DNA of 64,000 nucleotides from the NCBI GenBank assembly GCA_964612415.1, contig CAZTCT010000001.1, positions 137,949-201,948 of the forward strand, read 5' to 3'. Positions 1-64,000 of this stretch are shown one piece after another. The first letter of the stretch is position 1; every line of letters starts with the position of its first letter. The translations under genes were made by a program, and so were the position numbers. Under the pieces are notes generated by a model. The model worked only from the letters and a program-made list of their open reading frames with translations, was not told where the DNA came from and did no database searches. This DNA is from an uncultured Candidatus Saccharibacteria bacterium. GTDB taxonomy: Bacteria > Patescibacteriota > Minisyncoccia > Phycocordibacterales > CAYRGE01.

Positions 1-294
1 GAGCCCGTGTGGGCCATTGGGAAAAATGCTGAACGTCCAGCAACCCCGGAAGACGTTCTTGAAATATCAATTCTTATAAAAAAGGTGTTGGCTGACGCAT
101 ATGGACAGCAAAACGCTGAACACGTGCCCATTCTATATGGAGGTTCAGTTGACCATACCAATGCAAAGGGTTTTTTGCTTGATGGTAATGTACGAGGATT
201 GCTTGTGGGGAGAGCAAGTCTTTCGGCGCGATCATTTGGCGAGATTCTTGCCATTGCTGACTCAATAGAAGCATCTCGAAAGAAAAAGAAATAG
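1..294 (+). CDS. tpiA: Triosephosphate isomerase, C-terminal part; gene is cut by the window start (frame is open from nt 1)
   Basis: Translation YGGSVDHTNAKGFLLDGNVRGLLVGRASL matches the conserved TIM C-terminus. The reading frame is open upstream of the first Met. Confidence 0.75.
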   Translation, partial: EPVWAIGKNAERPATPEDVLEISILIKKVLADAYGQQNAEHVPILYGGSVDHTNAKGFLLDGNVRGLLVGRASLSARSFGEILAIADSIEASRKKKK

Positions 295-295
295 C

Positions 296-1456
296 ATGGA
301 AGGCGTAAAATGTATAAATGAAGCAGGAGATGTTCGGGGTAAAAAGGTTTTCGCCCGACTTGATCTAAATGTTCCCCTAGAGAATGGACGAGTAGAAGAT
401 ACTTTCCGTATCGATAAAGTGCTCCCTACGGTCCGGTATCTTATGGAGAGAGGGGCGCGTGTAATCATGGCGTCACATATTGGCGAAGAACCAAATGAAA
501 CACTGCGGCCTGTCGCTGAATATATTCAGGCACAGTTTCCAATTACTTTTATCGATGATATTTATAGCGATGACCTGAAGGATGTTGTTAAGAGTATGAC
601 CGAGGGGTCCGCTATTCTTCTTGAGAATCTTCGTTCAGCACCAGGCGAAACAAAGAACGATCCAGGGTTTTCTCGCTACTTGGCAGACCTTGCGGATATC
701 TATGTGAACGATGCATTTCCTGCAGCGCATCGTGCGCATGCGTCTATTGTTGGCATACCACAACTCATTCCAGGGTTTATGGGCTTACAGTTTAAAGACG
801 AGCTAGAGCACCTTTCAATGGCGCTTAATCCAAAACGCCCATTTCTATTTGCACTTGGAGGAGCGAAGTTTGAAACCAAAATCCCACTGATGGAGAAATT
901 TTTTGATATCGCAGATCATTTGTTTATCGGAGGAGCGCTCGCCAACGACTTTTTTAAACTCAAAGGTTATGAAATTGGGCAATCTCTCTCTGATGATGCC
1001 GGGGTTGATCTAAGGCACATGCTTGAGAGTGACAAACTTCTCCTGCCGGAAGATGTGTGGGTGATGACAGAGGCAGGCGAGAAGGAACTGCGCACACCGG
1101 GTGCGCTTTTGTCTACAGATAAAATTATGGATTCGGGGCCTAAGACTGTCGCGCGTGTCGGCGAGCTCGCAAAAAGTGCGGCGCTTGTGTTGTGGAATGG
1201 TCCGCTTGGAGAGTATGAAAAGGGTTTTGACTCGGGTACAAAAGGTCTCCTCTCTGCGCTTACCGAAAGTGGCGCAACAACCATCGTTGGTGGAGGTGAC
1301 ACTGTCGCACTTGTTCATGAAATGAAGATTGCCGACAAACTCAACTTCATCTCAACTGGAGGGGGTGCAATGCTCGATTTTCTTGCAGACGGGGAATTGC
1401 CCGGTATCGATGCGTTGGAAAAAGGACCTGCTTGGAATCCGGAGTCTACCCAATGA
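296..1456 (+). CDS. pgk: Phosphoglycerate kinase
   Basis: 386 aa with PGK hallmark motifs (hinge GGGDTVALV, GGGAMLDFL). It starts 1 nt after the tpiA stop. Confidence 0.9.
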   Translation: MEGVKCINEAGDVRGKKVFARLDLNVPLENGRVEDTFRIDKVLPTVRYLMERGARVIMASHIGEEPNETLRPVAEYIQAQFPITFIDDIYSDDLKDVVKSMTEGSAILLENLRSAPGETKNDPGFSRYLADLADIYVNDAFPAAHRAHASIVGIPQLIPGFMGLQFKDELEHLSMALNPKRPFLFALGGAKFETKIPLMEKFFDIADHLFIGGALANDFFKLKGYEIGQSLSDDAGVDLRHMLESDKLLLPEDVWVMTEAGEKELRTPGALLSTDKIMDSGPKTVARVGELAKSAALVLWNGPLGEYEKGFDSGTKGLLSALTESGATTIVGGGDTVALVHEMKIADKLNFISTGGGAMLDFLADGELPGIDALEKGPAWNPESTQ

Positions 1457-2826
1457 TTTTTTCTTTAAAAAAGACAGAGCTACTTCTTGGAGTTTTTGTC
1501 TTCCTTTTTTATACAAGTCTTCTTGCGGCGATTGTTTTGGTGGGAAATGGGCGCGGGCTTCAAGCAGAAAATGTTTTTTCCCCTGAGGGGACGGATGCTC
1601 GCGAGTACGTTTCTCTGGCTCAAACATTAGTCTCCTCGCAACGGTATGCGATATCTCCTGATAGCCCCCCAGAGTATTTCAGGAGTCCTGGATATCCTAT
1701 GTTTATTGCCCCAATCCTTTCCGTAACGGATTCAACAGCTGTTCTTATTGTTGTCCAAATACTGCTAGTATCGGTTTCTGCTGTGTTTATTTATAAAATT
1801 GCGGCGGAATTATTTTCTCATTGGGTTGGCTTGGTCACTACCCTTATCTTTGTCTTAGATCCGGCAGTTATTACAACCTCACTCGTTACCCTTACCGAGC
1901 CTCTTTTTATAGCACTACTGCTTGGTACTACATGGGTTCTATTGCGGGAACACTCAACGAGAAACGTTATTTTGGCGGGAGTGCTTATGGGGGCACTTAT
2001 CCTTACACGCCCAGTAGGGATCTTTTTGGCCCCATTGTTTGTCTGCTTACTGATATATAAGGGGAATAAGGATTTAAAGACTATTTTGATAAGGAGTGCC
2101 GCCTTTGTTGGCGTAAGTGTCGTTGTTTTTGTTCCATGGATGATTAGGAATGTGTATCTTTCTGGGCATTTTTCACTTTCTTCCATATCGACCTATAACA
2201 TGCTTTTTTACAACGTAGTTGAGTTTGAAGTACAGAAAGGAGCCCCCAAAACAGAATTCATTAAAGGTCTTCAAGAACGCCTCGGGAGCAATAGTGATTT
2301 TGAGCTTCGGTCTTTTGACTATGCCGCAGAAGAACAAGCCCTTATCCACGAGTACCTTACGGGGCATGTTTTTTCGTACGCACTATTTCATCTGACAAAA
2401 ACAGCCCCCTTCTTCTTAGGGAGTAGTCTTGATGTTGCTGAGCGGCATTTATTTGGGCTTGGGCTTTTGGATAGGGAGCCAGGACCAAGTGCAAATATAT
2501 CTGGTCTTCTAATTTCAGGGGATGTAGAGGGTGTGATGTCTTTAATGCGCGAGCATTTTTGGATAACAGGGGAAAGAATTTGTTGGCTGCTACTCACAAT
2601 ACTTGCTCTTAGTTTGCCAGTGGTTCTGTTTTTTAAAAAAGATTCTCGCGCGGCAATCGCGCTGCTCTTCTCCCTGCTAATTCTTTTGTTTGCGATACTG
2701 GCTGGCCCTGTTTCGCACCCTCGATACCGAATCCCAGCAGAACCCTTCTTGCTCATTCTTGCCTTCGGCAACATTTATGTTATTAGTAAAGCGATTTGGG
2801 CCGCGTATGCCAAGAAATTTATATGA
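1453..2826 (+). CDS. Polytopic membrane glycosyltransferase, GT-C fold (ArnT/PMT, GT83/GT39-like)
   Basis: More than 10 predicted TM helices. The first extracytoplasmic loop carries a GTDAREY motif resembling the GT-C catalytic D-x-x-E-Y. The ATGA start/stop overlaps the pgk stop. The longer upstream start at 1432 is less likely. Confidence 0.5.
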   Translation: MIFSLKKTELLLGVFVFLFYTSLLAAIVLVGNGRGLQAENVFSPEGTDAREYVSLAQTLVSSQRYAISPDSPPEYFRSPGYPMFIAPILSVTDSTAVLIVVQILLVSVSAVFIYKIAAELFSHWVGLVTTLIFVLDPAVITTSLVTLTEPLFIALLLGTTWVLLREHSTRNVILAGVLMGALILTRPVGIFLAPLFVCLLIYKGNKDLKTILIRSAAFVGVSVVVFVPWMIRNVYLSGHFSLSSISTYNMLFYNVVEFEVQKGAPKTEFIKGLQERLGSNSDFELRSFDYAAEEQALIHEYLTGHVFSYALFHLTKTAPFFLGSSLDVAERHLFGLGLLDREPGPSANISGLLISGDVEGVMSLMREHFWITGERICWLLLTILALSLPVVLFFKKDSRAAIALLFSLLILLFAILAGPVSHPRYRIPAEPFLLILAFGNIYVISKAIWAAYAKKFI

Positions 2827-3272
2827 ATACTCCAACTGACATTGTTACATCACCGGAATCTGAAAGTGGAATAACGACGACTATTATAGGCTCTCGTACT
2901 ACCCAGGAATTTGTTCGTTATTTTGCAGCATCTCTCCTTGCGCTTATAGTTGACATTGGGTCTCTTGCTTTACTAACAAGTTTTTTTCACGTCCCGTATC
3001 TTACATCAGGATGGATTGCATTTACCTTCGGGTTGACCATTGTGTATTTATTGAGCATCTTTTGGGTTTTTGAGGTGCGCAAAGTGCGAAATGTCTGGAT
3101 TGAGTTCTTTGCCTTCCTTATTATCGGAGTTGTTGGTCTTGGGATCAATGAGGTAATTCTCTGGGTCTTTACAGGTCTTCTTGGGTTTTTCTACCTTATA
3201 TCAAAAATCGGAAGTGTAATTGTTGTTTTCACATGGAATTTTTTTGCACGTAAATTTTTGCTTTTCCAATAA
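2823..3272 (+). CDS. GtrA-like small membrane protein (polysaccharide-synthesis associated)
   Basis: About 150 aa with four hydrophobic helices and a GtrA-family-like layout. ATGA overlap with the upstream GT-C gene suggests translational coupling. Confidence 0.45.
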
Positions 3273-3273
3273 T

Positions 3274-4839
3274 ATGACTAGCGATAATCAAAAAAAGAAA
3301 ACAGCTGTCATTATTGGTGGTGGGCCCGCTGGGCTGACAGCAGCATATGAGCTTCTCCTTCGAACAGACATAAAGCCAATCATCCTAGAGCGCGACCCTA
3401 AGTATGTTGGAGGGATTTCCAGGACCGTTGATTATAAAGGGAACAAGATTGATATTGGGGGCCACCGGTTTTTTTCAAAATCAGATCGCATCATGCAGTG
3501 GTGGGCAGAAATGCTTCCAATTCGGTTCAAAGAAGGATCTTCGGATATTACTTACCAACGGACTACGCGCGCACTTACAGAAGGGCTTGCCATGGCAAAT
3601 GACTCACATGGAGAAAATGTGATGCATGTTCGCCCGCGAAAGACTCGCATTTTGTACGGGAATAATTTCTATGCATATCCGGTGGAGCTTTCTTGGGATA
3701 CGCTGCGTAAGTTAGGGCCGATAAAAGTCTTTAAAATTGGCGTAACATATACATGGTCCACACTTTTCCCTCGGAAGCCGGAGAAGACTCTAGAAGATTT
3801 TTTCATCAATAGGTTTGGAGAGGAACTTTATAAAACATTTTTCAAATCATATACGGAGAAGGTGTGGGGTGTTTCGTGCAGTGAATTGTCTGCCGAATGG
3901 GGCGCACAGCGGGTCAAAGGTCTTTCTATAAAGAAGGTAATCACACATGCGCTTAAAAAGGTGTTTTCATTTGGGCCTCTTTCAGGGAAGTCTGTTGAGA
4001 CATCGCTTATTGAACAATTTCTTTATCCAGCGTATGGGCCTGGTTTTATGTGGGAAACGGTTGCAAAAAATATCAAACAACTTGGCGGAGAGATATACAT
4101 GGGCGCTGATGTGGTGCGCTTAGATCACAAGGAGATGAAAGTGGTAGATGTCTTGTGTAAAGTCGATGGGCGGGGGCAGTCTTTCCACGCAGATTATGTC
4201 TTTTCTAGTACAGATATAAAGACCCTTTCAAAAATTATGTCACCATCTGTGCCACAGTCAGTCAAAGAAGTATCTGACGGTCTTGAATATCGAGATTTTA
4301 TTACAGTTGGGCTTCTATTAGAAAGACCCCCTCAAGAAAAAAATGGAGAGCCTATCTCTGACACATGGATGTATATTCATGAACCAGGCGTGTCGGTGGG
4401 GAGAATTCAGTTCTTTCACAACTGGGACCCACTTCTCCTTGCCTCACCAGAGAATGGGTGGGTTGGGCTTGAGTTCTTTTGCGCCGAAGGAGATGCTTTG
4501 TGGAGTATGAAGGACGAGCATCTGGCTAAACTTGCAACAAAGGAGTTTATGCAATTAGGGCTTTGCGAAAATAATGTGGTCTTAGACACGGTTGTTATTC
4601 GACAGCCAAAAGCGTATCCTGGGTATTTTGGGAGCTATACTCAATTTTCTGAAATAAGAGATTACTTTGATAAATTCAATAACCTGTTCCTTGTAGGGAG
4701 AAATGGGATGCATCGTTATAACAATCAAGATCATTCAATGCTTGCCGCAATGGCCGCGGTGGACTTCATATTGGGGAATGTTGAAAGGGAAGCAATCTGG
4801 AGTGTAAATACTGAAGAGAGCTACCACGAAACCAAATAG
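3274..4839 (+). CDS. FAD/NAD(P)-binding oxidoreductase (amine-oxidase / UDP-galactopyranose-mutase-like Rossmann fold)
   Basis: N-terminal dinucleotide-binding motif [16 protein letters not shown]. 521 aa. Co-located with glycosyltransferase genes. Confidence 0.55.
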
Positions 4840-4852
4840 AACAAAAAACAAA

Positions 4853-4873
4853 GCCACCTGGTTTCAGGTGGCT
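4853..4873. terminator. Hairpin gccacctg-gtttc-aggtggc between convergent genes; putative bidirectional terminator
   Basis: Perfect 7-8 bp inverted repeat, A/T-flanked, lying between the 3' ends of the 3274-4839(+) and 4902-5882(-) genes. Confidence 0.4.
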
Positions 4874-4901
4874 GTAAAATATAAAGCAAAAATTGGTAGA
4901 A

Positions 4902-5882
4902 CTATTTTTGCAATGTTCTGCCAGAGGACCATAAAGGGGGACAGTTTAGCATCCATCTTCCTGCGGGCCAATTTCTCATGTGTAGCACCATCAAGGAAAC
5001 ATTAGATGTGCCATTCCCCAGAAAGAACTGGGCTTGTGAAGCCAGGAGGGTGTCAATCATGACCTCTTGCCCAAGTTCTACTCCAGATGCATACAAATGG
5101 TGTGAGCCTGTGTTGTTGCATGTACGCTTACAGTCTGTCGCGATAACTCGAGCACCGAAGTGCTGTCGTGTTATATCAAGCCACCTGGTATCATCCGTGA
5201 GTAAGAAAATCTTCACTTCCTGCGGGACTGTTTTGAGCACCTTCATGCCAGACATGTTGACGTCATTGATATTTGGCACCTCGGTGAATTTGTCCGATCC
5301 ACGAATGTGTACGGCAGCATAGGGCCCTTGAAGATTCTCCTGTCGGAAGATGTTTGCCCTAGCTACGATTTCCTGGCGGGGGCGCAAATATTTGGCGGTT
5401 AACCAACGGTAAATTTCTCCGGGATCTTTTTGGTACATCACGTGAGTAGGCGGGATGTGGGGTATCAAATCTACAACTCCAACGAAGAAATCGCAGACCG
5501 CGACTTCTTCATCTTGACCCAGATAGCTTTCGGGCTGCATTCTTGAATGGGGACCTGCCCATTTGGAGACTTCCTCAGTCAGATTCTCTTTGCTCCATTT
5601 GGGCGGGAAGAAATCCCCGTCCGGGATGTTGTTGATACCGGAAGAGTTGATTGGCTCGTAAAAATTTTCAAAACCTCCGAACAGACTGCTTCCTTCCCAA
5701 TGAATGACCGGAATGCGCTCTGTGATCTCTGCGAGCAGTAACGCTCCGAGTGTTGCGAAGACATCGCTGTAGAAACCACACCCCCAGCTTTTAATCAGGA
5801 GGTAGCCGTTATTTGTAGTGCTTTTGCGACGGGGAGTTGCTGACCGTAGTGAATCCGAGGTGAAACTTCTTTGTGCTTTCAC
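4902..5882 (-). CDS. Putative glycosyltransferase, fucosyltransferase-like (GT11/GT23-type HxRRGD motif family)
   Basis: Motif AVHIRGSDK resembles the HVRRGDY motif of alpha-1,2 and alpha-1,6 fucosyltransferases. The C-terminal DTLLASQAQFFLGNGTSNVS resembles GT11 motif III. The call rests on motifs only. Confidence 0.35.
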   Translation of the reverse strand: MKAQRSFTSDSLRSATPRRKSTTNNGYLLIKSWGCGFYSDVFATLGALLLAEITERIPVIHWEGSSLFGGFENFYEPINSSGINNIPDGDFFPPKWSKENLTEEVSKWAGPHSRMQPESYLGQDEEVAVCDFFVGVVDLIPHIPPTHVMYQKDPGEIYRWLTAKYLRPRQEIVARANIFRQENLQGPYAAVHIRGSDKFTEVPNINDVNMSGMKVLKTVPQEVKIFLLTDDTRWLDITRQHFGARVIATDCKRTCNNTGSHHLYASGVELGQEVMIDTLLASQAQFFLGNGTSNVSLMVLHMRNWPAGRWMLNCPPLWSSGRTLQK

Positions 5883-5992
5883 GTGGCTCTCCTTTAGGCA
5901 ATATTGCCAAGATATGTGAATGATCTTCTTTTACAATCATAGCAAAAAAATGGTGCTTTGTCAATGTTAGATGGAGTTAATTGATTCACTTT

Positions 5993-6400
5993 TTATAGAA
6001 GTTCGCGGATTTTTTGTGCAGTTTTTTCCATCTCTCCTTCTTTGTAAGGTGATCCTACCCAATGGGTGTGGCCGTCATCTTTATGGCGAGTTATCACATG
6101 AAAGTGAGCATGAAAAATAAGTTGCCCAGCATAGCCCCCGTTGTTCATGTGAATATTTATGCCGTCTGCATTCACTGCCTCTTTTGCTGCTGCAGCAAGT
6201 TTTTTTAAAATTGGAGCCATGTGAGATAAATCCTCATCAGGGATTTCGTGGAGATTTGCGTAGTGCTCCTTTGGGATTAAAAGTATGTGCCCGGGGTTTA
6301 CTGGTTTTATATCAAGGAACGCGTAGGATTTTTCGTCCTCATACACTTTTTCGCTTGGGGTTTCTCCGGCAACAATCTTGCAAAAGAGGCAATCATTCAT
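5993..6400 (-). CDS. HIT-family (histidine triad) nucleotide hydrolase
   Basis: Histidine triad HAHFHVI. Conserved N-terminus MNDCLFCKI starts at an internal Met (ATG at 6400-6398). The longer ORF-track start at 6559 would overlap recJ. Confidence 0.8.
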   Translation of the reverse strand: MNDCLFCKIVAGETPSEKVYEDEKSYAFLDIKPVNPGHILLIPKEHYANLHEIPDEDLSHMAPILKKLAAAAKEAVNADGINIHMNNGGYAGQLIFHAHFHVITRHKDDGHTHWVGSPYKEGEMEKTAQKIRELL

Positions 6401-6428
6401 AGGGTGATTGTATGCTAAAATGTGATGC

Positions 6429-8150
6429 ATGAAAAGTGCTTCAAAGCGCGTCTCTCCTTCAAAAGCGGCAAAGGAAGAGTTCATTGAGTATCCTCCATTA
6501 TTGCGCGACCTTCTCATAAAGAGAGGAATCGCTACACGAGAAGATGCGGAAGTTTTCATGGCTCCTAATTACGATCGTGACGTGTACGATCCATTTCTCA
6601 TTAAAGGAATGGAAAAGGCGGTTTCCCGTATTCTTGCTGGGATTAGAGCGCAGGAGCGCATTATTATTTATAGTGACTACGATGCCGACGGAATCCCTGG
6701 GGGAGTAATTCTGCATGACTTTTTTCAAAAGATCGGGTACGAAAATTTTGGAAACTATATTCCCGATAGACACACAGAAGGATACGGGCTCAATCATGAA
6801 GCGCTTACCTCTTTTAAAAAAGATAATGCGACGCTCATTATTACCGTAGACTGCGGCATTGCTGATGTTGAAGAAGTTGCATTTGCACAAGACAATGGCA
6901 TGGACGTCATCGTAACCGACCACCATCTTCCGCAGGAAGTTCTGCCAAAAGCATTTGTTATTCTCAACTCAAAACAAGAAGATGATACGTATCCATTCAA
7001 AGAGCTAGCTGGCGCAGGCGTTGCATACAAATTAGTGCAGGCACTTGTTGAAAAAGGAAGAGAAGAGAAATTATTTGACGTGCCGGTGGGGTGGGAGAAG
7101 TGGCTCCTTGATATGGCAGGTATCGCTACGATCTCTGATATGGTGCCGCTAAAAGGAGAGAACAGGGCTCTTGCGCACTTTGGGCTGCATGTATTGCGGA
7201 AGAGCAGACGTCCTGGGTTGAAAAAACTTCTTTCAAAACTGAAAATTAATCAGAGAGATATCACGGAAGACGACATTTCATTTATGGTTGCTCCTCGCAT
7301 CAACGCAGCGAGCAGAATGGATGTTCCGTTTGAAGCATTCAGATTATTTGCTACACAAAATGACGATCTCGCAGCAGAACTTGCTGATCACCTGCATCAT
7401 ATTAATGATATGCGCAAAGGTCTCGTTGCTTCTATTGTGAAAGAAGCGCGCAAGACTCTTGGGAAAAGAGAGGAAAAAAATATTATCGTCATCGGAGATC
7501 CAAATTGGCGTCCGGGCATACTTGGGCTTGTCGCAACACGCCTTGTTGAGGATTTTAAGAAACCCGCATTCGTGTGGGGTGGTGGGGAGAGTGGGCATCT
7601 CAAAGGATCGTGTCGCTCTGATGGGACGGTCAATGTGGTTGAGCTCATGACACAAGTCTCCGCAGGCACCTTTGTTGATGTAGGCGGACATGAGTTTTCA
7701 GGGGGATTTTCTGTTTCACGTGAGCGCGTGCATTTTCTTGAGGAAGAACTTATTCGTGTATATGACTCGGTCAAGAAGTCTACTTCCCACACACCGCTCT
7801 ACAATATAGATGCGGAGCTCCCAGTTTCTGCGGTTACATGGGATACCTATGCATCAATAGAGAAACTTGCTCCGTTTGGTGTGGGGAACCCGAAGCCGGT
7901 CTTTATGTTTCGCGATGTGACGGTAGAGAGTGTCGCTTTCTTTGGAAAAGAACGCAATCATGTGCGCCTTAAAGTTTCTTCTGGAAACGCGCGCTCAGAT
8001 GCAATTGGCTTCTTCTTTCAGAAAGAACTTTTCCCTGAAGTTTCTTTTGAGAAGGGCGCGCGTATCCATCTTGTTGGATCAATAGAAAAATCAACTTTTG
8101 GATCTCGTCGGGAATTGCGTCTACGCATCGTAGATGTTTTGCCGAATTAG
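6429..8150 (+). CDS. recJ: Single-stranded-DNA-specific exonuclease RecJ
   Basis: DHH motif (VIVTDHHLP), a DHHA1-like C-terminal region and a GGGH-like motif. 573 aa. Confidence 0.85.
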   Translation: MKSASKRVSPSKAAKEEFIEYPPLLRDLLIKRGIATREDAEVFMAPNYDRDVYDPFLIKGMEKAVSRILAGIRAQERIIIYSDYDADGIPGGVILHDFFQKIGYENFGNYIPDRHTEGYGLNHEALTSFKKDNATLIITVDCGIADVEEVAFAQDNGMDVIVTDHHLPQEVLPKAFVILNSKQEDDTYPFKELAGAGVAYKLVQALVEKGREEKLFDVPVGWEKWLLDMAGIATISDMVPLKGENRALAHFGLHVLRKSRRPGLKKLLSKLKINQRDITEDDISFMVAPRINAASRMDVPFEAFRLFATQNDDLAAELADHLHHINDMRKGLVASIVKEARKTLGKREEKNIIVIGDPNWRPGILGLVATRLVEDFKKPAFVWGGGESGHLKGSCRSDGTVNVVELMTQVSAGTFVDVGGHEFSGGFSVSRERVHFLEEELIRVYDSVKKSTSHTPLYNIDAELPVSAVTWDTYASIEKLAPFGVGNPKPVFMFRDVTVESVAFFGKERNHVRLKVSSGNARSDAIGFFFQKELFPEVSFEKGARIHLVGSIEKSTFGSRRELRLRIVDVLPN

Positions 8151-8181
8151 TAATGTAGCAGAAATGGTATAGTGTACGGCA

Positions 8182-8895
8182 ATGGAAATATCAAAAAACA
8201 TTATTGCGTATGCGGATGGGAGCTCACTTGGCAATCCTGGCCCAGGAGGATGGGGAGCTCTTGTCTATAAACCAGACACACAGGAAGTAGCAGAGCTTGG
8301 CGGTAGAGATGAGCACACGACAAACAACAGAATGGAGCTTACTGCAGCAATCTCCGCGCTTGTTGAAATCGGAGAAACTTCGTTGCCGATAATTCTCCAT
8401 TCGGATTCTTCATATGTAATAAATGGCATTACAAAATGGGTTTCAGGATGGATGAAGCGTGACTGGATAACAGCCCAAAAAACTCCTGTGCAGAATGTTG
8501 ATCTATGGAAAGAACTTGTGGATGTGTGCGAAGGGAAAAATATTTCATGGCGACATGTTGCTGGACATTCAGGACTACCTGGCAATGAGCGTGCAGATCG
8601 TATTGCGGCTTCTTTCGCGGAGGGGAAGAAAGACGCATTATATCGAGGCCCTATGAAAGGCTACCCCATTGATGTTACGGATGTTTCTTATGACAAGAGC
8701 AAGCAAGATACTCGTGCACGAAGCAAAGCCCGTGCGTACTCGTATGTAAGTCTCGTTGATGGAGTGATCATGCGACATGCTACATGGGATGAATGCAAGC
8801 AACGCGTTGAAGGGAAGGGGAATGTACGTTTCAAAAAAACTTTAGACGCAAAAGACGAAGCTCGCCTTATGAAGGAGTGGCAGAGGACTGTTTAA
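8182..8895 (+). CDS. rnhA: Ribonuclease HI with an approximately 85-aa C-terminal extension
   Basis: ADGSSLGNPGPGGWGAL...TNNRMELTAAISAL...HSGLPGNERAD is canonical RNase H type 1. The extra basic C-terminal tail is not part of the canonical domain. Confidence 0.85.
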   Translation: MEISKNIIAYADGSSLGNPGPGGWGALVYKPDTQEVAELGGRDEHTTNNRMELTAAISALVEIGETSLPIILHSDSSYVINGITKWVSGWMKRDWITAQKTPVQNVDLWKELVDVCEGKNISWRHVAGHSGLPGNERADRIAASFAEGKKDALYRGPMKGYPIDVTDVSYDKSKQDTRARSKARAYSYVSLVDGVIMRHATWDECKQRVEGKGNVRFKKTLDAKDEARLMKEWQRTV

Positions 8896-8898
8896 AGT

Positions 8899-10398
8899 AT
8901 GAAGACAAGCAGGCTCATTCTCCTGTTTGTCATGTTCCTCGGGGGAGTGGTCGCAAGTTTTGTTTTTGATGCGGATGTATATATAGGCGCCTTTGGGTTT
9001 TTGCTCGGGGGCGCTCTTTTTGTGTACGGGAAGATGGTTCGTGTGGGCAGCGTTTTATTTGTTTCATCACTTTTCATACTTTTCTCTGTCGGTGTCTTTC
9101 GTACGGGGATGATTCACTGGACAGAAAGAAGCGCTCTGCTTGATGAACAAGTGGGGGCGGAGATTATTTTGGAAGGAGTTATTGATGATGAGCCTGATGT
9201 AAGAGCAGGGCGTACTATTTTGGTATTCAAGCCGCAATCAATTCAGGAAGGAGGAAGAGATGTAGACATACAAAATCAGAAGAGGAGTCGGGTTAGGGTG
9301 TACGTTGATCCATATCCGCAATGGCGCTATGGGGAACATGTGCGGTTGCAAGGAGTTCTGGAATTCCCAGAAAATTTTGAGAGTGACACAGGTCGTACTT
9401 TCAACTATGTCTCCTATCTTGCAAAAGACGGTATCTTCTATCAAATGTATCGTCCGCAAGTTACAAGTGTTGGTGAGACAAACAAGCGTTCGATTAAAAG
9501 TGTTTTGTTTTCAATCAAAGCTACCCTCGTTGAGAAAGTAAATGAAGTTCTTCCAGAGCCAGAGAGCTCACTTGCTGGCGGCATTACTTTGGGCGCGAAG
9601 TCATCGCTTGGTGAAGATCTGCTCGATAAGTTTCGTATCACGGGGATTATTCATATTGTAGTTTTGTCTGGGTACAACATCACTATTGTTGCGGATTCAA
9701 TCATGAGAGTTCTAGGGATTTTGCCCAGAATGTTTTCACTTTTGGCGGGGTCAATTGGGGTTGTGTTGTTTGCGATTATGACAGGAGCTGGCGCTACTGT
9801 GGTAAGGGCATCTATCATGGCGCTTCTTGTCGTCATTGCGCGTGCAACTGGGCGAGTGCATGAAACGGGACGCATACTGCTCTTTGCAGCTGCAGCGATG
9901 GTGTTATGGAATCCATACATACTTTTATTTGATCCATCGTTTCAACTTTCATTTGTTGCTACGCTTGGTCTCATTTACCTTTCACCAGTACTTGAGCGCG
10001 CCTTTTCCAAAATCCCAAAGCGTTTTGATTTACGCGCAATTGCCTCTGCGACAATAGCCGCACAGATTGCTGTGTTGCCGCTTCTTCTTTATCAGAGCGG
10101 CATCTTCTCGACTGTCTCATTGCCAGTGAACATGCTTATCTTGCCATTTGTTCCGCTTGCCATGCTCGCAAGTTTTCTCGCCGCAATGTGTGGTTTCATT
10201 GGTGTGGCCTTTGCCTTTCCATTTGGGCTGATTGCGTACTCACTTCTTGCTTATATGTTTGGGGTCGTGGAATTCTTTGCCGGAGTTCCGTTTTCTGCAA
10301 TCACCATTCCTACATTTCCTCTGTGGGCCGTATTTGCCTCGTATGGACTCCTCGCTATTTTGCTCGTGCGTATATATAGACCAACGTCCAAAAATTAA
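8899..10398 (+). CDS. comEC: ComEC/Rec2-family DNA-uptake channel, membrane part (DUF4131 plus competence domain); no fused MBL domain
   Basis: N-terminal TM, an OB-like periplasmic segment, then about 8 TM helices typical of the ComEC competence domain. The ORF stops before any beta-lactamase domain. Confidence 0.7.
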   Translation: MKTSRLILLFVMFLGGVVASFVFDADVYIGAFGFLLGGALFVYGKMVRVGSVLFVSSLFILFSVGVFRTGMIHWTERSALLDEQVGAEIILEGVIDDEPDVRAGRTILVFKPQSIQEGGRDVDIQNQKRSRVRVYVDPYPQWRYGEHVRLQGVLEFPENFESDTGRTFNYVSYLAKDGIFYQMYRPQVTSVGETNKRSIKSVLFSIKATLVEKVNEVLPEPESSLAGGITLGAKSSLGEDLLDKFRITGIIHIVVLSGYNITIVADSIMRVLGILPRMFSLLAGSIGVVLFAIMTGAGATVVRASIMALLVVIARATGRVHETGRILLFAAAAMVLWNPYILLFDPSFQLSFVATLGLIYLSPVLERAFSKIPKRFDLRAIASATIAAQIAVLPLLLYQSGIFSTVSLPVNMLILPFVPLAMLASFLAAMCGFIGVAFAFPFGLIAYSLLAYMFGVVEFFAGVPFSAITIPTFPLWAVFASYGLLAILLVRIYRPTSKN

Positions 10399-10997
10399 TA
10401 TTTCTTAAATCCTTCAACTTCCTCAACTACAGCTTCACTGTTTATGTATTTATAGAAAAGGGCGATGACGACTAGCGCGATAAGCGCGAGGACAACTGCA
10501 TATGGGCCAAATACTTTTGCGCTTTTGCCGAAGTAATATCCAATTGCAAGAAATGGTGCAGTCCAAATAACCGAAGAAACAAAAATAATCATGGCGTAAA
10601 CTACGCGGTTCATCTTTGCGATTCCTGCCGGGATGGGGACGAATACTTTAATTGCAGGAAGAAGTTTGCCGACAAAAAGAAAGAAGCCACCTCTTTTTTG
10701 AAATGCGATCTGTACCTTGCTTATCTCGCGCGCGGGAAAGAGCGGCCATCGAGTGAGGTATTCAAGACCTTTGGCACGAGCAAATTCGTAGAGAAGTATA
10801 TTTCCTATTGTGTTGCCGAGTGCTCCCACAAGCACCACAAGCCAAAGTGTGAGATTGCCGGTGAATATGAAATACCCAGCAATAATATAGAGTACTTGGC
10901 TTGAGGGGACACTTACTGCTCCATTAGCGATCATGAGTAGAAATATCCCGGCGTATCCAGAAATCGTGATGATGTGTTCGAGTGTGCCTTCTCCCAT
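10395..10997 (-). CDS. DedA/TVP38 (SNARE-associated) family membrane protein
   Basis: DedA signature spacing (G-x-x-x-G ... F-R-x-LP-like, LLYEFARAKG...RWPLFPAR) and multiple TM helices. The start was chosen at the internal Met (MGEGTLEH). The longer ORF reaching 11252 would overlap the opposite-strand MBL gene. Confidence 0.6.
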   Translation of the reverse strand: MGEGTLEHIITISGYAGIFLLMIANGAVSVPSSQVLYIIAGYFIFTGNLTLWLVVLVGALGNTIGNILLYEFARAKGLEYLTRWPLFPAREISKVQIAFQKRGGFFLFVGKLLPAIKVFVPIPAGIAKMNRVVYAMIIFVSSVIWTAPFLAIGYYFGKSAKVFGPYAVVLALIALVVIALFYKYINSEAVVEEVEGFKKY

Positions 10998-11030
10998 ATT
11001 GATTGGATTGTAGCATGCTACGATAAGGCA

Positions 11031-11885
11031 ATGAATCGCAATCGGCGACTCTTGTGGGCGATTATCTTTTTGATCGGAGTGAATGTGTTTGTCTGGACGG
11101 CGCTTTATATACAAAGCACGCCAAATGAGCTTATCGTTGCTTTCTTGGATGTGGGGCAGGGTGATGCGATTTTTATCAAAGCTCCCAATGGGCATGAACT
11201 TCTTGTTGATGGAGGGCCTCCCGATGGATCGGCACTTAGAGCACTTGGACAAGTTATGCCGTTTTATGATCGCTCTATTGATGTTGTCTTAGCGACACAT
11301 CCAGATCAAGATCACATCGGAGGGCTGCCTGCTATTGTGGAGAGGTTTTCCGTTGGAGCTTTTATTGAATCGGGGAACAAAAAAGAATCTGCGGTAATGG
11401 ATGCTCTATTGTCCGGCGTTGAGAGAAAGGACATTGAACATATAATTGCTACAAGGGGAATGCGCGTCGCGTTTTCTCCCAGTATCTTTTTTGATGTCTT
11501 GTTTCCAGATCGGGATGTGAGTGATCTTGAGAGCAACGCGGCATCCATTGTTGGAGTCCTGACTTATGGCAGTACATCATTTCTTTTGACAGGAGATTCT
11601 CCATCTGCCATTGAACGGTATTTAGTTTCAATAGATGCAAAGAGTCTTGATGTTGATGTTCTTAAACTCGGACACCATGGCTCCCGCACCTCATCATCAC
11701 CAGAATTTCTTGCTGCTGCTTCGCCGGAATATGCGATTGTGTCCGCGGGCAAAGACAACCAATACGGACACCCTCATAAGGAGGTTATAGAGAATGTAGG
11801 AAATATAGGAGCAAAAATCCTCGCTACTATAGATGAGGGGGCGATTGTGTTTTTCTCTGATGGGGAAACCCTAAAGTACAAATAG
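11031..11885 (+). CDS. ComEC-type metallo-beta-lactamase-domain protein with N-terminal TM anchor (the detached C-terminal ComEC module)
   Basis: MBL motifs VLATHPDQDHIGGL and LKLGHHGS, as in the ComEC C-terminal nuclease domain. An N-terminal hydrophobic helix begins at MNRNRRLLWAIIFLIG. An alternative start is 10974. Confidence 0.65.
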   Translation: MNRNRRLLWAIIFLIGVNVFVWTALYIQSTPNELIVAFLDVGQGDAIFIKAPNGHELLVDGGPPDGSALRALGQVMPFYDRSIDVVLATHPDQDHIGGLPAIVERFSVGAFIESGNKKESAVMDALLSGVERKDIEHIIATRGMRVAFSPSIFFDVLFPDRDVSDLESNAASIVGVLTYGSTSFLLTGDSPSAIERYLVSIDAKSLDVDVLKLGHHGSRTSSSPEFLAAASPEYAIVSAGKDNQYGHPHKEVIENVGNIGAKILATIDEGAIVFFSDGETLKYK

Positions 11886-11895
11886 ACAATAAATA

Positions 11896-11925
11896 AACGG
11901 CTCAACCAATTGATTGAGCCGTTTT
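11896..11925. terminator. Palindromic terminator element, family copy 1 (aacggctcaaccaattgattgagccgtt)
   Basis: 10-bp stem with A/T-rich flanks, between convergent genes 11031-11885(+) and rpmB(-). Confidence 0.55.
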
Positions 11926-11930
11926 CCTCC

Positions 11931-12134
11931 TTATTTCACGCTTACGAGATGCTTGTTTGCCTTGAGGCAGCGGGTGCAGATTTTCTCGCGATGACCGTCG
12001 GAAAAAGTAGCCCACTGGAGGTTGGGTTGTCTTCGGACATTGCCGGTCGGGTTGAACTTGGTCGCACGGACACGGTTTGAGTAGCGTCCTCCGACTTGGG
12101 TTCCCTTATTACAAATGGGGCATGCTTTTGCCAT
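11931..12134 (-). CDS. rpmB: 50S ribosomal protein L28 (Zn-ribbon type)
   Basis: MAKACPICNKGTQVGGRYSNRVRATKFNPTGNVRRQPNLQ...CTRCLK matches bL28 with two CxxC pairs. The start was set at the internal Met of the longer track ORF. Confidence 0.75.
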   Translation of the reverse strand: MAKACPICNKGTQVGGRYSNRVRATKFNPTGNVRRQPNLQWATFSDGHREKICTRCLKANKHLVSVK

Positions 12135-12186
12135 ATATTTATCGTGTTCGGCTATGTTATCATAAACCCTATATTTCGCAAGACGT

Positions 12187-12810
12187 ATGGATGCTGACAT
12201 CATAAGCGCAATTTTCTTCATAGCGATACTCATTATGTCTGTGGTGATACACGAAGTTTCCCATGGCTACGTTGCCAATATCTTCGGCGACCCTACTGCG
12301 CGCTTGGCGGGGAGACTTACCCTCAATCCTGTTCCTCACATAGATCCACTGGGTTCGTTTATCATCCCTGCGATCCTCTTCTTCTCTACGCACGGGTCTT
12401 TCGTCTTCGGATGGGCGAAGCCAGTGCCGGTAAATCCATACAATATTAAGAAAGGGAGATTGGGCATGGGACTTGTCAGTGCCGCAGGAGTGCTCTCCAA
12501 TCTTCTTGTCGCCATCATCTTTGGGCTCATTGTGAGATTCTCGGAAGCATTGGCACTATCCTCCTCCTTTGTAGAGATTGCGCTCAATATTATGGTCATC
12601 AACCTCGTACTCGCTATCTTCAATCTCATCCCCGTTCCTCCCCTCGATGGGTCCAAGGTCCTCTTTAGCCTCCTTCCTGTGCGCCTTCATTATATAGAGG
12701 AGGCCTTGGAGCGGTACTGGATGTTCCTTATTATAGGGGTACTTTTGCTCGCTCCCTCTATTATTCTTCCTATTTTGCAGTTCATGGTCAGGCTCTTGGT
12801 AGGGGTATAG
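12187..12810 (+). CDS. Site-2 protease family (M50) intramembrane zinc metalloprotease
   Basis: HEVSHG (HExxH) inside a TM helix plus the LNPVPHIDPLGS motif. About 6 TM helices. Divergent from rpmB. Confidence 0.65.
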   Translation: MDADIISAIFFIAILIMSVVIHEVSHGYVANIFGDPTARLAGRLTLNPVPHIDPLGSFIIPAILFFSTHGSFVFGWAKPVPVNPYNIKKGRLGMGLVSAAGVLSNLLVAIIFGLIVRFSEALALSSSFVEIALNIMVINLVLAIFNLIPVPPLDGSKVLFSLLPVRLHYIEEALERYWMFLIIGVLLLAPSIILPILQFMVRLLVGV

Positions 12811-12896
12811 GCAAAGGGGCGGACAGGGCCCTTGCATTTTGTTCTCGGAAATAGTAAGGTATCCATACGCGCCTTGGGCGCTTGTTTTAATAACTT

Positions 12897-13322
12897 ATGG
12901 CGACAATCAACCAACTCTCACGCAAAAGCCGACGAAAGCCAGTCAAGAAGACAAAGACGGCAGCTTTGTCGCGCGGTTTTAATACACTCAAGAACAGACC
13001 GGTGTACTTCTCATCACCGTTCAAGCGTGGGGTATGTACGAAAGTTACGACCACAACGCCCAAGAAACCTAACTCAGCTCTCCGAAAGATCGCCCGTGTC
13101 CGCCTTACCAATGGAACAGAGGTCACCGCTTATATTCCTGGCATGGGACACAATCTCCAAGAACACTCAGTAGTTGTCCTCCGTGGAGGAAAGGTGAAAG
13201 ACCTTCCTGGTGTTCGCTATCAGGTAGTACGCGGTGTGCTTGATGCATCTGGTGTTGATAAGCGAATGAAAGGACGCAGTCGTTATGGTGCTAAACGCCC
13301 TAAAGCCGGTGCTAAGAAATAA
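12897..13322 (+). CDS. rpsL: 30S ribosomal protein S12
   Basis: [10 protein letters not shown]...[10 protein letters not shown]...[30 protein letters not shown] matches uS12. Confidence 0.95.
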
Positions 13323-13327
13323 TTTTT

Positions 13328-13795
13328 ATGCGACGACCTCTTAAAAAGAAACTCCCTATTACTCCAGATCGTGTTTACGATTCTATTGTGTTGAGCAAGT
13401 TCATCAACTGCCTCATGTGGGATGGAAAGAAAGAAGCTGCCCGCAAAGTGGTATACGACGCTCTCAATATCATCAAAGAAAAGGAGGGGAAGGATCCTTT
13501 GGAAGTATTTGAAAGTGCTATCCGCAACGTTGGTCCTCAGACAGAGGTCCGCTCACGCCGCGTAGGTGGTGCTAACTACCAGGTGCCTCGTGAGGTTCGT
13601 CCAGAACGACGACTTGCGCTTGCAATACGCTGGATCATTGAAGCGGGACGCAGCAAGAAGGGTGTCCCTATGGCAAAGAAGCTTGCAGACGAACTTCTCG
13701 CAGCATCTGCAGGAGAAGGAGAAGCAATCAAGAAGCGTGAGAACGTACACAAGATGGCAGAAGCCAACAAGGCGTTCGCACACTTTGCGTGGTAG
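13328..13795 (+). CDS. rpsG: 30S ribosomal protein S7
   Basis: uS7 signature (LINCLMWDGKK..., NYQVP). 155 aa. Directly downstream of rpsL. Confidence 0.95.
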   Translation: MRRPLKKKLPITPDRVYDSIVLSKFINCLMWDGKKEAARKVVYDALNIIKEKEGKDPLEVFESAIRNVGPQTEVRSRRVGGANYQVPREVRPERRLALAIRWIIEAGRSKKGVPMAKKLADELLAASAGEGEAIKKRENVHKMAEANKAFAHFAW

Positions 13796-13887
13796 TGCCT
13801 TGCGAGAGGGAATTGCTTTGGGGTATAGTGGAGGCAACAAAGCCCGTGCGGCTTATTTTTATTTCTATAAATTATATTTAGTACGTT

Positions 13888-16041
13888 ATGGAACGAGATT
13901 ATCCATTGGAGCGAGTACGAAACTTCGGAATCATTGCGCACATTGATGCGGGCAAGACCACGACATCAGAGCGCATCCTTTTCTATACAGGAATGAGCCA
14001 CAAGATCGGTGAAGTACACGAAGGCGAGACAGTCACCGACTGGATGGAACAAGAGCGAGAGCGCGGCATCACCATCACCGCGGCTGCTATTACTTGTTTT
14101 TGGACAAAGACGGGAGACGATGCGACAAACAAAGACAATAAGTATCGTTTCAATATCATCGATACTCCAGGACACATCGACTTCACCGTAGAAGTGAAGC
14201 GATCTCTTCGCGTACTTGATGGCGCGGTTGTGGTATTTGACGGAGTCGCAGGAGTAGAGCCACAGTCAGAGACAAACTGGCGCTACGCAGAAGAAGCACA
14301 AGTGCCACGCATCTGTTTCATCAATAAGCTTGATCGTACAGGCGCATCCTTTGAGCGCTCATATGCAAGTATTTTAAATCGCTTGAGCAAAAAGGCGGTC
14401 CGCGTGCAAATCCCAATCGGCCTTGAAGATCAATTTGAAGGAGTGATTGATCTTCTTAAGATGAAGGCGTATCACTTTGAAGGTGAGATGGGTAATAAGG
14501 TTATTGAAGGAGAAATCCCAGAGAATCTGAAAGCTGACGCAGAGAAGTACCGCCATGAACTCGTAGAACGCATTGCCGAGCAAGACGATGCTCTGATGAA
14601 TGACTATCTTGAAGGGAAGGAAATTCCAATCGAAGATCTTACTCGCGTTCTTCGAAAGGCGGTCGTGACCAATCAGATCTTCCCAGTGTTTGCTGGCTCA
14701 GCACTCAAGAACAAAGGTGTTCAGCTTGTGCTCGATGCCGTCGTTGACTACTTGCCATCACCAACAGATGTTCCTCCAATGAAAGGTATTGATCCTGAAA
14801 CAGGAGAGGAGATAGAGCGCCACGCCTCAGATGACGAGCCATTCTCTGCGCTTGCTTTCAAACTTCAAGCTGACCCGTTCGTGGGACAGCTTACCTTCTT
14901 CCGTGTGTACTCAGGTACCGTAGAGGCGGGTTCATATATTTATAATTCAACAACTGGTGAGAAAGAGCGCTTGGGACGTATCGTGCGATTGCAGGCTGAC
15001 CAGCGAGAAGAAGTAAAGAAAGTTTTCGCAGGAGAGATCGCTGCCGGGGTAGGTCTCAAAGGTGCGAAGACCTCACACACACTTTGTTCTGAGGACAAGC
15101 CAATCATTCTTGAGCAGATCGTCTTCCCAGAGCCGGTTGTTTCTTTGCGTATTGAGCCAAAGACAAAAGCAGACCAAGAGAAAATGGGCCTTGCACTCTC
15201 AAAGCTTGCTGATGAAGACCCAACATTCCGCGTATCTACCGATCCCGAGACTCTTGAGACAGTTATCTGGGGAATGGGTGAGCTTCACCTCGATATCATC
15301 GTTGATCGCATGAAGCGCGAGTTCAAAGTGGAGGCGAATGTCGGTGCTCCACAGGTAGCGTACCGCGAAACAATCACGAAGCCTGCAGAGACGGAGGTGA
15401 AATACATCAAGCAGACTGGTGGTCGTGGACAATACGGTCACGTCAAAATCAAGGTCAAGCCTCTTGAGCCGATTGAGGAGGGTGCGAAGATCGCCAAGAA
15501 CACTAAGCGCGAAGACCACTTTGAGTTCATCAACAACATTAAGGGAGGTGTTATTCCGCAAGAATTCATTCCTGCGGTTGAAAAAGGTTTGCGCGAAGGT
15601 ATGGACCGAGGAGTTTTGGCAGGGTACTCACTTGTTGATGTATCAGTAGATCTCTTTGATGGTTCGTACCACGAAGTAGACTCATCAGAAGTCGCCTTCA
15701 AGGTTGCAGCATCTCAAGCTATTCAAGAAGCTGCACGAAAGGCGGGCCCTGTTATCCTTGAGCCGGTTATGAAGGTTGAGGTTACTACACCGGACAAATT
15801 CATGGGTGATGTCACAGGACATCTCTCATCAAAGCGTGGACAGATCATTGGTATGGAAGACCGAGACATGTATCGTGTCGTTCGTGCCTTCGTTCCGCTC
15901 TCAGAAATGTTTGGCTACATCACTACCCTTCGCTCAATGACAGAAGGACGAGCGAACTTCTCAATGGAGTTTGATCGCTACGAGATCGTTCCGAACAACG
16001 TTGCCGAGGGCGTCATTGCAGCTCGAGCAGGGAAGAAATAG
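13888..16041 (+). CDS. fusA: Elongation factor G
   Basis: N-terminal GTPase [21 protein letters not shown], full EF-G length (717 aa), in str-operon context. Confidence 0.95.
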
Positions 16042-16066
16042 AGATTTTATTGCTAAAAAAGGGAGA

Positions 16067-16102
16067 AAAAACGGCTCAACCGATCGGTTGAGCCGTTTTT
16101 TG
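16067..16102. terminator. Palindromic terminator element, family copy 2 (aaaaaacggctcaaccgatcggttgagccgtttttt)
   Basis: Perfect 14-bp palindrome with an A-run upstream and a T-run downstream, immediately after fusA. Confidence 0.65.
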
Positions 16103-16178
16103 GTAGTATCGCGAACCTTTTAGATTGGCGGGATTGTGGTATTTTTAAGAAGGAATACACAACAGAGGAGCTTAAGAT

Positions 16179-16700
16179 ATGACAGAAAATCAGAGTGCTG
16201 GTGAAGCTGGTGCAATGGCTGGCGCAAATCTCTTGTCGGTACTAACGACGGGGGTTCCGATTGATCCACAGAGTCTGATTGTTCCAGAAGGACTTTCTGC
16301 CAGAGAACAGGAGTTGCTGGGGATATTAATGCCCAGACTCTATCAACCTTACATTCAGGTTGAATATAACAAGGTTGCCGACAAATATCGGTTTACTTTT
16401 TCTGACGAGCCAATAAAAACGGTCGAAGAACAGACTCCGTGCGTGGAGACTCTTCACGACGAAACCGGGAAAATGGTGGCGTTTGAAGTCCGGGGTATTG
16501 GCTCGACTTGCCGCACGGAGTTGCCGAATCTTGTTTTACGGCCCCGAAACATACGTCTGTCTGACGCACTCGCTCTTATGGAAAGGATCCATGGCCCATA
16601 TTTCTTCGAGAACGGAGGCCGCACAGGGGCTGAGGGGAATCGAGCGTGGCTTTTCACACAAGCCGAACAGTACGACATTCATATTGACCTCGACTGGTAA
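16179..16700 (+). CDS. Hypothetical protein (173 aa) inserted between fusA and tuf
   Basis: Clean ORF with an upstream SD-like agaggag. No recognisable motifs. Bracketed by a terminator upstream and a promoter-like TTGACT-N16-TATGAT downstream, at about 16744-16775. Confidence 0.45.
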   Translation: MTENQSAGEAGAMAGANLLSVLTTGVPIDPQSLIVPEGLSAREQELLGILMPRLYQPYIQVEYNKVADKYRFTFSDEPIKTVEEQTPCVETLHDETGKMVAFEVRGIGSTCRTELPNLVLRPRNIRLSDALALMERIHGPYFFENGGRTGAEGNRAWLFTQAEQYDIHIDLDW

Positions 16701-16936
16701 ACATCGCACTCCTTTCGCTCACCCTCGCAGGTGGGCTTTTTTCTTGACTAATATTCGTGTTTTGTTATGATGACCGGTACCGCAGTGCATGCGCCTTTTT
16801 GTTTTGTGGCGGATTATTTCGCCACACTTTGCGCAGTCTAGCGGGGAGAATCAAGGAAGTGAGCGCTCAAGGAGTGTTCTCGCGCATTGAGCGGTCAATT
16901 CCTATAATTATTTGGAATTAATAACAATTATTTACT

Positions 16937-18127
16937 ATGGCAGATTTTGAACGAAATAAGCCGCACCTCAATGTTGGTACAATCGGCCACGTTGACCACG
17001 GCAAGACGACTCTTACCGCTGCTATCCTCCACTCTCTTGAGTTGGCAGGACAGAAGGTTAAGAAGAAGTCAGTTGATCAGATTGACTCAGCTCCTGAAGA
17101 AAAAGCTCGTGGAATCACGATCGCTCTTTCTCACAACGAGTACGAGACAGAGAAGCGCCACTACGCACACGTAGACGCTCCAGGTCACGCAGACTACATC
17201 AAGAACATGATCACTGGTGCCGCTCAGATGGACGGCGCTATCCTCGTAGTTGCAGCGACCGACGGTGTAATGCCACAGACTCGTGAGCACATTCTCCTTG
17301 CACGCCAAGTTGGTGTCCCAAAGATCATCGTCTTCTTAAACAAAGTAGACATGGTTGATGACAAGGATCTTGTTGACCTCGTTGAAGAGGAAGTTCGCGA
17401 ATTGCTTACCAAGAACGAGTACGACGGAGCAAACGCTCCTGTTATCCGCGGTTCAGGTCTCAAGGCTCTTGAGGCATCATCCAAGGATGACGAGTGGGTA
17501 AAGAAGGTTCTCGAGCTTGCAGCAGCACTTGATGAGTACATCCCGCTCCCAGAGCGAGACACCACCAAGCCGTTCCTTATGCCTATCGAAGACATCTTCT
17601 CAATCGAAGGACGCGGTACAGTTGTTACCGGCCGTATTGAGCGAGGTACTGTAAAGATCGGTGAAGAAATCGAAATCGTTGGTATCAAGGACGCCGCAAA
17701 GACTACTGTTACCGGTATTGAAATGTTCAACAAGCAGCTCCAAGAAGGTGTTGCTGGAGACAACGCAGGAATTCTCCTCCGAGGTCTCAAGAAGGACGAC
17801 ATTACCCGTGGACAGGTTCTTGCAAAGCCAGGTAGCGTTACCCCTCACACCGAATTTGAGGCAGAAGTATACGTACTCTCAAAGGAGGAAGGAGGACGCC
17901 ACACACCATTCTTCTCTGGCTACAAGCCACAATTCTTCGTCCGCACCGCAGACGTAACCGGTGAGGTTACTCTCGCAGACGGCGTAGAAATGGTTATGCC
18001 TGGAGACACTGCGAAGTTCAAGGTTAAGCTCCTTGCTCCAGTTGCTCTCGAAGACCAGCAGCGCTTTGCTATCCGCGAAGGTGGCAAGACTGTAGGTGCA
18101 GGTGTGGTAACAAAGATCGTCGCCTAA
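16937..18127 (+). CDS. tuf: Elongation factor Tu
   Basis: [44 protein letters not shown]; 396 aa. Confidence 0.97.
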
Positions 18128-18149
18128 CTCACAACTATCTAGAAGCTCT

Positions 18150-18506
18150 ATGACAGCAAAAGAAGCGACAAAGAAGGCAGCAACGAAAGACAAGGATATC
18201 ATCCCGAAGCTTCGCATTCGCGTACGCGCATACGAGAGCAAGGTGCTTGATATGTCTGTCAAACAGATCATTGATACCGCACTTCGCTACGAAGCAGGTA
18301 TTGAAGGTCCTGTGCCGCTTCCTACAGAGATCAAGAAGTACACCGTCAACCGCTCAACATTCGTTCACAAGAACGCGCGAGAACAGTTCGAAATGCGAGT
18401 GCACAAGCGCTTGATTGATATCTTGAATCCAAATGCGAAAGTCGTAGAGGCACTTACCAACATGAGCCTCCCATCCGGAGTGAGCATTGAGGTAAAGATG
18501 CTCTAG
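18150..18506 (+). CDS. rpsJ: 30S ribosomal protein S10
   Basis: LRIRVRAYESKVLD...TEIKKYTVNRSTFVHKNAREQFEMRVHKRLIDI matches uS10. The short basic N-terminal extension is unusual. Confidence 0.9.
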   Translation: MTAKEATKKAATKDKDIIPKLRIRVRAYESKVLDMSVKQIIDTALRYEAGIEGPVPLPTEIKKYTVNRSTFVHKNAREQFEMRVHKRLIDILNPNAKVVEALTNMSLPSGVSIEVKML

Positions 18507-18527
18507 TCTCTAAAGACTTTGAGTCAA

Positions 18528-18560
18528 CACAAAACCCGCCGAAAGGCGGGTTTTGTTTTA
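18528..18560 (+). terminator. Rho-independent terminator after rpsJ (aaaacccgccgaaaggcgggttttgtttta)
   Basis: GC-rich 7-bp stem with a GAAA loop followed by a U-tract. It severs rpsJ from rplC. Confidence 0.6.
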
Positions 18561-18570
18561 TAATTAAATT

Positions 18571-19074
18571 ATGCGAAAGCGCGCAAAACAATTAATTCTC
18601 AGGAGAATCGTCGCAAGAATTTATGCGGGGACTACTTTTATTACGAATGTTTATTTAGACCATCATTCACATCCTGATACTGCGTGGATTAGGAATATAT
18701 ACATTCTCTTATCTTTTTATACGGAGCTACTTCTTAAAGCAATCTATATTTACGAGAAAGAATATTCAAAGCGCCAGGATTTGGAAAAGGTACTCATTAC
18801 GCAGGGACATAATCTTGAAAGAATCGGGAAGGAATTAGGACCTGATATATTAAAAAAATACAATATTTACAATATAAAAAAATTTAGAAGACATCAATAT
18901 AAAGTAGTTACAGACGTTGGGACTTTCTATGTTAAGGATTTTGTTGATATTCGATATGATTTTTTAACTCCTCGAGTTCGCAAATTAAAAGGCAATGAGC
19001 ATGAAATGTTTCGAATCCAGATAGCTTTTATTAATCGTATTGTGGCCTTCTTGAATGGCCCAGCTTGGTCCTAA
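18571..19074 (+). CDS. Hypothetical protein (167 aa) in a strongly AT-rich island between rpsJ and rplC; possible horizontally acquired gene
   Basis: Local composition is far more AT-rich than the flanking ribosomal genes and rich in Ile/Tyr/Lys/Asn codons. No recognisable catalytic motif. Confidence 0.45.
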   Translation: MRKRAKQLILRRIVARIYAGTTFITNVYLDHHSHPDTAWIRNIYILLSFYTELLLKAIYIYEKEYSKRQDLEKVLITQGHNLERIGKELGPDILKKYNIYNIKKFRRHQYKVVTDVGTFYVKDFVDIRYDFLTPRVRKLKGNEHEMFRIQIAFINRIVAFLNGPAWS

Positions 19075-19084
19075 GTAAAGCCAC

Positions 19085-19112
19085 TTGCATAATTTCTAGA
19101 CTTCTGTATACT
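19085..19112 (+). promoter_or_regulatory. Sigma70-like promoter TTGCAT-N16-TATACT driving rplC onwards
   Basis: -35 at 19085-19090 and -10 at 19107-19112, about 160 nt upstream of the rplC start. A hairpin at 19127-19146 follows in the leader. Confidence 0.4.
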
Positions 19113-19272
19113 CCTCCCATACAAGAAGTACCTACCCTGGTAGGTACGCCAAGTCCCAGATAGCGGCAGCTTATAGAGGGGACCAATGGCATCTCGCGAA
19201 ATGCGGCATGCTATTGCCGTATTTTTTGTTTCAACAGCTCAACGGGATGCCTCGTTGAGCCGTTCAAAACCC

Positions 19273-19884
19273 ATGAAATTCATTCTTGGACGAAAGCAGA
19301 ATATGACCCAATTCTTCAAGGAGGACGGCACCTGTGTGCCTGCCACTGTGCTTTCGGTCGGCCCTATGGTCGTCACCCAGATCAAGACTCCGGAGAAGGA
19401 TGGCTATGTAGCCGTACAGGTAGGGTATGAGACCCAGAAGGAGTCTCGCCTCACAAAGGCAGAGAAGGGACACACCAAGGACCTCGGTGGTTTCACCACA
19501 CTCAAGGAGTTTGCTCCAGGAGAAACCACTTTTGCTATCGGAGACAAGATTGACGCAAGTGTCTTCGCAGAAGGAGACAAAGTGGTCGTAAGCGGTATCT
19601 CAAAAGGAAAAGGTTTCCAGGGTGTAGTGAAGCGCCATGGATTCTCAGGTGGTCCACGTACCCACGGTCAGAAGCACTCTGAGCGTGAGCCGGGCTCTAT
19701 CGGAGGAGGTGGACGCGCAGGTGGTCGTGTTGCAAAGGGTATGCGCATGGCAGGACGCATGGGAGGTGACCGCATTACAGTGAAAGGACTTCGCGTGCTT
19801 GCGGTAGACAAGGATCAAAACCAGATCCTTGTTTCAGGCGCAGTCCCAGGTCGAAGAGGAACACTTATTGAGATCTACGGATAA
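19273..19884 (+). CDS. rplC: 50S ribosomal protein L3
   Basis: Start chosen at MKFILGRKQNMTQFF, which matches the uL3 N-terminus. The longer track ORF from 19186 is less likely. Confidence 0.9.
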   Translation: MKFILGRKQNMTQFFKEDGTCVPATVLSVGPMVVTQIKTPEKDGYVAVQVGYETQKESRLTKAEKGHTKDLGGFTTLKEFAPGETTFAIGDKIDASVFAEGDKVVVSGISKGKGFQGVVKRHGFSGGPRTHGQKHSEREPGSIGGGGRAGGRVAKGMRMAGRMGGDRITVKGLRVLAVDKDQNQILVSGAVPGRRGTLIEIYG

Positions 19885-19889
19885 ATACC

Positions 19890-20651
19890 ATGGAAACAAC
19901 TATTTACAACCAAGAAGGAAAGAAGACTGGAAGCATCACTCTCCCAGAGCATGTCTTCGCTACTCCATGGAATGCTGACCTCGTACATCAGGTAGTTACT
20001 TCTCTTGCTGAGAACAAGCGTGCAGGTACTGCACACACCAAGACTCGCGGCGAAGTCCGCGGAGGTGGCAAGAAGCCATGGAAACAGAAGGGTACCGGCC
20101 GCGCACGACACGGCTCTACTCGCTCACCAATCTGGGTTGGCGGTGGTGTTGCCCATGGTCCTCGCAATGAGCGCAAGTATGGCGCCAAGATCAATCGCAA
20201 GATGATGGCAAAGGCACTCTACACAACTCTCTCTGAGAAGTTGCGCAACGGTGAGCTTCTCTTCGTTGAGAGCATCTCTCTTTCTGAAGGGAAGACAAAG
20301 GAGGGTAAAGAAGTATTCTCCGCACTTTCAAATATCAAAGGTTATGAGAATATGGCCAAGAGCAAGCGCGCACTCTTTGTCGCAGGACTTGGTCTTGATG
20401 AGAAGACAAAGCGAGGGTTCAGGAACTTCTCAAATATCTTCGTTGGTGATGTCCGCACGATGACACCCGCTGACTTGCTCAACTACACGGCTGTCGCGAT
20501 TGTTTCTCCAAAAGAGGCTGTAGCATTCCTTGGCAAAAAGCTCTCAGCTTCTTCTGAAAAGGCAAAGCCTGTGGCAAAGGAGGAAAAGAAGGTCGAGAAG
20601 AAAGTAGCAAAGAAGCCAACTGCTAAGAAAACTTCAAAGAAAACAGCGTAA
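19890..20651 (+). CDS. rplD: 50S ribosomal protein L4 with Lys-rich C-terminal extension
   Basis: uL4 core (GKKPWKQKGTGRARHGS) with a KKxxKK tail. Confidence 0.9.
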   Translation: METTIYNQEGKKTGSITLPEHVFATPWNADLVHQVVTSLAENKRAGTAHTKTRGEVRGGGKKPWKQKGTGRARHGSTRSPIWVGGGVAHGPRNERKYGAKINRKMMAKALYTTLSEKLRNGELLFVESISLSEGKTKEGKEVFSALSNIKGYENMAKSKRALFVAGLGLDEKTKRGFRNFSNIFVGDVRTMTPADLLNYTAVAIVSPKEAVAFLGKKLSASSEKAKPVAKEEKKVEKKVAKKPTAKKTSKKTA

Positions 20652-20660
20652 ATAATTATT

Positions 20661-21062
20661 ATGGCGATACTTGATGTATTTAAAAAAGAAGATGGCAAGG
20701 ACAAGAAGGACGCTGCTCCAAAGGCAGAGCGTGCTTCTAAAAAGCCAGCCACAAAGTCTGACAAACAAGCAGCTTTAGTAGGTCGCCCTGCGACACATGT
20801 GCTCATCAAGCCTTTCATCACCGAGAAGGCGACTATGCTTGCTGACGGGCAGAATATTTATACATTCCATGTTGAGTCTGATGCCAACAAGAACGAGATC
20901 AAAAAGGCGGTAAAGACTCTCTACGGCGTTGATGCCGTGAAGGTCGCTGTCATCAATCTCCCGGCTCGTCGTGTCATGAGACGCGGTATTCCTGGTACAA
21001 AGTCTGCCAAGAAGAAGGCACTTGTGTATCTTAAGAAGGGAGATACCATAGAATTTGCATAA
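20661..21062 (+). CDS. rplW: 50S ribosomal protein L23 with Lys-rich N-terminal extension
   Basis: uL23 core (HVLIKPFITEKAT...YTFHV...KVAVIN) preceded by about 35 basic residues. Confidence 0.85.
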   Translation: MAILDVFKKEDGKDKKDAAPKAERASKKPATKSDKQAALVGRPATHVLIKPFITEKATMLADGQNIYTFHVESDANKNEIKKAVKTLYGVDAVKVAVINLPARRVMRRGIPGTKSAKKKALVYLKKGDTIEFA

Positions 21063-21912
21063 AATTATGAAAACATATTCATCAGCAACTCCATCACGTC
21101 GCAACATGTCTACCGTCCCATTCAAGGAGACGTTGACTGGCGACAAACCAAAGAAGTCGCTTCTCAAGGGAGGGAAGCGTTTTGCTGGACGCTCAAGCTC
21201 TGGTCGCATCGCTGTCCGACACAAAGGAGGTGGACACAAACGCCGTTTCCGAGCTGTAGATTTTGATTACAACAAGAAGGATGTTCCTGCAAAGGTAGAG
21301 ACGGTGGAATACGATCCACACCGATCTGGCTTCATTGCACTTATCTGCTACGCAGATGGTGAACGTCGCTATGTATTAGCACCTCGCTCACTTCGCCCTG
21401 GTACCAAGGTACTTGTTTCAGAGAAGGCAGATATTGCTCCGGGCAATCGTCTTCCACTCGCGAAGATTCCTGTAGGTACGTTTGTATACAACATCGAGAT
21501 CAAGCCCGGCTCAGGCGCACGCATTGCACGCTCTGCAGGAAACTATGCAGAAGTGATCGCTCAAGACGCCGGCTATACTCACGTGAAGATGCCTTCAACA
21601 GAAGTACGCAAGATCTCTGAGAAAGCATGGGCATGTGTTGGAGAAGTCTCCAATCCAGAGCACCGACTTGTTGCTTTAGGTAAGGCAGGACGTTCACGAT
21701 GGCTTGGTATCCGTCCGACAGTACGTGGCTCTGCCATGAACCCTGTAGATCACCCATATGGAGGTGGTGAAGGACGCCAAGGACGTGGTCGCCGACGCGC
21801 AGTCTCTCTCTGGGGCAAGCCGACAGGCAAGGGGCAGAAGACCCGCCGAGCGAAGAAATACTCAAATGTATTCATTGTCTCTCGCAGGAAAGTAGGCAAG
21901 AAGAGGAAGTAA
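21055..21912 (+). CDS. rplB: 50S ribosomal protein L2
   Basis: uL2 motifs (GGGHKRRFR, NPVDHPYGGGEG). 285 aa. Confidence 0.95.
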   Translation: MHKIMKTYSSATPSRRNMSTVPFKETLTGDKPKKSLLKGGKRFAGRSSSGRIAVRHKGGGHKRRFRAVDFDYNKKDVPAKVETVEYDPHRSGFIALICYADGERRYVLAPRSLRPGTKVLVSEKADIAPGNRLPLAKIPVGTFVYNIEIKPGSGARIARSAGNYAEVIAQDAGYTHVKMPSTEVRKISEKAWACVGEVSNPEHRLVALGKAGRSRWLGIRPTVRGSAMNPVDHPYGGGEGRQGRGRRRAVSLWGKPTGKGQKTRRAKKYSNVFIVSRRKVGKKRK

Positions 21913-21915
21913 GAA

Positions 21916-21946
21916 AAACTCCGCACATGTTGCGGAGTTTTTTGTT
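21916..21946 (+). terminator. Rho-independent terminator after rplB (aaaaactccgcacatgttgcggagtttttt)
   Basis: 8-bp stem plus T-tract directly after the rplB stop. Confidence 0.55.
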
Positions 21947-21996
21947 GTGGATAAGATTTTCCTGTCTGCGTGCAAAAAGAAGTATAATGATTTTGT

Positions 21997-22332
21997 ATGG
22001 ACCAAGATAATCAGATGCAAGAGAGTAAATTCTTTTCTAAGGGGACTCTTACATTTGTAGCTATTGCGGTCATTGCCGTTTTGGTATGTGTCTGGTATCT
22101 CCTTGGAGGTACTCCGGAGGGAGCATCGAATGAGATAGAGCAGGAGGGCGGTTTGCAAGAGGAAATGCTCAATGCGTTGCTTAAAGCAAAGGAAGGTGAA
22201 CCAGAAACACCAGCCCCCGCGGCAGAGGATATGGAGCAGGCCCTTGAGGATGCTAAAGCTGGAGAGAAAAGCATAGCTACTCCTTCAATTGAAGAAATGC
22301 AGACAGCACTTGAACAAGTAAAACAAAATTAA
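21997..22332 (+). CDS. Small single-pass membrane protein with acidic C-terminal tail, inserted between rplB and rpsS
   Basis: 111 aa with one hydrophobic helix (LTFVAIAVIAVLVCVWYLLGG) then an E/A-rich tail. A -10 TATAAT lies 8 nt before the ATG, suggesting a near-leaderless transcript. Confidence 0.4.
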   Translation: MDQDNQMQESKFFSKGTLTFVAIAVIAVLVCVWYLLGGTPEGASNEIEQEGGLQEEMLNALLKAKEGEPETPAPAAEDMEQALEDAKAGEKSIATPSIEEMQTALEQVKQN

Positions 22333-22352
22333 CTTTTTAATATAAATCCTTT

Positions 22353-22823
22353 ATGAAAATCTTTCTTCGTCGATTTGCATTTCTTGTGGTGGCGCTTGTG
22401 GCTGCTCTTGGGATCAATTATGCGTCTGCGGCGTGGACAGCGCCAACGGTAGCTCCCCCAGGGGGGAATATTTCAGTCCCGATTAATATAGGGAACGTTG
22501 CTCAAGCCAAGACAGGGACCATTAGTACTGTTGATTTCTATAGTGGGTACAGCAGCAGCAGGTATAATTTTCAGGTAAATAGTGCAGGGGTTGCTTCCAC
22601 TACAGGTGTTACCATCTATGGTAATCCAGTCGTGAAGTGGTGTTCTTCTACTAATCATTGCCTCGGCACCCCGATTCTCTGTATAAGCAACACAGCGAGC
22701 TTCAACAACAACGGCATTGCCGTAAATGTGTATGGTTCAAGTGTTAGCATTACGTATGCAAGTGGTTCATGGAGAGTTCAAGGGGGAGCAGACAACTGTG
22801 CGGGGGGCGTTCTCGTTATATAA
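22353..22823 (+). CDS. Secreted Cys-containing protein with cleavable signal peptide (A-W-T-A-P-T-x-x-P-P-G-G-N N-terminal motif)
   Basis: Signal peptide MKIFLRRFAFLVVALVAALGINYASA, then a Gly/Ser/Thr/Asn-rich mature part with four Cys. 156 aa. Confidence 0.45.
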   Translation: MKIFLRRFAFLVVALVAALGINYASAAWTAPTVAPPGGNISVPINIGNVAQAKTGTISTVDFYSGYSSSRYNFQVNSAGVASTTGVTIYGNPVVKWCSSTNHCLGTPILCISNTASFNNNGIAVNVYGSSVSITYASGSWRVQGGADNCAGGVLVI

Positions 22824-22880
22824 AGGGGTTCTTCGACAACTCCTTTTAGAGGTGTACCTAATCAAGAAAGGGTGGCCTGT

Positions 22881-22908
22881 TTGACAATCTCCCCCTTTCT
22901 GCTAGTAT
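22881..22908 (+). promoter_or_regulatory. Sigma70-like promoter TTGACA-N16-TAGTAT upstream of rpsS
   Basis: Near-consensus hexamers. A structured approximately 120-nt leader follows, including the perfect hairpin ggccac-tatat-gtggcc at 22928-22944. Confidence 0.5.
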
Positions 22909-23034
22909 TTGCTGCAACCCGTCACCCTGGGCCACTATATGTGGCCTTTGTGTTTTGAAGAGGTTTTCTGCCCCTCCGGCAGAAGGGCGCCTTAAGTACA
23001 TAAGGCGAGCGGGTTTCTTTTACGATTTTTCATC

Positions 23035-23391
23035 ATGGCACGTTCAATCTACAAGGGTCCATACGTTGACCCAAAGCTTTTAAAGAAGATAGAAGGTAAA
23101 AAGCCAGACCAAGCTGGCGTTATTCGCACGTGGGCTCGTCGCAGCCAGATCGCCCCTGAAATGGTAGGTTTTGTCTTTGGCGTACATAACGGCAAAGATC
23201 ATGTTGAGGTGCGTATCACAGAAGAAATGGTGGGGCATCGTCTTGGTGAATTTTCTCCTACAAAGAAGTTTATCCGTCACGGAGGAAAGATGCAGAAGGA
23301 ACTTGAGGTTAAGAAGAAGGAGGCGGAGATCGCTGCAGCCAAAGCAGCAAAGGCCTCAACTGACGCAGCTTCAACGAAGCCTGCTAAATAA
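23035..23391 (+). CDS. rpsS: 30S ribosomal protein S19 with Lys/Ala-rich C-terminal extension
   Basis: uS19 core (HNGKDHVEV...[18 protein letters not shown]). Confidence 0.9.
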
Positions 23392-23396
23392 TTATC

Positions 23397-23810
23397 ATGA
23401 AAGCATTTGTTAAACAGTATCGACAGTCTCCTCGAAAAGTACGCCTTGTTGCAGATCAGGTGCGCGGCAAGAGTGTTACGCGTGCCACCATCATGCTCAA
23501 GATGATGCGCAAGCGAGCAGCTGGTGTGGTACTCAAGGCAGTTTCTTCTGCCGCTGCGAATGCTATTGAGAATGACAAGAAAGAAGCAAAAAACCTTTTC
23601 ATAAAAGAGATTCGTGTAGATGAGGGTATTACCCTGAAGCGCTACATGCCTCGCGCTATGGGTCGTGCAAGTCGTATCAACAAGCGCGCAAGTCACATCC
23701 TTGTTACTTTGGGGGAGAAGGCAGTAAAAGGGGAAGCTGTTGAAGTAAAAGAGGAAAAGAAAGCCGAAAAGAAGCCTCGCGCTGCAAAAAAGGCGAAAGC
23801 AACAAAATAA
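23397..23810 (+). CDS. rplV: 50S ribosomal protein L22 with Lys-rich C-terminal extension
   Basis: uL22 core (SPRKVRLVADQVRGK). Confidence 0.9.
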   Translation: MKAFVKQYRQSPRKVRLVADQVRGKSVTRATIMLKMMRKRAAGVVLKAVSSAAANAIENDKKEAKNLFIKEIRVDEGITLKRYMPRAMGRASRINKRASHILVTLGEKAVKGEAVEVKEEKKAEKKPRAAKKAKATK

Positions 23811-23821
23811 TTTAAAGAAAT

Positions 23822-24484
23822 ATGTCGCACACAGTACATCCATATTCACACCGCCTGGGAATCATCAGAGACTGGAAATCTCGCTGGTTTGGGGTGAAGG
23901 GACAATTTAGGGAATATCTCCGAGGAGATGTTTTGCTCCGTGAATATCTCGAGAAGCGCCTTCGCGGACTTTATGTATCAAGTATTGAGATGGAGCGTGG
24001 TGGTAAATTCTTGCGTGTGCTCGTTAAGACCGCTCGTCCTGGTATGCTCATTGGCCGAAGTGGTGAAGGAGCGGCTCGTTTGCGTGACGACATCAAAAAG
24101 TTTGCTGAGAAGAACAAAATTCAGATTCCTGCTGAGCTTAAGATTGATGTTGAGGAAGTAAGACACCCAGAAACTGATGCTGCTATCGTAGGTGCTATGG
24201 TCGCAGAAGGACTTGAGAAGCGTTTGCCATTCCGAGCTGTGATGAAGCAGACAATCGAGAAGGTGATGGCTAACCGTGAGGTACAAGGAGCAAAGATTGC
24301 TCTCTCTGGTCGCCTGGGAGGCGCTGAAATGAGCCGCGCAGAAGAGCTCAAGCGAGGAGGTATCCCACTGCAGACATTCCGTGCGGATATTGATTTTGCA
24401 AAAGAGAAGGCATATCTCCCTTACGGAGTAATCGGTATCAAGGTGTGGATCTATAAAGGTGAGGTTTTTGAGAATGAGAAATAA
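23822..24484 (+). CDS. rpsC: 30S ribosomal protein S3
   Basis: KH domain plus C-terminal domain (GRLGGAEMSR...IGIKVWIYKGE). Confidence 0.95.
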   Translation: MSHTVHPYSHRLGIIRDWKSRWFGVKGQFREYLRGDVLLREYLEKRLRGLYVSSIEMERGGKFLRVLVKTARPGMLIGRSGEGAARLRDDIKKFAEKNKIQIPAELKIDVEEVRHPETDAAIVGAMVAEGLEKRLPFRAVMKQTIEKVMANREVQGAKIALSGRLGGAEMSRAEELKRGGIPLQTFRADIDFAKEKAYLPYGVIGIKVWIYKGEVFENEK

Positions 24485-24489
24485 ACACC

Positions 24490-24912
24490 ATGCTTTTCCC
24501 TAAGAAAGTAAAACATCGCAAGTGGCAACGAGGCCGCAAGAACCCAAAGAAGATCTCGGCTGATACACGAGGAACTACTCTTGCGTTTGGTTCATATGGT
24601 CTAAAGGCGCAAACCTCTGCGCGTATTCGTTCCAACCAAATTGAGGCAGCTCGCAAAGTTATCGCACACACGCTTACAAAAACGGGGAAGGTATGGATCC
24701 GCGTTTTCCCAGACCGTCCTTACACACAGAAAGCTGCTGAGGTGGGTATGGGTAAAGGTAAGGGTGATCCACAAGGGTTTGAATTTGAGGTACTTCCAGG
24801 GCGCTTTATTTTCGAACTGGACGGTGTCCCAGGCGATGTTGCGAAAGAGGCACTCCGCAAGGCCGGGAAAAAGCTTCCAGTGAAGACAAAGATCATCAAA
24901 CGAGAAGAATAA
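24490..24912 (+). CDS. rplP: 50S ribosomal protein L16
   Basis: MLFPKKVKHRKWQRGR... matches uL16. Confidence 0.95.
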   Translation: MLFPKKVKHRKWQRGRKNPKKISADTRGTTLAFGSYGLKAQTSARIRSNQIEAARKVIAHTLTKTGKVWIRVFPDRPYTQKAAEVGMGKGKGDPQGFEFEVLPGRFIFELDGVPGDVAKEALRKAGKKLPVKTKIIKREE

Positions 24913-24913
24913 T

Positions 24914-25117
24914 ATGGCTACCAAGAAGGATTTTACAGATAAAAAGGATGCGGATTTGCGCAAAGAGCTTGCTGAGAAGCAGGAGGCTTTGCGCGTTTTC
25001 AGGTTTGGTGCAGCAGGCAGTCGCGTGAAGAATGTGAAGGAAGGGCGTGACTTAAGGCATACAATCGCCCGTATTTTGACCGAAATGCGCCGCCGCGCCC
25101 TTGAAGAAAAGGCATAA
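24914..25117 (+). CDS. rpmC: 50S ribosomal protein L29
   Basis: 67 aa, helical and Lys/Glu-rich, in the conserved position after rplP. Confidence 0.8.
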
Positions 25118-25139
25118 TTGTGTAGTATTGCTTTCTATT

Positions 25140-25391
25140 ATGACGACAAAAGAAACATTAAAGAAGAAGCGCCTTACAGGGACAGTGGTCTCTGACAAAA
25201 TGGACAAAACAGTTGTTGTCTCTGTTTTGCGTTATGTAAAACATCCTAAGTATGGCAAGTACCAGAGGATCAGCAAGCGATATAAGGCACATTCTCCTGA
25301 GAATGCTTTTAAGATTGGGGACAAGGTTTCTATTGAGGAGTGTCGTCCTATATCAAGGGATAAGCGTTTCCGTGTTGTAGAAAAGATATAA
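25140..25391 (+). CDS. rpsQ: 30S ribosomal protein S17
   Basis: [20 protein letters not shown]...HPKYGKY matches uS17. Start set at the internal Met MTTKE. Confidence 0.9.
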
Positions 25392-25395
25392 TTTT

Positions 25396-25767
25396 ATGAT
25401 TCAACCAGAGACATGGGTAAAAATTGCTGACAATACCGGAGCAAAACTCGGGGAAGTCTTTAAGATTTTGGGAGGTACACGCCGTCGCTATGCACAGATT
25501 GGTGACATTGTTGTGCTCTCTGTTAAGCTTGCTGAACCACGCAAGGGCGTGAAGCGAAAAGACGTCCTTCAGGCAGTTATTGTTCGACAGACGAAGCCTT
25601 ACCGACGCAAGGATGGTTCATACATCCGCTTTGACGAGAACGCAGCGGTAATTTTGGAAAAAGGAAAACAAGAACCAAAGGGCGGTCGTATCTTTGGCCC
25701 CATTCCTCGCGAGATCGCAGAATTGGGGTATCAGAAGATCGCGTCACTTGCTCCAGAAGTTGTATAA
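25396..25767 (+). CDS. rplN: 50S ribosomal protein L14
   Basis: [17 protein letters not shown] matches uL14. Confidence 0.95.
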
Positions 25768-25772
25768 ATATT

Positions 25773-26051
25773 ATGAAGATCAAAAAAGGAGATACAGTTG
25801 TAGTGATTGCCGGTAAGGATAAAGGCAAGAAAGGGAAAGTTACAGAGAGCTTTCCTCGAGAATTGCGCGTGGTTGTTGAAGGAGTGAATATGCACAAAAA
25901 GCACTCAAAGCCTCGCCGAAGCGGGCAGAAAGGTCAGATCGTCGCTTTTGCCGCACCAATCCATGTTTCAAATGTTGCGCTTGCAGATGCAAAGGAAAAG
26001 CCTGCTCGTGCTACTAAGGCAGCTAAAAAGGGTTCATCTGACGCTGCATAA
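25773..26051 (+). CDS. rplX: 50S ribosomal protein L24
   Basis: [23 protein letters not shown] matches the uL24 KOW domain. Confidence 0.9.
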
Positions 26052-26066
26052 TATAAAACCAAAGCC

Positions 26067-26609
26067 ATGAAAACCGTCAAAGAAAAACAAACAACCTCTT
26101 TCGATACCCTCAAGGGCGCCTTTGGGTATACCAACAAGATGGCTTCTCCTCGCTTGGTGAAGGTAGTTGTTTCAAGCTCTTTTGGTCGTGCAAATGACCG
26201 AAAAGGGAAGATGGAACTTGTTGCAGATCGTCTGTCGAAGATAACAGGGCAAAAGACATCAGTGCGTCCAGCAAAGAAATCAATTGCCTCTTTCAAACTC
26301 CGACAAGGAGATCCTATTGGACTCTCTGTTACTCTCCGTGGAGATCGCATGTATGCATTCCTCGATAAGCTTTTTAACATTGCGGTCCCTCGTATGCGTG
26401 ACTTCCGTGGTTTTGATAAAAAGAGCGTTGATGCCATCGGCAATCTTTCTCTTGGCATTACCGAGCACACTATATTTCCAGAAACGGCCGACGAAGACCT
26501 TCGCGATGTTTTCGGACTTGCGGTGACCATTGTGACTACAGCAAAAACACGTGACGAGGCAGAAAAATTCTTTGAGATTATTGGCGTTCCTTTTAAAAAG
26601 GAAGGCTAA
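26067..26609 (+). CDS. rplE: 50S ribosomal protein L5
   Basis: uL5 motifs (NxMxxPRLxKV..., GxxxxxLxFPE). 180 aa. Confidence 0.95.
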   Translation: MKTVKEKQTTSFDTLKGAFGYTNKMASPRLVKVVVSSSFGRANDRKGKMELVADRLSKITGQKTSVRPAKKSIASFKLRQGDPIGLSVTLRGDRMYAFLDKLFNIAVPRMRDFRGFDKKSVDAIGNLSLGITEHTIFPETADEDLRDVFGLAVTIVTTAKTRDEAEKFFEIIGVPFKKEG

Positions 26610-26622
26610 AGCGTAAACGCGT

Positions 26623-26651
26623 TTGACAAATAGAGTGTTTTGCGCGAATAT
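26623..26651 (+). promoter_or_regulatory. Promoter-like TTGACA-N17-GAATAT immediately after rplE
   Basis: Near-consensus -35 with a weaker -10. It would launch an approximately 150-nt transcript ending at the terminator at 26777-26810. Confidence 0.3.
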
Positions 26652-26776
26652 TGGCAAGCTCGCTGCACGAAAAGCGAATATGCTTTCCTCGTTTCAATGA
26701 TCGTGGCGTTCTGGCCGAAATATTAGTAGGCGAAGTCAAAGACACCGCACTCAAACAGGAATCCTGCACCGATGCC

Positions 26777-26810
26777 CCCGGCCCCTTACAACCTTTGGGC
26801 CGGGGTTTTT
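26777..26810 (+). terminator. Strong rho-independent terminator inside the r-protein cluster (ccccggccc-loop-gggccgggg-ttttt)
   Basis: 9-bp all-GC stem with an 11-nt loop and a T5 tract. Confidence 0.6.
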
Positions 26811-26828
26811 CTTTAAAGCGGGGCGCCA

Positions 26829-26857
26829 TTGACTCGAGGACCCCTATCTGTTAGTAT
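26829..26857 (+). promoter_or_regulatory. Sigma70-like promoter TTGACT-N17-TAGTAT upstream of rpsZ
   Basis: Same consensus architecture as the promoters at 22881 and 39397. About 140 nt upstream of the S14 start. Confidence 0.5.
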
Positions 26858-27001
26858 GCCCCTACATACCCACAGAGGTATGCAGTTCTCTCTTTAATCC
26901 GCATTTCTCCTCCTGGCCTTCTCTTGCAGTAGGTAAGAAGCATAAATGCGTGATATTAAAAAGAAACTACCTTGCTCTTGTAGAAGAGCGCGTTAATTTT
27001 T

Positions 27002-27187
27002 ATGGCAAAGAAATCAACAGTCTATCGTTCAAAGAAAAAGCCCAAGTTTAAATCTCGGGTTGTAAGACGATGTTTTCGATGTGGTCGCAAGCATGGGTTT
27101 ATGAGAGATTTTGACTTGTGCCGCATTTGCTTCCGCGAACTCGCAAACGAAGGCAAGATTCCTGGTGTACGTAAATCATCTTGGTAA
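27002..27187 (+). CDS. rpsZ: 30S ribosomal protein S14, zinc-binding type Z
   Basis: 61 aa with [25 protein letters not shown], the four-Cys type of uS14. Confidence 0.9.
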
Positions 27188-27194
27188 TTTCAAT

Positions 27195-27581
27195 ATGGAC
27201 CCAATCGCAGACATGTTAATACAGATCAAGAATGGCGGCGCTGTCGGCAAAGAGAGCGTCTGTGTCCCATTCTCGAAGTTCAAGCACGAGGTTGCTAAAC
27301 TTCTTGCCAATAAAGGTTATGTGAAAGCAACTTCTATCAAGGGCAAGGCGCCAAAACGAGTCCTTGAGATTGAGCTTGCATACAACGGACGAAAGCACCG
27401 CATCTCTGGCGTTGCTCGTGTTTCAAAGCCATCACGACGCGTGTATCAAAGTTCTCGTAAGTTGTATCCAATTCGCAATGGGTATGGGATCCTCGTGCTC
27501 TCCACTCCTAAAGGAGTCCTTGCGGCTGATGATGCGCGCAAGGCACACGTAGGAGGAGAGGCACTTTTCACAATCTGGTAA
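27195..27581 (+). CDS. rpsH: 30S ribosomal protein S8
   Basis: MDPIADMLIQIKNG matches the uS8 N-terminus. The longer track ORF start at 27111 was rejected. Confidence 0.9.
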   Translation: MDPIADMLIQIKNGGAVGKESVCVPFSKFKHEVAKLLANKGYVKATSIKGKAPKRVLEIELAYNGRKHRISGVARVSKPSRRVYQSSRKLYPIRNGYGILVLSTPKGVLAADDARKAHVGGEALFTIW

Positions 27582-27587
27582 ACATAT

Positions 27588-28121
27588 ATGTCACGTCTCG
27601 GAAAAAACCCAATAGTTATCCCCGCAAACGTAGAAGTGTCTACTGATGGTGTTTCTGTGCGTGTGAAGGGTCCAAAAGGGGAGATTTCTCGTCCAGTTCG
27701 CAGCGAGGTTTCAATTGAGATCAAAGATAAAGAAATCACCCTTGCTCCCAAAAATAATTCAAAGTTCGCACGCTCTCTTTGGGGCACGTATGCAGCACAT
27801 ATCAAGAATATGGTTGAAGGTGTTGTTACTCCTTTTGAGAAAAAGCTTCAAATTGAAGGCGTGGGGTATCGCGCAGAAATGACCGGCAACAAACTCACAC
27901 TTTCTCTTGGTTACTCACATAAAATCAATGTTGAGGTTCCAGCAGGACTTACCGCTACCGTTGAGAAAAATATCATTACCATTGTTGGAGCTGACAAGGA
28001 GTTGGTAGGCTACTTTGCGGCAAAGATCCGCAGCTTCAGGAAGCCAGAGCCATATCAAGGAAAGGGTATTCGTTATGAAGGCGAGGTTATTCGTATGAAG
28101 GAGGGTAAGAAGACCGCGTAA
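27588..28121 (+). CDS. rplF: 50S ribosomal protein L6
   Basis: MSRLGKNPIVIPANVEV matches uL6. 177 aa. Confidence 0.95.
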   Translation: MSRLGKNPIVIPANVEVSTDGVSVRVKGPKGEISRPVRSEVSIEIKDKEITLAPKNNSKFARSLWGTYAAHIKNMVEGVVTPFEKKLQIEGVGYRAEMTGNKLTLSLGYSHKINVEVPAGLTATVEKNIITIVGADKELVGYFAAKIRSFRKPEPYQGKGIRYEGEVIRMKEGKKTA

Positions 28122-28130
28122 TAAAACTGT

Positions 28131-28484
28131 ATGAAAAAGATTCGTAACCAAAAAACAGAAAAACGTTTCTCCCGCCACAAGCGCATCCGCGCCAAGGTTT
28201 CTGGTACCAAAGAGTGCCCACGTCTTTCTGTGTATCGCTCTAACAAGCATTTTTACGCACAGCTTATTGATGATGAGGCACGCCGAACGATCGTCTCTGT
28301 TTCTGATATGGGAACAAAGAAGGGAACAAAGACCGAGCATGCGGGGAAGGCAGGAGAAGAGCTCGCGCGCATGGCAAAGGAGCAGAAGATTGAGAAGGTC
28401 GTTTTTGATAGAGGAGGTTTCCTTTATGCAGGGCGCATCAAGGCTTTTGCAGAAGGGGCTCGTAAAGGAGGACTCAAGTTTTAA
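28131..28484 (+). CDS. rplR: 50S ribosomal protein L18
   Basis: RLSVYRSNKHFYAQLIDD...FDRGGFLYAGRIKAFAEGAR matches uL18. Confidence 0.9.
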   Translation: MKKIRNQKTEKRFSRHKRIRAKVSGTKECPRLSVYRSNKHFYAQLIDDEARRTIVSVSDMGTKKGTKTEHAGKAGEELARMAKEQKIEKVVFDRGGFLYAGRIKAFAEGARKGGLKF

Positions 28485-28487
28485 TAT

Positions 28488-29099
28488 TTGCGTATGACAG
28501 AAGAAACAAAGAAAATTGAACAAGATACAAAAGGTGGTGCTCAGACGACTGAGAAGCCTACATCTCCTGCGCAAGGATTTGGCGGAAGAGAGCGTGGTCG
28601 TCGTGGCGGACGAGGAGGACGAGGCGGACGAGGAGGCAAAGGGCGGGACAAAGGTGGAGAGCGATACCGTCCAGAGTTTGATCAGAAGATGATCGATATC
28701 CGACGCGTAGCTCGTGTTGTTGCTGGAGGACGCCGCTTTAGCTTCCGGGTTTCTGTGGTTATCGGAAACAGGAAAGGTATGGTAGGCGTTGGTCTTGGCA
28801 AAGCGGGAGACACTTCTCTTGCCATTGATAAAGCTGTTCGCGATGCGCGAAAGAATGCGATCAACATTCAACTTACAAAAGAAATGTCTATCCCTCACAA
28901 GACTGAGGCAAAGTACGCAAGTGCTTCAGTAGAGATACGACCTGCTCCAGGAAAAGGTCTTGTCGCGGGAAGCTCTGTCCGTAGCGTACTTGATCTTGCG
29001 GGGGTAACAAACGTGACCGCAAAGATCCTGACTCGTAGTAAGAACAAGTTGAACAATGCCCGTGTTGCGGTTAAAGCACTCGAGAAGCTTAATGGATAG
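28488..29099 (+). CDS. rpsE: 30S ribosomal protein S5 with Gly/Arg-rich N-terminal extension; no rpmD (L30) follows
   Basis: uS5 core (VARVVAGGRRFSFRVSVVIGN) preceded by (GGR)n repeats. rplO starts 10 nt after its stop. Confidence 0.9.
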   Translation: MRMTEETKKIEQDTKGGAQTTEKPTSPAQGFGGRERGRRGGRGGRGGRGGKGRDKGGERYRPEFDQKMIDIRRVARVVAGGRRFSFRVSVVIGNRKGMVGVGLGKAGDTSLAIDKAVRDARKNAINIQLTKEMSIPHKTEAKYASASVEIRPAPGKGLVAGSSVRSVLDLAGVTNVTAKILTRSKNKLNNARVAVKALEKLNG

Positions 29100-29108
29100 A
29101 TAAAGCCT

Positions 29109-29564
29109 ATGAAAATTCACGATCTCAAAAGACATTCTCCTCTCAGAAAGAAAAAGCTCGTTGGCCGTGGAGGTAAAAGGGGTAAGACTTCTGGAAAGGG
29201 AACGAAAGGACAGAAAGCTCGCGCAGGACGCAAGATGCGCCCGGAATTGCGTGATCTTATCAAAAAGATTCCAAAGCTTCGCGGGTACAAGTTTGCTGGT
29301 GTGGAGAAACAACCCGTAAGTATTGTTAATGTTGCAACTCTGCAGAATGCATTTGCTGACAATGACGCAGTAAATCCGAAGACACTTATTGCGAAAAGGG
29401 CAATTTCTGTACGAAAGGGCACTACGCCAACCGTAAAAATTCTCGGTGACGGGGAACTTTCAAAGAAGCTCTCTGTCTCAGGGTGCCTCGTCTCTTCTTC
29501 TGCTCGTGATAAAATCACAAAGGCAGGAGGCAGTGTTGCGGAAATTGCGAAGGCTGCAAAATAG
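29109..29564 (+). CDS. rplO: 50S ribosomal protein L15
   Basis: GRGGKRGKTSGKGTKGQKARAG matches the uL15 N-terminus. Confidence 0.9.
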   Translation: MKIHDLKRHSPLRKKKLVGRGGKRGKTSGKGTKGQKARAGRKMRPELRDLIKKIPKLRGYKFAGVEKQPVSIVNVATLQNAFADNDAVNPKTLIAKRAISVRKGTTPTVKILGDGELSKKLSVSGCLVSSSARDKITKAGGSVAEIAKAAK

Positions 29565-29582
29565 CCCTTTGTAGACAGTTTT

Positions 29583-30845
29583 ATGCAGGAATTTACTCAC
29601 AAACTGAAAATCATACTTACTGACTCAGATCTACGAAAGCGGCTTTTCTTTGTCGCCGCTGCGCTCATTGTGTTTCGCTTTCTCGCGAACATTCCTATCC
29701 CGGCTGCAGATGGTGCGGCTCTCAATACAGACGGTTTCCTTGGATTTCTTAATATATTGACCGGAGGTGGGTTGTCCGCAATCTCTATTGTCATGCTCGG
29801 AGTAGGGCCGTACATTACCGCATCTATCGTGATGCAGCTTCTTACGGTGATGTCTCCAAAGCTTAAAGCTCTCTATCATGAGGAAGGTGAGGCTGGACGC
29901 CGAAGATTCATACAGTACTCACGTATTTTGACCATCCCACTTGCGATACTCCAAGGATGGGGACTTTTTTACTACCTGCAAACACGAGGCGTGCTTCCTG
30001 CTGAACTTTTGCCTTTTGATGTCTTTGTTAACATCGTCGTAATCGTTGCAGGCTCGCTTCTTTTGATGTGGATCGGAGAGTTGATCTCTGAATTTGGTAT
30101 CGGGAACGGCGTCTCTCTTATCATTTTTGCGGGTATCGTTGCCGCACTTCCTCAAACTCTCGCGCAACTTCAACTTACTTTCGTTGCACAGAGCATTCCT
30201 GTGTATCTCGGCTTTCTTGTAGCAGCATTCTTTATCGTAGCGGCGATCGTAGCTGTAACTGAAGCAGAGCGCCCTGTCCCAGTGACGTATGCTAAACGAG
30301 TAAGAGGGATGAAGGTATACGGAGGCACCTCTACATACTTGCCTTTGCGACTCAATCAAGCTGGCGTGATGCCTATCATTTTTGCGCTTTCATTCCTTAT
30401 CTTTCCGCAGGCATTTGTTAATATCCTTGCCCAGACAGCTTCTGGAGCGGTAAGCACTTTGGCAGGATGGGTAAGCGCCATTCTTTCAAATCAGGTCTTA
30501 TTCTCCATTCTTTATTTTGGTTTGGTCTTTATCTTCACCTTTTTCTACACCGCTGTTACCTTTGATCCAGATGCAATTGCAACAAACTTGCAGAAGAACG
30601 GTGCTTTCATTCCTGGCGTACGTCCAGGCAAGTCCACGGCAGAGTTTCTCGGAAAGGTACTCACACGCATCACCCTTGTTGGGGCGGTATTCTTGGGTAT
30701 CGTTGCAATCTTGCCATTTATCATGATCACAGTTACTGGAGAGCCAAACTTTGCTCTCGGCGGCACCGCACTCCTTATCGTTGTTGCGGTAATTCTTGAC
30801 CTCATCAAGAAAGTTGATGCGCAGATCGCGATGCGAGAGTACTAA
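29583..30845 (+). CDS. secY: Preprotein translocase subunit SecY
   Basis: 10-TM topology with the conserved GIQP-like plug/hinge region. 420 aa. Canonical position after rplO. Confidence 0.95.
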   Translation: MQEFTHKLKIILTDSDLRKRLFFVAAALIVFRFLANIPIPAADGAALNTDGFLGFLNILTGGGLSAISIVMLGVGPYITASIVMQLLTVMSPKLKALYHEEGEAGRRRFIQYSRILTIPLAILQGWGLFYYLQTRGVLPAELLPFDVFVNIVVIVAGSLLLMWIGELISEFGIGNGVSLIIFAGIVAALPQTLAQLQLTFVAQSIPVYLGFLVAAFFIVAAIVAVTEAERPVPVTYAKRVRGMKVYGGTSTYLPLRLNQAGVMPIIFALSFLIFPQAFVNILAQTASGAVSTLAGWVSAILSNQVLFSILYFGLVFIFTFFYTAVTFDPDAIATNLQKNGAFIPGVRPGKSTAEFLGKVLTRITLVGAVFLGIVAILPFIMITVTGEPNFALGGTALLIVVAVILDLIKKVDAQIAMREY

Positions 30846-30918
30846 TTTGTGTGCATTAGGGGTGCCACTTTCTATCTGCTACAATGGCAGTAGCGCCTCA
30901 TAAAAAAGGCGATTTACT

Positions 30919-31512
30919 ATGCATCCACAAGCTTTTATATTTTTCGGAATGTCGGGGTCTGGCAAAGGCACCCAAGCAAAACTTCTCAATGAATATCTCA
31001 AAGAGACCACCAAACGGGAGGTTCTCTATATTGAGACAGGGCAAAAGCTGCGCGAGTTCAAAGAGAATGAGAATCTCACCAGTCTCTTGGTTAGAGATAT
31101 TATGGATCACGGGGGTCTTATTCCTGAATTCTTGCCAATTTATCTTTGGACGGAGTTCTTAGTGCACCACTTTAGCGGCAATGAACACCTCCTTCTAGAC
31201 GGACTTTGTCGTCGCATTGATGAGGCACCTGTCCTTACGTCTGCGCTGAAGTTCTATGGCTTTAAAAGCCCATGTGTCATCTTTCTTAAAGTCTCTGACG
31301 AAACAGCATACAATCATATGAAAGCACGACAGAGGAAAGACGATACAGATGAGTATATAAAGAGCAGACTTTCTTGGTTTGGGCAGGAGGTTATGCCCGC
31401 GATAAACTATTTGAAGAAAAATGATTACTATAATTTCATTGAGGTTAACGGAGAGCAATCAATTGAAGACGTACACAAGGAAATCATAAGCAAAATTGTG
31501 ATGCCGGATTAA
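30919..31512 (+). CDS. adk: Adenylate kinase (short form)
   Basis: P-loop FFGMSGSGKGTQAKLL, in the conserved secY-adk-map arrangement. Confidence 0.75.
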   Translation: MHPQAFIFFGMSGSGKGTQAKLLNEYLKETTKREVLYIETGQKLREFKENENLTSLLVRDIMDHGGLIPEFLPIYLWTEFLVHHFSGNEHLLLDGLCRRIDEAPVLTSALKFYGFKSPCVIFLKVSDETAYNHMKARQRKDDTDEYIKSRLSWFGQEVMPAINYLKKNDYYNFIEVNGEQSIEDVHKEIISKIVMPD

Positions 31513-31513
31513 C

Positions 31514-32281
31514 ATGGGAATCGTTAAGACAAAAGAAGAAATTGAACATATTCGCGAAAGCGGCAGGCGTCTTGCTACTGTTTTAAAGGAGGTAATCTCT
31601 GCGACAAAGATAGGGGTGTCAACAAAAGACCTTGATGCGCTTGCAGAGCGGCTCATTCGCGAAGGTGGAGATACTCCTTCCTTTTTGCACTATCAGCCTG
31701 ATGGTGCTGAATATCCGTATCCAGCAACACTGTGTGTCTCTGTAAATGATGAGGTTGTTCATGGGATCCCTGGGGAGTATGTATTGCAAGACGGGGATAT
31801 TGTGGGACTTGATCTGGGACTCTGTCACAATGGCTTTCATACTGATATGGCCGAAACAGTCATCGTAGGGAATGCGCCAAGCGATCGTGTCGAAGCCCTT
31901 GTAAAAGCCACCAAGGAATCATTAAAGCTTGGGATTCAAGCTGCGCGTGCGGGCAATAAGGTCGGAGATATAGGAAGTGCGATAGAACAGGTGGTGCAAA
32001 AGACCGGATTTGGCATTGTGGAAGAGCTTGGGGGTCATGGTATTGGGAAAGACGTACACGAAGAGCCATTTGTTGCAAACTTCGGCACTGAAGGCACGGG
32101 GGTAGATCTCGTCTCCGGTATGGTACTTGCCATTGAGCCTATTGTGACGGAAGGGTCCCCGCGTGTTTTTTTGGATAAGGATGGGTATACATTCAAGACT
32201 CGTGATGGCAAACGTGCCGCACACTTTGAGCGGACTATTTTAGTGCGTGATGGTGCGCCAGAAATACTCACACCACTCTAA
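31514..32281 (+). CDS. map: Methionine aminopeptidase type I
   Basis: Pita-bread fold motifs (VHGIPG, DIVGLDLG, GHGIG). 255 aa. Confidence 0.9.
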   Translation: MGIVKTKEEIEHIRESGRRLATVLKEVISATKIGVSTKDLDALAERLIREGGDTPSFLHYQPDGAEYPYPATLCVSVNDEVVHGIPGEYVLQDGDIVGLDLGLCHNGFHTDMAETVIVGNAPSDRVEALVKATKESLKLGIQAARAGNKVGDIGSAIEQVVQKTGFGIVEELGGHGIGKDVHEEPFVANFGTEGTGVDLVSGMVLAIEPIVTEGSPRVFLDKDGYTFKTRDGKRAAHFERTILVRDGAPEILTPL

Positions 32282-32316
32282 TCTCTTTTGATATAAGTGG
32301 GCTATAATAGGAAGCA

Positions 32317-35079
32317 ATGGCATCTCAAAATTTTGAGCGTCCTTCGCAGCCACTTGCATCGCCTTCTGCTGAGGTGGAGTACTTAAGGCAGGGCGTGCAC
32401 AACAAAGAGCGCGCATACAGAAAAGAAGGGCAATCCTTTGAGCGTCCAGCTGTTGCCCGTGAAGTTGTTAAGGCATATGAAGCAGCGCCTGTTTCTTCGG
32501 TGCTGGATTCTTCGCTTGCAATGAAACGAAGTGAGATTGAAAAATCTGTGCTCCATCTCTCAGCTTCTCATGAAGAAAATGTTGAGAAACTTGCTTCTAT
32601 TATGGAAACAAAGGGAGTGAAGAATGCACTTGAGGTTGCGAAGCGGGCAGGCAATCCCCATCTTGAAGACGATTTCCATCGCTTTCTCATTCAATATCTT
32701 GTAGAAAACGGATCAATCGCGGGACTCAAAGAAGGGACGCCTCTTTTCAAAGCACTTCACATGAAGCTCTTTGAAGTCATTTTGCCGCATACAGATGATG
32801 CAGGGCGTGATAGAAGATTTTCTGAAATAGTATCAGCGATGGAGCAGTTTTATGCGGGGATGCTCTCAGTGTCTGATCAGGGAGAGAAGCTCAAGCAGCA
32901 CTTTACTATTGAACTTGCGCTTTCAAACTATACAGATGAGATGGTGTTGTACTCTGCAATACCCGGACACAAAGCAGAAATGTTCCAGAAACATCTCTTT
33001 GCTATTTTCCCAGATGCACGCATTACAGAGCGCAGAGAAGATTACAATCCTTTTAATTCCAACGGTATTTCGCTTGGCGCGGTTGGGAGATTCGCGGCGT
33101 CACCGCTGTTGCCTATTAAGACATATGAGTCTTTTGATGCTGATCCACTCAACGTCATTCTCAATGCGTTCTCAAAGATGAAGAAAGACGGGGAAGGGGC
33201 TGCAATACAGATTGTCATTGCACCTGCGGGAGATAAATTCAACAAACTTTATGAGTCTGCGGCGGAGAAGCTTAAGAAGGGTGCGTCGCTTAAAGAGGTG
33301 AGTGCTTCTGCAGGGGCAACCGTTGCGAAAGAATTTCTCGGCACCGCGCGCGATATGTTTTTTGGTTCCAAGACTCCAACCAAAGAAGAATCTAAAGAAG
33401 TAAATCAAAAAGCTGTAGAAGGAGTTACTGCCAAGATCTCTGCACCTATTGTATCGGTCAATATTCGTGTCGTTACATCCGCGGAGACGGAGTTGCGCGC
33501 CAGGACTATTCTTGAAAATCTTATCTCCGCATTCAATCAGTTCAATAATACCAATGGGAATTCATTCACATTTACTCCTTTAGGCAAAAAAGATGTTTCG
33601 CCACTTTTACACCAATTCACCTTCCGACTTTTTTCAGAGGACGAGAGTTTGCCGCTCAATACAAAAGAGTTAACCACGATATTCCATTTTCCGTCTGTTG
33701 GAGTGAAATCATCAGAGCTGAAGTATGCAAAAGTGAAATCATCCGCAGCTCCTCACGGGGCATCGGGGGAGGGCATTCTTTTGGGGGTGAACAATCATCA
33801 AGGCGTGCGTAATGAAATCCACTTTGCCCCAGAAGATAGGATGCGGCACTTCTATGTAATCGGTCAGACTGGCACAGGAAAGACCACACTTCTCAAGAAC
33901 ATGATTATACAAGACATAGAGGCAGGAGCTGGTGTCTGTATGATAGACCCACATGGAAGCGATATTGATGATATATTGGCGGCAATCCCACCTCATCGTG
34001 TGGACGATGTGGTCTACTTTGACCCTGCAAGCCCAATTCCTATGGGGCTTAACATGCTTGAATATGATCCTGCTCACCCAGAACAAAAGACTTTTGTAGT
34101 AAACGAGCTACTTTCTATATTTCAGAAACTCTATGCCAGTTCACCTGAATCAATGGGGCCAATGTTTGAGCAATATTTTCGCAATGCCACCATGCTTGTG
34201 ATTGAAGATCCGAGTACGGGTAGCACGCTGCTCGAGGTTTCTCGCGTGCTGTCTGATGCAAAGTTCCGCGCACTCAAACTCTCGCGTTGCCACAATCCTG
34301 TTGTCCTACAGTTTTGGAACGAGATTGCGTCCAAGTCTTCAGGGGAAGCCGCACTTGCCAATATCGTTCCTTACATCACCAACAAGTTTGATGTATTTCT
34401 CGCCAATGACATCATGAGGCCGATCATTGCCCAAGAAAAATCCGCGTTTAACTTCAGACAGATCATGGATGAGCGCAAGATATTCTTAGTCAATCTTGCA
34501 AAGGGGCGCATTGGAGACATCAACTCGCAACTTCTCGGACTCATTTTGGTAGGAAAAATTCTTATGGCGGCACTCTCTCGTGTAGATGCGCAAGAGCGTC
34601 CAGACTTCTATCTCTATATAGATGAATTTCAGAATGTCACGACCGATTCTATTGCAACGATTTTGTCTGAAGCCCGCAAATACAGGCTCGGGCTCAATGT
34701 CGCGCACCAATTCATTGCTCAATTGGTAGATCGTATTCGCGACGCTGTTTTTGGTAACGTGGGTTCTATGGCGGTATTTCGCGTGGGCACTGAAGATGCG
34801 CAATTCTTGGAAAAACAATTTTCTCCCACCTTTACTGCTCGTGATATCATGAATCTTGAGAACAGGAATGCGTACATGAAGATGCTTGTGAATGGGCAAC
34901 CGGAAGCACCTTTTAATATTGAGACCTTACCGCCTCCAAAAGGGGACATGGCGCTTGTGGCGAAGCTCAAAGAGATCTCATCGCTTACTTATGGACGTGA
35001 TAGGCAGGAGGTAGAGGCAGAAATCGCGAAAAAATACCAAAAAGCCCCTCCCGCACAGCCTTCCCAGCAAGGGGCTTGA
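32317..35079 (+). CDS. Large P-loop ATPase, conjugative coupling protein-like (TraG/TraD/VirD4, TrwB_AAD_bind/AAA_10 type) with approximately 500-aa N-terminal domain of unknown function and no predicted TM anchor
   Basis: Walker A GQTGTGKTT. 22 aa downstream is IDPHGS, resembling the x-DPKG-D of type IV coupling proteins. Walker B is YIDEFQNV, then SEARKYRLGLNVAHQF. The N-terminal half is hydrophilic with no TM helix. Confidence 0.5.
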   Translation: MASQNFERPSQPLASPSAEVEYLRQGVHNKERAYRKEGQSFERPAVAREVVKAYEAAPVSSVLDSSLAMKRSEIEKSVLHLSASHEENVEKLASIMETKGVKNALEVAKRAGNPHLEDDFHRFLIQYLVENGSIAGLKEGTPLFKALHMKLFEVILPHTDDAGRDRRFSEIVSAMEQFYAGMLSVSDQGEKLKQHFTIELALSNYTDEMVLYSAIPGHKAEMFQKHLFAIFPDARITERREDYNPFNSNGISLGAVGRFAASPLLPIKTYESFDADPLNVILNAFSKMKKDGEGAAIQIVIAPAGDKFNKLYESAAEKLKKGASLKEVSASAGATVAKEFLGTARDMFFGSKTPTKEESKEVNQKAVEGVTAKISAPIVSVNIRVVTSAETELRARTILENLISAFNQFNNTNGNSFTFTPLGKKDVSPLLHQFTFRLFSEDESLPLNTKELTTIFHFPSVGVKSSELKYAKVKSSAAPHGASGEGILLGVNNHQGVRNEIHFAPEDRMRHFYVIGQTGTGKTTLLKNMIIQDIEAGAGVCMIDPHGSDIDDILAAIPPHRVDDVVYFDPASPIPMGLNMLEYDPAHPEQKTFVVNELLSIFQKLYASSPESMGPMFEQYFRNATMLVIEDPSTGSTLLEVSRVLSDAKFRALKLSRCHNPVVLQFWNEIASKSSGEAALANIVPYITNKFDVFLANDIMRPIIAQEKSAFNFRQIMDERKIFLVNLAKGRIGDINSQLLGLILVGKILMAALSRVDAQERPDFYLYIDEFQNVTTDSIATILSEARKYRLGLNVAHQFIAQLVDRIRDAVFGNVGSMAVFRVGTEDAQFLEKQFSPTFTARDIMNLENRNAYMKMLVNGQPEAPFNIETLPPPKGDMALVAKLKEISSLTYGRDRQEVEAEIAKKYQKAPPAQPSQQGA

Positions 35080-35114
35080 TAAATATTAATTAATGTGATA
35101 TAATTAAAAACAAT

Positions 35115-38100
35115 ATGAGTATGGAAGGAAGGCCAAGGATGCCATCAGAAGAGACCCCAGAAGGGAGTGGAATGACTCCTGAAGATACTAATTTAGAGAA
35201 TACTGAACGTGTTGAGCCCGATCTCCACGGGGCCGCTGAAGAGATTTTAGAACAAAGGGGTGAAACTGGAATTGAAGTTCCAGTTATTTCTGTTGGAGAT
35301 GAAGCGCAAGAAGATCCAGAGGGAGGTGTTTTAGAAGGAGAAGCTCTTGATAATGCTTTGCGAGAAGCGTTGCACGGAGATGACGCAAGGTTTGAGCAGA
35401 ATGTTCAGATAGAAACAGGTGAAATTGCTCCGGTTCAAGGAGAGCATAACGACAAGTATGTACTTCATGAAGAAAATGGAGCTCGTGTCTGGCGTAAAAA
35501 TAACGGAGATGAATCTACTCCAATACAAGAGGGGACTCCTGATGCGCAAAACGGATCAGAAGCACTTATAAACGACGGAGCGCTTGAAGGACAAGAAGAA
35601 GGTGAGGGTACACCTATTGATGCGGATGCCGAAAAGGCACAAGAACCGGCGGTGAGCAAGGAAGAAGTCTCAGCTACCCCAGAAAGTATAGAACGAGAAC
35701 CAGGGTCTCTCGCTGTTGCGCTTGAAGAGACCGCACAGAGTGTTGTTGCAGAAAAACAAGAACGGATGGAGGAGGCCCTCTCTCCTGAACAAATAGCGAC
35801 ACCAGAATATGCCAAGAAGGCAATTGATCACGAACTTGCTCGTTTAGGTATAAACCCGGAGGACATTGCAAAAGACGAAGCTTTCAAAGAATTTAACGAA
35901 CTCTCAGATGGACAGAAGCTTCTTGTTGCGCGCGATCTCAATAGATTTGCTTTCTCTGAATCAAAAATAAAAGCGCACGAGGAATTTAATAAGAGAAACC
36001 AGGAAGAAGGTGTTTTGAATGTAAAGAGAATTGCCCGCAATGTATTCCGCAACGTTAATATCGCTTCGTACCGGAAAGCGGAACTTAAAAAAGCGATGGC
36101 AGGGGGTGTGGGTATGCACGGAGAGACACTCAAAGTTCTTGCAGAAAAAGCCAAGATTGGTCCTGAGGTAGAGATTGACTCAGCGGGGAATCTCAATGTT
36201 CAGTATGCAAAACTTGAAGGCCTTTCTGCTGAAGAACAGAAGGTTGTGAGATTTTACAACAAAGTTGCAGGTAATTATGGCCGAACTCCTGCTGAGTGGG
36301 GCAACAAGAGCGCAACGAATGAGCAGAAAATGGAGTATTGGGCGAATAAAGAGGAGTACAACAGGGCAAGAAAAGAACTCTTGGCCCTTAAAGAGGCGAA
36401 GAGTTCTTCTGAAGATGCCATGCAGTATGTGAATAGTCTTGATGCTCTTGTAACACAGGACCAGTTTTTAAATACAGTCTCAGGAGAGAAACTTGAAGAA
36501 TCAATGCAAAGAGCTGCGACAGGGAGTGCTCTATGGCAAGGGTGGAAGGAAACGATTACTGAGAGAGGCATGTATGCCGCAGTTGGTGCGGGGACACGCT
36601 TTGCTGTTGTAGGTGCATTGGGGATTGCTGCTGTCCCAGTGATGGGTGCTACAGTTGCGCCTGTTGCCGTAGGAGCTATTGCTGCTTCTGCGCTTGTGGG
36701 ACGATGGATTGGGCGAAGACGCATGAGACAAACTCTAGATGAAAAAGAGATGCTTCGCCGCCATGGAGACAAGGCGTCTGAAGAGCAGAAAAATGTCTGG
36801 AAGGACAAACTTGCAAAGACAACTCGTGCAACAGACGGAGGGGATATCGAAAGTTATAAAAAGGGAGCGAATGAGCGTGGCAAAATCTTGGAGAAGCGCT
36901 ATGCAGAGCGGGGTATTACCGTTTCTGCAGAAGCGCTTGATGACAAGCTTGGGTTAGCTTTTGCGCAATTTGAGAAGGAGGAAGATCCTAAAAAGCGCAG
37001 TAAGGCGCTGGTATCTTTACGTGCACGTATTGGCTATACACAAGACAAGATCGATAAAGGGGAGGTTAACTTTGGCAATGGCGTAGACCAGCTTAAAAAT
37101 CAACTTGACCTCATTCAGGGGCTCTCAAGAGCACGCGCTCACTCAGTGATAGAAGACCCTGACGTTAAAAAAGAACTTGACGAGAAGATGGGCGAGCTTA
37201 CGAAGTATCAGGGGCACATGCGCAGCCGAGTTGAACAAGCCGAGAAGAAGAGGATCAACGCTGCGGGGAGGACAGGGGCTCTTATTGCAGCTACATTTAC
37301 TGGTGCATCTTATGCAATTACAGACTTTGTTATGTCTGGGAAAGGCGCTAACCTTGCAGATAATGCAAAGGAGTTTGCTGGGCATTTGAAAGCAAAACTT
37401 CCATATGGGCTTGGAGACGAAGAGCTCCACCGAGAGCTTGAGAGTTCAGCTGCTCGAGTCTATAACCCAGGTTCAGAGAATGGGAGCAATCTTTGGAATA
37501 TGATAGAACACGATCTTCGGGGAGATCTCAAAGGACTTGAGGGACATGAACGCGATGCCGTTATCATGGCTGGCTTGAATAAGTTTCGTGAACTTACCCC
37601 AGAGCAACTCAAAGAGATTGGTTTTTCATCAGCAAGTGGAGAAAATAATGTTGAGAATATATTAAAACTTGTGAGACCTACAGATCGCATTAATTTTTCG
37701 CGAGTTTACAATACAGCAGATCTGCACAATATTCTTGGACGTATGCACGCAGTGGCTCTTGAGAAGGGGGAAATGCCAGTCCCGGCGACAGGTTCTTCTG
37801 TTGTGGCAGAGAGTGCCACTTCATCTGGTACGCCAACTGCCCCAGCTCATGTGCCTAGTGGGGGGAAGGCGCCTTCTGTGAGCGAACTACCTTCGTCTGC
37901 AGGCAAAAGCGTACCACCTGAAGCTGCTGACATGCCACTTACGACACAGCGCGCTATTCCATCAGAGCCAAAAGGGAATGGTTCTATATTTAGTACTGAC
38001 GAGATTGAAAAGTATCGAGGATCAGGCGGCGGGAAAGTTGAACAAGTTGCGTATACTCCTCGGACTCCACAGGAAATCGTCAAAATCCCATCAAGTGATT

Positions 38101-39386
38101 TTGAACGACAGGTTATTTATACCGAGCTTAATAATGATGTGAATCTGATCGTGCCAGGTGGGGCAAGGGGCGCAAACTGGATGTATGTAAAAGGTGAATC
38201 AGTGGAGCGTCTAATGAATACTCGCCTTCAAGCCCCTCGTGCCGGGTATGTACCACAGCAGAGGAGTCCTTGGTCAGTAAGCGGAAGAATTCATATTGGT
38301 GGTCGCCATTCGGCATCTCAAGATTTTCTTAGAATTGAACATCGGCCCACACCTCCACCGCCAGTATATAGAGGTCCATTGCCAGTAGGACTTCGTTCTC
38401 CAGAGACAGTGGCGAATTTGCAAAGTTACATCAATGCCCTTGAAGAGCAGAGCGGTCTTTCATGGAGAAGGAGCGGCTACTCTGTTGAAAGATATATATA
38501 TGAGGCGACCAAAGTTTCAGGAAGGATGAACAATGTACCTGGCTTTGGCGACAACCCGATTCCTGGACCCGGCGGAGGACTCACCAGATCAAGCGGATGG
38601 TCTCAGGCTATTGCTGAGAACATGCGCAATAATGTCAACCAAGTTCCTAATGCAAAAGTTGCTGATGAATTTGTCAGAGACCATTTCAATGAATTCACAT
38701 CGCAATACTACTCTTCTCCAGAAGGAAGGAGTGATGCGGACCTCAATGTGATGCTTCAGAATGCGTACAAGATGCGCACCTCTCTTAATGAGCTCAACGA
38801 CAAATTTGGTATTTCTGATTATCAGGCGCGAAGCGAGCAGATTGAGGGAATCATCACAAAACTAGAGCGACAGACAGGGGCATCAAGTGGGGCTCCTCGC
38901 ATCGTGGCACGGGTATATGAAGAAAAGGATTTAACACCTTCTTCATTTAGCAAATTAGAACCTGGAGAGATTAAGGATATTCTCAATGTGCCTGTAGGCG
39001 AAGAAGAAGGGAAAGAGGTCATGAAGAATGTTGCCGATGAAGTAAATAAAATCTTCCAAACAAATGGCGCGCCAAAGAATGGGTTTGATTATGGAGAAGG
39101 AATTGGAAATATGAGTGCTGACTGGGAGGATATGAAAGGGAGGACTATAGATGAAATTCTCCATGCCAAGCTTCCTACCTCAAAGATCGTCGACGGCAAA
39201 ATCATTCCTCCAGAGGAGGGGGTCGGCATTCACTCTACGAAATTTTTGACGAAGGTACGCGCAGAGCTTATCCCCAAACTAGAATACCAAAGCGGTCTTC
39301 CTGCACATGGGCCAACTACACTTGAAGATTATATTAAGGATGCCCACGTACTTATAAAACGCGGACCTGACTTTAAGCCTGAATAA
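35115..39386 (+). CDS. Giant (1423 aa) protein: strongly acidic N-terminal region, central double-TM hairpin, long charged/coiled-coil and Pro/Gly-containing C-terminal region; function unknown
   Basis: Uninterrupted ORF. The first approximately 200 aa are Glu/Asp-rich. The hydrophobic segment GMYAAVGAGTRFAVVGALGIAAVPVMGATVAPVAVGAIAASALVGRWIGRRR would make two TM helices. It sits immediately downstream of the coupling-ATPase-like gene. Confidence 0.5.
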   Translation: MSMEGRPRMPSEETPEGSGMTPEDTNLENTERVEPDLHGAAEEILEQRGETGIEVPVISVGDEAQEDPEGGVLEGEALDNALREALHGDDARFEQNVQIETGEIAPVQGEHNDKYVLHEENGARVWRKNNGDESTPIQEGTPDAQNGSEALINDGALEGQEEGEGTPIDADAEKAQEPAVSKEEVSATPESIEREPGSLAVALEETAQSVVAEKQERMEEALSPEQIATPEYAKKAIDHELARLGINPEDIAKDEAFKEFNELSDGQKLLVARDLNRFAFSESKIKAHEEFNKRNQEEGVLNVKRIARNVFRNVNIASYRKAELKKAMAGGVGMHGETLKVLAEKAKIGPEVEIDSAGNLNVQYAKLEGLSAEEQKVVRFYNKVAGNYGRTPAEWGNKSATNEQKMEYWANKEEYNRARKELLALKEAKSSSEDAMQYVNSLDALVTQDQFLNTVSGEKLEESMQRAATGSALWQGWKETITERGMYAAVGAGTRFAVVGALGIAAVPVMGATVAPVAVGAIAASALVGRWIGRRRMRQTLDEKEMLRRHGDKASEEQKNVWKDKLAKTTRATDGGDIESYKKGANERGKILEKRYAERGITVSAEALDDKLGLAFAQFEKEEDPKKRSKALVSLRARIGYTQDKIDKGEVNFGNGVDQLKNQLDLIQGLSRARAHSVIEDPDVKKELDEKMGELTKYQGHMRSRVEQAEKKRINAAGRTGALIAATFTGASYAITDFVMSGKGANLADNAKEFAGHLKAKLPYGLGDEELHRELESSAARVYNPGSENGSNLWNMIEHDLRGDLKGLEGHERDAVIMAGLNKFRELTPEQLKEIGFSSASGENNVENILKLVRPTDRINFSRVYNTADLHNILGRMHAVALEKGEMPVPATGSSVVAESATSSGTPTAPAHVPSGGKAPSVSELPSSAGKSVPPEAADMPLTTQRAIPSEPKGNGSIFSTDEIEKYRGSGGGKVEQVAYTPRTPQEIVKIPSSDFERQVIYTELNNDVNLIVPGGARGANWMYVKGESVERLMNTRLQAPRAGYVPQQRSPWSVSGRIHIGGRHSASQDFLRIEHRPTPPPPVYRGPLPVGLRSPETVANLQSYINALEEQSGLSWRRSGYSVERYIYEATKVSGRMNNVPGFGDNPIPGPGGGLTRSSGWSQAIAENMRNNVNQVPNAKVADEFVRDHFNEFTSQYYSSPEGRSDADLNVMLQNAYKMRTSLNELNDKFGISDYQARSEQIEGIITKLERQTGASSGAPRIVARVYEEKDLTPSSFSKLEPGEIKDILNVPVGEEEGKEVMKNVADEVNKIFQTNGAPKNGFDYGEGIGNMSADWEDMKGRTIDEILHAKLPTSKIVDGKIIPPEEGVGIHSTKFLTKVRAELIPKLEYQSGLPAHGPTTLEDYIKDAHVLIKRGPDFKPE

Positions 39387-39396
39387 ATTTTCTTTT

Positions 39397-39424
39397 TGAC
39401 AAAGTCTAGTCTTTGGCTAGAATA
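39397..39424 (+). promoter_or_regulatory. Sigma70-like promoter TTGACA-N16-TAGAAT for ndk (near-leaderless)
   Basis: The -10 ends 8 nt before the ndk ATG and no SD is present. Confidence 0.45.
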
Positions 39425-39432
39425 GTGCCCAT

Positions 39433-39909
39433 ATGACACACCCAAAAGAAGAACAGACACTTATCCTTATTAAGCCAGATGCTATTCATCGTGCGCTTGT
39501 AGGTGAGATCATCAAACGCTTTGAGATGAAAGGGCTCAAGATTATTGGCATGAAGATGATACAGCTAGAGGATGTCTTACTTGAATCACACTATGCACAC
39601 ATCAAAGACAAGCCATTTTTCGTGGGCATCAAGAAGTTTATGAAATCGTCTCCTGTGGTAGGCCTTGTGCTCTCGGGTATTAACGCGATATCGGCAACAC
39701 GTATCATTGTAGGACCCACGAAGGGATATGAAGCGGACGCGGGGAGCATTCGTGGAGATTTGTCTCTCTCAATCCAGTCTAATGTTGTGCATGCATCAGA
39801 TAGCGCTGAAGCTGCCAAGGAAGAGATCAAGAGATTCTTTAAAGATGAAGAGTTGTTCGAGTACGATAGAAGTGATTTCAACTACATTTACGCAGACGAG
39901 ACATTCTAG
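39433..39909 (+). CDS. ndk: Nucleoside diphosphate kinase
   Basis: LILIKPDAIHRALVGEIIKRFEMKGLKI and the active-site region NVVHASDS. 158 aa. Confidence 0.9.
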   Translation: MTHPKEEQTLILIKPDAIHRALVGEIIKRFEMKGLKIIGMKMIQLEDVLLESHYAHIKDKPFFVGIKKFMKSSPVVGLVLSGINAISATRIIVGPTKGYEADAGSIRGDLSLSIQSNVVHASDSAEAAKEEIKRFFKDEELFEYDRSDFNYIYADETF

Positions 39910-39944
39910 ATTTGCTCGGGGTTTCTTTGAAGGTGTATAATACT

Positions 39945-40135
39945 CTCGGGTTGCTTGGATTAATAAGTCCACTTTTGACACTCGTTAGGGAGTCTCTATT
40001 GGAACGCGCAGGGCATGCCGAAAGGCGTACCGAATGAGCGTTCTTGCGGGCACCCACCTTTATATTTAAAAGGGGGCTTCCGTACTCCAAGCAACCCTTT
40101 ACAACACTCGCCCGTGCGGCGAGTTTTGTATTTCA
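39945..40135 (+). ncRNA. Candidate structured small RNA (approximately 190 nt) with its own promoter, 11-bp 5'/3' closing stem and intrinsic terminator; identity unassigned (6S- or SRP-RNA-like size)
   Basis: Extended -10 promoter TTGCTC-N18-TATAAT at about 39912-39941. The 5' gggttgcttgg (39947-39957) is complementary to ccaagcaaccc (40086-40096). There is an internal GNRA-capped helix (ggcatgcc-gaaa-ggcgtacc) and a terminator ctcgcc-cgtg-cggcgag-ttttgtattt at 40107-40135. No ORF is present. Confidence 0.3.
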
Positions 40136-40158
40136 AGCTTTTTTGCATAAATTATTAT

Positions 40159-40545
40159 ATGTCTTTACGTAATTTTCCTACAGAACTTGCATATCTTGTT
40201 CTCGGCATATTTATCGTGAATACAGCGGCGGTATTTTGGGGCTGGTATTACATAGTTCCCTCTATTGATATCCCACTTCATCTGGCTGGAGGATTTTGGG
40301 TTGGGGGAAGTGGCATGTGGGGCTACTACGCGTTTTCCAAAAAAATATCTAAAAAACTCAGCGTCACGATAGTGGGGTCAATGCTGATTGCCATTGTCAT
40401 TGGCGCTCTTTGGGAGGGGTTTGAGTTCTATACCAATTTATTACTCGCTCGAGAGCCTTTCAGCGCGCTTGATACGATGGGAGACATGATATGCGATATA
40501 ATTGGCGGAGTATGTGCGGGCTGGTATATTTCTAGAAAACCATAA
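40159..40545 (+). CDS. Small polytopic membrane protein (approximately 128 aa, 4 TM; VanZ-like size/topology)
   Basis: Start chosen at MSLRNFPTELAYLVLGIFIVN, after the candidate RNA terminator. The upstream part of the track ORF overlaps that RNA and is rejected. Confidence 0.4.
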   Translation: MSLRNFPTELAYLVLGIFIVNTAAVFWGWYYIVPSIDIPLHLAGGFWVGGSGMWGYYAFSKKISKKLSVTIVGSMLIAIVIGALWEGFEFYTNLLLAREPFSALDTMGDMICDIIGGVCAGWYISRKP

Positions 40546-40553
40546 ACGAATAC

Positions 40554-41924
40554 ATGGACAAAAAACTCTCAATTACTTTTCATGGAGGAGCGCGTAAGGT
40601 TACCGGATCAAACTTTCTCGTCACTACACCCGAAATATCTTTTCTGGTTGACTGCGGACTCTTTCAAGGAGAGCAGGGTGATTCAGCACGGAATCAAGAG
40701 AAATTCCCATACGATCCGTCTTCTATCGGGGCCTTGTTTGTGACGCACGCGCATCTTGACCATATTGGGCGCATTCCGGCGCTAGTGAGCTCAGGATTTT
40801 CTGGGCCAATCTATTCAACACATCCAACGCGTGATATGGCAGAGCTTGTTTTTGCCGACGGGGTGCGCATCTTTGAATACAACGAAAGGACAAAAGGTAT
40901 TAAGCCGCCTTACACAAAAGCAGATGTTGCCAAGACGTTGAGTCTTTGGCAGCCGATTGAATACCACAAAAAAATAGAACTTAGTCCAAATGTAACTGTT
41001 TCCTTATTGAACTCAGGGCACATTCTTGGTTCTGCCATGGTGGATATTTCTTATGCAGGGAAGAGGGTTGTGTTCACTGGCGATCTTGGCAATTCTCCTG
41101 CGCCACTTCTGCAAGATGTTGAGTCAATTAAGGGGGCTGACTACTTAGTCATGGAAAGTGTATATGGCAATCGTACGCATGAAGGGCGAGAAGACAGAGT
41201 GCGTATTTTTGAAGAGATCATTGAGGAGACCATCAAGGCGAAGGGTGTGCTCATGATCCCCGCGTTTTCTATTGAGAGGACACAAAATCTTCTTTTTGAA
41301 CTTGATCACCTTGTGACCTCAAAGAAAATTCCGGACGTGCCTGTATTTTTGGACTCACCACTTGCGATAGGAATCACGGAAATTTACAAGAAATATCGCG
41401 GTTCATTTAATGAACGAGCACAGGACATCTTAGCAAATGATGGGACTGTCTTTGAATTCCCACGTCTCAAAAAGACCAAAGAAGTGGAAGACTCTATTGC
41501 CATTAATGACGCACCAGCACCCAAGATCATCATTGCAGGGTCGGGCATGTCGGATGGGGGACGCATTATGCATCATGAGAAGCGCTATCTGGCAGATCCT
41601 CACAATACGCTGCTACTTGCGGGGTTTCAGGCCGTGGGGACGCTTGGACGTGCACTTTCGGACGGGGCAAAAGAGGTTGAAATTGATGGAGCGAAAATTC
41701 CCGTTCGAGCACGTATTATCGCACTGCGCGGGTATTCTGCTCACTGTGACTCAGACGGGCTGCTTGAATTTGTGAACAATGGAGCTGATTCGCTCAAGCA
41801 GGTGTTTGTCGTGTTGGGAGAGCCGGAGAGCTCGTTTTTCCTTGCACAACGGATACAAGATTATTTGGGCGTAAAAGCTACGGTGCCAAATCAAGGGGAT
41901 ACAGTTGAGTTGCAATTTGATTAA
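40554..41924 (+). CDS. MBL-fold beta-CASP family RNA-metabolising hydrolase (RNase J / CPSF73-like)
   Basis: HAHLDHIGRIP (HxHxDH), a beta-CASP segment, and C-terminal RGYSAHCD (motif C). 456 aa. Confidence 0.75.
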   Translation: MDKKLSITFHGGARKVTGSNFLVTTPEISFLVDCGLFQGEQGDSARNQEKFPYDPSSIGALFVTHAHLDHIGRIPALVSSGFSGPIYSTHPTRDMAELVFADGVRIFEYNERTKGIKPPYTKADVAKTLSLWQPIEYHKKIELSPNVTVSLLNSGHILGSAMVDISYAGKRVVFTGDLGNSPAPLLQDVESIKGADYLVMESVYGNRTHEGREDRVRIFEEIIEETIKAKGVLMIPAFSIERTQNLLFELDHLVTSKKIPDVPVFLDSPLAIGITEIYKKYRGSFNERAQDILANDGTVFEFPRLKKTKEVEDSIAINDAPAPKIIIAGSGMSDGGRIMHHEKRYLADPHNTLLLAGFQAVGTLGRALSDGAKEVEIDGAKIPVRARIIALRGYSAHCDSDGLLEFVNNGADSLKQVFVVLGEPESSFFLAQRIQDYLGVKATVPNQGDTVELQFD

Positions 41925-41944
41925 GAGCACGAGATGATACTAGT

Positions 41945-42571
41945 ATGAATGAAAAAAAGCATGACCACCTAAAAGTAAAAATATGTGTTTCTGGCGCAGC
42001 TGAGACAGGACACTGTGGTATGGATGCGCTTGATCGCGCCAAAGATCTCGGACGAGAGATTATACGCAACAATGCAGTGATCGTGACTGGTGCAACCACA
42101 GGGTTCCCCATGTGGTCAGCTATTGGCGCGAAGGAAGAAGGCGGAATTTCAATCGGGCTTTCTCCTGCATCAACCGAGAAAGAGCATGTTGAAAGCTATC
42201 GTCTCCCACTAGACTACATGGACGTCATCATTTATACAGGATTTGGATATTCGGGGCGCAACCTTCTTCTTACCCGTTCGTCTGATGCGGTGATAGTGGG
42301 GTGTGGACGCATTGGGACCATCAACGAATTTACGATTGCGTATGAGGACCATAAGCCCATCGGCATCTTACAGGGGAGCTGGGAGACAGACGAGGTTATC
42401 AAGCTTATCTTAGATAAAGGGCATCGTGGCGATGGGAATGTTGTTTTCGATACTAATCCGAAGCGTCTTGTGGAGAAAGTGCTCAAGCTCGTAGAGGAGC
42501 AGAAGACGAGAGATAATTACGTCTATAAGAATGTAAAGATTGAAGGAGGAGGAGGGAAGCGAATCTACTAA
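41945..42571 (+). CDS. TIGR00725/LOG-family Rossmann-fold protein (SLOG superfamily)
   Basis: ICVSGAAETGH...VIVTGATTGFPMWSAIGAKEEGGISIGLSP...IYTGFGYSGRNLLL pattern of LOG/TIGR00725 proteins. Confidence 0.55.
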   Translation: MNEKKHDHLKVKICVSGAAETGHCGMDALDRAKDLGREIIRNNAVIVTGATTGFPMWSAIGAKEEGGISIGLSPASTEKEHVESYRLPLDYMDVIIYTGFGYSGRNLLLTRSSDAVIVGCGRIGTINEFTIAYEDHKPIGILQGSWETDEVIKLILDKGHRGDGNVVFDTNPKRLVEKVLKLVEEQKTRDNYVYKNVKIEGGGGKRIY

Positions 42572-42583
42572 AAAAGTGCAATA

Positions 42584-42618
42584 AAAAACGGCTCAACCGA
42601 TCGGTTGAGCCGTTTTTC
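42584..42618. terminator. Palindromic terminator element, family copy 3 (aaaaaacggctcaaccgatcggttgagccgttttt)
   Basis: Identical core to copy 2, between convergent genes 41945-42571(+) and rplT(-). Confidence 0.65.
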
Positions 42619-42634
42619 CATCCCAAGAGAGGGG

Positions 42635-42982
42635 TTATTTCTTCACCTCTGCGACGATCTTTGCGAACTCTCCTTCGTGGTTCTCTGCGATATCAGCGAG
42701 GATTTTGCGATCAAGTGCGATATTTTTCTTCTTGAGAGCTCCGATGAAGGCGCTGTATGAGAGTCCAAGTGGGCGTACTGCTGCACCGATCTTGATCTGC
42801 CATAGGCGGCGATAGTCATTCTTTTTATCGCGGCGGTGTGCTCGCGCGTGTGAACCCGCGTGTACGATCGCCTCGTGTGCCTGGCGCTCCTTTTTGCTGC
42901 GGCCAAATTTATATCCCTTAACTTGCTTAAGGACATTTCGGCGGCGCTTTAATGCTACTTTTCCTCCTTTTACTCGTGGCAT
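42635..42982 (-). CDS. rplT: 50S ribosomal protein L20
   Basis: MPRVKGGKVALKRRRNVLKQVKGYKFGR matches bL20. Confidence 0.9.
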   Translation of the reverse strand: MPRVKGGKVALKRRRNVLKQVKGYKFGRSKKERQAHEAIVHAGSHARAHRRDKKNDYRRLWQIKIGAAVRPLGLSYSAFIGALKKKNIALDRKILADIAENHEGEFAKIVAEVKK

Positions 42983-43006
42983 GGTAGTTTCGTTACGTTC
43001 TTAATA

Positions 43007-43189
43007 TTAAGAGGGGATAAATCGGCTTTGAGCCTTCTTCTTCATAATAAAGTGTGTGGTGCGCTTCTTGTTGAGCTGAACTTTGCGGCTCTTCTTTGCG
43101 TTGAAGTGGTCGTGTCCTGGCTTACGCGCAACAAGCTTGCCCGTACGGGTTACCTTCAATCGCTTTGTATATGATTTGTTTGTCTTCAT
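43007..43189 (-). CDS. rpmI: 50S ribosomal protein L35
   Basis: MKTNKSYTKRLKVTRTGKLVARKPGHDHFNAKKS matches bL35. Confidence 0.85.
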   Translation of the reverse strand: MKTNKSYTKRLKVTRTGKLVARKPGHDHFNAKKSRKVQLNKKRTTHFIMKKKAQSRFIPS

Positions 43190-43190
43190 G

Positions 43191-43721
43191 TTATTTTTTC
43201 CCTCTCTCTATAACGATAGTGAAGCCTTTTGGGCTTTTCTTTGCTTCTTCGGCAATCTTATACTCCTCGGAAATAAGGTTCAAAATACGTGAAAGTCGTT
43301 CCTCTTGGAAAGTCTTGTCTGTGTATTTTGCGCGCCCTGGGAGGAAAAGATCTATTTTTACGCGGTGTCCCTCGGTAAGCCATTTTGAGGCCATCTTGGC
43401 CTTAAGTCCCAAGTCATGTTCGGATGTCCCGATCTTGACCTGAACCGTCTTGGTCTCAGTGACATGAGCTCGTGTCTTGGTATCCCTCTGCTTTTTGTTC
43501 TGTTGGTATTGGTACTTCCCGTAGTCCATTATCTTGGCAACAGGAGGTACTGCCGTCGGGGATATCTCGATTAGGTCCAATCCTCTCTCCTTTGCTGTCG
43601 CGAGGGCTTCTTTAAGGGAGATAACACCAAAGTTCTCACCTTCCTCTCCTATAACGCGAAGCTCTTTGGAGCGGATCTGCTCATTTATAGGCGTCCTTTT
43701 ATAGCTATCTTTCGGGGTCAA
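43191..43721 (-). CDS. infC: Translation initiation factor IF-3
   Basis: INEQIRSKELRVIGEEGENFGV... plus the C-terminal domain. Canonical infC-rpmI-rplT order. The true start may be a non-ATG codon. Confidence 0.9.
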   Translation of the reverse strand: MTPKDSYKRTPINEQIRSKELRVIGEEGENFGVISLKEALATAKERGLDLIEISPTAVPPVAKIMDYGKYQYQQNKKQRDTKTRAHVTETKTVQVKIGTSEHDLGLKAKMASKWLTEGHRVKIDLFLPGRAKYTDKTFQEERLSRILNLISEEYKIAEEAKKSPKGFTIVIERGKK

Positions 43722-43853
43722 ATGCGTTCTAAATTAAATTCCGCCGAAGCGGATGTAGGGCAAGTGTACATCTAAGGTAGGCAAAAGTCAACCCTATAAA
43801 CAGGCCTTTTGAAAGGAAACGCCCGCCAAGATAGGCGGGCGTGGGAGATGAAC

Positions 43854-44363
43854 TTACGGCACAATGACTTCCACTTCTGTGACGCTGACACGGCGAGGAG
43901 CTTTCCCGTCGTTGACATCAACCATGAGGGAAAAGTGTTTCCCATCTATGATATAAGGACGGTGCTCCATGGCGGTGCCACCTGACTTCTTCGTATGTTG
44001 CGGGAGCACGTATTTGACCGTACCGGTAAATGGCATTTCTTGCGTGATGGGGGAATAGTCGGTGGAGCCAGTTTTGCGTACGATTTGCTGAATGGTCTTT
44101 TGCTCCACCCATCTCACTTTTTTGCCAATCCAGTCGTGTGCGTCCACCATGTGCCCGATCCGCTCCTTTGTTCTTTTTAGGTTCTCTTCCGGATTTCGTC
44201 CGATATATTTTAGCCACTCACTTGCTACGCTTGCATGCATTTGCTCAATAAAATCTGCTTCGATGGCACAAACCACGCACATTTCTTTTAGCACAGAACG
44301 TGAATGAACGTCCGAGAAAAAAATCATCGGACCGGGGTTTCTCCGTAGGTGACGTTTTTGCAT
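43854..44363 (-). CDS. Hypothetical protein (169 aa)
   Basis: Clean ORF followed downstream (lower coordinates) by the hairpin cgcccgcc-aagatag-gcgggcg. No recognisable motifs. Confidence 0.4.
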   Translation of the reverse strand: MQKRHLRRNPGPMIFFSDVHSRSVLKEMCVVCAIEADFIEQMHASVASEWLKYIGRNPEENLKRTKERIGHMVDAHDWIGKKVRWVEQKTIQQIVRKTGSTDYSPITQEMPFTGTVKYVLPQHTKKSGGTAMEHRPYIIDGKHFSLMVDVNDGKAPRRVSVTEVEVIVP

Positions 44364-44475
44364 CAGGAACCTCCTGCTTTACTAGGCGTATCGTTGTCTG
44401 TGCCGAATATAACACAGATTTATAAAAAAACGACCCCCAACAAAGAGGGTCAAAGGGGTGGACGCGACGGTGGTA

Positions 44476-44580
44476 TTAGTCGGCAGAAGCTACGATGAGA
44501 TACAGAGCAATAATAACTGCAGCAAGTGGCAGAATGTCTTCGGGTGCAATGTGTGGGAGCCTTATCTTTGGCATTTTCAT
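44476..44580 (-). CDS. Candidate small hydrophobic peptide (34 aa; MKMPKIRLPHIAPEDILPLAAVIIALYLIVASAD)
   Basis: A GGAGGTG Shine-Dalgarno lies 5 nt upstream of the ATG. The C-terminal half is a single TM helix. It is below the ORF-track size cutoff. Confidence 0.25.
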   Translation of the reverse strand: MKMPKIRLPHIAPEDILPLAAVIIALYLIVASAD

Positions 44581-44661
44581 CAGCACCTCCTAGCAAACAA
44601 TCCCACTACAAGAGTATCACAAAAGATGTTCGGATGCAGGAGTCCGATATATACTAAGCAT

Positions 44662-45309
44662 ATGAAGATTACAAAGTTCGGACACAGCTGTCTTTTGATA
44701 GAAGAAGGGATTGCGCGTATCTTACTTGATCCAGGAGAGTATTCCGACATCCCTCGCGTGTCTGGACTCTCGGCCATTTTGATCACACACGAACATCGCG
44801 ATCATATATCAATACCAAAGCTGCAAACTATTTTAGAAAACAATGAAGGAGTAGAGATTATCACACATGAAGGAGTGGGCAAGCTTCTTGATACTGCGGG
44901 GATTGCGTATCGTTATTTAGGACACGAGGACGGAATAAATATAAATGGAGTTTCAATTGAGAGCTTTGGCGTCAATCACGAAGTGATACACGACACGGTC
45001 CCCATTGTGAGAAACACAGGATTTCTGATCGCAAAGCATTTTTTCTATCCAGGTGATAGGCTCTACAATCCTCATGTTCCAGTTGAGATACTTGGGTTGC
45101 CGGTTGCAGCACCATGGGCCACCATAGGGTATTTGGCGGATTACGCAAAAGAGGTAAATCCAAAAAAAGTAATCCCCATGCATGATGGGATGCTCAAACA
45201 AGGAGATATTCTCACTAATGGTCCCACACGCAAACTTTTAAAAAAAATTTTAGAACCGCTTGGTATTGAGTATGTAGACATGGAGGAAGGTTCTGTGTGG
45301 GAGGGGTAA
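44662..45309 (+). CDS. MBL-fold metallo-hydrolase
   Basis: Starts at MKITKFGHSCLLIEEG with HxHxDH as ITHEHRDH. The start was set at the internal Met. The 5' part of the longer track ORF overlaps the antisense small ORF. Confidence 0.7.
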   Translation: MKITKFGHSCLLIEEGIARILLDPGEYSDIPRVSGLSAILITHEHRDHISIPKLQTILENNEGVEIITHEGVGKLLDTAGIAYRYLGHEDGININGVSIESFGVNHEVIHDTVPIVRNTGFLIAKHFFYPGDRLYNPHVPVEILGLPVAAPWATIGYLADYAKEVNPKKVIPMHDGMLKQGDILTNGPTRKLLKKILEPLGIEYVDMEEGSVWEG

Positions 45310-45366
45310 AAAGAAAAGCTCTGCGAGGCATTCGCAGAGCTTTTGCTCAAAGGCAAGACGGTTGCT

Positions 45367-45780
45367 TTAGAGCGCGCGACGGATTCGTTCAACTGATCTT
45401 CTGAATGATTTGGTGTTGAATGTACCGTCTGAGATTTTAATAGCGCTTGTTTTGGTATACAACAAGCGGGCTGGAGATCCCACATTACCATCATACAAAA
45501 TAGGGCCACCTATCATTGCGATAGGGTACACATCAATGATGTTGTTCGTGGGAGTGCATACCCAACTGTGACGGTACACTCTGTGGAAGTATCCATCACA
45601 GTAAGGTAAATGGAATACTCTTGCCACCGCCCGGGCGAGCATGTGGCAGGATAGTACAATAGGTCTTCCCATCTCATTGACCCCCAGGTCAATATCTGGG
45701 AGGGCCTGTATTCTTTTGCTGACTTCCTCGAAAAGGACTATCTCATCATCGGGGATGTATCTACGAACGTAGGGTGTCAT
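45367..45780 (-). CDS. Hypothetical protein (137 aa)
   Basis: ORF downstream of ssrA on the same strand. No motifs recognised. Confidence 0.4.
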   Translation of the reverse strand: MTPYVRRYIPDDEIVLFEEVSKRIQALPDIDLGVNEMGRPIVLSCHMLARAVARVFHLPYCDGYFHRVYRHSWVCTPTNNIIDVYPIAMIGGPILYDGNVGSPARLLYTKTSAIKISDGTFNTKSFRRSVERIRRAL

Positions 45781-45884
45781 CGGAGACTCCTCCTCTAGAA
45801 GGTGACTTCTGGGGGCACTCTAAACAATGGTGATATTGTTGTCAAAAACAAAAACGCCCACGAAAGGCGTTTTGTTGTTGGCTG

Positions 45885-46277
45885 TGGAGATGGGGGGATT
45901 CGAACCCCCGTGCAAAAGTGTTCCTCGAACGGTTCTACAAAGCGTAGTTTGTTTCATTTGTTTAGATGCAATGAGTAGAAAACAAACAAAATCTTCATTA
46001 CATCGATCCTCTACATTTCAAAATATTGTCGAGGCGAGCAATATTTCTACATCTGAAGATATAACACCTGTTTGATCATGTCAGATTCACAATCAGCAGA
46101 TGGCTACGCGCTATTTAGGCGTATGCAAACGCGAAGTCGTTCTTCGTAAAGTACGGAGAGACGAGCGCCCGCGCTTTTTGTGCGATATTTGCACTTTTGT
46201 TTGGCATGTTTTTCGAGAGTTGCCATCTCGGCTTTGCGCATAAGAGGGGAGTACCCTTGTCGATGCCTAGCATCCCC
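45885..46277 (-). ncRNA. ssrA: Transfer-messenger RNA (tmRNA, SsrA); inferred tag ending ...KNDFAFAYA-stop
   Basis: The minus-strand 5' end GGGGAUGCUAGGCAUCGACAAGGG parallels the E. coli tmRNA 5' GGGGCUGAUUCUGGAUUCGACGGG. The 3' end is ...GGGGGUUCGAAUCCCCCCAUCUCCA, a tRNA-like T-arm plus acceptor. It sits immediately downstream of smpB. An internal ORF ends GCA-UAC-GCC-UAA. Confidence 0.7.
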
Positions 46278-46730
46278 TTATTGAAAACGGGATTTTATTT
46301 CTCTTTCAACGTCCCGAGCAGTATCGCGCTTCTTAATGGTTTCGCGCTTGTCGTGTTTCTTTTTGCTTCTAGCGAGACCCAAGGAGAGCTTGATATGCCT
46401 ATTTTTAGTATATAACGAAATAGGCACTATTGTCAAGCCCTTCTGGGATTCTTGCGAGGCGAGCCGCTCAATCTCCTCTTTGTTGAGGAGGAGCTTTCTG
46501 TTGCGGAGTGGGTCAAAATCTTTCGGCGCATTATTTTTTTGAAACGCAGGGATATCAGCTCCCACGAGAAATGCTTCGCCGCCACGGACGAGTACGCGTG
46601 CGCCTTCAAGGGAGCCGTGTTTTGCGCGGAGCGTCTTCACCTCAAATCCGTGCAGGGAAATACCGGCCTCCCATTCCTCGAGGATGTCATAGTCAAGCCG
46701 CACCTTTTTTCGCTCTACTAATATAGGCAT
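46278..46730 (-). CDS. smpB: SsrA-binding protein SmpB
   Basis: Full-length match to SmpB (GISLHGFEVKTLR...LLLNKEEI...LARSKKKHDKRE). Its stop codon abuts the predicted tmRNA 5' end. Confidence 0.9.
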   Translation of the reverse strand: MPILVERKKVRLDYDILEEWEAGISLHGFEVKTLRAKHGSLEGARVLVRGGEAFLVGADIPAFQKNNAPKDFDPLRNRKLLLNKEEIERLASQESQKGLTIVPISLYTKNRHIKLSLGLARSKKKHDKRETIKKRDTARDVEREIKSRFQ

Positions 46731-46822
46731 GTCGTGCGTATTGTAGCATGGGGAGGGGGCTTTAAGAGCGGTTTCCTTTTTAAGGGTTTTGGGTATAATG
46801 AAGCTCTTAATTCTTACATCTC

Positions 46823-48766
46823 ATGCTTCCCGGCAAACAACAAAAGAAGAACGGGGCTCCTGAGCGTGCGCCCAATAAGCGATCTCCTGAAGGAGGGAAG
46901 GAGCAGTTTTTTGGTAATCTCGTTACTGCTATTCTTATATTCCTCATCATTGCGACTGCGTATTCTCTCATCGCTGAGCGTGGTGATGCAGCAGAGAAAA
47001 TCGCACTCTCTACTCTTGCGTCAGATATAAGCGCGGGTAATGTGGTGTCACTTACCGTGTCTGGCAATGTCGTAGAGGCCACATACGCGGATGATTCAAT
47101 AAAAGAGACTCGCAAAGAGAATGAGACAGCTCTCTCTGAGACACTTGCAAACTACGGTGTGCGCCCCAATGCGCTTGAGCATGTAGAGATCACCATAAAA
47201 GAGCAAAGTGGATTTGGGTATTGGTTTGTAAATCTCCTGCCGCTTATCCTACCCATTGCACTCATCATCCTTTTCTTCTGGCTTATCTCACGACAAGTGC
47301 GTGGTGCAGGTATGCAGGCGTTCACCTTCGGGCAATCAAAGGCGCGCATGATTGATCCGAATGACAAAAAGCAGAAGGTGACATTTAAAGATGTTGCCGG
47401 AGCAAAGGAGGCAAAAGAAGAGTTAGTTGAGATCGTAGACTTTTTGAAAAATCCCAAAAAGTTTTTGGAGATCGGTGCGCGTATTCCAAAAGGCGTGCTA
47501 CTTATCGGTGCCCCTGGTACAGGTAAGACATTGCTTGCTCGCGCCGTAGCGGGGGAAGCGTCGGTGCCGTTCTTCATCATCTCTGGCTCTGAATTCGTAG
47601 AGATGTTTGTCGGTGTGGGTGCAAGTCGTGTGCGTGACCTTTTCAAAATGGCGAAAAAAGCTGCGCCCGCAATTATTTTCGTAGATGAGATCGATGCCGT
47701 GGGGCGTGTGCGCGGCACAGGTATCGGTGGAGGTAATGATGAGCGGGAGCAAACACTCAATCAAATCCTCGTTGAGATGGATGGATTTGAACCGAACGAA
47801 AAAGTGATAGTTATGGCAGCCACGAACCGGCCGGATGTATTGGACCCAGCACTCTTGCGACCAGGAAGATTTGATCGTCGCGTGGTGCTTGATCTACCGG
47901 ACATAAACGATCGTGAGGAAATTCTCAAAACTCATTCAGGCAAAAAGCCCCTTGCGGAAGATGTGAACTTTCGCGTTATTGCAGAGCGCACACCAGGATT
48001 CTCTGGTGCCGACCTTGCATCTCTCATGAACGAAGGGGCGATCCTTGCTGCGCGAGAGAATCGCAAGACAGTTTCGCAGTTTGACCTCATTCGCTCCATT
48101 GAGAAAGTGATGCTTGGTCCTGAACGCAAGAGTCATCTTTTGAGTAAAAGGGAAAAAGAAATTACCGCATATCATGAAGGTGGGCATGCGCTTGTTGCGT
48201 CTGTGTTGCCGCACTCTGATCCGGTGCACAAAATCTCTATTGTCTCGCGTGGACACGCAGGAGGGTATACGCTCAAGTTGCCGCTTGAAGAGAAGCGACT
48301 TCGTTCACGCAATGAATTTCTCGATGATATATCAAGCGCGCTTGGTGGGTATGTTGCGGAGAGGATGCTTTTCAATGATTTCACTACTGGGCCTTCAAAT
48401 GATATTGCAGTTGCAACAGCGCTCGCGAGAGATATGGTCACAAAATATGGCATGTCAGAAAATATTGGCCCTGTCGCACTTGAACCGGGGGGAGGCCGAT
48501 TAAGTCCAGGGCATGAGCTCGGGAGACATGAATATTCAGAAACAATCTCAACGAAGATTGATGATGAAGTTTCAAGAATAATGCAGGAGGCAAAAAAGAA
48601 AGCAGAAGACGCTATCACTACACACCGAGAGGCATTAGACGCCATTGCCAAGGAACTCATCCGTGTGGAAACTATTGAGCGGGAAGATTTTGAAAAGATA
48701 CTCGTTGCTCATGGGATTACACCCAAGAAGCTCCCTGAAGAGGAGGCAGCGGACCCGACAAAATAA
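46823..48766 (+). CDS. ftsH: ATP-dependent zinc metalloprotease FtsH
   Basis: Two N-terminal TM helices, an AAA module ([25 protein letters not shown]), SRH, and the HEGGHALVA zinc site. 647 aa. Confidence 0.95.
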
Positions 48767-48782
48767 GTAAGAAATAGGTAAG

Positions 48783-48817
48783 AAAAACGGCTCAACCGAG
48801 CGGTTGAGCCGTTTTTT
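48783..48817. terminator. Palindromic terminator element, family copy 4 (aaaaacggctcaaccgagcggttgagccgtttttt)
   Basis: Same stem as copies 2 and 3 with one central substitution (gatc to gagc), between ftsH(+) and the tRNA(-). Confidence 0.6.
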
Positions 48818-48818
48818 C

Positions 48819-48894
48819 TGGTCCGCCTGGCAGGACTCGAACCTACAACCACGGAGATATAAGCTCCGTGCTCTAACCATTGAGCTACAGGCGG
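48819..48894 (-). tRNA. tRNA with anticodon UAU (tRNA-Ile, AUA-reading); CCA encoded
   Basis: Cloverleaf: CCGCCUG-UA-GCUC-AAUGGUUA-GAGC-A-CGGAG-CUUAUAU-CUCCG-UGGUU-GUAGG-UUCGAGU-CCUGC-CAGGCGG-A-CCA. 7/4/5/5-bp stems, U33, A37. Confidence 0.7.
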
Positions 48895-49010
48895 CTTCTG
48901 GCTTGACTATAGTATACAAAAAGTATTGTCCGAGCAATGCATGTTTGTATCCACAGCAAGAAATAAATCTCTCCTATCTAAGAGGGTATAATGTGGGCAT
49001 ATACTTTTTT

Positions 49011-52000
49011 ATGAAGCGCGCGCTTCTTGCTCTGCTTAAAACATTGTTCATTTCTTGCGTTCTTCTTTTTGGAGGTACGCTTGCATTTGCTCAGACTATT
49101 TCTTATACACCGCTTGCTCCTTTGCCTGGAATCAATGATAGTGGTGGGCCAATTACCCTTACCACGTATCTAAGCGGGCTCTTTTATCTTGGACTTGGTA
49201 TTGCAACTATTTTGGCTGTGGTGATGATCGTCTTTGCTGGCGTGCAAATGATCGCAAGCGCAGGCAATGAAGCGTGGCGAAGCGCAGCAAAAGAAAGAAT
49301 TAAAAATGCATTATTTGGCTTGCTCCTTGCTTTGTTTGCATGGCTTATTATTTTTACAGTGAATCCACAAATTCTTGGGGTGCTCTCAACCGGGTTTACG
49401 CTCCAGAGCTCTCCATTTGAGCCGCGTATTCCTGGCACAGGAGGGTGGACTCCAGCAGGTGGGTTCACTCCGCCGCTCGGCACTACACTACCTGGCGGGA
49501 CTGGTTCGGGCGGATCTGGGTTTCCCGTTGGAACATCTGAGCCAAATCCATTTGATATTGACCAGATCATGAGAGATATTGAGAGTGGCAAGCTTGTTCG
49601 AGATCAAATAGAAATTGACCCATCAAGTGACGGGTCGCTTATCCGAACTTGTGCTCAAAAAGAACAAAATGATGGCGAGTGTGCAGCTGCGGATGTGAAT
49701 GGCGATGGGGCTGTGACCATTCTTGACTACAGTTTTCTTATTGATACAACAACAAGATTTGATCTCAATATGGACGGTGTCATTGACCCGTATCCATATA
49801 GACCAATTGAGAGCATGTGCTACATACACGATGGCAGGTACAATCTTTTGGGCATAAATAGTGCTGGAGAGCCGACGACAATCATTGGGATTGATTCAAC
49901 TCCTACACGCACCACGGGGTTCGTATTTGGATTTAATAAGTATGATCCATTTGTAGTCACTGTAGGGGACACTCAATATGAGATACCAAGTAGTGATTAT
50001 CAATATAACTATACACCACGTAATCTTTGGTGGGATTATTTAAGAGCAGATACAGAGCCACGACTTATACAACCACCACTATCAGCGGACGAAATATTCA
50101 ACTTAACTGGCTCTGGTTTGCCACCGGGGCCGCCAGCATTCCCGGGAGACAATCTTCCTCCTCCGCCACCACCTATCCCCAATATTGGCGACGGCGCTCT
50201 TCCACCACCACCACCCGACTTTCCACCAGGTGGGGCGAGTTCTTCTTCGGGGACAGGGAGTACTGGCACCACAGGATCCGTGCCTTCAGGGAGTATCCCA
50301 GTAGTATCTCCTGGGGGTATAACTAGTTTGCCGCTTGTCTCAGAGACGTACTCTCAGAATCAATGTTTTGCAAGTTCGTACGGGACTCGTGTTGGGTTTA
50401 CCATAGCGGAAATTGACATGCTCACAAAAGTTCTCCAGAGCTCTACTGGCGGGGTTCCTGCAACGACAAATTATTATCTCGATCTTAATAAATTGAGTGC
50501 TAATGTTGGGGGATGTTTTGTAAATGGTGCAACATTTGAATTCCTTGGCGGGGATTTCCCTGACAGCTTTAATTTTGGTAGTGGCACCCTTCCTCGGTGG
50601 ATGCATCCTGTGTACTCACATTATTTGTTTAATAATGACTTTTGGCCAAACCCGGACAATTTTTCATTCGGACAATTCTTCTCATTATTTAATAATGACA
50701 GAATCTATGCTTTAGCGGGGTGTAATGTGCAAAGATTCCTCCCGAGCTCCAGTAATCCTGGGCCATTCAGTGCCTATGATCCGATTACCTATACAGAATT
50801 CATGGATAGACCACAGTACATGACAGATACAACCGCACCTCTGCAAATCTTCGGGGCGGCACTTTACGCGACGCTCGTGCAGGCTGACCTCAATCATGAT
50901 GGACGTGTCAATCTTGCAAGCATCGGAGCTCCAACAGGAGATGCTACGCCAGAAGAAATTTCAGCGTGTCTTTCACAAGACCCGGAGAATTTATCAGCAG
51001 AGTGCCAGTCATTAGATATTACCTACGAAGATTTTAGTGGTGACAATGATGATCTTGCGATACTCAACCGCTGTATCACGCAGGATACTGCCACAGGTCC
51101 AGTGGGGGATTGTGTTCAAGCAGACTTCAACCAAGATGGGCATGTTACGACGGCAGACCATAACGGACTTTCTGCGTTGCTCGGCCTTGTGGGGCTAACT
51201 GAGGATCTGCGCACGGAAGGTCTAAGCAGAGCTCCTAATGGAGTAGTCCCTGTTCAAGACTTTGATATCTTACTTTGGACTCCCGACACAACCTATTCTG
51301 ACGCTGACATTCTCAATTTCTGTCTTGGGAAGAAAAAGTGGGGAGGGTGTGAGACGTCCGATCTTGATGGAGATGGACGTATTGATGCAAATGCTCCACC
51401 CCAGGCAACGCGGACCGATGCAGCAATCAACTTCAATTGGGGGTCAGGGAGTCCTATGTCTGGCATTGGGAATGATTGGTTTATTGCCCGATGGACAGCA
51501 GATGTAGATCTTCCAGCTGGAGATTACCGCTTCACGGTGACTGTTGATGACGGGGTTCGTGTGTATGTAGACGACAGACTCATTATTGATAAGTGGAAGA
51601 ACCAAAACTCTCCTACATATACAGCAGATATGACTTTAGCTGCCGATACGCACAATATTCGCGTTGAATATTATGAAGCACGCAATGCGGCGCTTATACA
51701 ATTTGACTTTGGTCTTGTGGGAGGCTCTCCAGTCTCTGTCCCCGGAGGATATGCTGCAGAATTTTGGAACATGGCAAGTAATGCCCGCGGAGCGTCACCT
51801 GCTATTCCTACGGGTGATCAACTTTTGATGAATGATATCAAGAAGTATGACATCAATGGCGACGGGATCATCTCCTTTGAAGGCAATCTTGTTCACCTCA
51901 CCGCACTCTCAACTACTATTGAGGTGGGTGGTAGAGTGCGTTTGGATTGGGATACTTCACGTGTTACGGATTGTGTTGCATCAAGTGAGCCTGCTGGGCT

Positions 52001-52931
52001 CTGGTCTGGGCCAAAGGCACTCAATGATAGTGAGATCAGTCCAATTTTAAATCAAAAAACAGCGTTCACTCTTACATGTACTAATGAACGTACAGGCTTA
52101 CCGATGTCTAATACTGTTAAAGTAGACGCTGTAGATACCACACCAATTGAGTTTAATCCAGATAACATCACTATTTCAGTATCTCCTTCATCAGTCTCTG
52201 CAGGAGATAGTGCGCGTATTTCTTGGAATGCCATTGGGGCCACAAGCTGTACCGCATCAGGAGGATGGAATCCCGTCATCAACACCTTTGGCACATATCC
52301 AGCAGATAATGTCCAAACAACCCAAACATTTGTCATCACTTGCGAACGAGATGGCGTGTCGGGAACTGCAAGCACTACGCTTGAGGTGGTACCAAGGGTT
52401 CCTGTCACATTGCTCGCTGCTCCAAGCGATGTTGCAATGAATGGATCAGCAAAAATTTCATGGGTTGCTTCAAATGTGCGACAAGGAAGAGATGGTGTGT
52501 GCACTGCTTCAGGGGATTGGAGTGGCTCTTATCGCGCCTCTGGAGAAGTTACAGTGAATAATCTAACTGCGACGAGCACGTTCTTTATGACTTGTGGGGG
52601 AGAGACTGCATCTGTTGTCGTCACCGTGAGACCATCTGTTTCTGGTGGAGGGTTTATTCCGGAAGCTATCGTTCTCTCTGCTACGCCTCCGCAAATCAAT
52701 CCAGGGTCTGTTGTTTTCCTCACATGGAGCGCACCTGGTGCAACCAATTGTATAGCAAGTCATCCGGTAGGGAGCCCTACTGTTCCCGGGTGGACTGGAC
52801 TCAAGGAGAGTGGAGGATTTGAACAATATACACTCCCTGCTTCAATTATTTCTGATACCATTGAATTTGCTCTTTCCTGTACGGATGGGACAAATAGTGG
52901 CTCAAAAACAGCAAGCATTGTCGTAAACTAG
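49011..52931 (+). CDS. Giant secreted/surface protein (1306 aa): signal peptide, VirB2/TrbC-pilin-like double-TM N-terminal domain, Pro-rich linker, dockerin/EF-hand-like Ca-binding repeats, PA14 domain, C-terminal Ig-like domains
   Basis: Start set at MKRALLALL... (signal peptide). The upstream part of the track ORF overlaps the tRNA. Hydrophobic pair LFYLGLGIATILAVVMIVFAGV / LFGLLLALFAWLIIFTV. Repeats DVNGDGAVTILD, DLNHDGRVNL, DFNQDGHVT and DLDGDGRID. PA14-like NFNWGSGSPMSG...FIARWTADVDLPAGDYRFTVTVDDGVRVYVDDRLIIDKW...HNIRVEYYE. Confidence 0.6.
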   Translation: MKRALLALLKTLFISCVLLFGGTLAFAQTISYTPLAPLPGINDSGGPITLTTYLSGLFYLGLGIATILAVVMIVFAGVQMIASAGNEAWRSAAKERIKNALFGLLLALFAWLIIFTVNPQILGVLSTGFTLQSSPFEPRIPGTGGWTPAGGFTPPLGTTLPGGTGSGGSGFPVGTSEPNPFDIDQIMRDIESGKLVRDQIEIDPSSDGSLIRTCAQKEQNDGECAAADVNGDGAVTILDYSFLIDTTTRFDLNMDGVIDPYPYRPIESMCYIHDGRYNLLGINSAGEPTTIIGIDSTPTRTTGFVFGFNKYDPFVVTVGDTQYEIPSSDYQYNYTPRNLWWDYLRADTEPRLIQPPLSADEIFNLTGSGLPPGPPAFPGDNLPPPPPPIPNIGDGALPPPPPDFPPGGASSSSGTGSTGTTGSVPSGSIPVVSPGGITSLPLVSETYSQNQCFASSYGTRVGFTIAEIDMLTKVLQSSTGGVPATTNYYLDLNKLSANVGGCFVNGATFEFLGGDFPDSFNFGSGTLPRWMHPVYSHYLFNNDFWPNPDNFSFGQFFSLFNNDRIYALAGCNVQRFLPSSSNPGPFSAYDPITYTEFMDRPQYMTDTTAPLQIFGAALYATLVQADLNHDGRVNLASIGAPTGDATPEEISACLSQDPENLSAECQSLDITYEDFSGDNDDLAILNRCITQDTATGPVGDCVQADFNQDGHVTTADHNGLSALLGLVGLTEDLRTEGLSRAPNGVVPVQDFDILLWTPDTTYSDADILNFCLGKKKWGGCETSDLDGDGRIDANAPPQATRTDAAINFNWGSGSPMSGIGNDWFIARWTADVDLPAGDYRFTVTVDDGVRVYVDDRLIIDKWKNQNSPTYTADMTLAADTHNIRVEYYEARNAALIQFDFGLVGGSPVSVPGGYAAEFWNMASNARGASPAIPTGDQLLMNDIKKYDINGDGIISFEGNLVHLTALSTTIEVGGRVRLDWDTSRVTDCVASSEPAGLWSGPKALNDSEISPILNQKTAFTLTCTNERTGLPMSNTVKVDAVDTTPIEFNPDNITISVSPSSVSAGDSARISWNAIGATSCTASGGWNPVINTFGTYPADNVQTTQTFVITCERDGVSGTASTTLEVVPRVPVTLLAAPSDVAMNGSAKISWVASNVRQGRDGVCTASGDWSGSYRASGEVTVNNLTATSTFFMTCGGETASVVVTVRPSVSGGGFIPEAIVLSATPPQINPGSVVFLTWSAPGATNCIASHPVGSPTVPGWTGLKESGGFEQYTLPASIISDTIEFALSCTDGTNSGSKTASIVVN

Positions 52932-53017
52932 TCTTTAAGAGGGGTATAAACACAAAGAGTTTTGAAAGAGAGGGAATGACGATATAATGGACTCATTAAC
53001 AATGAGTCCATTATTTA

Positions 53018-56000
53018 TTGTGTATGATGCGTAAATTCCTTCCGATTTTTGCTTTGACCTTAGTTGCTTCCGCTAGTTTTTTGCTCTCTCCTTCATTAAG
53101 TCGCGCGCAAACGACACTCTCTGAGGAGGAGCAGCTCGCGCAAATGGCCTCATTGCTGCAAGCGCTGCAGTCTGTGGTCAATACACTAAGCGCTGCGTCA
53201 GGGCAGAGTGCGCAGGGTGTTCCGCCACCGCCACCTCCGCCACCATCACCTGCAGGTGATGGATACTTTGGGGAATATTGGAGCACTCCTTCTGCGGGAG
53301 CGTCACCTGCGATACCAACAACTGCGCCAACCGCCACTCGTCTTGATACAAGCATTAACTTCTCTTGGGGGTCGGGGTCTCCTATGTCGAGTATCCCCTC
53401 CGATCACTTTATTGTTCGTTGGACAAAACAGCAGGATTTTTCGGGAGGGGACTATCTATTTAGTGTAAATGCCGATGATGGCGTGCGTTTGTATATAGAT
53501 GACCAGCTCGTTATTAATCAATGGATCAACCAATCCGCAACAACATATACCGCCGGGCGAACGCTTGCTGCAGGGACTCATACATTGCGAATTGAATATT
53601 ACGAAGCAGCTGGCTCTGCGACGATGCAGTTTAGCTTTACTCAAACAGCTGTTGCTCCTCCGGTTACCCCAGCCCCCACCGTCACCCTCACCGCAAACCC
53701 AACTTCAATCACACAAGGACAATCATCCACCCTCACCTGGAGCTCAACCAATGCCACAAGCTGTACCGCATCAGGCGGATGGACAGGCACCAAGACAACG
53801 TCAGGTACTCAAGCAGTCTCACCAACCGCAAACACTACCTACACCCTCACTTGTACAGGAGCAGGTGGAAGTGCAAACCAGAGTGTGACGGTGGGGGTGA
53901 GTGCAAACCCTGCACCAACGGTTACCTTTACCGCAAACCCAACTAGTACGACCGCTTCTCAGGGCGCAACTCTTTCGTGGAGCTCAACCAATGCCACAAG
54001 CTGTACCGCATCAGGCGGATTTTTGTGGACAGGAAGTCGCGCATTGTCTGGCTCTCAATTTATTACCCCTGAATCAACCACTACCTTCACTCTTGCATGT
54101 ACTGGGGCAGGTGGAACTACCACAAAAACGGCCACCGTTACGGTTGTCTCTTCTGGAACTACAAGTGGTCAGCTTTCTGGGAGCGCAAGCGTAAAGGCTT
54201 CGTCGCAGAACACCGATCTTTCGTCAGAAGGCACTACTGATTGGGTTCATTGGGGTTTATCAATCCCAACAAGTGTGAATCGAAAGTCTGGAGTGACGGG
54301 GCAGATTGGTTCTATGACGACCATTGGTGCAGCCTCTCTCAAGCGCTACGCTGACGATCGTGCGAAAGTATCTTGGGTCGGCGGTACGCCTACTGCAAGT
54401 ACAGGGAGTACTCCTGCCGGAGTGTACATAAAAGTAAATGGAAGTGGTTACACATTCACTGTTCCTGCAGATACGACAACACGCACACTAAAAATTTATC
54501 TTGGTGCGTGGAATGCGCAAGGTCTATTCCAAGCTTTTCTCAATGACAACAGTGCGAGTCCATACTCGGTGATTGTTGATGCTGGGTCAACGGGGACAGC
54601 AACAGATCGTGTCATTACGCTCACATATAAAGCTGCGTCAGCAGGGCAATCCCTGACAGTGCGCTACACACTTTTTGATGATTATGGGCTTGACGGGAAC
54701 ATCACTTTACAAGCAGCTACGCTTCAAGGTGTTTCTTCCACCCCAGCCCCCACCGTCACCCTCACCACAAACCCAACTTCAATCACACAAGGACAATCAT
54801 CCACCCTCACCTGGAGCTCAACCAATGCCACAAGCTGTACCGCATCAGGCGGATGGACAGGCACCAAGACAACGTCAGGTACTCAAGCAGTCTCACCAAC
54901 CGCAAACACTACCTACACCCTCACTTGTACAGGAGCAGGTGGAAGTGCAAACCAGAGTGTGACGGTGGGGGTGAGTGCCGCAACGGCCTACAATCTTGTT
55001 TACAGTACATCAGCGAGCCGCTCAAACCCCGCCGCTCTTAATGGCGCGGTAGTTTCGGGAGGTATCTATGTATTCTTGACCCCAGAGACGAACATAACTG
55101 GGGATGTGCTCTTTTATATAGATAACGTTTCTGGCAGTGGTACTGCGTATAAGACAGAATCAAACGCTCCGTATGATCTTGCGGGTACAAACACAAGTAA
55201 TGGAAGTGCGGCGCCGTACAACACAGCACAACTTTCTAATGGAACTCATACTGTTACCGTGCGACTTAACACGAATACGGTACTTACCTCAACGTTTACT
55301 GTGGCGAACAGCTCTTCCACCCCAGCCCCCACCGTCACCCTCACCACAAACCCAACTTCAATCACACAAGGACAATCATCCACCCTCACCTGGAGCTCAA
55401 CCAATGCCACAAGCTGTACCGCATCAGGCGGATGGACAGGCACCAAGACAACGTCAGGTACTCAAGCAGTCTCACCAACCGCAAACACTACCTACACCCT
55501 CACTTGTACAGGAGCAGGTGGAAGTGCAAACCAGAGTGTGACGGTGGGGATAGAGCTCGGGTATTTTGGAGAGTATTGGGATGTACCAACGGCGGGAGCC
55601 TCTCCTTCAATCCCAAGCACTGCACCAACATTTACGCGCATTGACCCAGCAATTGATTTTGATTGGACTACGAATGCACCAGGTACCTCGGTCGCCGCTG
55701 ACCACTTCATTGTACGCTGGACACGAAATGTTGATTTTGTCGCGGGAACATATCGCTTTACTGCATCAAGCGATGATGGGGTGCGCGTGTACGTTGACAA
55801 TCAACTACTTATAAATGACTGGACTAATCATGGCGTACGCACCTATGTGAATGACCTGACCCTTTCTGCGGGCAGTCATGCATTGCGCATTGAGTATTAT
55901 GAAAATACAGGCAGTGCGGTCGCGCAATTTAGCTTCGCACCAGTAACCTCTACCGGGAGTGTTGATACACAAGCTCCAACAGTAGTTATGACCTCTCCAT

Positions 56001-58306
56001 CATCAGGGGCTACTGTATCTGGTACGGTCGGTATCAGTGCTAGTGCCGCGGATGATGTGGGAGTAGTCGGAGTACAGTTCAAATTAGATGGAGCAAATCT
56101 TGGACCCGAAGATACAAGTGCTCCGTACGCCATGTCTTGGGACACCACAAGCGCGGCGAGTGGGGCACATACCATTAATGCAGTTGCACGAGATGCAGCG
56201 GGGAACAATAGGACATCTACCGGCGTATCTGTCACAGTAAATAATCTCACCGCACCACCGCCACCGCCAGCACCAGCACCCTCTTTTGACTCGCAGGCGC
56301 CGACAATTTCAGGAATAACTACCTCCAGTATTACTACAAGTGGAGCAGTTATCTCATGGACCACAAACGAAGCAACTACGCAGCAAGTAGACTATGGGCT
56401 TTCGGCATCATATGGGGCACAAACAAGTACACAAACGAGCCTTTCTACAAGTCACAGTGTTACATTAAGCAATCTCTCGCCAAACACTACGTATCACTTT
56501 CGAGTTCGCTCTGCTGACGCGGCGGGGAACGTGAGTGTCTCTCTTGATCAAACACTTACTACTGCATCCTTGGCAGATACGCAAGGTCCAAACGCAATCA
56601 CCAATGTTTCCGTTTCTGATATTCGTTCAAATTCAGCAACGGTGACATGGACTGTTCCCTCGGACATTCCTTCCGGTGCTCCTGCTTCATATGACTTGCG
56701 CTATAGCACCACGCTCATAACGCTAAGCAACTTCTCATCACGCACACAAGTGGCTGGTGAGCCAACTCCAACGAGTGCGGGTGCAACGCAAACATATACC
56801 CTTGCTGGGCTATCTCCCAGTACGCTCTACTATGTGGCTATTGTGTCAAAAGATGCTGCGGGGAATACATCATCTATATCAAATGTGATGACGTTTACCA
56901 CTGTCGCTGAAACAACCACTACCACAACCAGCACAAACAGTGGCACGAATACCTCTACCTCTTCTGGGACAAATAGTGGCACCTCGTCTAGTGGCGGAGG
57001 TGGTGGAGGAGGTGTTGTACAAACAATTGCTTCACCAAGAAACTTTATTGCGAGAGGGGCATCAAACCAGATTCTACTCTCATGGAGCAATCCACAAGAC
57101 ACTGAATTTATTCGTGTAAAAATAGTGCGAAAAGCAAACAGTGTTCCATCTTCATCATCCGACGGTACTACTGTGTATGAGGGAACAAACCAGACTTTCA
57201 CTGACACTAATCTTTCAAGAGACATCCTCTATTATTATGCTGCGTATAGTATTGATCGATCACTCCGTACTTCATCCGCTGTGTACGCCCAAGCGCGGCT
57301 AGGGCAACTCTCCGACGCAGAGGCAACGCAATCTCTTACGACCACTTCAGGAGGCGTCCCCACTGCACCCACAGCTCCTTCTGCGCCACAAATAAACACA
57401 GGCACAGTACCAACGGGAGTGTTTACCATAGGCTTGCAGGTGGGCTCTCGAGACATTCAAGTAAAACAACTCCAGCAACTTCTCAACTCTCTCGGCTTCA
57501 CGGTCGCTGAAAATGGCGCAGGTTCATCTGGTAATGAAACCGAGTTCTTCGGCCCAGCAACGGCGAATGCTGTCGCGCGATTCCAAGCTGAAAATATCCC
57601 TGAAGTTTCTCCGACGGACCGTGGTCTTGTCGGGCCAGTCACAAGAGTAAAACTTAACTCACTCGCATCAAGTGCTGGACTTGTGTCAACTACAGCTTCT
57701 TCTGTTTCAAATACCACCTCAACACAAGTACCCGCAGTATCTAGTGGGGCAGTACGTTTTACGCGGAACCTAAAAGTAGGCGATAGAGGAAGTGATGTGA
57801 AAGATTTGCAACAAGCGCTCAACTCTCTCGGCTTTACGGTCGCGTCTAGTGGCGCGGGGTCCTCAGGTAATGAAACCGAGTTCTTCGGTCCAGCGACGGC
57901 GGACGCGGTAGCACGTTTCCAAGAAGAATATAAGCAGGAAGTGCTTGCTCCGTACAATCTTGCTCGCGGGACTGGATTTTTTGGAGCATCAACTCGAACA
58001 AAGCTCAATACTCTTGTGGGGGGAGAAGGGAGTGGGGCAGGAGATACCGCAGCACTCATTGCGCTTCTCCAGGCACAACTTCTTGCGCTTCAAGCACAAC
58101 TTGCAGCTATTCTTTCAGGGCAAACAACTCAAGTAACTGTGCCATCTATTTCAACCCCAATTCCTACCACACCAAGTGCACCAACGACTTCACCTGACAA
58201 CAGTGCGCAAACATCAACTGATACATCGGGAGATACTACAGGGAGTACCTCTTCGGATTCTGGCGTACCACCGCCACCTCCGCCTCCACCGCCTCCTGCG
58301 TTTTAA
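53018..58306 (+). CDS. Giant cell-surface protein (1762 aa): signal peptide, two PA14 domains, at least four near-identical Ig-like (Big) repeats, two FN3 domains, two peptidoglycan-binding (PG_binding_1) repeats, poly-Pro C-terminus
   Basis: Signal peptide MRKFLPIFALTLVASASFLL. PA14-like blocks at about 53273-53648 and 55551-55935 (HFIVRWT...DDGVRVYVDNQLLINDW...LRIEYYE). Repeated PAPTVTLT(A/T)NPTSITQGQSSTLTWSSTNATSCTASGGWTG...YTLTCTGAGGSANQSVTVG. FN3-like ISWTTNEATTQQVDYG...YHFRVRSADAAGN. PGBD-like DIQVKQLQQLLNSLGFTVAENG...FFGPATANAVARFQ (twice). Confidence 0.65.
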   Translation: MCMMRKFLPIFALTLVASASFLLSPSLSRAQTTLSEEEQLAQMASLLQALQSVVNTLSAASGQSAQGVPPPPPPPPSPAGDGYFGEYWSTPSAGASPAIPTTAPTATRLDTSINFSWGSGSPMSSIPSDHFIVRWTKQQDFSGGDYLFSVNADDGVRLYIDDQLVINQWINQSATTYTAGRTLAAGTHTLRIEYYEAAGSATMQFSFTQTAVAPPVTPAPTVTLTANPTSITQGQSSTLTWSSTNATSCTASGGWTGTKTTSGTQAVSPTANTTYTLTCTGAGGSANQSVTVGVSANPAPTVTFTANPTSTTASQGATLSWSSTNATSCTASGGFLWTGSRALSGSQFITPESTTTFTLACTGAGGTTTKTATVTVVSSGTTSGQLSGSASVKASSQNTDLSSEGTTDWVHWGLSIPTSVNRKSGVTGQIGSMTTIGAASLKRYADDRAKVSWVGGTPTASTGSTPAGVYIKVNGSGYTFTVPADTTTRTLKIYLGAWNAQGLFQAFLNDNSASPYSVIVDAGSTGTATDRVITLTYKAASAGQSLTVRYTLFDDYGLDGNITLQAATLQGVSSTPAPTVTLTTNPTSITQGQSSTLTWSSTNATSCTASGGWTGTKTTSGTQAVSPTANTTYTLTCTGAGGSANQSVTVGVSAATAYNLVYSTSASRSNPAALNGAVVSGGIYVFLTPETNITGDVLFYIDNVSGSGTAYKTESNAPYDLAGTNTSNGSAAPYNTAQLSNGTHTVTVRLNTNTVLTSTFTVANSSSTPAPTVTLTTNPTSITQGQSSTLTWSSTNATSCTASGGWTGTKTTSGTQAVSPTANTTYTLTCTGAGGSANQSVTVGIELGYFGEYWDVPTAGASPSIPSTAPTFTRIDPAIDFDWTTNAPGTSVAADHFIVRWTRNVDFVAGTYRFTASSDDGVRVYVDNQLLINDWTNHGVRTYVNDLTLSAGSHALRIEYYENTGSAVAQFSFAPVTSTGSVDTQAPTVVMTSPSSGATVSGTVGISASAADDVGVVGVQFKLDGANLGPEDTSAPYAMSWDTTSAASGAHTINAVARDAAGNNRTSTGVSVTVNNLTAPPPPPAPAPSFDSQAPTISGITTSSITTSGAVISWTTNEATTQQVDYGLSASYGAQTSTQTSLSTSHSVTLSNLSPNTTYHFRVRSADAAGNVSVSLDQTLTTASLADTQGPNAITNVSVSDIRSNSATVTWTVPSDIPSGAPASYDLRYSTTLITLSNFSSRTQVAGEPTPTSAGATQTYTLAGLSPSTLYYVAIVSKDAAGNTSSISNVMTFTTVAETTTTTTSTNSGTNTSTSSGTNSGTSSSGGGGGGGVVQTIASPRNFIARGASNQILLSWSNPQDTEFIRVKIVRKANSVPSSSSDGTTVYEGTNQTFTDTNLSRDILYYYAAYSIDRSLRTSSAVYAQARLGQLSDAEATQSLTTTSGGVPTAPTAPSAPQINTGTVPTGVFTIGLQVGSRDIQVKQLQQLLNSLGFTVAENGAGSSGNETEFFGPATANAVARFQAENIPEVSPTDRGLVGPVTRVKLNSLASSAGLVSTTASSVSNTTSTQVPAVSSGAVRFTRNLKVGDRGSDVKDLQQALNSLGFTVASSGAGSSGNETEFFGPATADAVARFQEEYKQEVLAPYNLARGTGFFGASTRTKLNTLVGGEGSGAGDTAALIALLQAQLLALQAQLAAILSGQTTQVTVPSISTPIPTTPSAPTTSPDNSAQTSTDTSGDTTGSTSSDSGVPPPPPPPPPPAF
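53670..53904 (+). repeat. Intragenic direct repeat copy 1 (approximately 230 bp, Ig-like domain unit)
   Basis: Near-identical at nucleotide level to 54744-54978 and 55321-55549. It differs by one or two bases, e.g. accgcaaac versus accacaaac. Confidence 0.8.
54744..54978 (+). repeat. Intragenic direct repeat copy 2
   Basis: Same approximately 230-bp unit. It also creates spurious alternative-frame ORFs in the track (54675-54962). Confidence 0.8.
55321..55549 (+). repeat. Intragenic direct repeat copy 3
   Basis: Same unit. It ends at the junction with the second PA14 domain. Confidence 0.8.
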
Positions 58307-58342
58307 CACAAAAAGCCCGTCGCATATGCGCCGGGCTTTTTG

Positions 58343-60523
58343 TTATTCAAAATGTGTACCAAGAGAACGGGATACATGTTTCTCCCCCAACGTACTCTTT
58401 GAGAGAAAATCAGGATTTTCCAAAAGAATCCTCTCAGCCTCTGCGCGTGCGGCTTTTACCATATCAAGATTTTTTATTGCCTGCATACCAACATCGGAAA
58501 TACCCCACTGTTTTCCTCCAGATAATTCGCCTGCGCCACGGAGCTCAAGATCAAGTTCGGCAAGCTCAAAGCCATTTTTCGCTTTCACCAGCGCAGAGAG
58601 GCGCTTGTTTGTCTCGGCACTCTCGCTTGAGACAAAGCAATACGCCTGATGGGAACTTCTAAGCACCCGACCTCTTAGTTGGTGTAGTTGAGCAAGGCCA
58701 AATCGCTCTGCGCCTTCAATGAGAATCACGGAGGCATTGGGGACATTCACCCCTACTTCAACAACTGATGTTGCGACAAGAATATCTATTTCTCCCTGAG
58801 CAAATCGCTCCATCACCTCATCTTTTGCTTTAGGTGTCATCTTGCCATGCAGTACGGCAATCTCCTTATCAGGGAACACTTCCTTCTTAAGACGTTTTGC
58901 TTCTGCGACGGCCGACTTTGCATCAAGCGCATTCTTTTTGTCTGGGTCAGGTTCATCAATACGCGGACATATCACATAAGCTTGTCGTCCGGCGGTGAGC
59001 TCTTTACTCATCGTTTCGTAAGCCCGCGCAACTGTTTTTTTGCTGACAATTTCTGTGATAATAGTTTTGCGACCTTTAGGCATCTCGTCAATGATTGAGA
59101 GATCAAGGTCGCCATAGAGTGTAAGTGCGAGCGTGCGTGGGATGGGGGTTGCAGTCATGGATAAGAGATGAGGTGCAGGAGTCCGCATCTCACCCTCTTG
59201 TCCTTTGCGTGAGAGCTTCATTCTCTGCATGACGCCAAAGCGGTGCTGTTCATCAATAATCACGCACGCAAGATTCTTGAAGCGCACGGTTTTTTGTATG
59301 AGCGCATGAGTGCCTACTACAATTGAAATGTCGCCGCTTGCAACCCATTTAAGAAATTGAGCGCGGGAAATATCAGTATGCGAATCTGGGGAAACCTTAG
59401 AAGGGAATTTCCTGCATCCGGAGCCAGTAATGAGACCTATTTGAATAGGTAAGTGAGAAAAATAAGAGATGAATGATTCAAAGTGCTGCTTAGCGAGAAT
59501 CTCTGTCGGGGCCATATACGCCACTTGCAGGTTGGTGTATTGAAGTGACGATGGCTTTGCCATGACTATGGCATATGCAGCAGCTGCTGCGACGAGTGTC
59601 TTGCCAGAACCAACATCACCTTCAAGGAGTCGTGTGCCAGGACTGCCCTTTGAGAGGTCTTTAAGTATCTCGTCTATTGCTCTGCGTTGAGCATTTGTCG
59701 GAGGGAAGGGGAATCGCTCTAGGAACTTTGTGACATGAGTGTTTGCATCCTCAACATGATACGCCGGGTATTTTGCATACTCTTGTTTTTGTTTAAGGCG
59801 TCCAAGTTGGATAAAAAATATCTCCTGGAAAGAAAAACGTTTCTGGGCAGCTTGCGCGTCTGACTCCTTGCGTGGTGCGTGCATCCATACCAAGGCGGTC
59901 TTCAGAGATGGAAGGTGGTATCTTTTAAGGATCTCTTCGGGGATAGGGTCTTGGAGATGTTCGTGAATCCCTGTTTTCAGTACACGCTCAATATGATGAT
60001 GAAACCACCGAGATGAGAGATTCCCTCGTGCTGGGTATATAGGGTAGAGATTGGAAGTAAGTTCTTTACCAAAGAGTGGCAGGGAAAGCTCATCAAGGAC
60101 TTCTTGTGCTATGGGCTCTACTATTGGGTTTGCTAAATAAAGCGAACCACTACGCTCAGATATTGTGCCAGCTGCTTTGACGGGCATTCCTTTCTTTAAC
60201 ATCTTTGCGATGTAGGGTTGGTGGAACCAAATGATTTTAAGAGACCCGGTTTGGTCTTTGATCACTCCTTCTGCCATAGGGATCTTTGAGCGGAATGTTT
60301 TTGCGGTTTTAAGTGACGAGATGACTCCGAAGACAGTGATCTTTGCTCCTTTATTTATGGATGATATAGCCTGCGCTTCTGTAAGGTTTTGATATCGAGA
60401 GGGGAAGTATTGCAAGAGATCGGCAAGCGTCTCAATTCTCAAGCTTTCAAGTGCGCGAGACTGTTTTGGGTCTATACGAAAGTAGTCAGAAAGTGGAGTG
60501 TCTGGCGTGGCGGGAAGATTCAT
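58343..60523 (-). CDS. recG: ATP-dependent DNA helicase RecG
   Basis: N-terminal wedge/OB region, helicase motifs (GDVGSGKT, DEQHRFGV) and the C-terminal TRG motif. 726 aa. Confidence 0.9.
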   Translation of the reverse strand: MNLPATPDTPLSDYFRIDPKQSRALESLRIETLADLLQYFPSRYQNLTEAQAISSINKGAKITVFGVISSLKTAKTFRSKIPMAEGVIKDQTGSLKIIWFHQPYIAKMLKKGMPVKAAGTISERSGSLYLANPIVEPIAQEVLDELSLPLFGKELTSNLYPIYPARGNLSSRWFHHHIERVLKTGIHEHLQDPIPEEILKRYHLPSLKTALVWMHAPRKESDAQAAQKRFSFQEIFFIQLGRLKQKQEYAKYPAYHVEDANTHVTKFLERFPFPPTNAQRRAIDEILKDLSKGSPGTRLLEGDVGSGKTLVAAAAAYAIVMAKPSSLQYTNLQVAYMAPTEILAKQHFESFISYFSHLPIQIGLITGSGCRKFPSKVSPDSHTDISRAQFLKWVASGDISIVVGTHALIQKTVRFKNLACVIIDEQHRFGVMQRMKLSRKGQEGEMRTPAPHLLSMTATPIPRTLALTLYGDLDLSIIDEMPKGRKTIITEIVSKKTVARAYETMSKELTAGRQAYVICPRIDEPDPDKKNALDAKSAVAEAKRLKKEVFPDKEIAVLHGKMTPKAKDEVMERFAQGEIDILVATSVVEVGVNVPNASVILIEGAERFGLAQLHQLRGRVLRSSHQAYCFVSSESAETNKRLSALVKAKNGFELAELDLELRGAGELSGGKQWGISDVGMQAIKNLDMVKAARAEAERILLENPDFLSKSTLGEKHVSRSLGTHFE

Positions 60524-60623
60524 TGTATGACAATTGTATCATTTCTCTTGGTCTCAAGATGACGTGGTATACTTGGCGGCAGGTTTTGTTCCTCTTCAAC
60601 TAAATAAAAGTGAGGTAATCGCC

Positions 60624-61718
60624 ATGGAAACAATTGTATACGGCCTCTGGGGTCTTGCCTGGTGGCAGAAAATCCTTTTTGTCCTTGTGGCAACTCATAT
60701 TACGATCGCTTCGGTGACCATTTATCTGCATCGCGCGCAAGCACACCTTGCGCTGAGTCTGCATCCTGCGATCGCACATTTCTTCCGCTTTTGGCTCTGG
60801 CTTACTACTGGTATGCAAACGAAAGAATGGGTTGCAGTACATCGCAAGCATCATAGTACCGTTGAGACAGAGGCTGATCCGCATAGTCCCCAAGTGTTTG
60901 GCATCTGGAAAGTCCTTTTTGAAGGAAGTGAATTGTATACGCAGGCCCGGGCAGACAAGGAAATGGTTGAGCGATGGGGCAAAGGAGCTCCTGACGACTG
61001 GATTGAGCGGCACATCTACTCAATGCGGTGGCTTGGGATTTTCTCTTTGCTTATCGTCGACATTATTCTGTTTGGGATTTCAGGGATATCCGCATGGGGT
61101 GTTCAGATGCTCTGGATTCCATTTTTCGCGGCAGGTGTCATCAACGGCGGTGCGCACTATTTCGGGTATCGTAATTACGAAACAGATGACTCGTCAACAA
61201 ACCTCGTGCCGTGGGGGATATTGATCGGAGGCGAAGAGTTGCACAACAATCATCACCGTTTTCCTGTCTCAGCACGCTTTTCTGTGAAGAAAGGGGAGTT
61301 TGATGTAGGTTGGCTTTACATTCGTTTACTGGAGATATGTAAGCTTGCGCGGGTGAGCGCAGAAAAACTTGCTCCGCATTGGAATGAGCATGACCCAAGA
61401 TGGATGCTCAATCGATACAGACAGCAAGTACTGCTTCCTGTTGCCAAAGAAACTTTCTCCAAAGAGATGTATCGCCGATTCAAACGACTTGCCATGTATC
61501 AATCATGGAGTGCTTCGCATCGCGAGGAGCTCTCAGTGCTCCTCCGGCAGAACGATACTTTGGCTCGTATCTGGTACATGAGAGAAAGACTGGCCGCTTC
61601 TCTCCAGGAAAAAGGCGACTCAATTATTGCGTGGCGCAAAACTGCGCAAGAAAGTAGCATCAGACTACTGCAAGAGTTTGCCAAACGTTTCCAATCCTTA
61701 CCTCACAACGCCCAGTAG
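60624..61718 (+). CDS. Membrane fatty-acid (acyl-CoA/acyl-lipid) delta-9 desaturase with approximately 120-aa C-terminal extension
   Basis: Three histidine boxes in canonical order: HRAQAH, VHRKHHSTVETEADPHSP (HRxHH...DPH) and HNNHHRFP. Four predicted TM helices. Start set at METIVYG with an upstream GTGAGG SD. Confidence 0.75.
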   Translation: METIVYGLWGLAWWQKILFVLVATHITIASVTIYLHRAQAHLALSLHPAIAHFFRFWLWLTTGMQTKEWVAVHRKHHSTVETEADPHSPQVFGIWKVLFEGSELYTQARADKEMVERWGKGAPDDWIERHIYSMRWLGIFSLLIVDIILFGISGISAWGVQMLWIPFFAAGVINGGAHYFGYRNYETDDSSTNLVPWGILIGGEELHNNHHRFPVSARFSVKKGEFDVGWLYIRLLEICKLARVSAEKLAPHWNEHDPRWMLNRYRQQVLLPVAKETFSKEMYRRFKRLAMYQSWSASHREELSVLLRQNDTLARIWYMRERLAASLQEKGDSIIAWRKTAQESSIRLLQEFAKRFQSLPHNAQ

Positions 61719-61834
61719 GGCAATCCCGTTGCGGCTATATAAGTGCCGCACGACCCCGTAGAGACCCTCCTTAAGATATGACTCTTTCTGCGGGGTCTTT
61801 TTTGTATATGAATTTTAAATGTATGAGAGGGAGT

Positions 61835-61871
61835 TTAAAGCGGGTCAACCGATCGGTTGACCCGCTTTAAG
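61835..61871. terminator. Palindromic terminator element, family copy 5 (outer-stem variant: aaagcgggtcaaccgatcggttgacccgcttt)
   Basis: Conserved central tcaaccgatcggttga. The outer stem is replaced by compensatory gcggg/cccgc. Confidence 0.5.
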
Positions 61872-61895
61872 AAAAAAGGCTTAACAGAGGCAAAA

Positions 61896-61930
61896 TAAAC
61901 GGCTCAAGCGTACGCTTGAGCCGTTTATTT
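61896..61930. terminator. Palindromic terminator element, family copy 6 (inner variant: aaacggctcaagcgtacgcttgagccgttt)
   Basis: Conserved outer aacggctcaa/ttgagccgtt stem with the central tetramer changed to gcgtacgc. It is tandem to copy 5, between the desaturase(+) and tRNA-Ser(-). Confidence 0.55.
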
Positions 61931-61935
61931 CCTAC

Positions 61936-62021
61936 GGAGGCGGAAGGATTCGAACCTTCGGACCAGTTTCCCGGTCAGCAACTTAGCAGGTTGCTGCATT
62001 CGACCGCTCTGCCACGCCTCC
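61936..62021 (-). tRNA. tRNA-Ser (anticodon GCU), class II with long variable arm, G73 discriminator; CCA not encoded
   Basis: GGAGGCG-UG-GCAGAGCGGUCGAAUGC-A-GCAAC-CUGCUAA-GUUGC-UGACCGGGAAACUGGUCC-GAAGG-UUCGAAU-CCUUC-CGCCUCC-G. Confidence 0.75.
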
Positions 62022-62067
62022 AGTGTGAGAATGGTGCTACTCTAACACATTTTCTGTTTGCGGGCGA

Positions 62068-62742
62068 CTAATGTGCGAGAGCAAACCCGTATACTCTTTT
62101 TGCCCCTGCTTTCTTTAAAATCTTCATTGCCTCGTGCATGGTTGCGCCAGTGGTGACGATATCGTCCACAACAATGACAGTCTTGTCCCGCATGTCATCA
62201 CTGACACAACGAAAACACCCCTTTATATTTGATGCGCGGGCGCTCCTGGTTCTCATTGTGGTTTGGGGGTTTGTTTTTTTGACTCGGGCAAGAACATCTG
62301 GTCGCACCTTTACTTTATCTTTGCGAGCATGAGATATGATTTCTGAAATGATTAAAGATTGATTAAAGCCACGCTCGCGCTCTCTCTCGTGCCATAGCGG
62401 GATGGGGACGAGCACAAAAGGATCTTCTTCTGTGATGCTAAATTTATCTAATGTGCCCAAAAAGGCATCTTTGAGTTTGCGTTCCAATACATCAAGTGCC
62501 GATTTTCTGTACTTGAATTTCACATGAGTGATTACTTCTTTCACAACCCTGTCTTGATAAAAACAAGCTGCAATAATGTCTTGCTCAACCAAAATGAGAG
62601 GGAAATGGATATTTTTGCCACATTCATCGCACAATAGGACTCCGAATCTTTTGCACCCGACACATGAGTCAGGAAATAGGGTACCCAGCGCCTTTTGAGT
62701 TAACAATTCCACACCTTTCCCCAAACGTTTCAGTGCGTTCAT
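62068..62742 (-). CDS. comFC: ComF-family protein (ComFC; zinc-finger plus phosphoribosyltransferase domain)
   Basis: N-terminal CVGCKRFGVLLCDECG Zn-ribbon and C-terminal PRTase motif VIVVDDIVTTGATM. Confidence 0.75.
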   Translation of the reverse strand: MNALKRLGKGVELLTQKALGTLFPDSCVGCKRFGVLLCDECGKNIHFPLILVEQDIIAACFYQDRVVKEVITHVKFKYRKSALDVLERKLKDAFLGTLDKFSITEEDPFVLVPIPLWHERERERGFNQSLIISEIISHARKDKVKVRPDVLARVKKTNPQTTMRTRSARASNIKGCFRCVSDDMRDKTVIVVDDIVTTGATMHEAMKILKKAGAKRVYGFALAH

Positions 62743-62825
62743 GTGATATAATTTTCCTTGTGTATTAGCACACTATGATATCCATACTCTATCATCATAG
62801 TGAGGCAATGCGGTATTGACACGAC

Positions 62826-63947
62826 ATGGCTGGAGTTATTTCAAAAATCTTAAAATTTAATCTGACACCCGGGAAAGTAGTGATTGGTATTGATATCGGA
62901 ATGTCAGCGATCAAAGTAGTGGAGCTTTCTGGTGAGAGAGGGAAGGCGATACTCAAAAATTACGGAGAGATCGCTCTTGGTCCTTACGCAAGCAGCACGA
63001 TAGGCCAGGCGGTGCGGCTTTCTGAGGAACGTATCGCACAGGCTATCACTGATGTCCTTAAAGAAGCTAAAATAGAAACAAAAAGAGCGGTGCTTGCGCT
63101 TCCTCTTGGCTCCACACTCCTCTCTTTCATTGAAGTGCCTACGGCAGACGAAGAAAAACTTGCGCGGATTATTCCCATTGAAGCCAGAAAATATATTCCG
63201 GTGCCAATATCAGAGGTGACGCTTGATTGGTGGGTCCTTCCACAACATGGTGATATCACACAAGTAAAAGCGGGAAGTGTGGGCGAGCCCGCAGAAAAGC
63301 AGAGTAAAATGTCTGAAGTGGTCATCTCTGCGATTCACAATGAAACGCTGAGTAAATTTTTAAGAATTCAGTCTGAGGCGAAGCTTGATGTTAAGCAATT
63401 TGAAATAGAAATATTCAGCAGTATCCGCTCTGTTATTGGTCGGGACATGTCTCCGATCATGGTTTTAGACATGGGCGCTGGAAGCACAAAACTTGCAATG
63501 GTAGAATATGGAATAGTGAGAGGGTACCATATCATCAACAAAGGGGCGCAAGATGTAACACTTGCCCTCGCTTCATCTTTGGAGATTAGCATGGAGAAAG
63601 CAGAGGAGGTGAAGCGCACAGCTGGTCTTGATGGAATGGTTGACGGTAAAAAGATCGCAGATGTTGCTTCTACTACCCTTGAGTATATTTTCAGCGAAGC
63701 TGAAGCGGAAATGTTGAAATATCAAAGAAAGACAGGTAAGCCAGTGAGCCGCCTTATCCTTGTGGGGGGAGGGGCGATGCTCAAGGGCGTTGATAAGCTT
63801 GCTAAGGACACGCTCAAAGTTGAGGTTGTGCGTGGCGATCCATTTGCAAAAACCGAGGCTCCCGCCTTCCTTGCCCCAACGCTTCGCGAGGCTGGTCCTG
63901 AGTTTGCAGTTGCCATCGGCGCGGCACTTAAAGCCCTTGCAGAATAA
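62826..63947 (+). CDS. pilM: Type IV pilus assembly ATPase-like protein PilM (actin/FtsA fold)
   Basis: VIGIDIGMSAIKVVEL...ALPLGSTLLSFIEVP...LDMGAGSTKLAMVEYG...LILVGGGAML is the PilM/FtsA-like pattern. 373 aa. Confidence 0.8.
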   Translation: MAGVISKILKFNLTPGKVVIGIDIGMSAIKVVELSGERGKAILKNYGEIALGPYASSTIGQAVRLSEERIAQAITDVLKEAKIETKRAVLALPLGSTLLSFIEVPTADEEKLARIIPIEARKYIPVPISEVTLDWWVLPQHGDITQVKAGSVGEPAEKQSKMSEVVISAIHNETLSKFLRIQSEAKLDVKQFEIEIFSSIRSVIGRDMSPIMVLDMGAGSTKLAMVEYGIVRGYHIINKGAQDVTLALASSLEISMEKAEEVKRTAGLDGMVDGKKIADVASTTLEYIFSEAEAEMLKYQRKTGKPVSRLILVGGGAMLKGVDKLAKDTLKVEVVRGDPFAKTEAPAFLAPTLREAGPEFAVAIGAALKALAE

Positions 63948-64000
63948 GCAATAGTTATGGCCTTTAACCAAAATCAAAAAATCTCCTTCATCCCCAAAAA

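What the first reader, a model, noticed from the sequence alone, without database searches (positions are those of the whole stretch)
21913..23034. Two small envelope-protein genes plus terminator and consensus promoter splitting rplB from rpsS
Between rplB and rpsS, which are normally adjacent, there are four elements:
- A terminator (21916-21946).
- A 111-aa single-pass membrane protein with an acidic tail, whose -10 box sits 8 nt before the ATG, implying a leaderless mRNA.
- A 156-aa secreted, four-Cys, Gly/Ser/Thr/Asn-rich protein. Its mature N-terminus is A-W-T-A-P-T-V-A-P-P-G-G-N-I-S-V-P-I-N-I-G.
- A near-consensus promoter (TTGACA-N16-TAGTAT, 22881-22908) with a structured approximately 120-nt leader before rpsS.

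The W-T-x-P-T...P-P-x-x-N...P-I-N motif after the signal peptide may be a family-specific sorting, processing or pilin-like motif. Placement inside the r-protein superoperon suggests growth-rate-coupled expression of envelope or secreted components.
Basis: partly seen in the sequence, partly recalled or inferred. Interest (0 to 1): 0.5.

Follow-up and report, generated by a model that had tools for sequence, protein, structure and literature searches.

The report
Surface-fibre gene pair splitting ribosomal operon
Between two ribosomal-protein genes of an uncultured ultra-small (CPR/Parcubacteria) bacterium sits a self-contained two-gene unit. It encodes a small membrane protein and a secreted protein of a very large, uncatalogued family of probable cell-surface fibres, and it lies at a spot where relatives have inserted many unrelated genes.

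Summary
All four described elements are present at the stated coordinates.

- **Real genes:** both ORFs are under purifying selection (dN/dS 0.05 and 0.11 at dS of about 1). The pair is kept after rplB in four lineages.
- **Not an oddity of this genome:** in 80 related Paceibacteria, L2|S19 is one of two junctions in the cluster (with S10|L3) that is routinely broken. 35 of 61 gaps exceed 300 nt, and the cargo is unrelated (toxin-antitoxins, kinases and others). Nearly all relatives have their own rpsS promoter.
- **Insulated unit:** terminator, then a -10 box 8 nt before a conserved ATG (leaderless), then ORF1-ORF2, then the native rpsS promoter. Growth-rate coupling is not supported.
- **The AWTAPT...PPGGN motif is real and widespread.** A 30-residue module directly after the signal peptide occurs in 1586 protein clusters. 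No Pfam or NCBIfam model covers it. It is fused to variable fibre or adhesin tips (YadA head, S74, collar, shufflon). Syntenic orthologues swap stalk and tip.
- **Closest analogue:** Bdellovibrio MAT fibres. It is not pilin-like.
- **The rpsS leader** is a clade-wide 5' hairpin expanded here into a four-helix junction. It is 94% identical between lineages whose synonymous sites are saturated, which makes it a candidate regulatory RNA.

Function is inferred, not shown.

The parts
21067..21912 (+). rplB (uL2), the upstream boundary gene
   Evidence: ORF list. 63-73% identical to uL2 of 80 Paceibacteria genomes.
21914..21945 (+). Intrinsic-terminator-like hairpin (12-bp stem, 5-nt loop) with a T-run, ending the rplC-rplB unit
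   Evidence: Perfect inverted repeat. Fold -17.3 kcal/mol, z -4.4. Stem kept and loop changed in L089. Only sub-threshold Rfam matches to sRNA and leader models, on both strands.
21983..21988 (+). TATAAT -10 box, 8 nt before the ORF1 ATG, with no recognisable -35. Inferred promoter of a leaderless ORF1-ORF2 mRNA.
   Evidence: Sequence. The 21913-21996 spacer is 76/84 identical to L089 although dS is about 1. The -10-to-ATG spacing class is enriched in the window.
21997..22332 (+). ORF1, 111 aa: single-pass membrane protein (TM residues 18-36; Lys residues before the TM suggest N-in) with an acidic tail. By eye the tail holds three E-E-M-x-x-A-L-x-x-x-K-like repeats.
   Evidence: dN/dS 0.11 against L089. 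Homologue P0155 is 81% identical over the full length. No Pfam, NCBIfam or PHROG family.
22353..22823 (+). ORF2, 156 aa: secreted protein made of a signal peptide, the conserved N-module and a 4-Cys C-terminal domain
   Evidence: dN/dS 0.05 against L005. 1586 related clusters through the N-terminal 60-90 residues. No curated family.
22353..22433 (+). Signal peptide (residues 1-27: K/R-rich start, hydrophobic core, A-S-A-A)
   Evidence: Sequence inspection. AF2 gives a confident helix for residues 2-27. Position -1 relative to the invariant W is Ala in 84% of 144 family members. Cleavage was not predicted with a dedicated tool.
22434..22523 (+). N-module (residues 28-57): W-T-x-P-T-x-x-P-P-G-G-N-[VI]-x-x-P-I-N-[VI]-G-x-x-x-Q-x-K-x-G-x-[LI]
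   Evidence: Position-by-position conservation in 144 sequences. Lists. The DNA pattern hits 10 genes in 8 fetched loci and none in 2.9 million viral contigs.
22620..22820 (+). C-terminal 4-Cys domain (about residues 90-156), the presumed tip
   Evidence: Shared with the syntenic P0007 at 40% identity with all four Cys aligned. Replaced by an unrelated C-terminus in the syntenic P0006. AF2 confidence is low there.
22822..22846 (+). Weak hairpin after the ORF2 stop codon, a possible terminator. Not significant on its own.
   Evidence: Fold z = -0.84. L086 has a clear GC hairpin with a T-run at the equivalent place. The sequence here is only 27/57 identical to L005.
22881..22908 (+). rpsS promoter: TTGACA, 16 nt, TG-n-TAGTAT
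   Evidence: 10 of 12 plus TG. Both hexamers are invariant in L005 and L086. A TTGAC-N16-18-TAnnnT promoter precedes rpsS in nearly all of about 60 relatives.
22909..23034 (+). rpsS leader. P1 pairs 22916-22922 with 23009-23015 and encloses hairpins at 22929-22947, 22962-22988 and 22989-23006. A U-rich tail follows.
   Evidence: Fold of 22915-23040: -44.9 kcal/mol, z -3.0. Promoter plus leader is 145/154 identical to L005 and 127/157 to L086, while synonymous sites differ at 56-80%. 96% of pair cells are kept, with 2 compensatory pairs, in 3 sequences. P1 sits where 28 of 28 relatives with short leaders have a simple hairpin. No Rfam match.
23035..23391 (+). rpsS (uS19), the downstream boundary gene and first gene of the rpsS-rplV-rpsC unit
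   Evidence: Pfam Ribosomal_S19 on identical copies.

Best explanation
The 1.1-kb stretch is an autonomous two-gene transcription unit. It sits in a pre-existing break of the ribosomal-protein cluster and is not part of an r-protein operon.

Shown:
- In this clade the cluster is routinely interrupted at L2|S19, and also at S10|L3. rpsS has its own promoter and a 5' hairpin leader, and unrelated genes have settled in the gap.
- In the window's lineage the gap holds ORF1-ORF2. Both are under purifying selection and are kept together in four lineages.
- ORF2 belongs to a very large family, absent from Pfam and NCBIfam. Its members share a 30-residue module directly after the signal peptide and have variable C-terminal parts.
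- The three syntenic orthologues are mosaic: same N-end, different stalk length, swapped tip.

Inferred:
- Transcription from rplB stops at the 21914-21945 hairpin.
- A -10-only promoter at 21983 starts a leaderless ORF1-ORF2 mRNA.
- ORF1 inserts N-in, with its acidic repeat tail outside the cell.
- ORF2 is exported by Sec and cleaved at or next to the invariant Trp.
- The N-module is the cell-proximal end that holds the protein on the envelope, and the 4-Cys domain is the exposed, diversifying binding tip. This is the logic of Bdellovibrio MAT fibres and phage tail fibres, applied by an episymbiont for attachment.
- ORF1 may be the membrane-side docking partner or assembly factor. This is the weakest step.

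The downstream promoter and the 126-nt leader are the native rpsS control region. Here the clade-wide 5' hairpin plus U-tract has been expanded into a four-helix junction. Its extreme conservation suggests a regulatory RNA, most likely ribosomal-protein feedback or attenuation.
For: Hotspot:
- The L2|S19 gap exceeds 300 nt in 35 of 61 relatives (median 792, maximum 4652).
- Ten other junctions show 0-1 such cases. S10|L3 shows 24 of 52.
- Cargo includes MazEF, HicA, ArsR, pyruvate kinase, an ABC ATPase, OMP decarboxylase, DAG kinase and a HAD hydrolase.

Promoter and hairpin before rpsS in relatives:
-.
- Only 2% of shuffles reproduce such a hairpin at that place.

Insulation and leaderless start:
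-.
- The spacer is 76/84 identical at dS of about 1.
- 12 of 56 window genes have a -10 box ending 5-10 nt before the ATG, against about 2.2 expected.
- In 14 relatives the best promoter match ends only 6-9 nt before the rpsS ATG; 12 of these are 9-of-12 matches.

Real genes:
- dN/dS is 0.05 for ORF2 and 0.11 for ORF1.
- Synteny.

Family:
- 1586 clusters at E <= 1e-3, matching through residues 1 to about 60-90.
- Motif table.
- C-terminal domains among 10 members: YadA_head, Shufflon_N and Gly_rich_2 above Pfam's cut-off; weaker Peptidase_S74, Collar and T4 gp36 matches.
- The family profile hits Bdellovibrio MAT fibre structures through the GNVGIGTxxPxxKL stalk repeats (8OND, E = 9.6e-6).
- MAT fibres are described as signal peptide, conserved N-domain, trimeric stalk and variable tips, with the conserved end proposed to retain the fibre on the cell (PMC10769870).

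Mosaicism at the same locus.

Not viral: with the positive control.

Not a mobile element: there are no flanking repeats.

Leader.
Against: - No experimental or transcript data were available. The promoter, terminator, leaderless start, export and cleavage are all sequence inferences.
- ORF2 itself has no stalk repeats and no PDB or Pfam match.
- Its AF2 model is poor: pLDDT 62, with the N-module predicted as coil. A fibre or adhesin role for this minimal member rests on family context alone.
- The ORF1 -10 box lacks a -35 or a TG.
- ORF1-like proteins elsewhere share architecture only, with no BLAST similarity. They were seen next to N-module genes in only 2-3 of 6 other contexts, so the ORF1-ORF2 partnership is weakly supported.
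- Homology of the N-module to the roughly 130-aa MAT N-domain was not tested.
- The leader covariation rests on three sequences. The closing stem P1 keeps only 81% of its pair cells, and 58 of 500 shuffles do as well.
- The metagenome scan for more copies of the leader found only chance hits.
Confidence: 0.6

Rival explanations
1. The N-module is a sorting or processing signal rather than a structural docking end. A dedicated peptidase, glycosyl- or acyl-transferase, or an unknown CPR sorting enzyme would recognise the invariant W/P/N/Q/K positions right after Sec cleavage.
For: - The module always begins within 0-1 residue of an A-x-A-type site, at a median position of 28.
- Seven positions are invariant or nearly so: W, three P, N, Q and K.
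- AF2 predicts no folded domain for it.
- One member carries Shufflon_N, the constant region of the PilV tip pilin.
- The window copy has an N-I-S sequon.
Against: - There is no prepilin motif (G|F/M-x-x-x-E). The hydrophobic helix precedes the motif instead of following the cleavage site.
- Only about 36% of members have S at N+2, so the sequon is not conserved.
- No conserved candidate enzyme gene was seen next to family members in 7 contexts.
- A 30-residue conserved stretch is long for a pure recognition tag.
Confidence: 0.25
2. The two genes are co-expressed with ribosomal proteins by read-through, so that envelope components follow growth rate.
For: - The genes are on the same strand, inside the cluster.
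- Intrinsic terminators are rarely fully efficient, and the hairpin after ORF2 is weak.
- The cassette has stayed at this place in four lineages.
Against: - There is a strong conserved terminator after rplB.
- The cassette has its own conserved -10 box, and rpsS has its own promoter in nearly all relatives.
- The same junction holds toxin-antitoxins, kinases and regulators in other genomes. That argues for a permissive site, not a functional link.
- None of the 80 representative genomes has an N-module gene there.
Confidence: 0.1
3. The cassette is a remnant of a phage or mobile element, that is, a tail-fibre gene with a small holin-like membrane protein.
For: - Family members carry phage-type domains: Collar, T4 gp36 and Peptidase_S74, all below Pfam's own cut-off.
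- A small single-pass membrane protein followed by a fibre gene recalls lysis or tail modules.
- The site is an insertion hotspot.
Against: - ORF2 and its family have Sec-type signal peptides, which virion proteins lack.
- There is no tblastn hit in 50,697 phage genomes.
- The motif pattern is absent from 2.9 million viral contigs, with a working positive control.
- There are no flanking repeats or integrase.
- Both genes are under strong purifying selection and in stable synteny.
Confidence: 0.05
4. The conserved rpsS 'leader' is an independent small RNA gene or a riboswitch, not a ribosomal-protein feedback element.
For: - It has its own strong promoter, a compact four-helix junction, and about 75 invariant nucleotides across lineages whose ORF2 proteins are only about 50% identical.
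- A U-tract follows P1, so transcripts could end there.
Against: - No Rfam family matches.
- P1 and the U-rich tail occupy exactly the position of the simple leader hairpin that precedes rpsS in 28 of 28 relatives with short leaders. The element is therefore an elaboration of an rpsS leader.
- No other promoter lies between it and rpsS.
Confidence: 0.15

Closest known systems
Bdellovibrio bacteriovorus MAT (mosaic adhesive trimer) fibre superfamily (Caulton et al. 2024, PMC10769870; PDB 8OND, 8OML, 8OL4)
   Same: - The layout is the same: signal peptide, a conserved N-terminal part directly after it, a repetitive stalk and exchangeable C-terminal tips, some ending in Peptidase_S74.
- Both families occur in bacteria that must attach to other bacteria.
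- The profile of the CPR family matches MAT stalk repeats (GNVGIGTxxPxxKL) at E = 9.6e-6.
- The syntenic orthologues of ORF2 show the same mosaic pattern.
   Different: - The conserved MAT N-domain is about 130 aa and beta-rich. The CPR module is about 30 residues, Pro/Gly/Asn-rich and predicted as coil. Homology between the two was not tested.
- ORF2 itself has no stalk repeats.
- CPR cells have no outer membrane, so the anchoring partner must differ.
- The MAT paper's tables of MAT proteins in other organisms list no CPR members.
Phage tail fibres or tailspikes, and trimeric autotransporter adhesins (YadA type)
   Same: Some family members carry Collar, T4 gp36, Peptidase_S74 or YadA_head domains. 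The principle is the same: a conserved attachment end and a variable receptor-binding end.
   Different: - These proteins are Sec-exported and chromosomally encoded.
- There are no hits in phage genomes or viral contigs.
- There is no autotransporter beta-barrel anchor.
- ORF2 has none of these domains.
Type IV pilins and pseudopilins
   Same: Short conserved N-terminal region, variable C-terminal part, abundant in CPR genomes. One family member has the Shufflon_N (PilV) region.
   Different: There is no class III signal peptide (no G|F-x-x-x-E) and no hydrophobic helix after the cleavage site. No pilin Pfam family (for example N_methyl) was among the matches for ORF2 or for 10 family members.
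Autoregulatory ribosomal-protein leaders (for example the E. coli S10 leader bound by L4; Fu et al. 2013, PMC3616713)
   Same: A structured 5' UTR at the head of a multi-gene r-protein unit, containing a hairpin plus U-tract (attenuator-like). It is conserved far more strongly than neighbouring neutral sequence.
   Different: It lies before rpsS, which is normally internal to the S10 operon. It has no Rfam family. The protein partner is unknown. The elaborate form was found in only three lineages.

Membership tests
N-module family (uncurated; defined here by W-T-x-P-T-x-x-P-P-G-G-N-V-x-A-P-I-N-V-G-x3-Q-x-K-x-G after a signal peptide) | Significant sequence similarity through the N-terminal 60-90 residues | tested here: met
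   phmmer against 1.84 billion representatives gave 1586 proteins at E <= 1e-3 and 8 at E <= 1e-10. The matches cover query residues 1 to about 60-100.
N-module family (uncurated; defined here by W-T-x-P-T-x-x-P-P-G-G-N-V-x-A-P-I-N-V-G-x3-Q-x-K-x-G after a signal peptide) | All invariant positions present (W0, P3, N11, P15, Q23; near-invariant P7, P8, K25, G27) at canonical spacing, starting about residue 28 after a hydrophobic N-terminus | tested here: met
   ORF2 has W28, P31, P35, P36, N39, P43, Q51, K53 and G55.
N-module family (uncurated; defined here by W-T-x-P-T-x-x-P-P-G-G-N-V-x-A-P-I-N-V-G-x3-Q-x-K-x-G after a signal peptide) | Covered by an existing curated model | tested here: not met
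   No Pfam, NCBIfam or PHROG hit on ORF2. No Pfam or NCBIfam hit over the N-terminus of 10 other members.
Bdellovibrio MAT fibre superfamily | Signal peptide followed directly by a conserved N-terminal domain (about 130 aa, beta-rich) | tested here: inconclusive
   A signal peptide and a conserved module are present. The module is only about 30-60 residues long and AF2 gives coil at pLDDT 66-72. No MAT N-domain sequence was available for comparison.
Bdellovibrio MAT fibre superfamily | Trimeric beta-helix or prism stalk built from GNVGIGTxxPxxKL-type repeats | tested here: not met
   ORF2 has no such repeat. 58 of 148 family members do, and the family profile hits 8OND, 8OML and 8OL4 through them. 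ORF2 alone has no PDB hit. Trimerisation cannot be tested here.
Bdellovibrio MAT fibre superfamily | Mosaic, exchangeable C-terminal tips (S74 or other) | tested here: met
   Across the family: YadA_head, Shufflon_N and Gly_rich_2 above Pfam's cut-off, and weaker S74 and Collar matches. At the syntenic locus, P0007 keeps the 4-Cys tip with a longer stalk, and P0006 has a different tip.
Type IV pilin | Class III signal peptide with G|F/M-x-x-x-E and a hydrophobic helix after the cleavage site | tested here: not met
   The sequence is MKIFLRRFAFLVVALVAALGINYASAAWTAPT. The hydrophobic core precedes an A-x-A site, and there is no G-F-x-x-x-E. No pilin Pfam family matched.
Intrinsic (Rho-independent) terminator | GC-containing stem-loop followed directly by a U-run, downstream of a stop codon | tested here: met
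   Bases 21914-21945: 12-bp stem, 5-nt loop, then T-rich sequence. Fold -17.3 kcal/mol, z -4.4. The stem is conserved in L089. Termination activity cannot be tested here.
Leaderless mRNA | Transcription start at or within a few nt of the start codon (-10 box about 5-10 nt upstream, no SD) | tested here: met
   TATAAT ends 8 nt before ATG 21997, and there is no SD. The box, the spacing and the ATG are conserved, while the internal Met is not. This spacing class is 5-6 times enriched in the window. The 5' end itself cannot be tested here.
Sigma-70-type promoter (rpsS) | -35 and -10 hexamers at 16-18 nt spacing, conserved in orthologous positions | tested here: met
   TTGACA-16-TAGTAT with TG. 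Both hexamers are invariant in L005 and L086. Equivalent promoters precede rpsS in nearly all relatives.
Ribosomal-protein autoregulatory leader | Conserved structured 5' UTR at the head of an r-protein transcription unit | tested here: met
   A clade-wide simple form is present in 28 of 28 short leaders.
Ribosomal-protein autoregulatory leader | Bound by a protein encoded in the operon; mimics its rRNA site | not testable with these tools
   The window holds no rRNA gene, and no binding data exist.
Ribosomal-protein autoregulatory leader | Member of a described Rfam leader family | tested here: not met
   No Rfam match to 22909-23034 at gathering score or at E <= 10.

The most novel reading that the evidence does not exclude
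The invariant W-T-x-P-T...P-P-G-G-N...P-I-N...Q-x-K-x-G module is the handle of a CPR-specific surface-display system. Small N-in membrane proteins with acidic repeat tails (ORF1-type) may work with it. Through this system these wall-poor, host-dependent bacteria would mount hundreds of interchangeable fibre or adhesin tips used for host recognition. This would be an anchoring or sorting mechanism with no described counterpart (not sortase, not pilin, not autotransporter). Separately, the ultra-conserved four-helix rpsS leader would be a new ribosomal-protein feedback RNA.
Probability: 0.3. Interest if true: 0.75.

Novelty: new variant of a known kind. Interest (0 to 1): 0.5.

Why it matters
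How CPR/Patescibacteria episymbionts recognise and hold on to their hosts is largely unknown outside type IV pili in Saccharibacteria.

- **A catalogue of candidate attachment proteins.** A family of more than 1,500 sequence clusters shares one conserved mature N-terminus and has mosaic fibre or adhesin tips. Its layout parallels the prey-recognition fibres of Bdellovibrio. The 30-residue handle gives a single, testable target for finding the envelope component these proteins dock to.
- **A practical caveat for marker-gene work.** In Paceibacteria the S10 cluster is regularly broken at S10|L3 and L2|S19, each break with its own promoter and leader. This matters for operon-based annotation and for phylogenomic marker extraction that assumes these 16 ribosomal genes are contiguous. 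It also identifies permissive sites where lineage-specific genes accumulate.
- **A rare candidate regulatory RNA in CPR.** The expanded rpsS leader is a concrete candidate for a cis-regulatory RNA in these bacteria.

Tried and rejected
- Word-indexed protein search with ORF2 found only itself and one 85% relative. The same search with the 40-aa motif peptide found no candidates and wasted a search. The exhaustive phmmer search was needed.
- ORF1 search found only itself and one 81% relative.
- Pfam, NCBIfam and PHROGs gave nothing significant on ORF1 or ORF2. The weak Cohesin and cohesin-scaffoldin hits (E 0.16 and 0.045) were rejected as noise.
- The AF2 model of ORF2 with a 51-sequence alignment reached pLDDT 62, with only the signal-peptide helix confident. 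No fold search was run, because it would be meaningless.
- The metagenome scan for the leader core pattern returned two hits with no rpsS context, which I read as chance matches.
A degenerate DNA pattern was used instead.
An explicit hairpin table with a shuffle control replaced it.
- BLAST found no similarity between ORF1 and the ORF1-like proteins of L091 and L096. Homology is therefore not claimed, only a similar architecture.
- No direct or inverted repeats flank the insert, so a mobile-element origin was rejected.
- Literature searches for the motif family or the operon break in CPR found nothing specific.
Full report
**Observation.** rplB ends at 21912 and rpsS starts at 23035.
- A perfect 12-bp hairpin with a T-run lies at 21914-21945 (-17.3 kcal/mol, z -4.4).
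- ORF1 (21997-22332, 111 aa) has one hydrophobic span at residues 18-36 and an acidic tail (18 D+E against 5 K+R). TATAAT sits at 21983-21988, 8 nt before its ATG.
- After a 20-nt unstructured spacer comes ORF2 (22353-22823, 156 aa). It has four Cys and is 45% G/S/T/N after residue 27.
- The promoter TTGACA-16-TG-n-TAGTAT lies at 22881-22908. It ties for the best match in the 12-kb region scanned and is the only 10-of-12 site with TG.
- The 126-nt leader runs from 22909 to the ATG. The stretch folded (22915-23040) forms a closing stem with three hairpins (-44.9 kcal/mol, z -3.0).

**Organism and relatives.** The uL2 protein is 63-73% identical to those of Paceibacteria/Parcubacteria MAGs. uS19 carries an Ala/Lys-rich C-terminal extension like the one reported as specific to Parcubacteria (PMC9297842). 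Identical copies of the locus occur on four Logan contigs. Three further lineages carry the same arrangement:
- L005/L089: ORF2 85% and ORF1 81% identical.
- L086: ORF2 homologue P0006, with an ORF1-like C-terminus upstream and a terminator, promoter, leader and rpsS downstream.
- A JGI contig with L3-L4-L23-L2, a 112-aa ORF, then P0007.

**Are the ORFs genes?** Yes.
- Between the window and the L005/L089 lineage, synonymous sites differ at 50-62% (dS 0.8-1.3). dN/dS is 0.05 for ORF2 and 0.11 for ORF1. For comparison it is 0.03 for rpsS and 0.01 for rplB.
- The homologue P0155 keeps the MDQDN start and has Ile where the window has the internal Met used by gene callers. The 111-aa reading is therefore the conserved one.

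**The junction is a clade-wide break, not a peculiarity.**
- In 80 species-representative Paceibacteria loci, the L2|S19 gap exceeds 300 nt in 35 of 61 cases (median 792, maximum 4652). In at least ten more, S19 is not found within 2-5 kb.
- Ten other junctions from EF-Tu to L24 have 0-1 such cases each. S10|L3 is a second break, at 24 of 52.
- The cargo is unrelated from genome to genome: MazE/MazF, HicA, an ArsR regulator, pyruvate kinase, an ABC ATPase, OMP decarboxylase, DAG kinase and a HAD hydrolase.
- None of the 80 representative loci carries an N-module gene. ORF1-ORF2 is therefore the cargo of the window's own lineage.
- No repeats flank it.

**rpsS has its own control region throughout the clade.**
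- A TTGAC-N16-18-TAnnnT promoter precedes rpsS in nearly all relatives.
- In 14 relatives, mostly AT-rich genomes, the best promoter match ends 6-9 nt before the ATG, which implies a leaderless rpsS mRNA. Twelve of these are 9-of-12 matches.
- In all 28 relatives with leaders of 30-48 nt, a GC-rich hairpin begins 4-9 nt after the -10 box (7-9 nt in 25 of them). A U-rich tail follows, and the ATG lies 9-24 nt further on (9-18 nt in 27 of them). Fifteen different stem sequences all keep complementarity. Only 2% of shuffles give such a hairpin at that place.
- In the window, P1 (22916-22922 with 23009-23015) and its U-rich tail occupy exactly this position, but the loop holds three extra hairpins.
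- Promoter plus leader is 145/154 identical to L005 and 127/157 to L086. About 75 consecutive positions are nearly invariant. By contrast, the spacer between the ORF2 stop and the -35 box is 27/57 identical.
- In three sequences 96% of pair cells are kept, with two compensatory pairs. Slid controls give 35-52%. This is thin evidence: the closing stem P1 keeps only 81% of its cells, and 58 of 500 shuffles match the observed score.
- No Rfam family matches.
- I read the element as the native rpsS leader, elaborated in this lineage into a candidate regulatory RNA. The promoter and leader are therefore not a consequence of the insertion.

**The cassette is insulated.**
- The rplB terminator stem is conserved while its loop varies.
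- The 84-nt spacer, including TATAAT and the 8-nt distance to the ATG, is 76/84 identical at dS of about 1.
- Twelve of 56 genes in the window have a -10-like hexamer ending 5-10 nt before the ATG, against about 2.2 expected from other offsets.
- One of these is the other inserted gene, at 18571. It follows the rpsJ terminator and has TATAAT 6 nt before its ATG.
- Leaderless expression of ORF1-ORF2 is thus consistent with how this genome appears to work. Growth-rate coupling by read-through is not favoured.

**What ORF2 is.**
- Exhaustive phmmer found 1586 cluster representatives at E <= 1e-3. They match through the first 60-100 residues and are 57-1266 aa long.
- Anchored on the invariant Trp, 144 sequences give: A(-1) 84%, W 100, T 67, x, P 100, T 85, x, x, P 96, P 86, G 64, G 85, N 100, V 60, x, A 62, P 100, I 56, N 84, V 61, G 77, x, x, x, Q 100, x, K 98, x, G 96, x, L 73. 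The Trp sits at a median position of 28, after a K/R-rich start and a hydrophobic run of about 17 residues.
- Neither Pfam nor NCBIfam covers this module.
- Ten members scanned carry YadA_head, Shufflon_N and Gly_rich_2 above Pfam's cut-off, and weaker Peptidase_S74, Collar and T4 gp36 matches. 58 of 148 have GNVGIG-type stalk repeats.
- A profile of the family hits the solved Bdellovibrio MAT fibres 8OND, 8OML and 8OL4 through those repeats.
- MAT fibres are described as a signal peptide, a conserved N-domain, a trimeric stalk and variable tips. The conserved end is proposed to hold the fibre on the predator surface (PMC10769870). That paper's tables list no CPR members.
- The motif is absent from phage genomes and from 2.9 million viral contigs, while the same pattern finds 10 genes in 8 of my fetched loci.

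**Mosaicism at the syntenic locus.**
- P0007 has the same N-end (65% identity), about 110 extra residues with stalk repeats, and the same 4-Cys tip (40% identity, all four Cys aligned).
- P0006 shares the first 80 residues (65%) but has an unrelated C-terminus.
- ORF2 is thus a minimal member: handle plus tip, with no stalk.
- Its AF2 model is poor (pLDDT 62). No fold claim is made.

**ORF1.**
- It has no family assignment.
- Lys residues before the TM segment suggest N-in topology with the acidic tail outside. This is an inference from the positive-inside rule.
- By eye the tail has three E-E-M-x-x-A-L-x-x-x-K-like repeats.
- Proteins of similar size and layout lie directly upstream of N-module or other secreted-protein genes in L091 (twice), and at the head of the operon in L096. 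L093 has a 160-aa single-pass protein in that position. They have no detectable sequence similarity to ORF1.
- The idea that ORF1 is the membrane partner of ORF2 rests on four-lineage adjacency and this loose recurrence. I rate it at about 0.3-0.4.

**Verdict.**
The genes are real and of envelope type, the leaderless start is plausible, and the motif marks a family.
- It is partly wrong. The motif is not pilin-like, and there is no good case for growth-rate coupling. The split of rplB from rpsS, the promoter and the leader are ancestral features of the clade.
- The most useful outcome is the definition of a large, uncurated CPR family of secreted mosaic proteins with a shared mature N-terminus.
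- Secondary outcomes are the two operon-break hotspots and the ultra-conserved rpsS leader.
- All functional statements are inferences from sequence and comparison.

Noticed in passing
window 18506-19272; loci L006-L085: S10|L3 is a second clade-wide break of the cluster: 24 of 52 relatives have gaps over 300 nt, up to 2751. In the window it holds a 167-aa ORF (18571-19074). That ORF follows the rpsJ terminator (18529-18556) and has TATAAT 6 nt before its ATG, the same layout as ORF1.
   Followed up: partly
window 19085-19272: By eye, rplC also has a promoter-like site (TTGCAT-16-TATACT at about 19085). A leader of about 160 nt follows, holding several hairpins, one of them terminator-like with a T-run (19198-19225). 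It may be a second r-protein leader. The ORF list extends rplC to 19186 as an artefact; the conserved start looks like the MKFILGRK Met at 19273.
   Followed up: no
window 16179-16700: A 173-aa ORF of unknown function lies between fusA (13888-16041) and tuf (16937-18127). This is another interruption of the str/S10 gene string.
   Followed up: no
window, 56 long ORFs: Twelve of 56 genes have a -10-like hexamer ending 5-10 nt before the ATG, several with an extended TG, against about 2.2 expected. The set includes fusA (13888) and large genes at 32317, 35115 and 49011. Start codons examined in the S10 cluster also lack obvious Shine-Dalgarno sequences. Leaderless mRNAs may be a major mode of expression in this genome.
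   Followed up: partly
window 48819-48894 (-): A tRNA-Ile with anticodon UAU (tat) is called by ARAGORN. From general knowledge, this anticodon is unusual in bacteria, which normally read AUA with a lysidine-modified CAU tRNA.
   Followed up: no
window 45882-46277 (-): A full-length tmRNA (Rfam RF00023, 121.8 bits).
   Followed up: no
L006, L007, L011-L013, L015, L016, L020, L029, L032, L034 (upstream of rpsS): An AT-rich subgroup of Paceibacteria has a near-identical TTGACT-N16/17-TAGTAT promoter followed by AAAAAACC-ATG. The implied rpsS mRNA is leaderless. Their L2|S19 gaps are 37-116 nt, mostly 104-116.
   Followed up: partly
L091 3725-4063 and 8130-8432; L096 791-1123: Small proteins (100-112 aa) with one N-terminal TM segment and 2-3 acidic C-terminal repeats of the type [ST]-x-E-E-x3-[IL]-x2-[LA], ending in N or Q. 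They sit directly upstream of secreted-protein genes in unrelated CPR contigs. Their architecture matches ORF1, but no sequence similarity is detectable.
   Followed up: partly
L090 5274-6579; L096 4001-5586: N-module genes occur as adjacent tandem pairs with different C-terminal parts. This fits local duplication followed by tip diversification.
   Followed up: no
L071, L049, L065, L055, L043 (rpsS leaders): Other relatives also have enlarged rpsS leaders (66-126 nt), with extra GC-rich hairpins within or after the conserved leader hairpin. L071, L065 and the window share a CTGCC...GGCAG hairpin core. It is unclear whether these expansions are related.
   Followed up: no
window 23035-23391: uS19 is 118 aa and has an Ala/Lys-rich C-terminal tail ([26 protein letters not shown]). 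It resembles the extension reported as specific to Parcubacteria in PMC9297842.
   Followed up: partly

Follow-up and report, generated by a model that had tools for sequence, protein, structure and literature searches.

In Escherichia coli, the spc operon carries an S8 operator which is an mRNA mimic of 16S rRNA helix 21 and overlaps the start of rplE, the gene encoding L5 (PMC4176348, PMC3616713, PMC10931766). This operator is restricted to Gammaproteobacteria. Autoregulation of spc by S8 is documented only in this class, and regulation of spc outside of it is described as unknown in a 2024 review. A bulged base in the operator is held to lower the affinity for the mRNA relative to the rRNA in E. 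coli. Leaders which imitate rRNA have been described for L1, L10, L20, S15 and S6:S18. None of these, nor any of the candidates of a 2020 survey (Eckert and Weinberg 2020), concerns S14 or S8; no S14/S8 leader is listed in the survey.

In this study, we describe a break in the ribosomal-protein gene cluster of a lineage of the candidate phyla radiation, the Paceibacteria, a promoter behind this break and a structured RNA located exclusively upstream of S14. We consider it rather probable that the leader is an S8 autoregulatory operator of the transcription unit beginning with S14, S8 and L6.

The locus lies in a 64-kb window, the whole stretch of DNA that was analysed, which comes from a bacterium of the Paceibacteria, and all features are on the forward strand unless stated otherwise. 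The upstream transcription unit ends with the gene rplE (26067-26609), identified by its open reading frame (ORF) and translation and by the Pfam domains Ribosomal_L5 and L5_C (exact-sequence look-up). The first gene of the proposed regulated unit is rpsZ (also rpsN; 27002-27187), encoding the zinc-finger C+ form of S14 with 61 amino acids. It is followed by rpsH (27195-27581), which starts 7 nt past the S14 stop and encodes S8, the proposed repressor. Between rplE and rpsZ there is a gap of 392 bp (26610-27001), in which no tRNA or tmRNA was found. An earlier note on this DNA had reported a gap of about 390 bp holding a promoter-like site TTGACA-N17-GAATAT just past the rplE stop, a strong terminator with a 9-bp all-GC stem and T5, a second promoter TTGACT-N17-TAGTAT and a long leader. 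Each of these elements is present, and the order of terminator, promoter and long leader was given correctly.

The gap is an ordinary feature of the lineage. Among 80 species-level related genomes, the distance from L5 to S14 is 108 bp or more in each of 60 loci, with a median of 506 bp, and in 20 more of the 80 genomes S14 is absent within 2.5 kb. Since the remaining junctions from S3 to S5 in these genomes have median gaps of only about 9-19 bp, with a negative estimate for L18-S5 (overlapping genes), the L5-S14 gap exceeds chance. In 109 relatives with both genes the distance ranges from 3 to 2229 bp and is almost always open; an independent metagenome set gave distances of 3 to 2181 bp (median 276 bp). 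S14 and S8 are adjacent in all relatives examined, with a median gap of 13 bp. Unrelated inserted genes often occupy the L5-S14 junction of relatives, including genes for pilin-like proteins, NUDIX enzymes, MazF toxins, deformylase and adenylate kinase. The L5-S14 gap is a break of the ribosomal-protein cluster typical of the lineage. This lineage-wide break, together with an equivalent of the second promoter in 42 of 43 motif-bearing relatives, supports by comparison the suggestion of the earlier note that the gap uncouples expression of the S19-to-L5 unit from that of the unit from S14 onwards.

The intrinsic terminator (26776-26810) is a G+C-rich hairpin followed by a U-run. Its stem is formed by CCCCGGCCC (26776-26784) and GGGCCGGGG (26797-26805), nine base pairs consisting entirely of G and C, with U5 at 26806-26810 and a predicted energy of -20.7 kcal/mol. 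The loop of 12 nt is longer than usual, and a simple scan missed the terminator only because the loop exceeds 8 nt. Only about 17 of 43 relatives have a terminator ahead of the S14 promoter (16 from the count of a script plus one that it missed), and the terminator is an optional part of the architecture. The promoter of the S14 unit (26829-26857) consists of TTGACT (26829-26834), a 17-nt spacer and TAGTAT (26852-26857), and is extended by TG at 26849-26850. Its equivalents in the 42 relatives are TTGAC-N16-18 promoters with a TAnnnT -10 box (mostly TGCTAGTAT), which end 11-36 nt (median 18) before the conserved leader motif.

The leader had been mentioned by the earlier note in passing, as a 140-nt stretch ahead of rpsZ. 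It is present, and it is here that the functional RNA, missed at the time, is located. At the predicted start of the transcript the minimum-free-energy fold contains a small hairpin, ACAUACC / GGUAUGC (26865-26883). Behind it lies a structured motif of about 75 nt (26890-26963), enclosed by an outer stem P0 at about 26884-26970. The covariance model of this motif, R1, finds it in the window with 54.2 bits (E = 4.6e-12) as the only match in 64 kb, and its fold is more stable than that of shuffled sequences (z = -3.14). R1 gave 43 full matches in 482 kb and 26 full and 2 truncated matches in another 351 kb, all of them between L5 and S14; beyond these, the two sets contained only weak echoes on the reverse strand at the same places. 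In total, about 70 copies are situated just upstream of S14, and in the 43 motif-bearing loci of the first set the motif ends at a median of 22 nt before the AUG. The motif is missing from roughly half of the S14-bearing loci, e.g. from 18 of 60 in the first set.

Compensatory changes in the motif were found by RNAalifold in 12 of 17 pairs and, with our own structure of 19 pairs, in 13-14 of 19. In the 19-pair structure 96.0% of the cells pair, and the covariation score of 0.517 compares with at most 0.158 for slid partners and was reached by none of 500 shuffles. Sequences outside model building gave nearly the same picture, with 95.7% of the cells pairing and a score of 0.572 versus at most 0.143. 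The upper part of the hairpin forms a second conserved module (26904-26946) consisting of an internal loop, UUUCUC / (C)AUAAA, and a distal stem P2 with a variable tip. The family consensus of the loop is UUUCUCC / AAGAAAAWA, with invariant columns in alignment A2, and P2 covaries at 7-8 of 10 pairs. Searches of Rfam 15 returned no match relevant to the leader for the gap of the window at E up to 10, none in 20 related loci at the gathering threshold and none for the leader of locus L033 at E up to 10. The leader is a previously undescribed, strongly covarying RNA family without an Rfam entry.

The base of the hairpin reproduces the geometry of the S8 site of helix 21, with E. coli 16S rRNA as reference. 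There the site reads A595 A596 G597 U598 C599 on one strand and G639 A640 U641 A642 C643 U644 on the other. In the window, A-A-U-C (26896-26899, alignment A2) corresponds to A596-G597-U598-C599, and G-A-(U-A)-U-U, preceded by a bulged U26951 (together 26951-26957), to G639-A640-(U641-A642)-C643-U644, the bracketed bases being bulged. The motif as a whole reads R-A-U-C and G-A-(U/C-A)-U-Y and shows the asymmetric loop of two pairs, two bulged nucleotides and two pairs. At the position equivalent to A642, for which we took the criterion for a helix 21 mimic from PMC4176348, all 70 copies have A. The equivalents of the pairs 599-639 (C-G) and 598-640 (U-A) are invariant, and so is the A-U at the 597-643 equivalent in the alignments counted (33/33 and 28/28). 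The 596-644 equivalent covaries, with G-C in 39 of the 70 copies and A-U in 29, as this pair also does in rRNA, where it is A-U in E. coli and C-G in Thermus (PMC4176348). At the 597/643/641 triple an S8 site would be expected to have (G-C)-U or an isosteric combination; 67 copies of the motif have (A-U)-U here and the other 3 have (A-U)-C. In the window, an alternative register, in which an A-U pair is formed with the 641 equivalent and an A-U bulge follows, is energetically equivalent and is disfavoured only by the three copies with C at the 641 equivalent.

The helix continues beyond a bulge at the position of A595. In 33 of 42 copies the outer stem P0 has a z-score below -1 relative to shuffled sequences. 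Its 5' side has at least one unpaired nucleotide in 32 of 42 copies (one to three bulged bases in most) and its 3' side none in 29 of 42. A loose structural descriptor of the S8 site proved too permissive (445 matches), and stricter descriptors were used. A strict scan found only 5 canonical sites in 1.67 Mb. The exact canonical arrangement, (outer stem)-N-AGUC-stem-GAUACU-(outer stem), stands upstream of S14 in four relatives which do not have the motif: L057 and L133, where it ends 19-20 nt before the AUG, and L069 and L078. These four leaders carry G-C / U at the 597-643 / 641 equivalents and do not contain the distal loop. The S8 of the window has a tyrosine (in RRVYQ) which we take to be the equivalent of the E. 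coli S8 residue that hydrogen-bonds G597.

Compared with helix 21 itself (nt 588-604 / 634-651), the leader shares the core geometry with the invariant A642 equivalent, the six base pairs from the core to the next internal loop and the closure of the hairpin on the 600/638 side. It differs by the A-U at the 597-643 equivalent, a different distal loop, a bulged base beside the G639 equivalent and, where helix 21 has A595, a variable bulge of 0-4 nt, mostly 1-2. With the spc operator of E. coli it has in common the same asymmetric internal loop (C-G, U-A, a bulged N-A in which the A is invariant, a Watson-Crick pair and a covarying pair, at which a base bulges from the other strand) and an extra bulged base just 5' of the G639 equivalent (C5 in E. 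coli, U26951 here). Both belong to the same gene cluster, with S8 encoded downstream within the regulated unit. However, the leader lies in the 5' untranslated region (UTR) of S14 behind an internal promoter, whereas the operator overlaps the L5 start codon. The strand order of the leader is that of rRNA, with 596-599 first, whereas in the operator 639-644 comes first and long-range pairing closes the site. Unlike the operator, the leader has A-U rather than G-C at the 597-643 equivalent, and it possesses another conserved internal loop and a distal hairpin that varies. The two share no sequence homology, and the host of the leader belongs to the candidate phyla radiation. Membership in the homologous E. 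coli-type spc leaders (Fu et al. 2013) was considered and rejected on account of the location in the S14 5' UTR and the opposite strand order; the leader is an analogue of these leaders and not a homologous member. Like the rRNA-mimic leaders of other ribosomal proteins, it is structured, confined to one lineage, supported by covariation and located upstream of ribosomal-protein genes.

These comparisons show the break, the promoter, the RNA structure and its exclusive position. From them we propose the following mechanism, in which S8 is assigned as the putative ligand by resemblance alone. The S19-to-L5 unit would end at the strong terminator, and the 165 nt ahead of it would be 3' UTR without a function or what is left of a lost inserted cassette. 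The conserved sigma-70-type promoter would start a transcript for S14, S8, L6, L18, S5, L15, SecY and so on, whose 5' leader folds as a long conserved hairpin (26884-26970). The base of this hairpin would imitate the S8 site by its C-G and U-A pairs, the bulged U-A dinucleotide with the invariant A, the A-U and the covarying R-Y pair, one to three bulges in the 5' strand and the outer helix. S8 in excess of free 16S rRNA would bind this putative site, which precedes the S14 AUG by roughly 25-45 nt (from the last core base to the AUG there are about 28 nt at the median, and 44 nt in the window). This would stabilise the outer helix and block loading of the 30S subunit on S14, and by translational coupling S8 and the downstream genes would be blocked too. 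In this way the leader probably lets S8 repress its own operon, with translational repression as the presumed outcome.

The distal module raises the question of further ligands. Its invariant loop (UUUCUCC / AAGAAAA) lies six base pairs from the S8-like core, contains two conserved C-A oppositions and may bind something other than S8. To our knowledge, neither helix 25, nor the 3' tail of 16S rRNA (GAUCACCUCCUU), nor 5S rRNA provides a convincing match to it. The leader could accordingly be a Paceibacteria-specific RNA of two modules, an S8 operator and a second loop binding another ribosomal protein or sensing pH or another signal, which would provide combinatorial feedback on S14 to SecY and would have arisen when an integration hot spot between L5 and S14 split the ancestral spc operon; we advance this tentatively and think it fairly unlikely. 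It is unlikely, too, that the likeness to the S8 site is coincidental and that the leader is an autoregulatory site for S14, L6, L18, S5 or L15, or for two proteins, recognised at the distal loop. This loop is as invariant as the core, nothing in helix 21 of E. coli corresponds to it, and the core departs from the canonical site at the 597-643 equivalent, all of which would suit a different ligand. However, the four relatives with a plain canonical S8 site carry it at the same position and without the distal loop, and in E. coli this set of genes is known to be regulated by S8. Besides S8, we know of no protein of the S14 unit that is an established regulator of it. A further candidate for a regulatory element is the hairpin GCUCUU / AAGAGC followed by UUAAUUUUU (26973-26990), directly before the AUG and outside the conserved motif. 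Relatives with a longer spacing between motif and AUG likewise carry extra hairpins there. The window and some relatives have a hairpin with a U-run just before the AUG, and the hairpin might be the regulated terminator of an attenuator, riboswitch or thermosensor without any protein operator. Most copies of the motif, however, leave only 18-22 nt before the AUG; there is thus no room for a terminator, and the hairpin lies outside the conserved unit. The motif, which is found nowhere but upstream of ribosomal-protein genes, is, as we read it, a simple interrupted hairpin lacking a multi-stem junction or an obvious ligand pocket, and we regard regulation of this kind as most improbable.

For the gap's first half, the earlier note had proposed an independent small RNA (sRNA) gene of about 150 nt, reaching from the promoter-like site as far as the terminator (about 26659-26810), to be examined by an Rfam scan and by covariation in orthologous regions. 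The promoter-like site (26623-26651) has a perfect -35 box, TTGACA (26623-26628), a 17-nt spacer and an acceptable -10 box, GAATAT (26646-26651), adjoining rplE, with the strong terminator 150 nt downstream. A scan scored it 10/12, as TTGACA-N18-AATATT, and the other two sites with at least 10/12 in the surrounding 16 kb precede S19 and the gene at 35115, where real promoters look likely. However, the site alone is not significant, since promoter-like sites in the 16 kb are no commoner than in shuffles (14 found versus 16.9 expected). It does not have the TG extension seen in the clear promoters of the lineage and has no equivalent in relatives, and the terminator is already accounted for as the end of the S19-L5 unit. 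The proposed body of the sRNA (26652-26775) is unconserved: the fold of 26659-26775 is no better than shuffles (z = +0.28), no similarity was found in any of 160 related loci, and by blastx it resembles none of the ORFs in relatives' gaps. The Rfam scan of the gap brought nothing relevant, the sole match in the sRNA segment being the terminator hairpin (anti-hemB, 16.6 bits versus a gathering score of 49.5). Of the marks of an sRNA gene a promoter-like site and a terminator are present, and conservation and excess structure are absent. A protein search found a single relative, at 79% identity; its contig was not among the matches of the metagenome scan, the best of which had 67%. As the only sequences near enough for a proper test are three Logan contigs identical to the window, i.e. 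copies from the same strain, the sRNA is unsupported rather than refuted, and we consider it very unlikely. The same note had seen no meaningful ORF here. Mechanically, there are ORFs of 67 amino acids with a TTG start (26651-26854, forward strand) and 78 amino acids (26593-26829, reverse strand); we treat both as spurious, as they cross the terminator, match no Pfam family and resemble none of the gap genes of relatives. The stretch 26610-26775 is most likely a 3' UTR or the relic of a lost inserted cassette. That 26610-26810 is specifically the remnant of an accessory gene cassette at the hot spot, of which promoter and terminator survived and the coding part was lost, is possible, if on balance somewhat unlikely. 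The inserts of relatives are very diverse (107 ORFs in 88 clusters), many end in a terminator just before the S14 promoter, and a TTGAC-type promoter within 160 nt past L5 is found in 7 of 47 long-gap relatives versus 3 of 1441 background windows; the first promoter-like site may be the relic promoter of such a cassette. However, no recognisable trace of a pseudogene is left, the site alone is within chance expectation, and a plain 3' UTR fits the data equally well.

A well-supported RNA family of about 70 members with strong covariation is added to what Rfam has. In these reduced genomes, the L5-S14 junction serves as a hot spot for insertions, which matters for annotation and for concatenated ribosomal-protein phylogenies. 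The natural series of S8-site variants (canonical G-C, A-U and bulged) lends itself to the study of what S8 tolerates. If the leader is indeed an S8 operator, S8 protein-RNA mimicry would have been re-invented before S14, and not on L5, in a deeply divergent uncultivated lineage, and if the reading as an RNA of two modules were true, the candidate phyla radiation would have its first described autoregulatory circuit.

The gap between rplE (ending at 26609) and rpsZ (starting at 27002), which encodes a 61-aa zinc-finger S14, is 392 bp long. An earlier note, made from the sequence alone, had described three elements in this gap, and all are present: a promoter-like site (TTGACA-N17-GAATAT, 26623-26651), a terminator hairpin (stem 26776-26784/26797-26805, 9 bp and all G+C, with a 12-nt loop, a U5 and a predicted energy of -20.7 kcal/mol) and a second promoter (TTGACT-N17-TAGTAT, 26829-26857) with TG preceding its -10 box. 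The most interesting element of the gap is one that the note did not analyse, namely a conserved structured leader between the second promoter and S14.

The nearest genomes by L5 are metagenome-assembled genomes of Yonathbacteria, Nomurabacteria and Paceibacteria, with an L5 identity of at most 68%. In the gene order of the window L30 is missing between S5 and L15 (29099-29109), consistent with the L30 loss known in bacteria of the candidate phyla radiation. Gene order and nearest genomes together indicate that the window lineage is Paceibacteria, of this radiation. The lineage stands rather alone: a search of 5.8 billion proteins gave a single L5 above 70% identity (79%), and three short Logan contigs identical to the window were uninformative for comparison. 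The window also carries a tmRNA gene (45882-46277, minus strand, 121.8 bits) and a tRNA-Ile with anticodon UAU (48819-48894, minus strand), uncommon in bacteria, where AUA is usually decoded by a lysidine-modified CAU tRNA.

The suggestion that the gap uncouples the upstream and downstream halves of the ribosomal protein cluster is right in outline and extends to the lineage as a whole. When the cluster genes were located by tblastn in 80 species-representative genomes, the junctions from S3 to S5 other than L5-S14 had median gaps of about 9-19 bp (the L18-S5 estimate was negative, i.e. overlapping), whereas the L5-S14 gap was at least 108 bp in 60/60 loci (median 506, maximum 2229); in the 20 further genomes S14 was not found within 2.5 kb of L5. 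In 81 further metagenome loci this gap ranged from 3 to 2181 bp (median 276), and a few lineages (loci L092 and L111) keep the tight ancestral junction. Since the long gaps are heterogeneous in gene content (107 ORFs falling into 88 clusters), the junction behaves as an insertion hot spot. Pfam families in the gap ORFs comprise type IV pilin-like N-termini (7 ORFs), NUDIX (3), peptide deformylase (2), MazF/PemK toxins (2), adenylate kinase (2) and many singletons. Such variable islands lie between L5 and S14 in loci L005-L083 (e.g. L020:3101-5330, L023:3124-4639), where pilin-like proteins paired with a small membrane protein are a recurrent type. The cluster is also broken between L2 (21055-21912) and S19 (23035-23391). 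This interruption (21997-23034) holds two non-ribosomal ORFs of 111 aa and 156 aa, the latter with a signal-peptide-like N-terminus, neither with a significant Pfam match. After them, still ahead of S19, come a strong promoter (TTGACA-N16-(TG)TAGTAT, 22881-22908) and a G+C hairpin tailed by a U-run (22929-22957). A 169-aa ORF precedes S19 in the 79%-identical relative as well.

For the first half of the gap (26610-26810), an independent small RNA running from the first promoter to the terminator had been proposed and is unsupported. By blastn and nhmmer this half has no similarity to the related loci, all gap matches falling in the second half. Predicted folding of the proposed body (26659-26775) is no stronger than for shuffles (z = +0.28), and an Rfam scan of the gap reported the terminator hairpin alone, below threshold. 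The gap is not strictly free of ORFs: two mechanical ORFs of 67 aa and 78 aa cross the terminator, neither with a Pfam match or relatives. Promoter-like matches around the gap are not enriched (14 observed, 16.9 expected), so that the first promoter-like site alone proves nothing; its -35 box overlaps a perfect 10-bp palindrome (AAACGCGTTT, 26615-26624) directly 3' of the rplE stop. A TTGAC-type promoter within 160 nt after L5 does occur in 7/47 long-gap relatives as compared to 3/1441 background windows, so that the first promoter and terminator of the window may be what is left around a lost cassette. For 26610-26810 a plain 3' UTR is an equally good fit. A terminator precedes the S14 promoter in only about 17/43 relatives, and in many short-gap relatives this promoter follows directly after the L5 stop.

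Comparison of the 170 nt upstream of S14 across all relatives revealed a common architecture. A conserved motif is preceded, in 42 of the 43 loci bearing it, by a TTGAC-N16-18 promoter whose -10 box is TAnnnT (mostly TGCTAGTAT). The promoter ends 11-36 nt (median 18) before the motif, and the motif itself stops at a median distance of 22 nt from the S14 AUG. An alignment of 33 copies describes a long interrupted hairpin composed, from the outside inwards, of an outer stem P0, a core (R-A-U-C/G-A-U-A-U-Y), a 5-bp inner stem P1, an internal loop (UUUCUCC/AAGAAAAWA) and a distal stem P2 (CUUAAGG/CUUUAAG) closing on a variable tip. RNAalifold found compensatory changes in 12/17 pairs. With two core pairs added, 96.0% of cells are paired and the covariation score is 0.517, as compared to at most 0.158 for slid partners; the motif's score was reached by 0/500 shuffles. 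A covariance model of the motif retrieved 43 full copies from 482 kb, ten loci of them outside the seed, and, apart from weak echoes on the opposite strand of the same sites, no match away from L5-S14 gaps. The window copy (26890-26963; 54.2 bits, E = 4.6e-12) folds well above chance (z = -3.14). In 351 kb of independent loci, absent from model building, the model found 26 full and 2 truncated copies, every one between L5 and S14, with 95.7% pairing and a covariation score of 0.572 (slid partners at most 0.143). The existence of this RNA family is nearly certain. No Rfam 15 family matches it, and the literature searched describes no comparable leader for S14 or S8.

About half of the S14-bearing loci are without the motif. 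Several of these loci have a second class of leader, seen in the last ~60 nt before S14 in L029, L037, L056, L060, L065, L068, L076, L079 and L081. Here a promoter is followed by a short G+C hairpin and a U-run that stops a few nt short of the AUG; the element may serve as a leader terminator or as a 5' stabiliser. An additional hairpin of similar type is present in the window (26973-26990, in the region 26973-27001), which, like L084, combines it with the conserved motif.

At its base the motif hairpin shares the geometry of the 16S helix 21 S8 site, which in E. coli reads A595 A596 G597 U598 C599/G639 A640 U641 A642 C643 U644 and includes a (G597-C643)-U641 triple and an A595-(A596-U644) triple, the latter being G-(C-G) in Thermus (PMC4176348). 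In E. coli numbering, the C-G and U-A core pairs of the motif (599-639 and 598-640 equivalents) are invariant, as is, in the counted alignments (33/33 and 28/28), the A-U pair next to the bulge (597-643). Of the bulged dinucleotides 67 are U-A and 3 are C-A, so that the 642-equivalent is A in 70/70, and the outermost core pair (596-644) covaries (G-C in 39, A-U in 29). Beyond the core lies a helix whose 5' strand holds 1-3 unpaired bases in most copies, whereas its 3' strand usually holds none; this matches bulged position 595. Immediately 5' of the G639-equivalent one base is bulged (A in 48 of the copies, C in 16, U in 5 and G in 1). Moreover, four motif-less relatives carry an exact canonical S8 site upstream of S14, as simple hairpins of the form N-AGUC...GAUACU: L057 (4034-4069, GGGU-A-AGUC-ACC...GGU-GAUACU-ACCC), L069 (3252-3287), L078 (~110 nt before S14) and L133 (3694-3727). 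Between the end of the site and the AUG there are 19-20 nt in L057 and L133, as far as with the motif. A strict S8-site descriptor found only five sites in 1.67 Mb. A broader one gave 47 matches, 27 of them no more than 260 nt upstream of S14, in a region estimated to make up less than 2% of the sequence, most of these 27 being members of the motif family by construction. The S8 gene is the second of the S14 transcription unit, 7 nt after S14.

By this resemblance, we moderately favour an S8 operator as the function of the leader. Against it, the 597-643-equivalent pair is A-U in the motif but G-C in rRNA and in the E. coli operator. The window S8 keeps the Tyr (in RRVYQ) that probably corresponds to the residue contacting G597 in E. 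coli; with an A-U pair this contact would be lost at the mRNA site, a loss that would fit a deliberately weakened operator. Also against S8, the distal loop is conserved like the core, yet it has no counterpart in helix 21, and the canonical leaders lack it. The absence of the motif from about half of the loci with S14 is a further weak point.

At the place corresponding to the motif's base 5' of the G639-equivalent, a C (C5) is bulged in the E. coli spc operator, and this bulge was reported to lower mRNA affinity relative to rRNA (PMC3616713). The motif leader would work like this operator but is not a homologous member of its family: it lies in the S14 5' UTR behind an internal promoter rather than at the L5 start codon, has the strand order of rRNA, includes an additional module and cannot be aligned with it in sequence. 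A 2024 review lists spc regulation outside Gammaproteobacteria as unknown. We regard the leader as an rRNA-mimic ribosomal protein leader, probably for S8. Excess S8 would bind the predicted operator in the S14 leader, stabilise P0 beside the ribosome-loading region and repress S14 and the coupled downstream genes.

Follow-up and report, generated by a model that had tools for sequence, protein, structure and literature searches.

The RNA gene described here lies next to ndk in a 64,000-nt stretch of DNA from an uncultured Candidatus Saccharibacteria bacterium (the window), and we consider it probable, at roughly 0.65, that it is a divergent, miniaturised 6S-type RNA gene of the Parcubacteria/Paceibacteria (CPR/Patescibacteria). 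That it is an independent small-RNA gene at all is strongly supported by the comparison of its homologs. These recur at about 75 related Parcubacteria/Paceibacteria loci, nearly always with ndk on one side and a DUF2238/beta-CASP gene pair on the other. The family is shorter than usual 6S RNAs and is not recognised by standard databases; the 6S assignment draws on a modelled rod-like fold, on an invariant core placed as in 6S RNAs, and on a predicted capacity to refold when a product RNA is templated.

In the window, ndk (Pfam NDK, E = 7e-49) has its 3' end at 39909, and the RNA gene is the next feature downstream (Table 1). Comparison across the family shows the gene to be bounded by a predicted sigma-70-type promoter and a terminator of its own. 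The first-pass annotation had described the promoter as an extended -10 promoter; the TTGCTC hexamer, the 18-nt spacer and the TATAAT box are present, but the label is not canonical because the TG abuts TATAAT directly (GTG-TATAAT, not TGnTATAAT). TTGCTC does not appear in a promoter consensus scan because just three of its six positions match the -35 consensus; at the equal -35 spacing in homologs, TTGC or TTGA is usual. A TAnnnT box stands 12-13 nt before the first paired base in 45/46 members, a hairpin with a T-run follows at most 90 nt downstream in 44/46, and covariation supports the structure in between, so that the earlier proposal of a discrete structured non-coding RNA with its own promoter and terminator is borne out. 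A primary transcript of about 184 nt, running through the terminator to about 40131, is predicted.

The individual elements named by the first-pass annotation are all present, with positions that were off by 1-3 nt. The two ends of the RNA are perfectly complementary as claimed, but GGGUUGCUUGG starts at 39948 rather than at about 39945, its complement CCAAGCAACCC occupies 40087-40097 rather than 40086-40096, and an extra A-U pair lengthens the proposed 11-bp stem to 12 bp. The GAAA-capped helix is found at 40012-40031 (GGCAUGCC-GAAA-GGCGUACC) and contains one C-A mismatch, and the G+C-rich terminator stem with its T-run was confirmed. As a single sequence, the 191-nt region folds with a minimum free energy of -81.1 kcal/mol, against -53.8 +/- 4.1 kcal/mol for dinucleotide shuffles (z = -6.75; 0/200 shuffles as good). 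The folding check that had been suggested thus supports a stable structure, but the single-sequence fold differs from the conserved fold in its 3' half.

Table 1. Features of the RNA locus, in window coordinates.
Feature	Coordinates	Strand	Basis and remarks
-35-like box TTGCTC	39912..39917	+	Read from sequence; 18-nt spacer to -10 box; 3/6 consensus matches
-10 box TATAAT	39936..39941	+	Read from sequence; 6 nt 5' of first paired RNA base
RNA body, closing-stem strand to closing-stem strand, 150 nt	39948..40097	+	Covariance-model matches, fold z-score
Closing stem, 5' strand GGGUUGCUUGGA	39948..39959	+	Pairs with 40086-40097
Inner part of downstream helix (P2-like), GUCC	39967..39970	+	RNAalifold on five sequences; pairs with GGGC 40074-40077
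Central loop, 5' strand, 17 nt, ACUUUUGACACUCGUUA	39971..39987	+	Unpaired in consensus; presumed product-RNA template under the 6S model
Inner helix, 5' strand GGG-A-GUCU	39988..39995	+	GGG invariant; next 3 pairs covary strongly
Variable apical arm, including GAAA hairpin 40012-40031	39996..40047	+	Folds
Inner helix, 3' strand GGGC-A-CCC	40048..40055	+	Conservation, covariation
Central loop, 3' strand: near-invariant ACCU, small hairpin CCUUU/AAAGG	40056..40073	+	Conservation
Inner part of downstream helix, 3' strand GGGC	40074..40077	+	RNAalifold, covariation
Closing stem, 3' strand UCCAAGCAACCC	40086..40097	+	Sequence, fold, covariation
Intrinsic terminator, 7-bp G+C-rich stem 40106-40124 then T-run TTTGTATTTC	40106..40135	+	Terminator scan

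An open reading frame called across this region, with its start at 40015, was suspected from the outset, and that start is almost certainly wrong, judging from gene starts elsewhere: in other assemblies of the same organism the same membrane protein is 128 aa long and begins at the ATG corresponding to 40159, and homologous downstream genes all begin 3' of the RNA and its terminator. Protein coding by the RNA region itself was considered and rejected, since the reading frames there are mechanical, and what separates the homologs is indels and paired substitutions, with no codon-like patterns.

Where else is this RNA found? The genes downstream of it in the window encode the 128-aa membrane protein, which has no match in a Pfam search and whose homologs carry the label DUF2238; they also encode a beta-CASP metallo-beta-lactamase (40554-41924) and a SLOG-family protein. 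A scan of a genome collection with the window's beta-CASP protein returned ten loci. The closest of them, L001 (53% identity), carries a clear RNA homolog upstream of the same gene pair, not adjoining ndk; this first homolog came to light through a 16-nt BLAST word, and nhmmer with a single-sequence query found nothing in the ten loci. The more distant beta-CASP loci L002-L010 (at most 49% identity; the last three from Dictyoglomota) have no RNA copy within 4 kb. Three closer beta-CASP homologs (L011, L012 and L013) share the order ndk, gap, DUF2238, beta-CASP, and every gap holds the RNA.

A first covariance model, R1, built from five sequences, gave full-length, same-strand matches in about 57 of 80 syntenic metagenome loci fetched with a beta-CASP alignment, and a second, R2, built from 45 sequences, gave 70 matches at E <= 0.001; the window's RNA body scores 132.7 bits with the former and 65.2 bits with the latter. 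With at least 1 kb of upstream sequence available, the RNA is present in 67/70 metagenome loci. Fifteen loci have no confident match, among them ten with less than 650 nt of upstream sequence and one (L038) with a weak but genuine copy. Another of the fifteen, L054, has a genuine copy that sits on the opposite strand and in the opposite orientation to its neighbour gene and carries an apical insertion. The RNA also occurs in other assemblies of the window's own organism and at beta-CASP loci labelled by NCBI as Kaiserbacteria, Lloydbacteria, Vogelbacteria (GCA_016181465.1) and Parcubacteria. Within the window the family covariance models find a single copy, and Rfam gives no further 6S match there. 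Members differ widely in sequence (pairwise identity has a median of 53% and goes down to 31%), and the alignment with related genomes that the first-pass annotation had suggested offers conservation together with compensatory changes in about 75 other loci. The abundance of G-U pairs in the closing stem marks the plus strand as the functional one (pair 3:378 is GC in 36 sequences and GU in 27); minus-strand covariance-model matches are weaker, the expected echo of a symmetric rod.

Comparative analysis shows the family to share a rod-like predicted fold, in which a closing/downstream helix of about 12-21 bp leads to an internal loop of about 13-18 nt per strand and then to an apical arm. Measured stem to stem, members are 110-167 nt long (median 122; window 150), with one insertion-bearing member of 307 nt. 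RNAalifold on five sequences returns the closing stem, the GUCC/GGGC helix, a large internal loop, the GGG-GUCU/GGGC-CCC inner helix and a small hairpin in the 3' loop strand, with 13 of 28 pairs changed on both sides. This consensus differs from the minimum free energy fold of the window's own sequence, in which a competing 3' hairpin brings a gain of about 6 kcal/mol over the consensus fold; in this the window's copy is an exception. In the family, unconstrained minimum free energy folds contain the closing stem in 66/67 members and the inner helix in 56/67, and by a stricter criterion 59/67 qualify as rods, the median size of their loop being 13/13 nt. The 5' loop strand measures 16-22 nt in the model alignment and has a median of 13 nt in these rods. 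The apical arm varies from 29 to 77 nt and forms a hairpin in every member, and it tolerates insertions of 130-185 nt (L054 and L014); the extra 185 nt or so in L014 makes a longer, near-perfect apical hairpin and leaves the core intact.

Covariation supports this arrangement. In the model alignment (70 sequences, 68 distinct), 89.0% of cells pair, compared with 73.6% in column shuffles (0/500 as high) and 37-56% when the partners are slid; 22/27 pairs change on both sides, giving 269 double-change cells against 79 expected. Because that alignment is fitted to the model, the pairs were also projected onto a structure-free MAFFT alignment, where 79.1% of cells pair against 69.3% in shuffles and 32-55% with slid partners, with 181 double-change cells against 65. 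In the closing stem, double changes occur within the family at all 12 model pairs and 93.5% of the cells pair, and RNAalifold on the MAFFT-only alignment recovers its outer eight pairs de novo (columns 1-8 with 201-209). The GUCC/GGGC helix has double changes in 4/4 pairs. In the dominant subgroup the downstream helix is extended (AUUACC/GGUAAU), a part that the family model aligns poorly. Besides the outer closing stem, RNAalifold recovers just the tip of the apical hairpin from the MAFFT-only alignment; a CCU/GGG helix in its output was discarded as spurious, the product of a one-column misalignment of GGGAG. Since GGG and CCC never vary, we infer their pairing from the adjacent covarying pairs.

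It is this unvarying part that suggests an identity for the RNA. Across the 68 sequences the GGG is present in 68/68, the following A in 66/68, the C-A in which the A is kept in 62/68, and the CCC in 68/68, and the 3' loop strand opens with A (67), C (67), C or U, and U (68). The resulting GGG-A...C-A-CCC-ACCU signature flanks the internal loop on its apical side. The invariant bases fall on the upper-case letters of the RF00013 consensus in Rfam, 'GGGagccc...gggcaCCCACCU', and their structural setting is the same down to the A/A mismatch within the helix; for the conservation of GGG...CCCACCU among 6S RNAs we rely on the Rfam consensus line and on the E. coli sequence. At the equivalent place E. 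coli ssrS reads 'UUCACCUUGAACCAAGG' and ...CACAUUC-ACCUUGAACCAAGG..., and its 3' bubble strand begins with ACCU, followed by a CCUUG/CAAGG hairpin whose CC pairs with a downstream GG. 6S RNAs are rods with a closing stem, a central bubble and an apical stem, their arms imperfectly paired, and the 3' bubble strand serves as a '-10-like' recognition element (PMC8876501).

The first-pass annotation had proposed either a 6S RNA or a small SRP RNA on architectural grounds and had suggested an Rfam scan to decide. The 6S half of that proposal fits, with its rod, central loop and GGG...CCCACCU core, but the SRP half finds no match at E <= 10, and the scan itself names no family for the region: at gathering thresholds the whole 64 kb yields just one tmRNA and two tRNAs, an outcome that the first-pass annotation had itself listed as speaking against its proposal. 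A permissive scan, applied to 401 nt, gives a single match that covers the element, an end-to-end 6S match at 13.3 bits, far below the cut-off of 46.4. Corrected for 4227 families this match has E = 1.8, which is noise level; its per-family E of about 4e-4 counts just as a pre-specified test of the earlier 6S hypothesis. One other member, L015, reaches 20.5 bits with RF00013, and both alignments coincide with the ends of the RNA within 1 nt. At E <= 10, RF00013 gave no match in 11 of the 13 members tested, the dominant subgroup included, and both positives belong to the window's subgroup. In the reverse direction, model R2 run with filters off gave no match to E. coli ssrS (L094, 284-466), the sole 6S RNA tested. 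Against a 6S length of about 160-200 nt, the family median of 122 nt falls short.

Can so short an RNA behave as a 6S RNA? In E. coli, the downstream helix supplies its lower strand as template for the product RNA, and the freed upper strand then joins the -10 region in a hairpin that drives release (PMC9670815), and in B. subtilis 6S-1 a small 3'-bubble hairpin already exists in the free RNA (PMC8876501). The same sequence of events was imitated in silico by blocking a 14-nt footprint, consisting of ten nucleotides of the 5' strand of the downstream helix and four loop bases. In predicted folds of the blocked RNAs, the 3' loop strand gives rise to a local hairpin of 6 bp or more in 49/59 members; in 39 of these 49 the hairpin draws on nucleotides freed from the downstream helix, and the inner helix is kept in 57/59 members. 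When the 3' segments are folded in isolation, the median is 8 bp, compared with 3.7 bp for versions with a shuffled loop. In these models the potential for a release hairpin parallels both the E. coli hairpin between the -10 region and the downstream helix and the 3'-bubble hairpin of B. subtilis 6S-1.

We favour a mechanism that would follow the 6S cycle: the rod would mimic an open promoter and occupy the housekeeping RNA polymerase holoenzyme, as 6S RNA does, and the 5' loop strand with the adjoining helix strand would be the template for a short product RNA. Unwinding of the helix would free its 3' strand, which could fold with the ACCU region into a hairpin that may help to release the polymerase, as in E. 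coli 6S RNA. Known 6S RNAs are roughly 200 nt long, and truncated 6S-1 RNAs that keep the bubble and two short arms still run through the 6S cycle in vitro (PMC8876501); because they do, a natural version of 110-150 nt is plausible.

The strongest competitor to the 6S reading is a conserved, trans-acting structured RNA whose partner is something other than the sigma-70 holoenzyme, either core polymerase, as for Ms1, or the beta-CASP nuclease or SLOG protein, with which it might work or by which it might be processed. We regard this as a real but minority possibility. The RNA stays below the Rfam 6S threshold, the family model misses E. coli ssrS, and the members are much shorter than known 6S RNAs. 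Ms1 has a 6S-like fold, a rod with a bubble, yet it binds core polymerase (PMC4191392), and because it does, a 6S-like shape is no guarantee of 6S function. The synteny with DUF2238, beta-CASP and SLOG genes, very tight in the 67/70 loci counted above, would suit a partner encoded next door, as would the reported processing of the B. subtilis 6S RNAs by RNase J1, itself a beta-CASP enzyme (PMC10578484). Against this, the invariant bases are exactly those of 6S RNAs and stand in the same structural position, and the loop size and release-hairpin potential also fit 6S. The synteny may just reflect a conserved gene order (adk, map, ndk ... rplT, rpmI, infC), and no feature of the RNA indicates a nuclease-specific role.

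Less probable still, and in our estimate distinctly unlikely, is that the RNA is no orthologue of 6S at all: a CPR-specific rod that converged on the promoter-mimic design, or that uses the same core for another partner, and that might be functionally tied to the beta-CASP nuclease and SLOG protein, for example as substrate, guide or regulator.

A cis-acting leader, that is, a riboswitch or attenuator controlling the DUF2238/beta-CASP genes through the terminator, is very improbable. The RNA does lie upstream of these genes on the same strand at nearly all loci, ends in a terminator and, in the window, leaves about 25 nt from the T-run to the ATG at 40159. The terminator, however, forms a hairpin of its own beyond the 3' strand of the closing stem, which is very stable at 12-21 bp, and there is therefore no competing alternative pairing. 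The distance from the start of the RNA to the start of the beta-CASP gene varies from about 160 to about 1500 nt, DUF2238 is absent from some loci, the L054 copy is inverted, and at L012 a 72-aa antisense ORF is annotated between the RNA and the next gene. The 401-nt Rfam scan gave no match to a riboswitch family at E <= 10. Finally, a leaderless promoter belonging to the DUF2238 gene itself is suggested by a -10-like box that stops 6 nt short of its ATG in the window and at L001. On the variable distance, the missing DUF2238, the L054 inversion and the non-competing terminator, we rejected this explanation.

A small SRP (4.5S/SRP) RNA can be dismissed: its general shape alone fits, with paired ends and, in the window's copy, a GNRA tetraloop, but no SRP family (RF00169 included) matched at E <= 10 in the 401-nt search, the family does not conserve the GAAA loop, its apical arm differs in length as well as in sequence and takes insertions of 130-185 nt, and the conserved bases lie at the internal loop rather than towards the apex, the place expected for SRP domain IV.

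If the 6S reading holds, what would follow? CPR/Patescibacteria combine tiny genomes with a small number of recognisable transcription regulators. In such cells a conserved promoter-mimic RNA would amount to a global, growth-state-linked brake on the housekeeping polymerase. At about 110-150 nt it would also be a natural minimal 6S RNA, matching the bubble with two short arms that works in vitro, and it would help to define what the polymerase must recognise. Our literature search, of incomplete coverage, found no prior description of a 6S RNA in CPR, Patescibacteria, Parcubacteria or Saccharibacteria. The family covariance model would allow annotation of a gene that current pipelines miss in many metagenome-assembled genomes, and would remove mis-called reading frames such as the 40015 start in the window and the antisense ORF at L012.

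Among known systems, the closest likeness is to 6S RNA itself (SsrS; RF00013; E. coli 6S and B. subtilis 6S-1). Both are stand-alone genes with a sigma-70-type promoter, and both take the form of a rod, predicted in our family, in which a large central loop separates the closing stem from an apical stem interrupted by small bulges; in both, a G-C-rich helix at the apical edge of the loop is followed by ACCU (GGGag...caCCCACCU in Rfam, ...UUCACCU in E. coli). The small hairpin in the 3' loop strand recalls B. subtilis 6S-1, and the prediction that a hairpin forms or extends when the downstream helix opens recalls E. coli 6S. By contrast, the family is shorter (median 122 nt, window 150, against about 180-200 nt) with both arms reduced, it scores 13-20 bits or not at all with RF00013 (cut-off 46.4) while its own model misses E. 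coli ssrS, and its neighbourhood is ndk/DUF2238/beta-CASP, where that of E. coli is zapA and the 5-formyl-THF cyclo-ligase gene (fau). 6S-Flavo of the Bacteroidota is a lineage-specific 6S variant with its own Rfam model. Like it, our family is restricted to a clade, has the 6S architecture and is missed by the general 6S model; it differs in clade and sequence, and the 6S-Flavo model gives no match to the window's copy at E <= 10.

Ms1 RNA is about 300 nt long and not known outside Actinobacteria. It too is a rod with an open-promoter-like central bubble, a sigma-A-like promoter and an interaction with polymerase, but it binds the core enzyme and not the holoenzyme (PMC4191392); the comparison is one of described features. 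The engineered minimal 6S-1 RNAs of Ganapathy et al. 2022 (PMC8876501) are similar in overall plan, with a bubble between short helical arms, and they bind the sigma-A holoenzyme, template a product RNA and are released in vitro (PMC8876501). They are artificial truncations with about 10-fold lower affinity, whereas the family described here would be a natural, evolutionarily conserved compact form, and it keeps an apical arm of about 17-20 bp that could still reach a '-35'-like contact.

Many promoters of the probable 6S-type RNA gene share the motif GTC(A/T)A-N2-3-TTGC, for example gtcaatattgca and tgtctagttgcg. The motif was located in four of the loci collected from other genomes and metagenomes (Table) and recurs in the strings upstream of the RNA in many metagenome loci. 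It extends into the -35 box of the RNA gene, of which it could be an enlarged form (an extended -35 element); alternatively, it could serve as an operator. The promoter of the window RNA lacks it because the ndk stop codon occupies the site.

On the other side of the RNA, -10-like boxes end 6 nt 5' of the DUF2238 ATG, in the window (ATAAAT) and in L001 (TATAAT), which suggests that the DUF2238 mRNA is leaderless and transcribed from its own promoter directly 3' of the RNA's terminator. In L012, a short ORF lies just 3' of the RNA and terminator on the opposite strand; it has no Pfam match and is probably a spurious call within a non-coding gap.

How does the window's own RNA fold? A competing hairpin has a predicted stability advantage of about 6 kcal/mol over the conserved fold, and it would sequester the invariant CCCACCU; the hairpin is not the minimum-free-energy structure in most relatives. 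Two family members carry apical insertions, of about 185 nt in L014 and about 130 nt in L054. The L014 insertion forms an extended, nearly perfect hairpin (-118.7 kcal/mol and z = -8.8 for the entire RNA), lacks Rfam matches and ORFs, and is possibly a palindromic mobile element. In L017 the core is the same and the insertion is absent.

Table. Coordinates of features in the window and in related loci
Feature	Locus	Position	Strand	Evidence
GTC(A/T)A-N2-3-TTGC	L001	~188-200
GTC(A/T)A-N2-3-TTGC	L011	~1058-1070
GTC(A/T)A-N2-3-TTGC	L012	~2033-2045
GTC(A/T)A-N2-3-TTGC	L013	~2312-2325
-10-like box and DUF2238 ATG	window	40147-40161
-10-like box and DUF2238 ATG	L001	~497-514
Competing hairpin, UGCGGG..CCC.CCUUU / AAAGGGGG..UCCGUA	window	40045-40084	+	predicted
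RNA with apical insertion	L014	1488-1794	+
RNA with apical insertion	L054	2059-2275	-
72-aa ORF	L012	2260-2478	-
1423-aa ORF	window	35115-39386	+
beta-CASP/RMMBL and SLOG genes	window	40554-42571	+
tmRNA, full-length	window	45882-46277	-	Rfam RF00023, 121.8 bits, E = 4e-47
150-aa ORF	window	46278-46730	-
1375-aa ORF	window	48804-52931	+
tRNA	window	48822-48894	-	70.6 bits
1762-aa ORF	window	53018-58306	+
tRNA, long variable arm	window	61935-62021	-	57.9 bits

Elsewhere in the window, the ORF adjoining the tmRNA might be smpB, and L100 has an SmpB gene in the same neighbourhood. Three ORFs are very large; the 1423-aa one, which has zero Pfam matches, ends 47 nt upstream of ndk.

The gene order around the RNA is conserved: adk, map, ndk, the RNA, DUF2238, beta-CASP and SLOG are followed by rplT, rpmI and infC, which are encoded on the other strand. 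A SLOG 'LDcluster4' protein almost always comes next after the beta-CASP/RMMBL metallo-beta-lactamase (syntenic in L011, L097, L099 and L100), and the precomputed Pfam matches of the latter include Anti-Pycsar_Apyc1.
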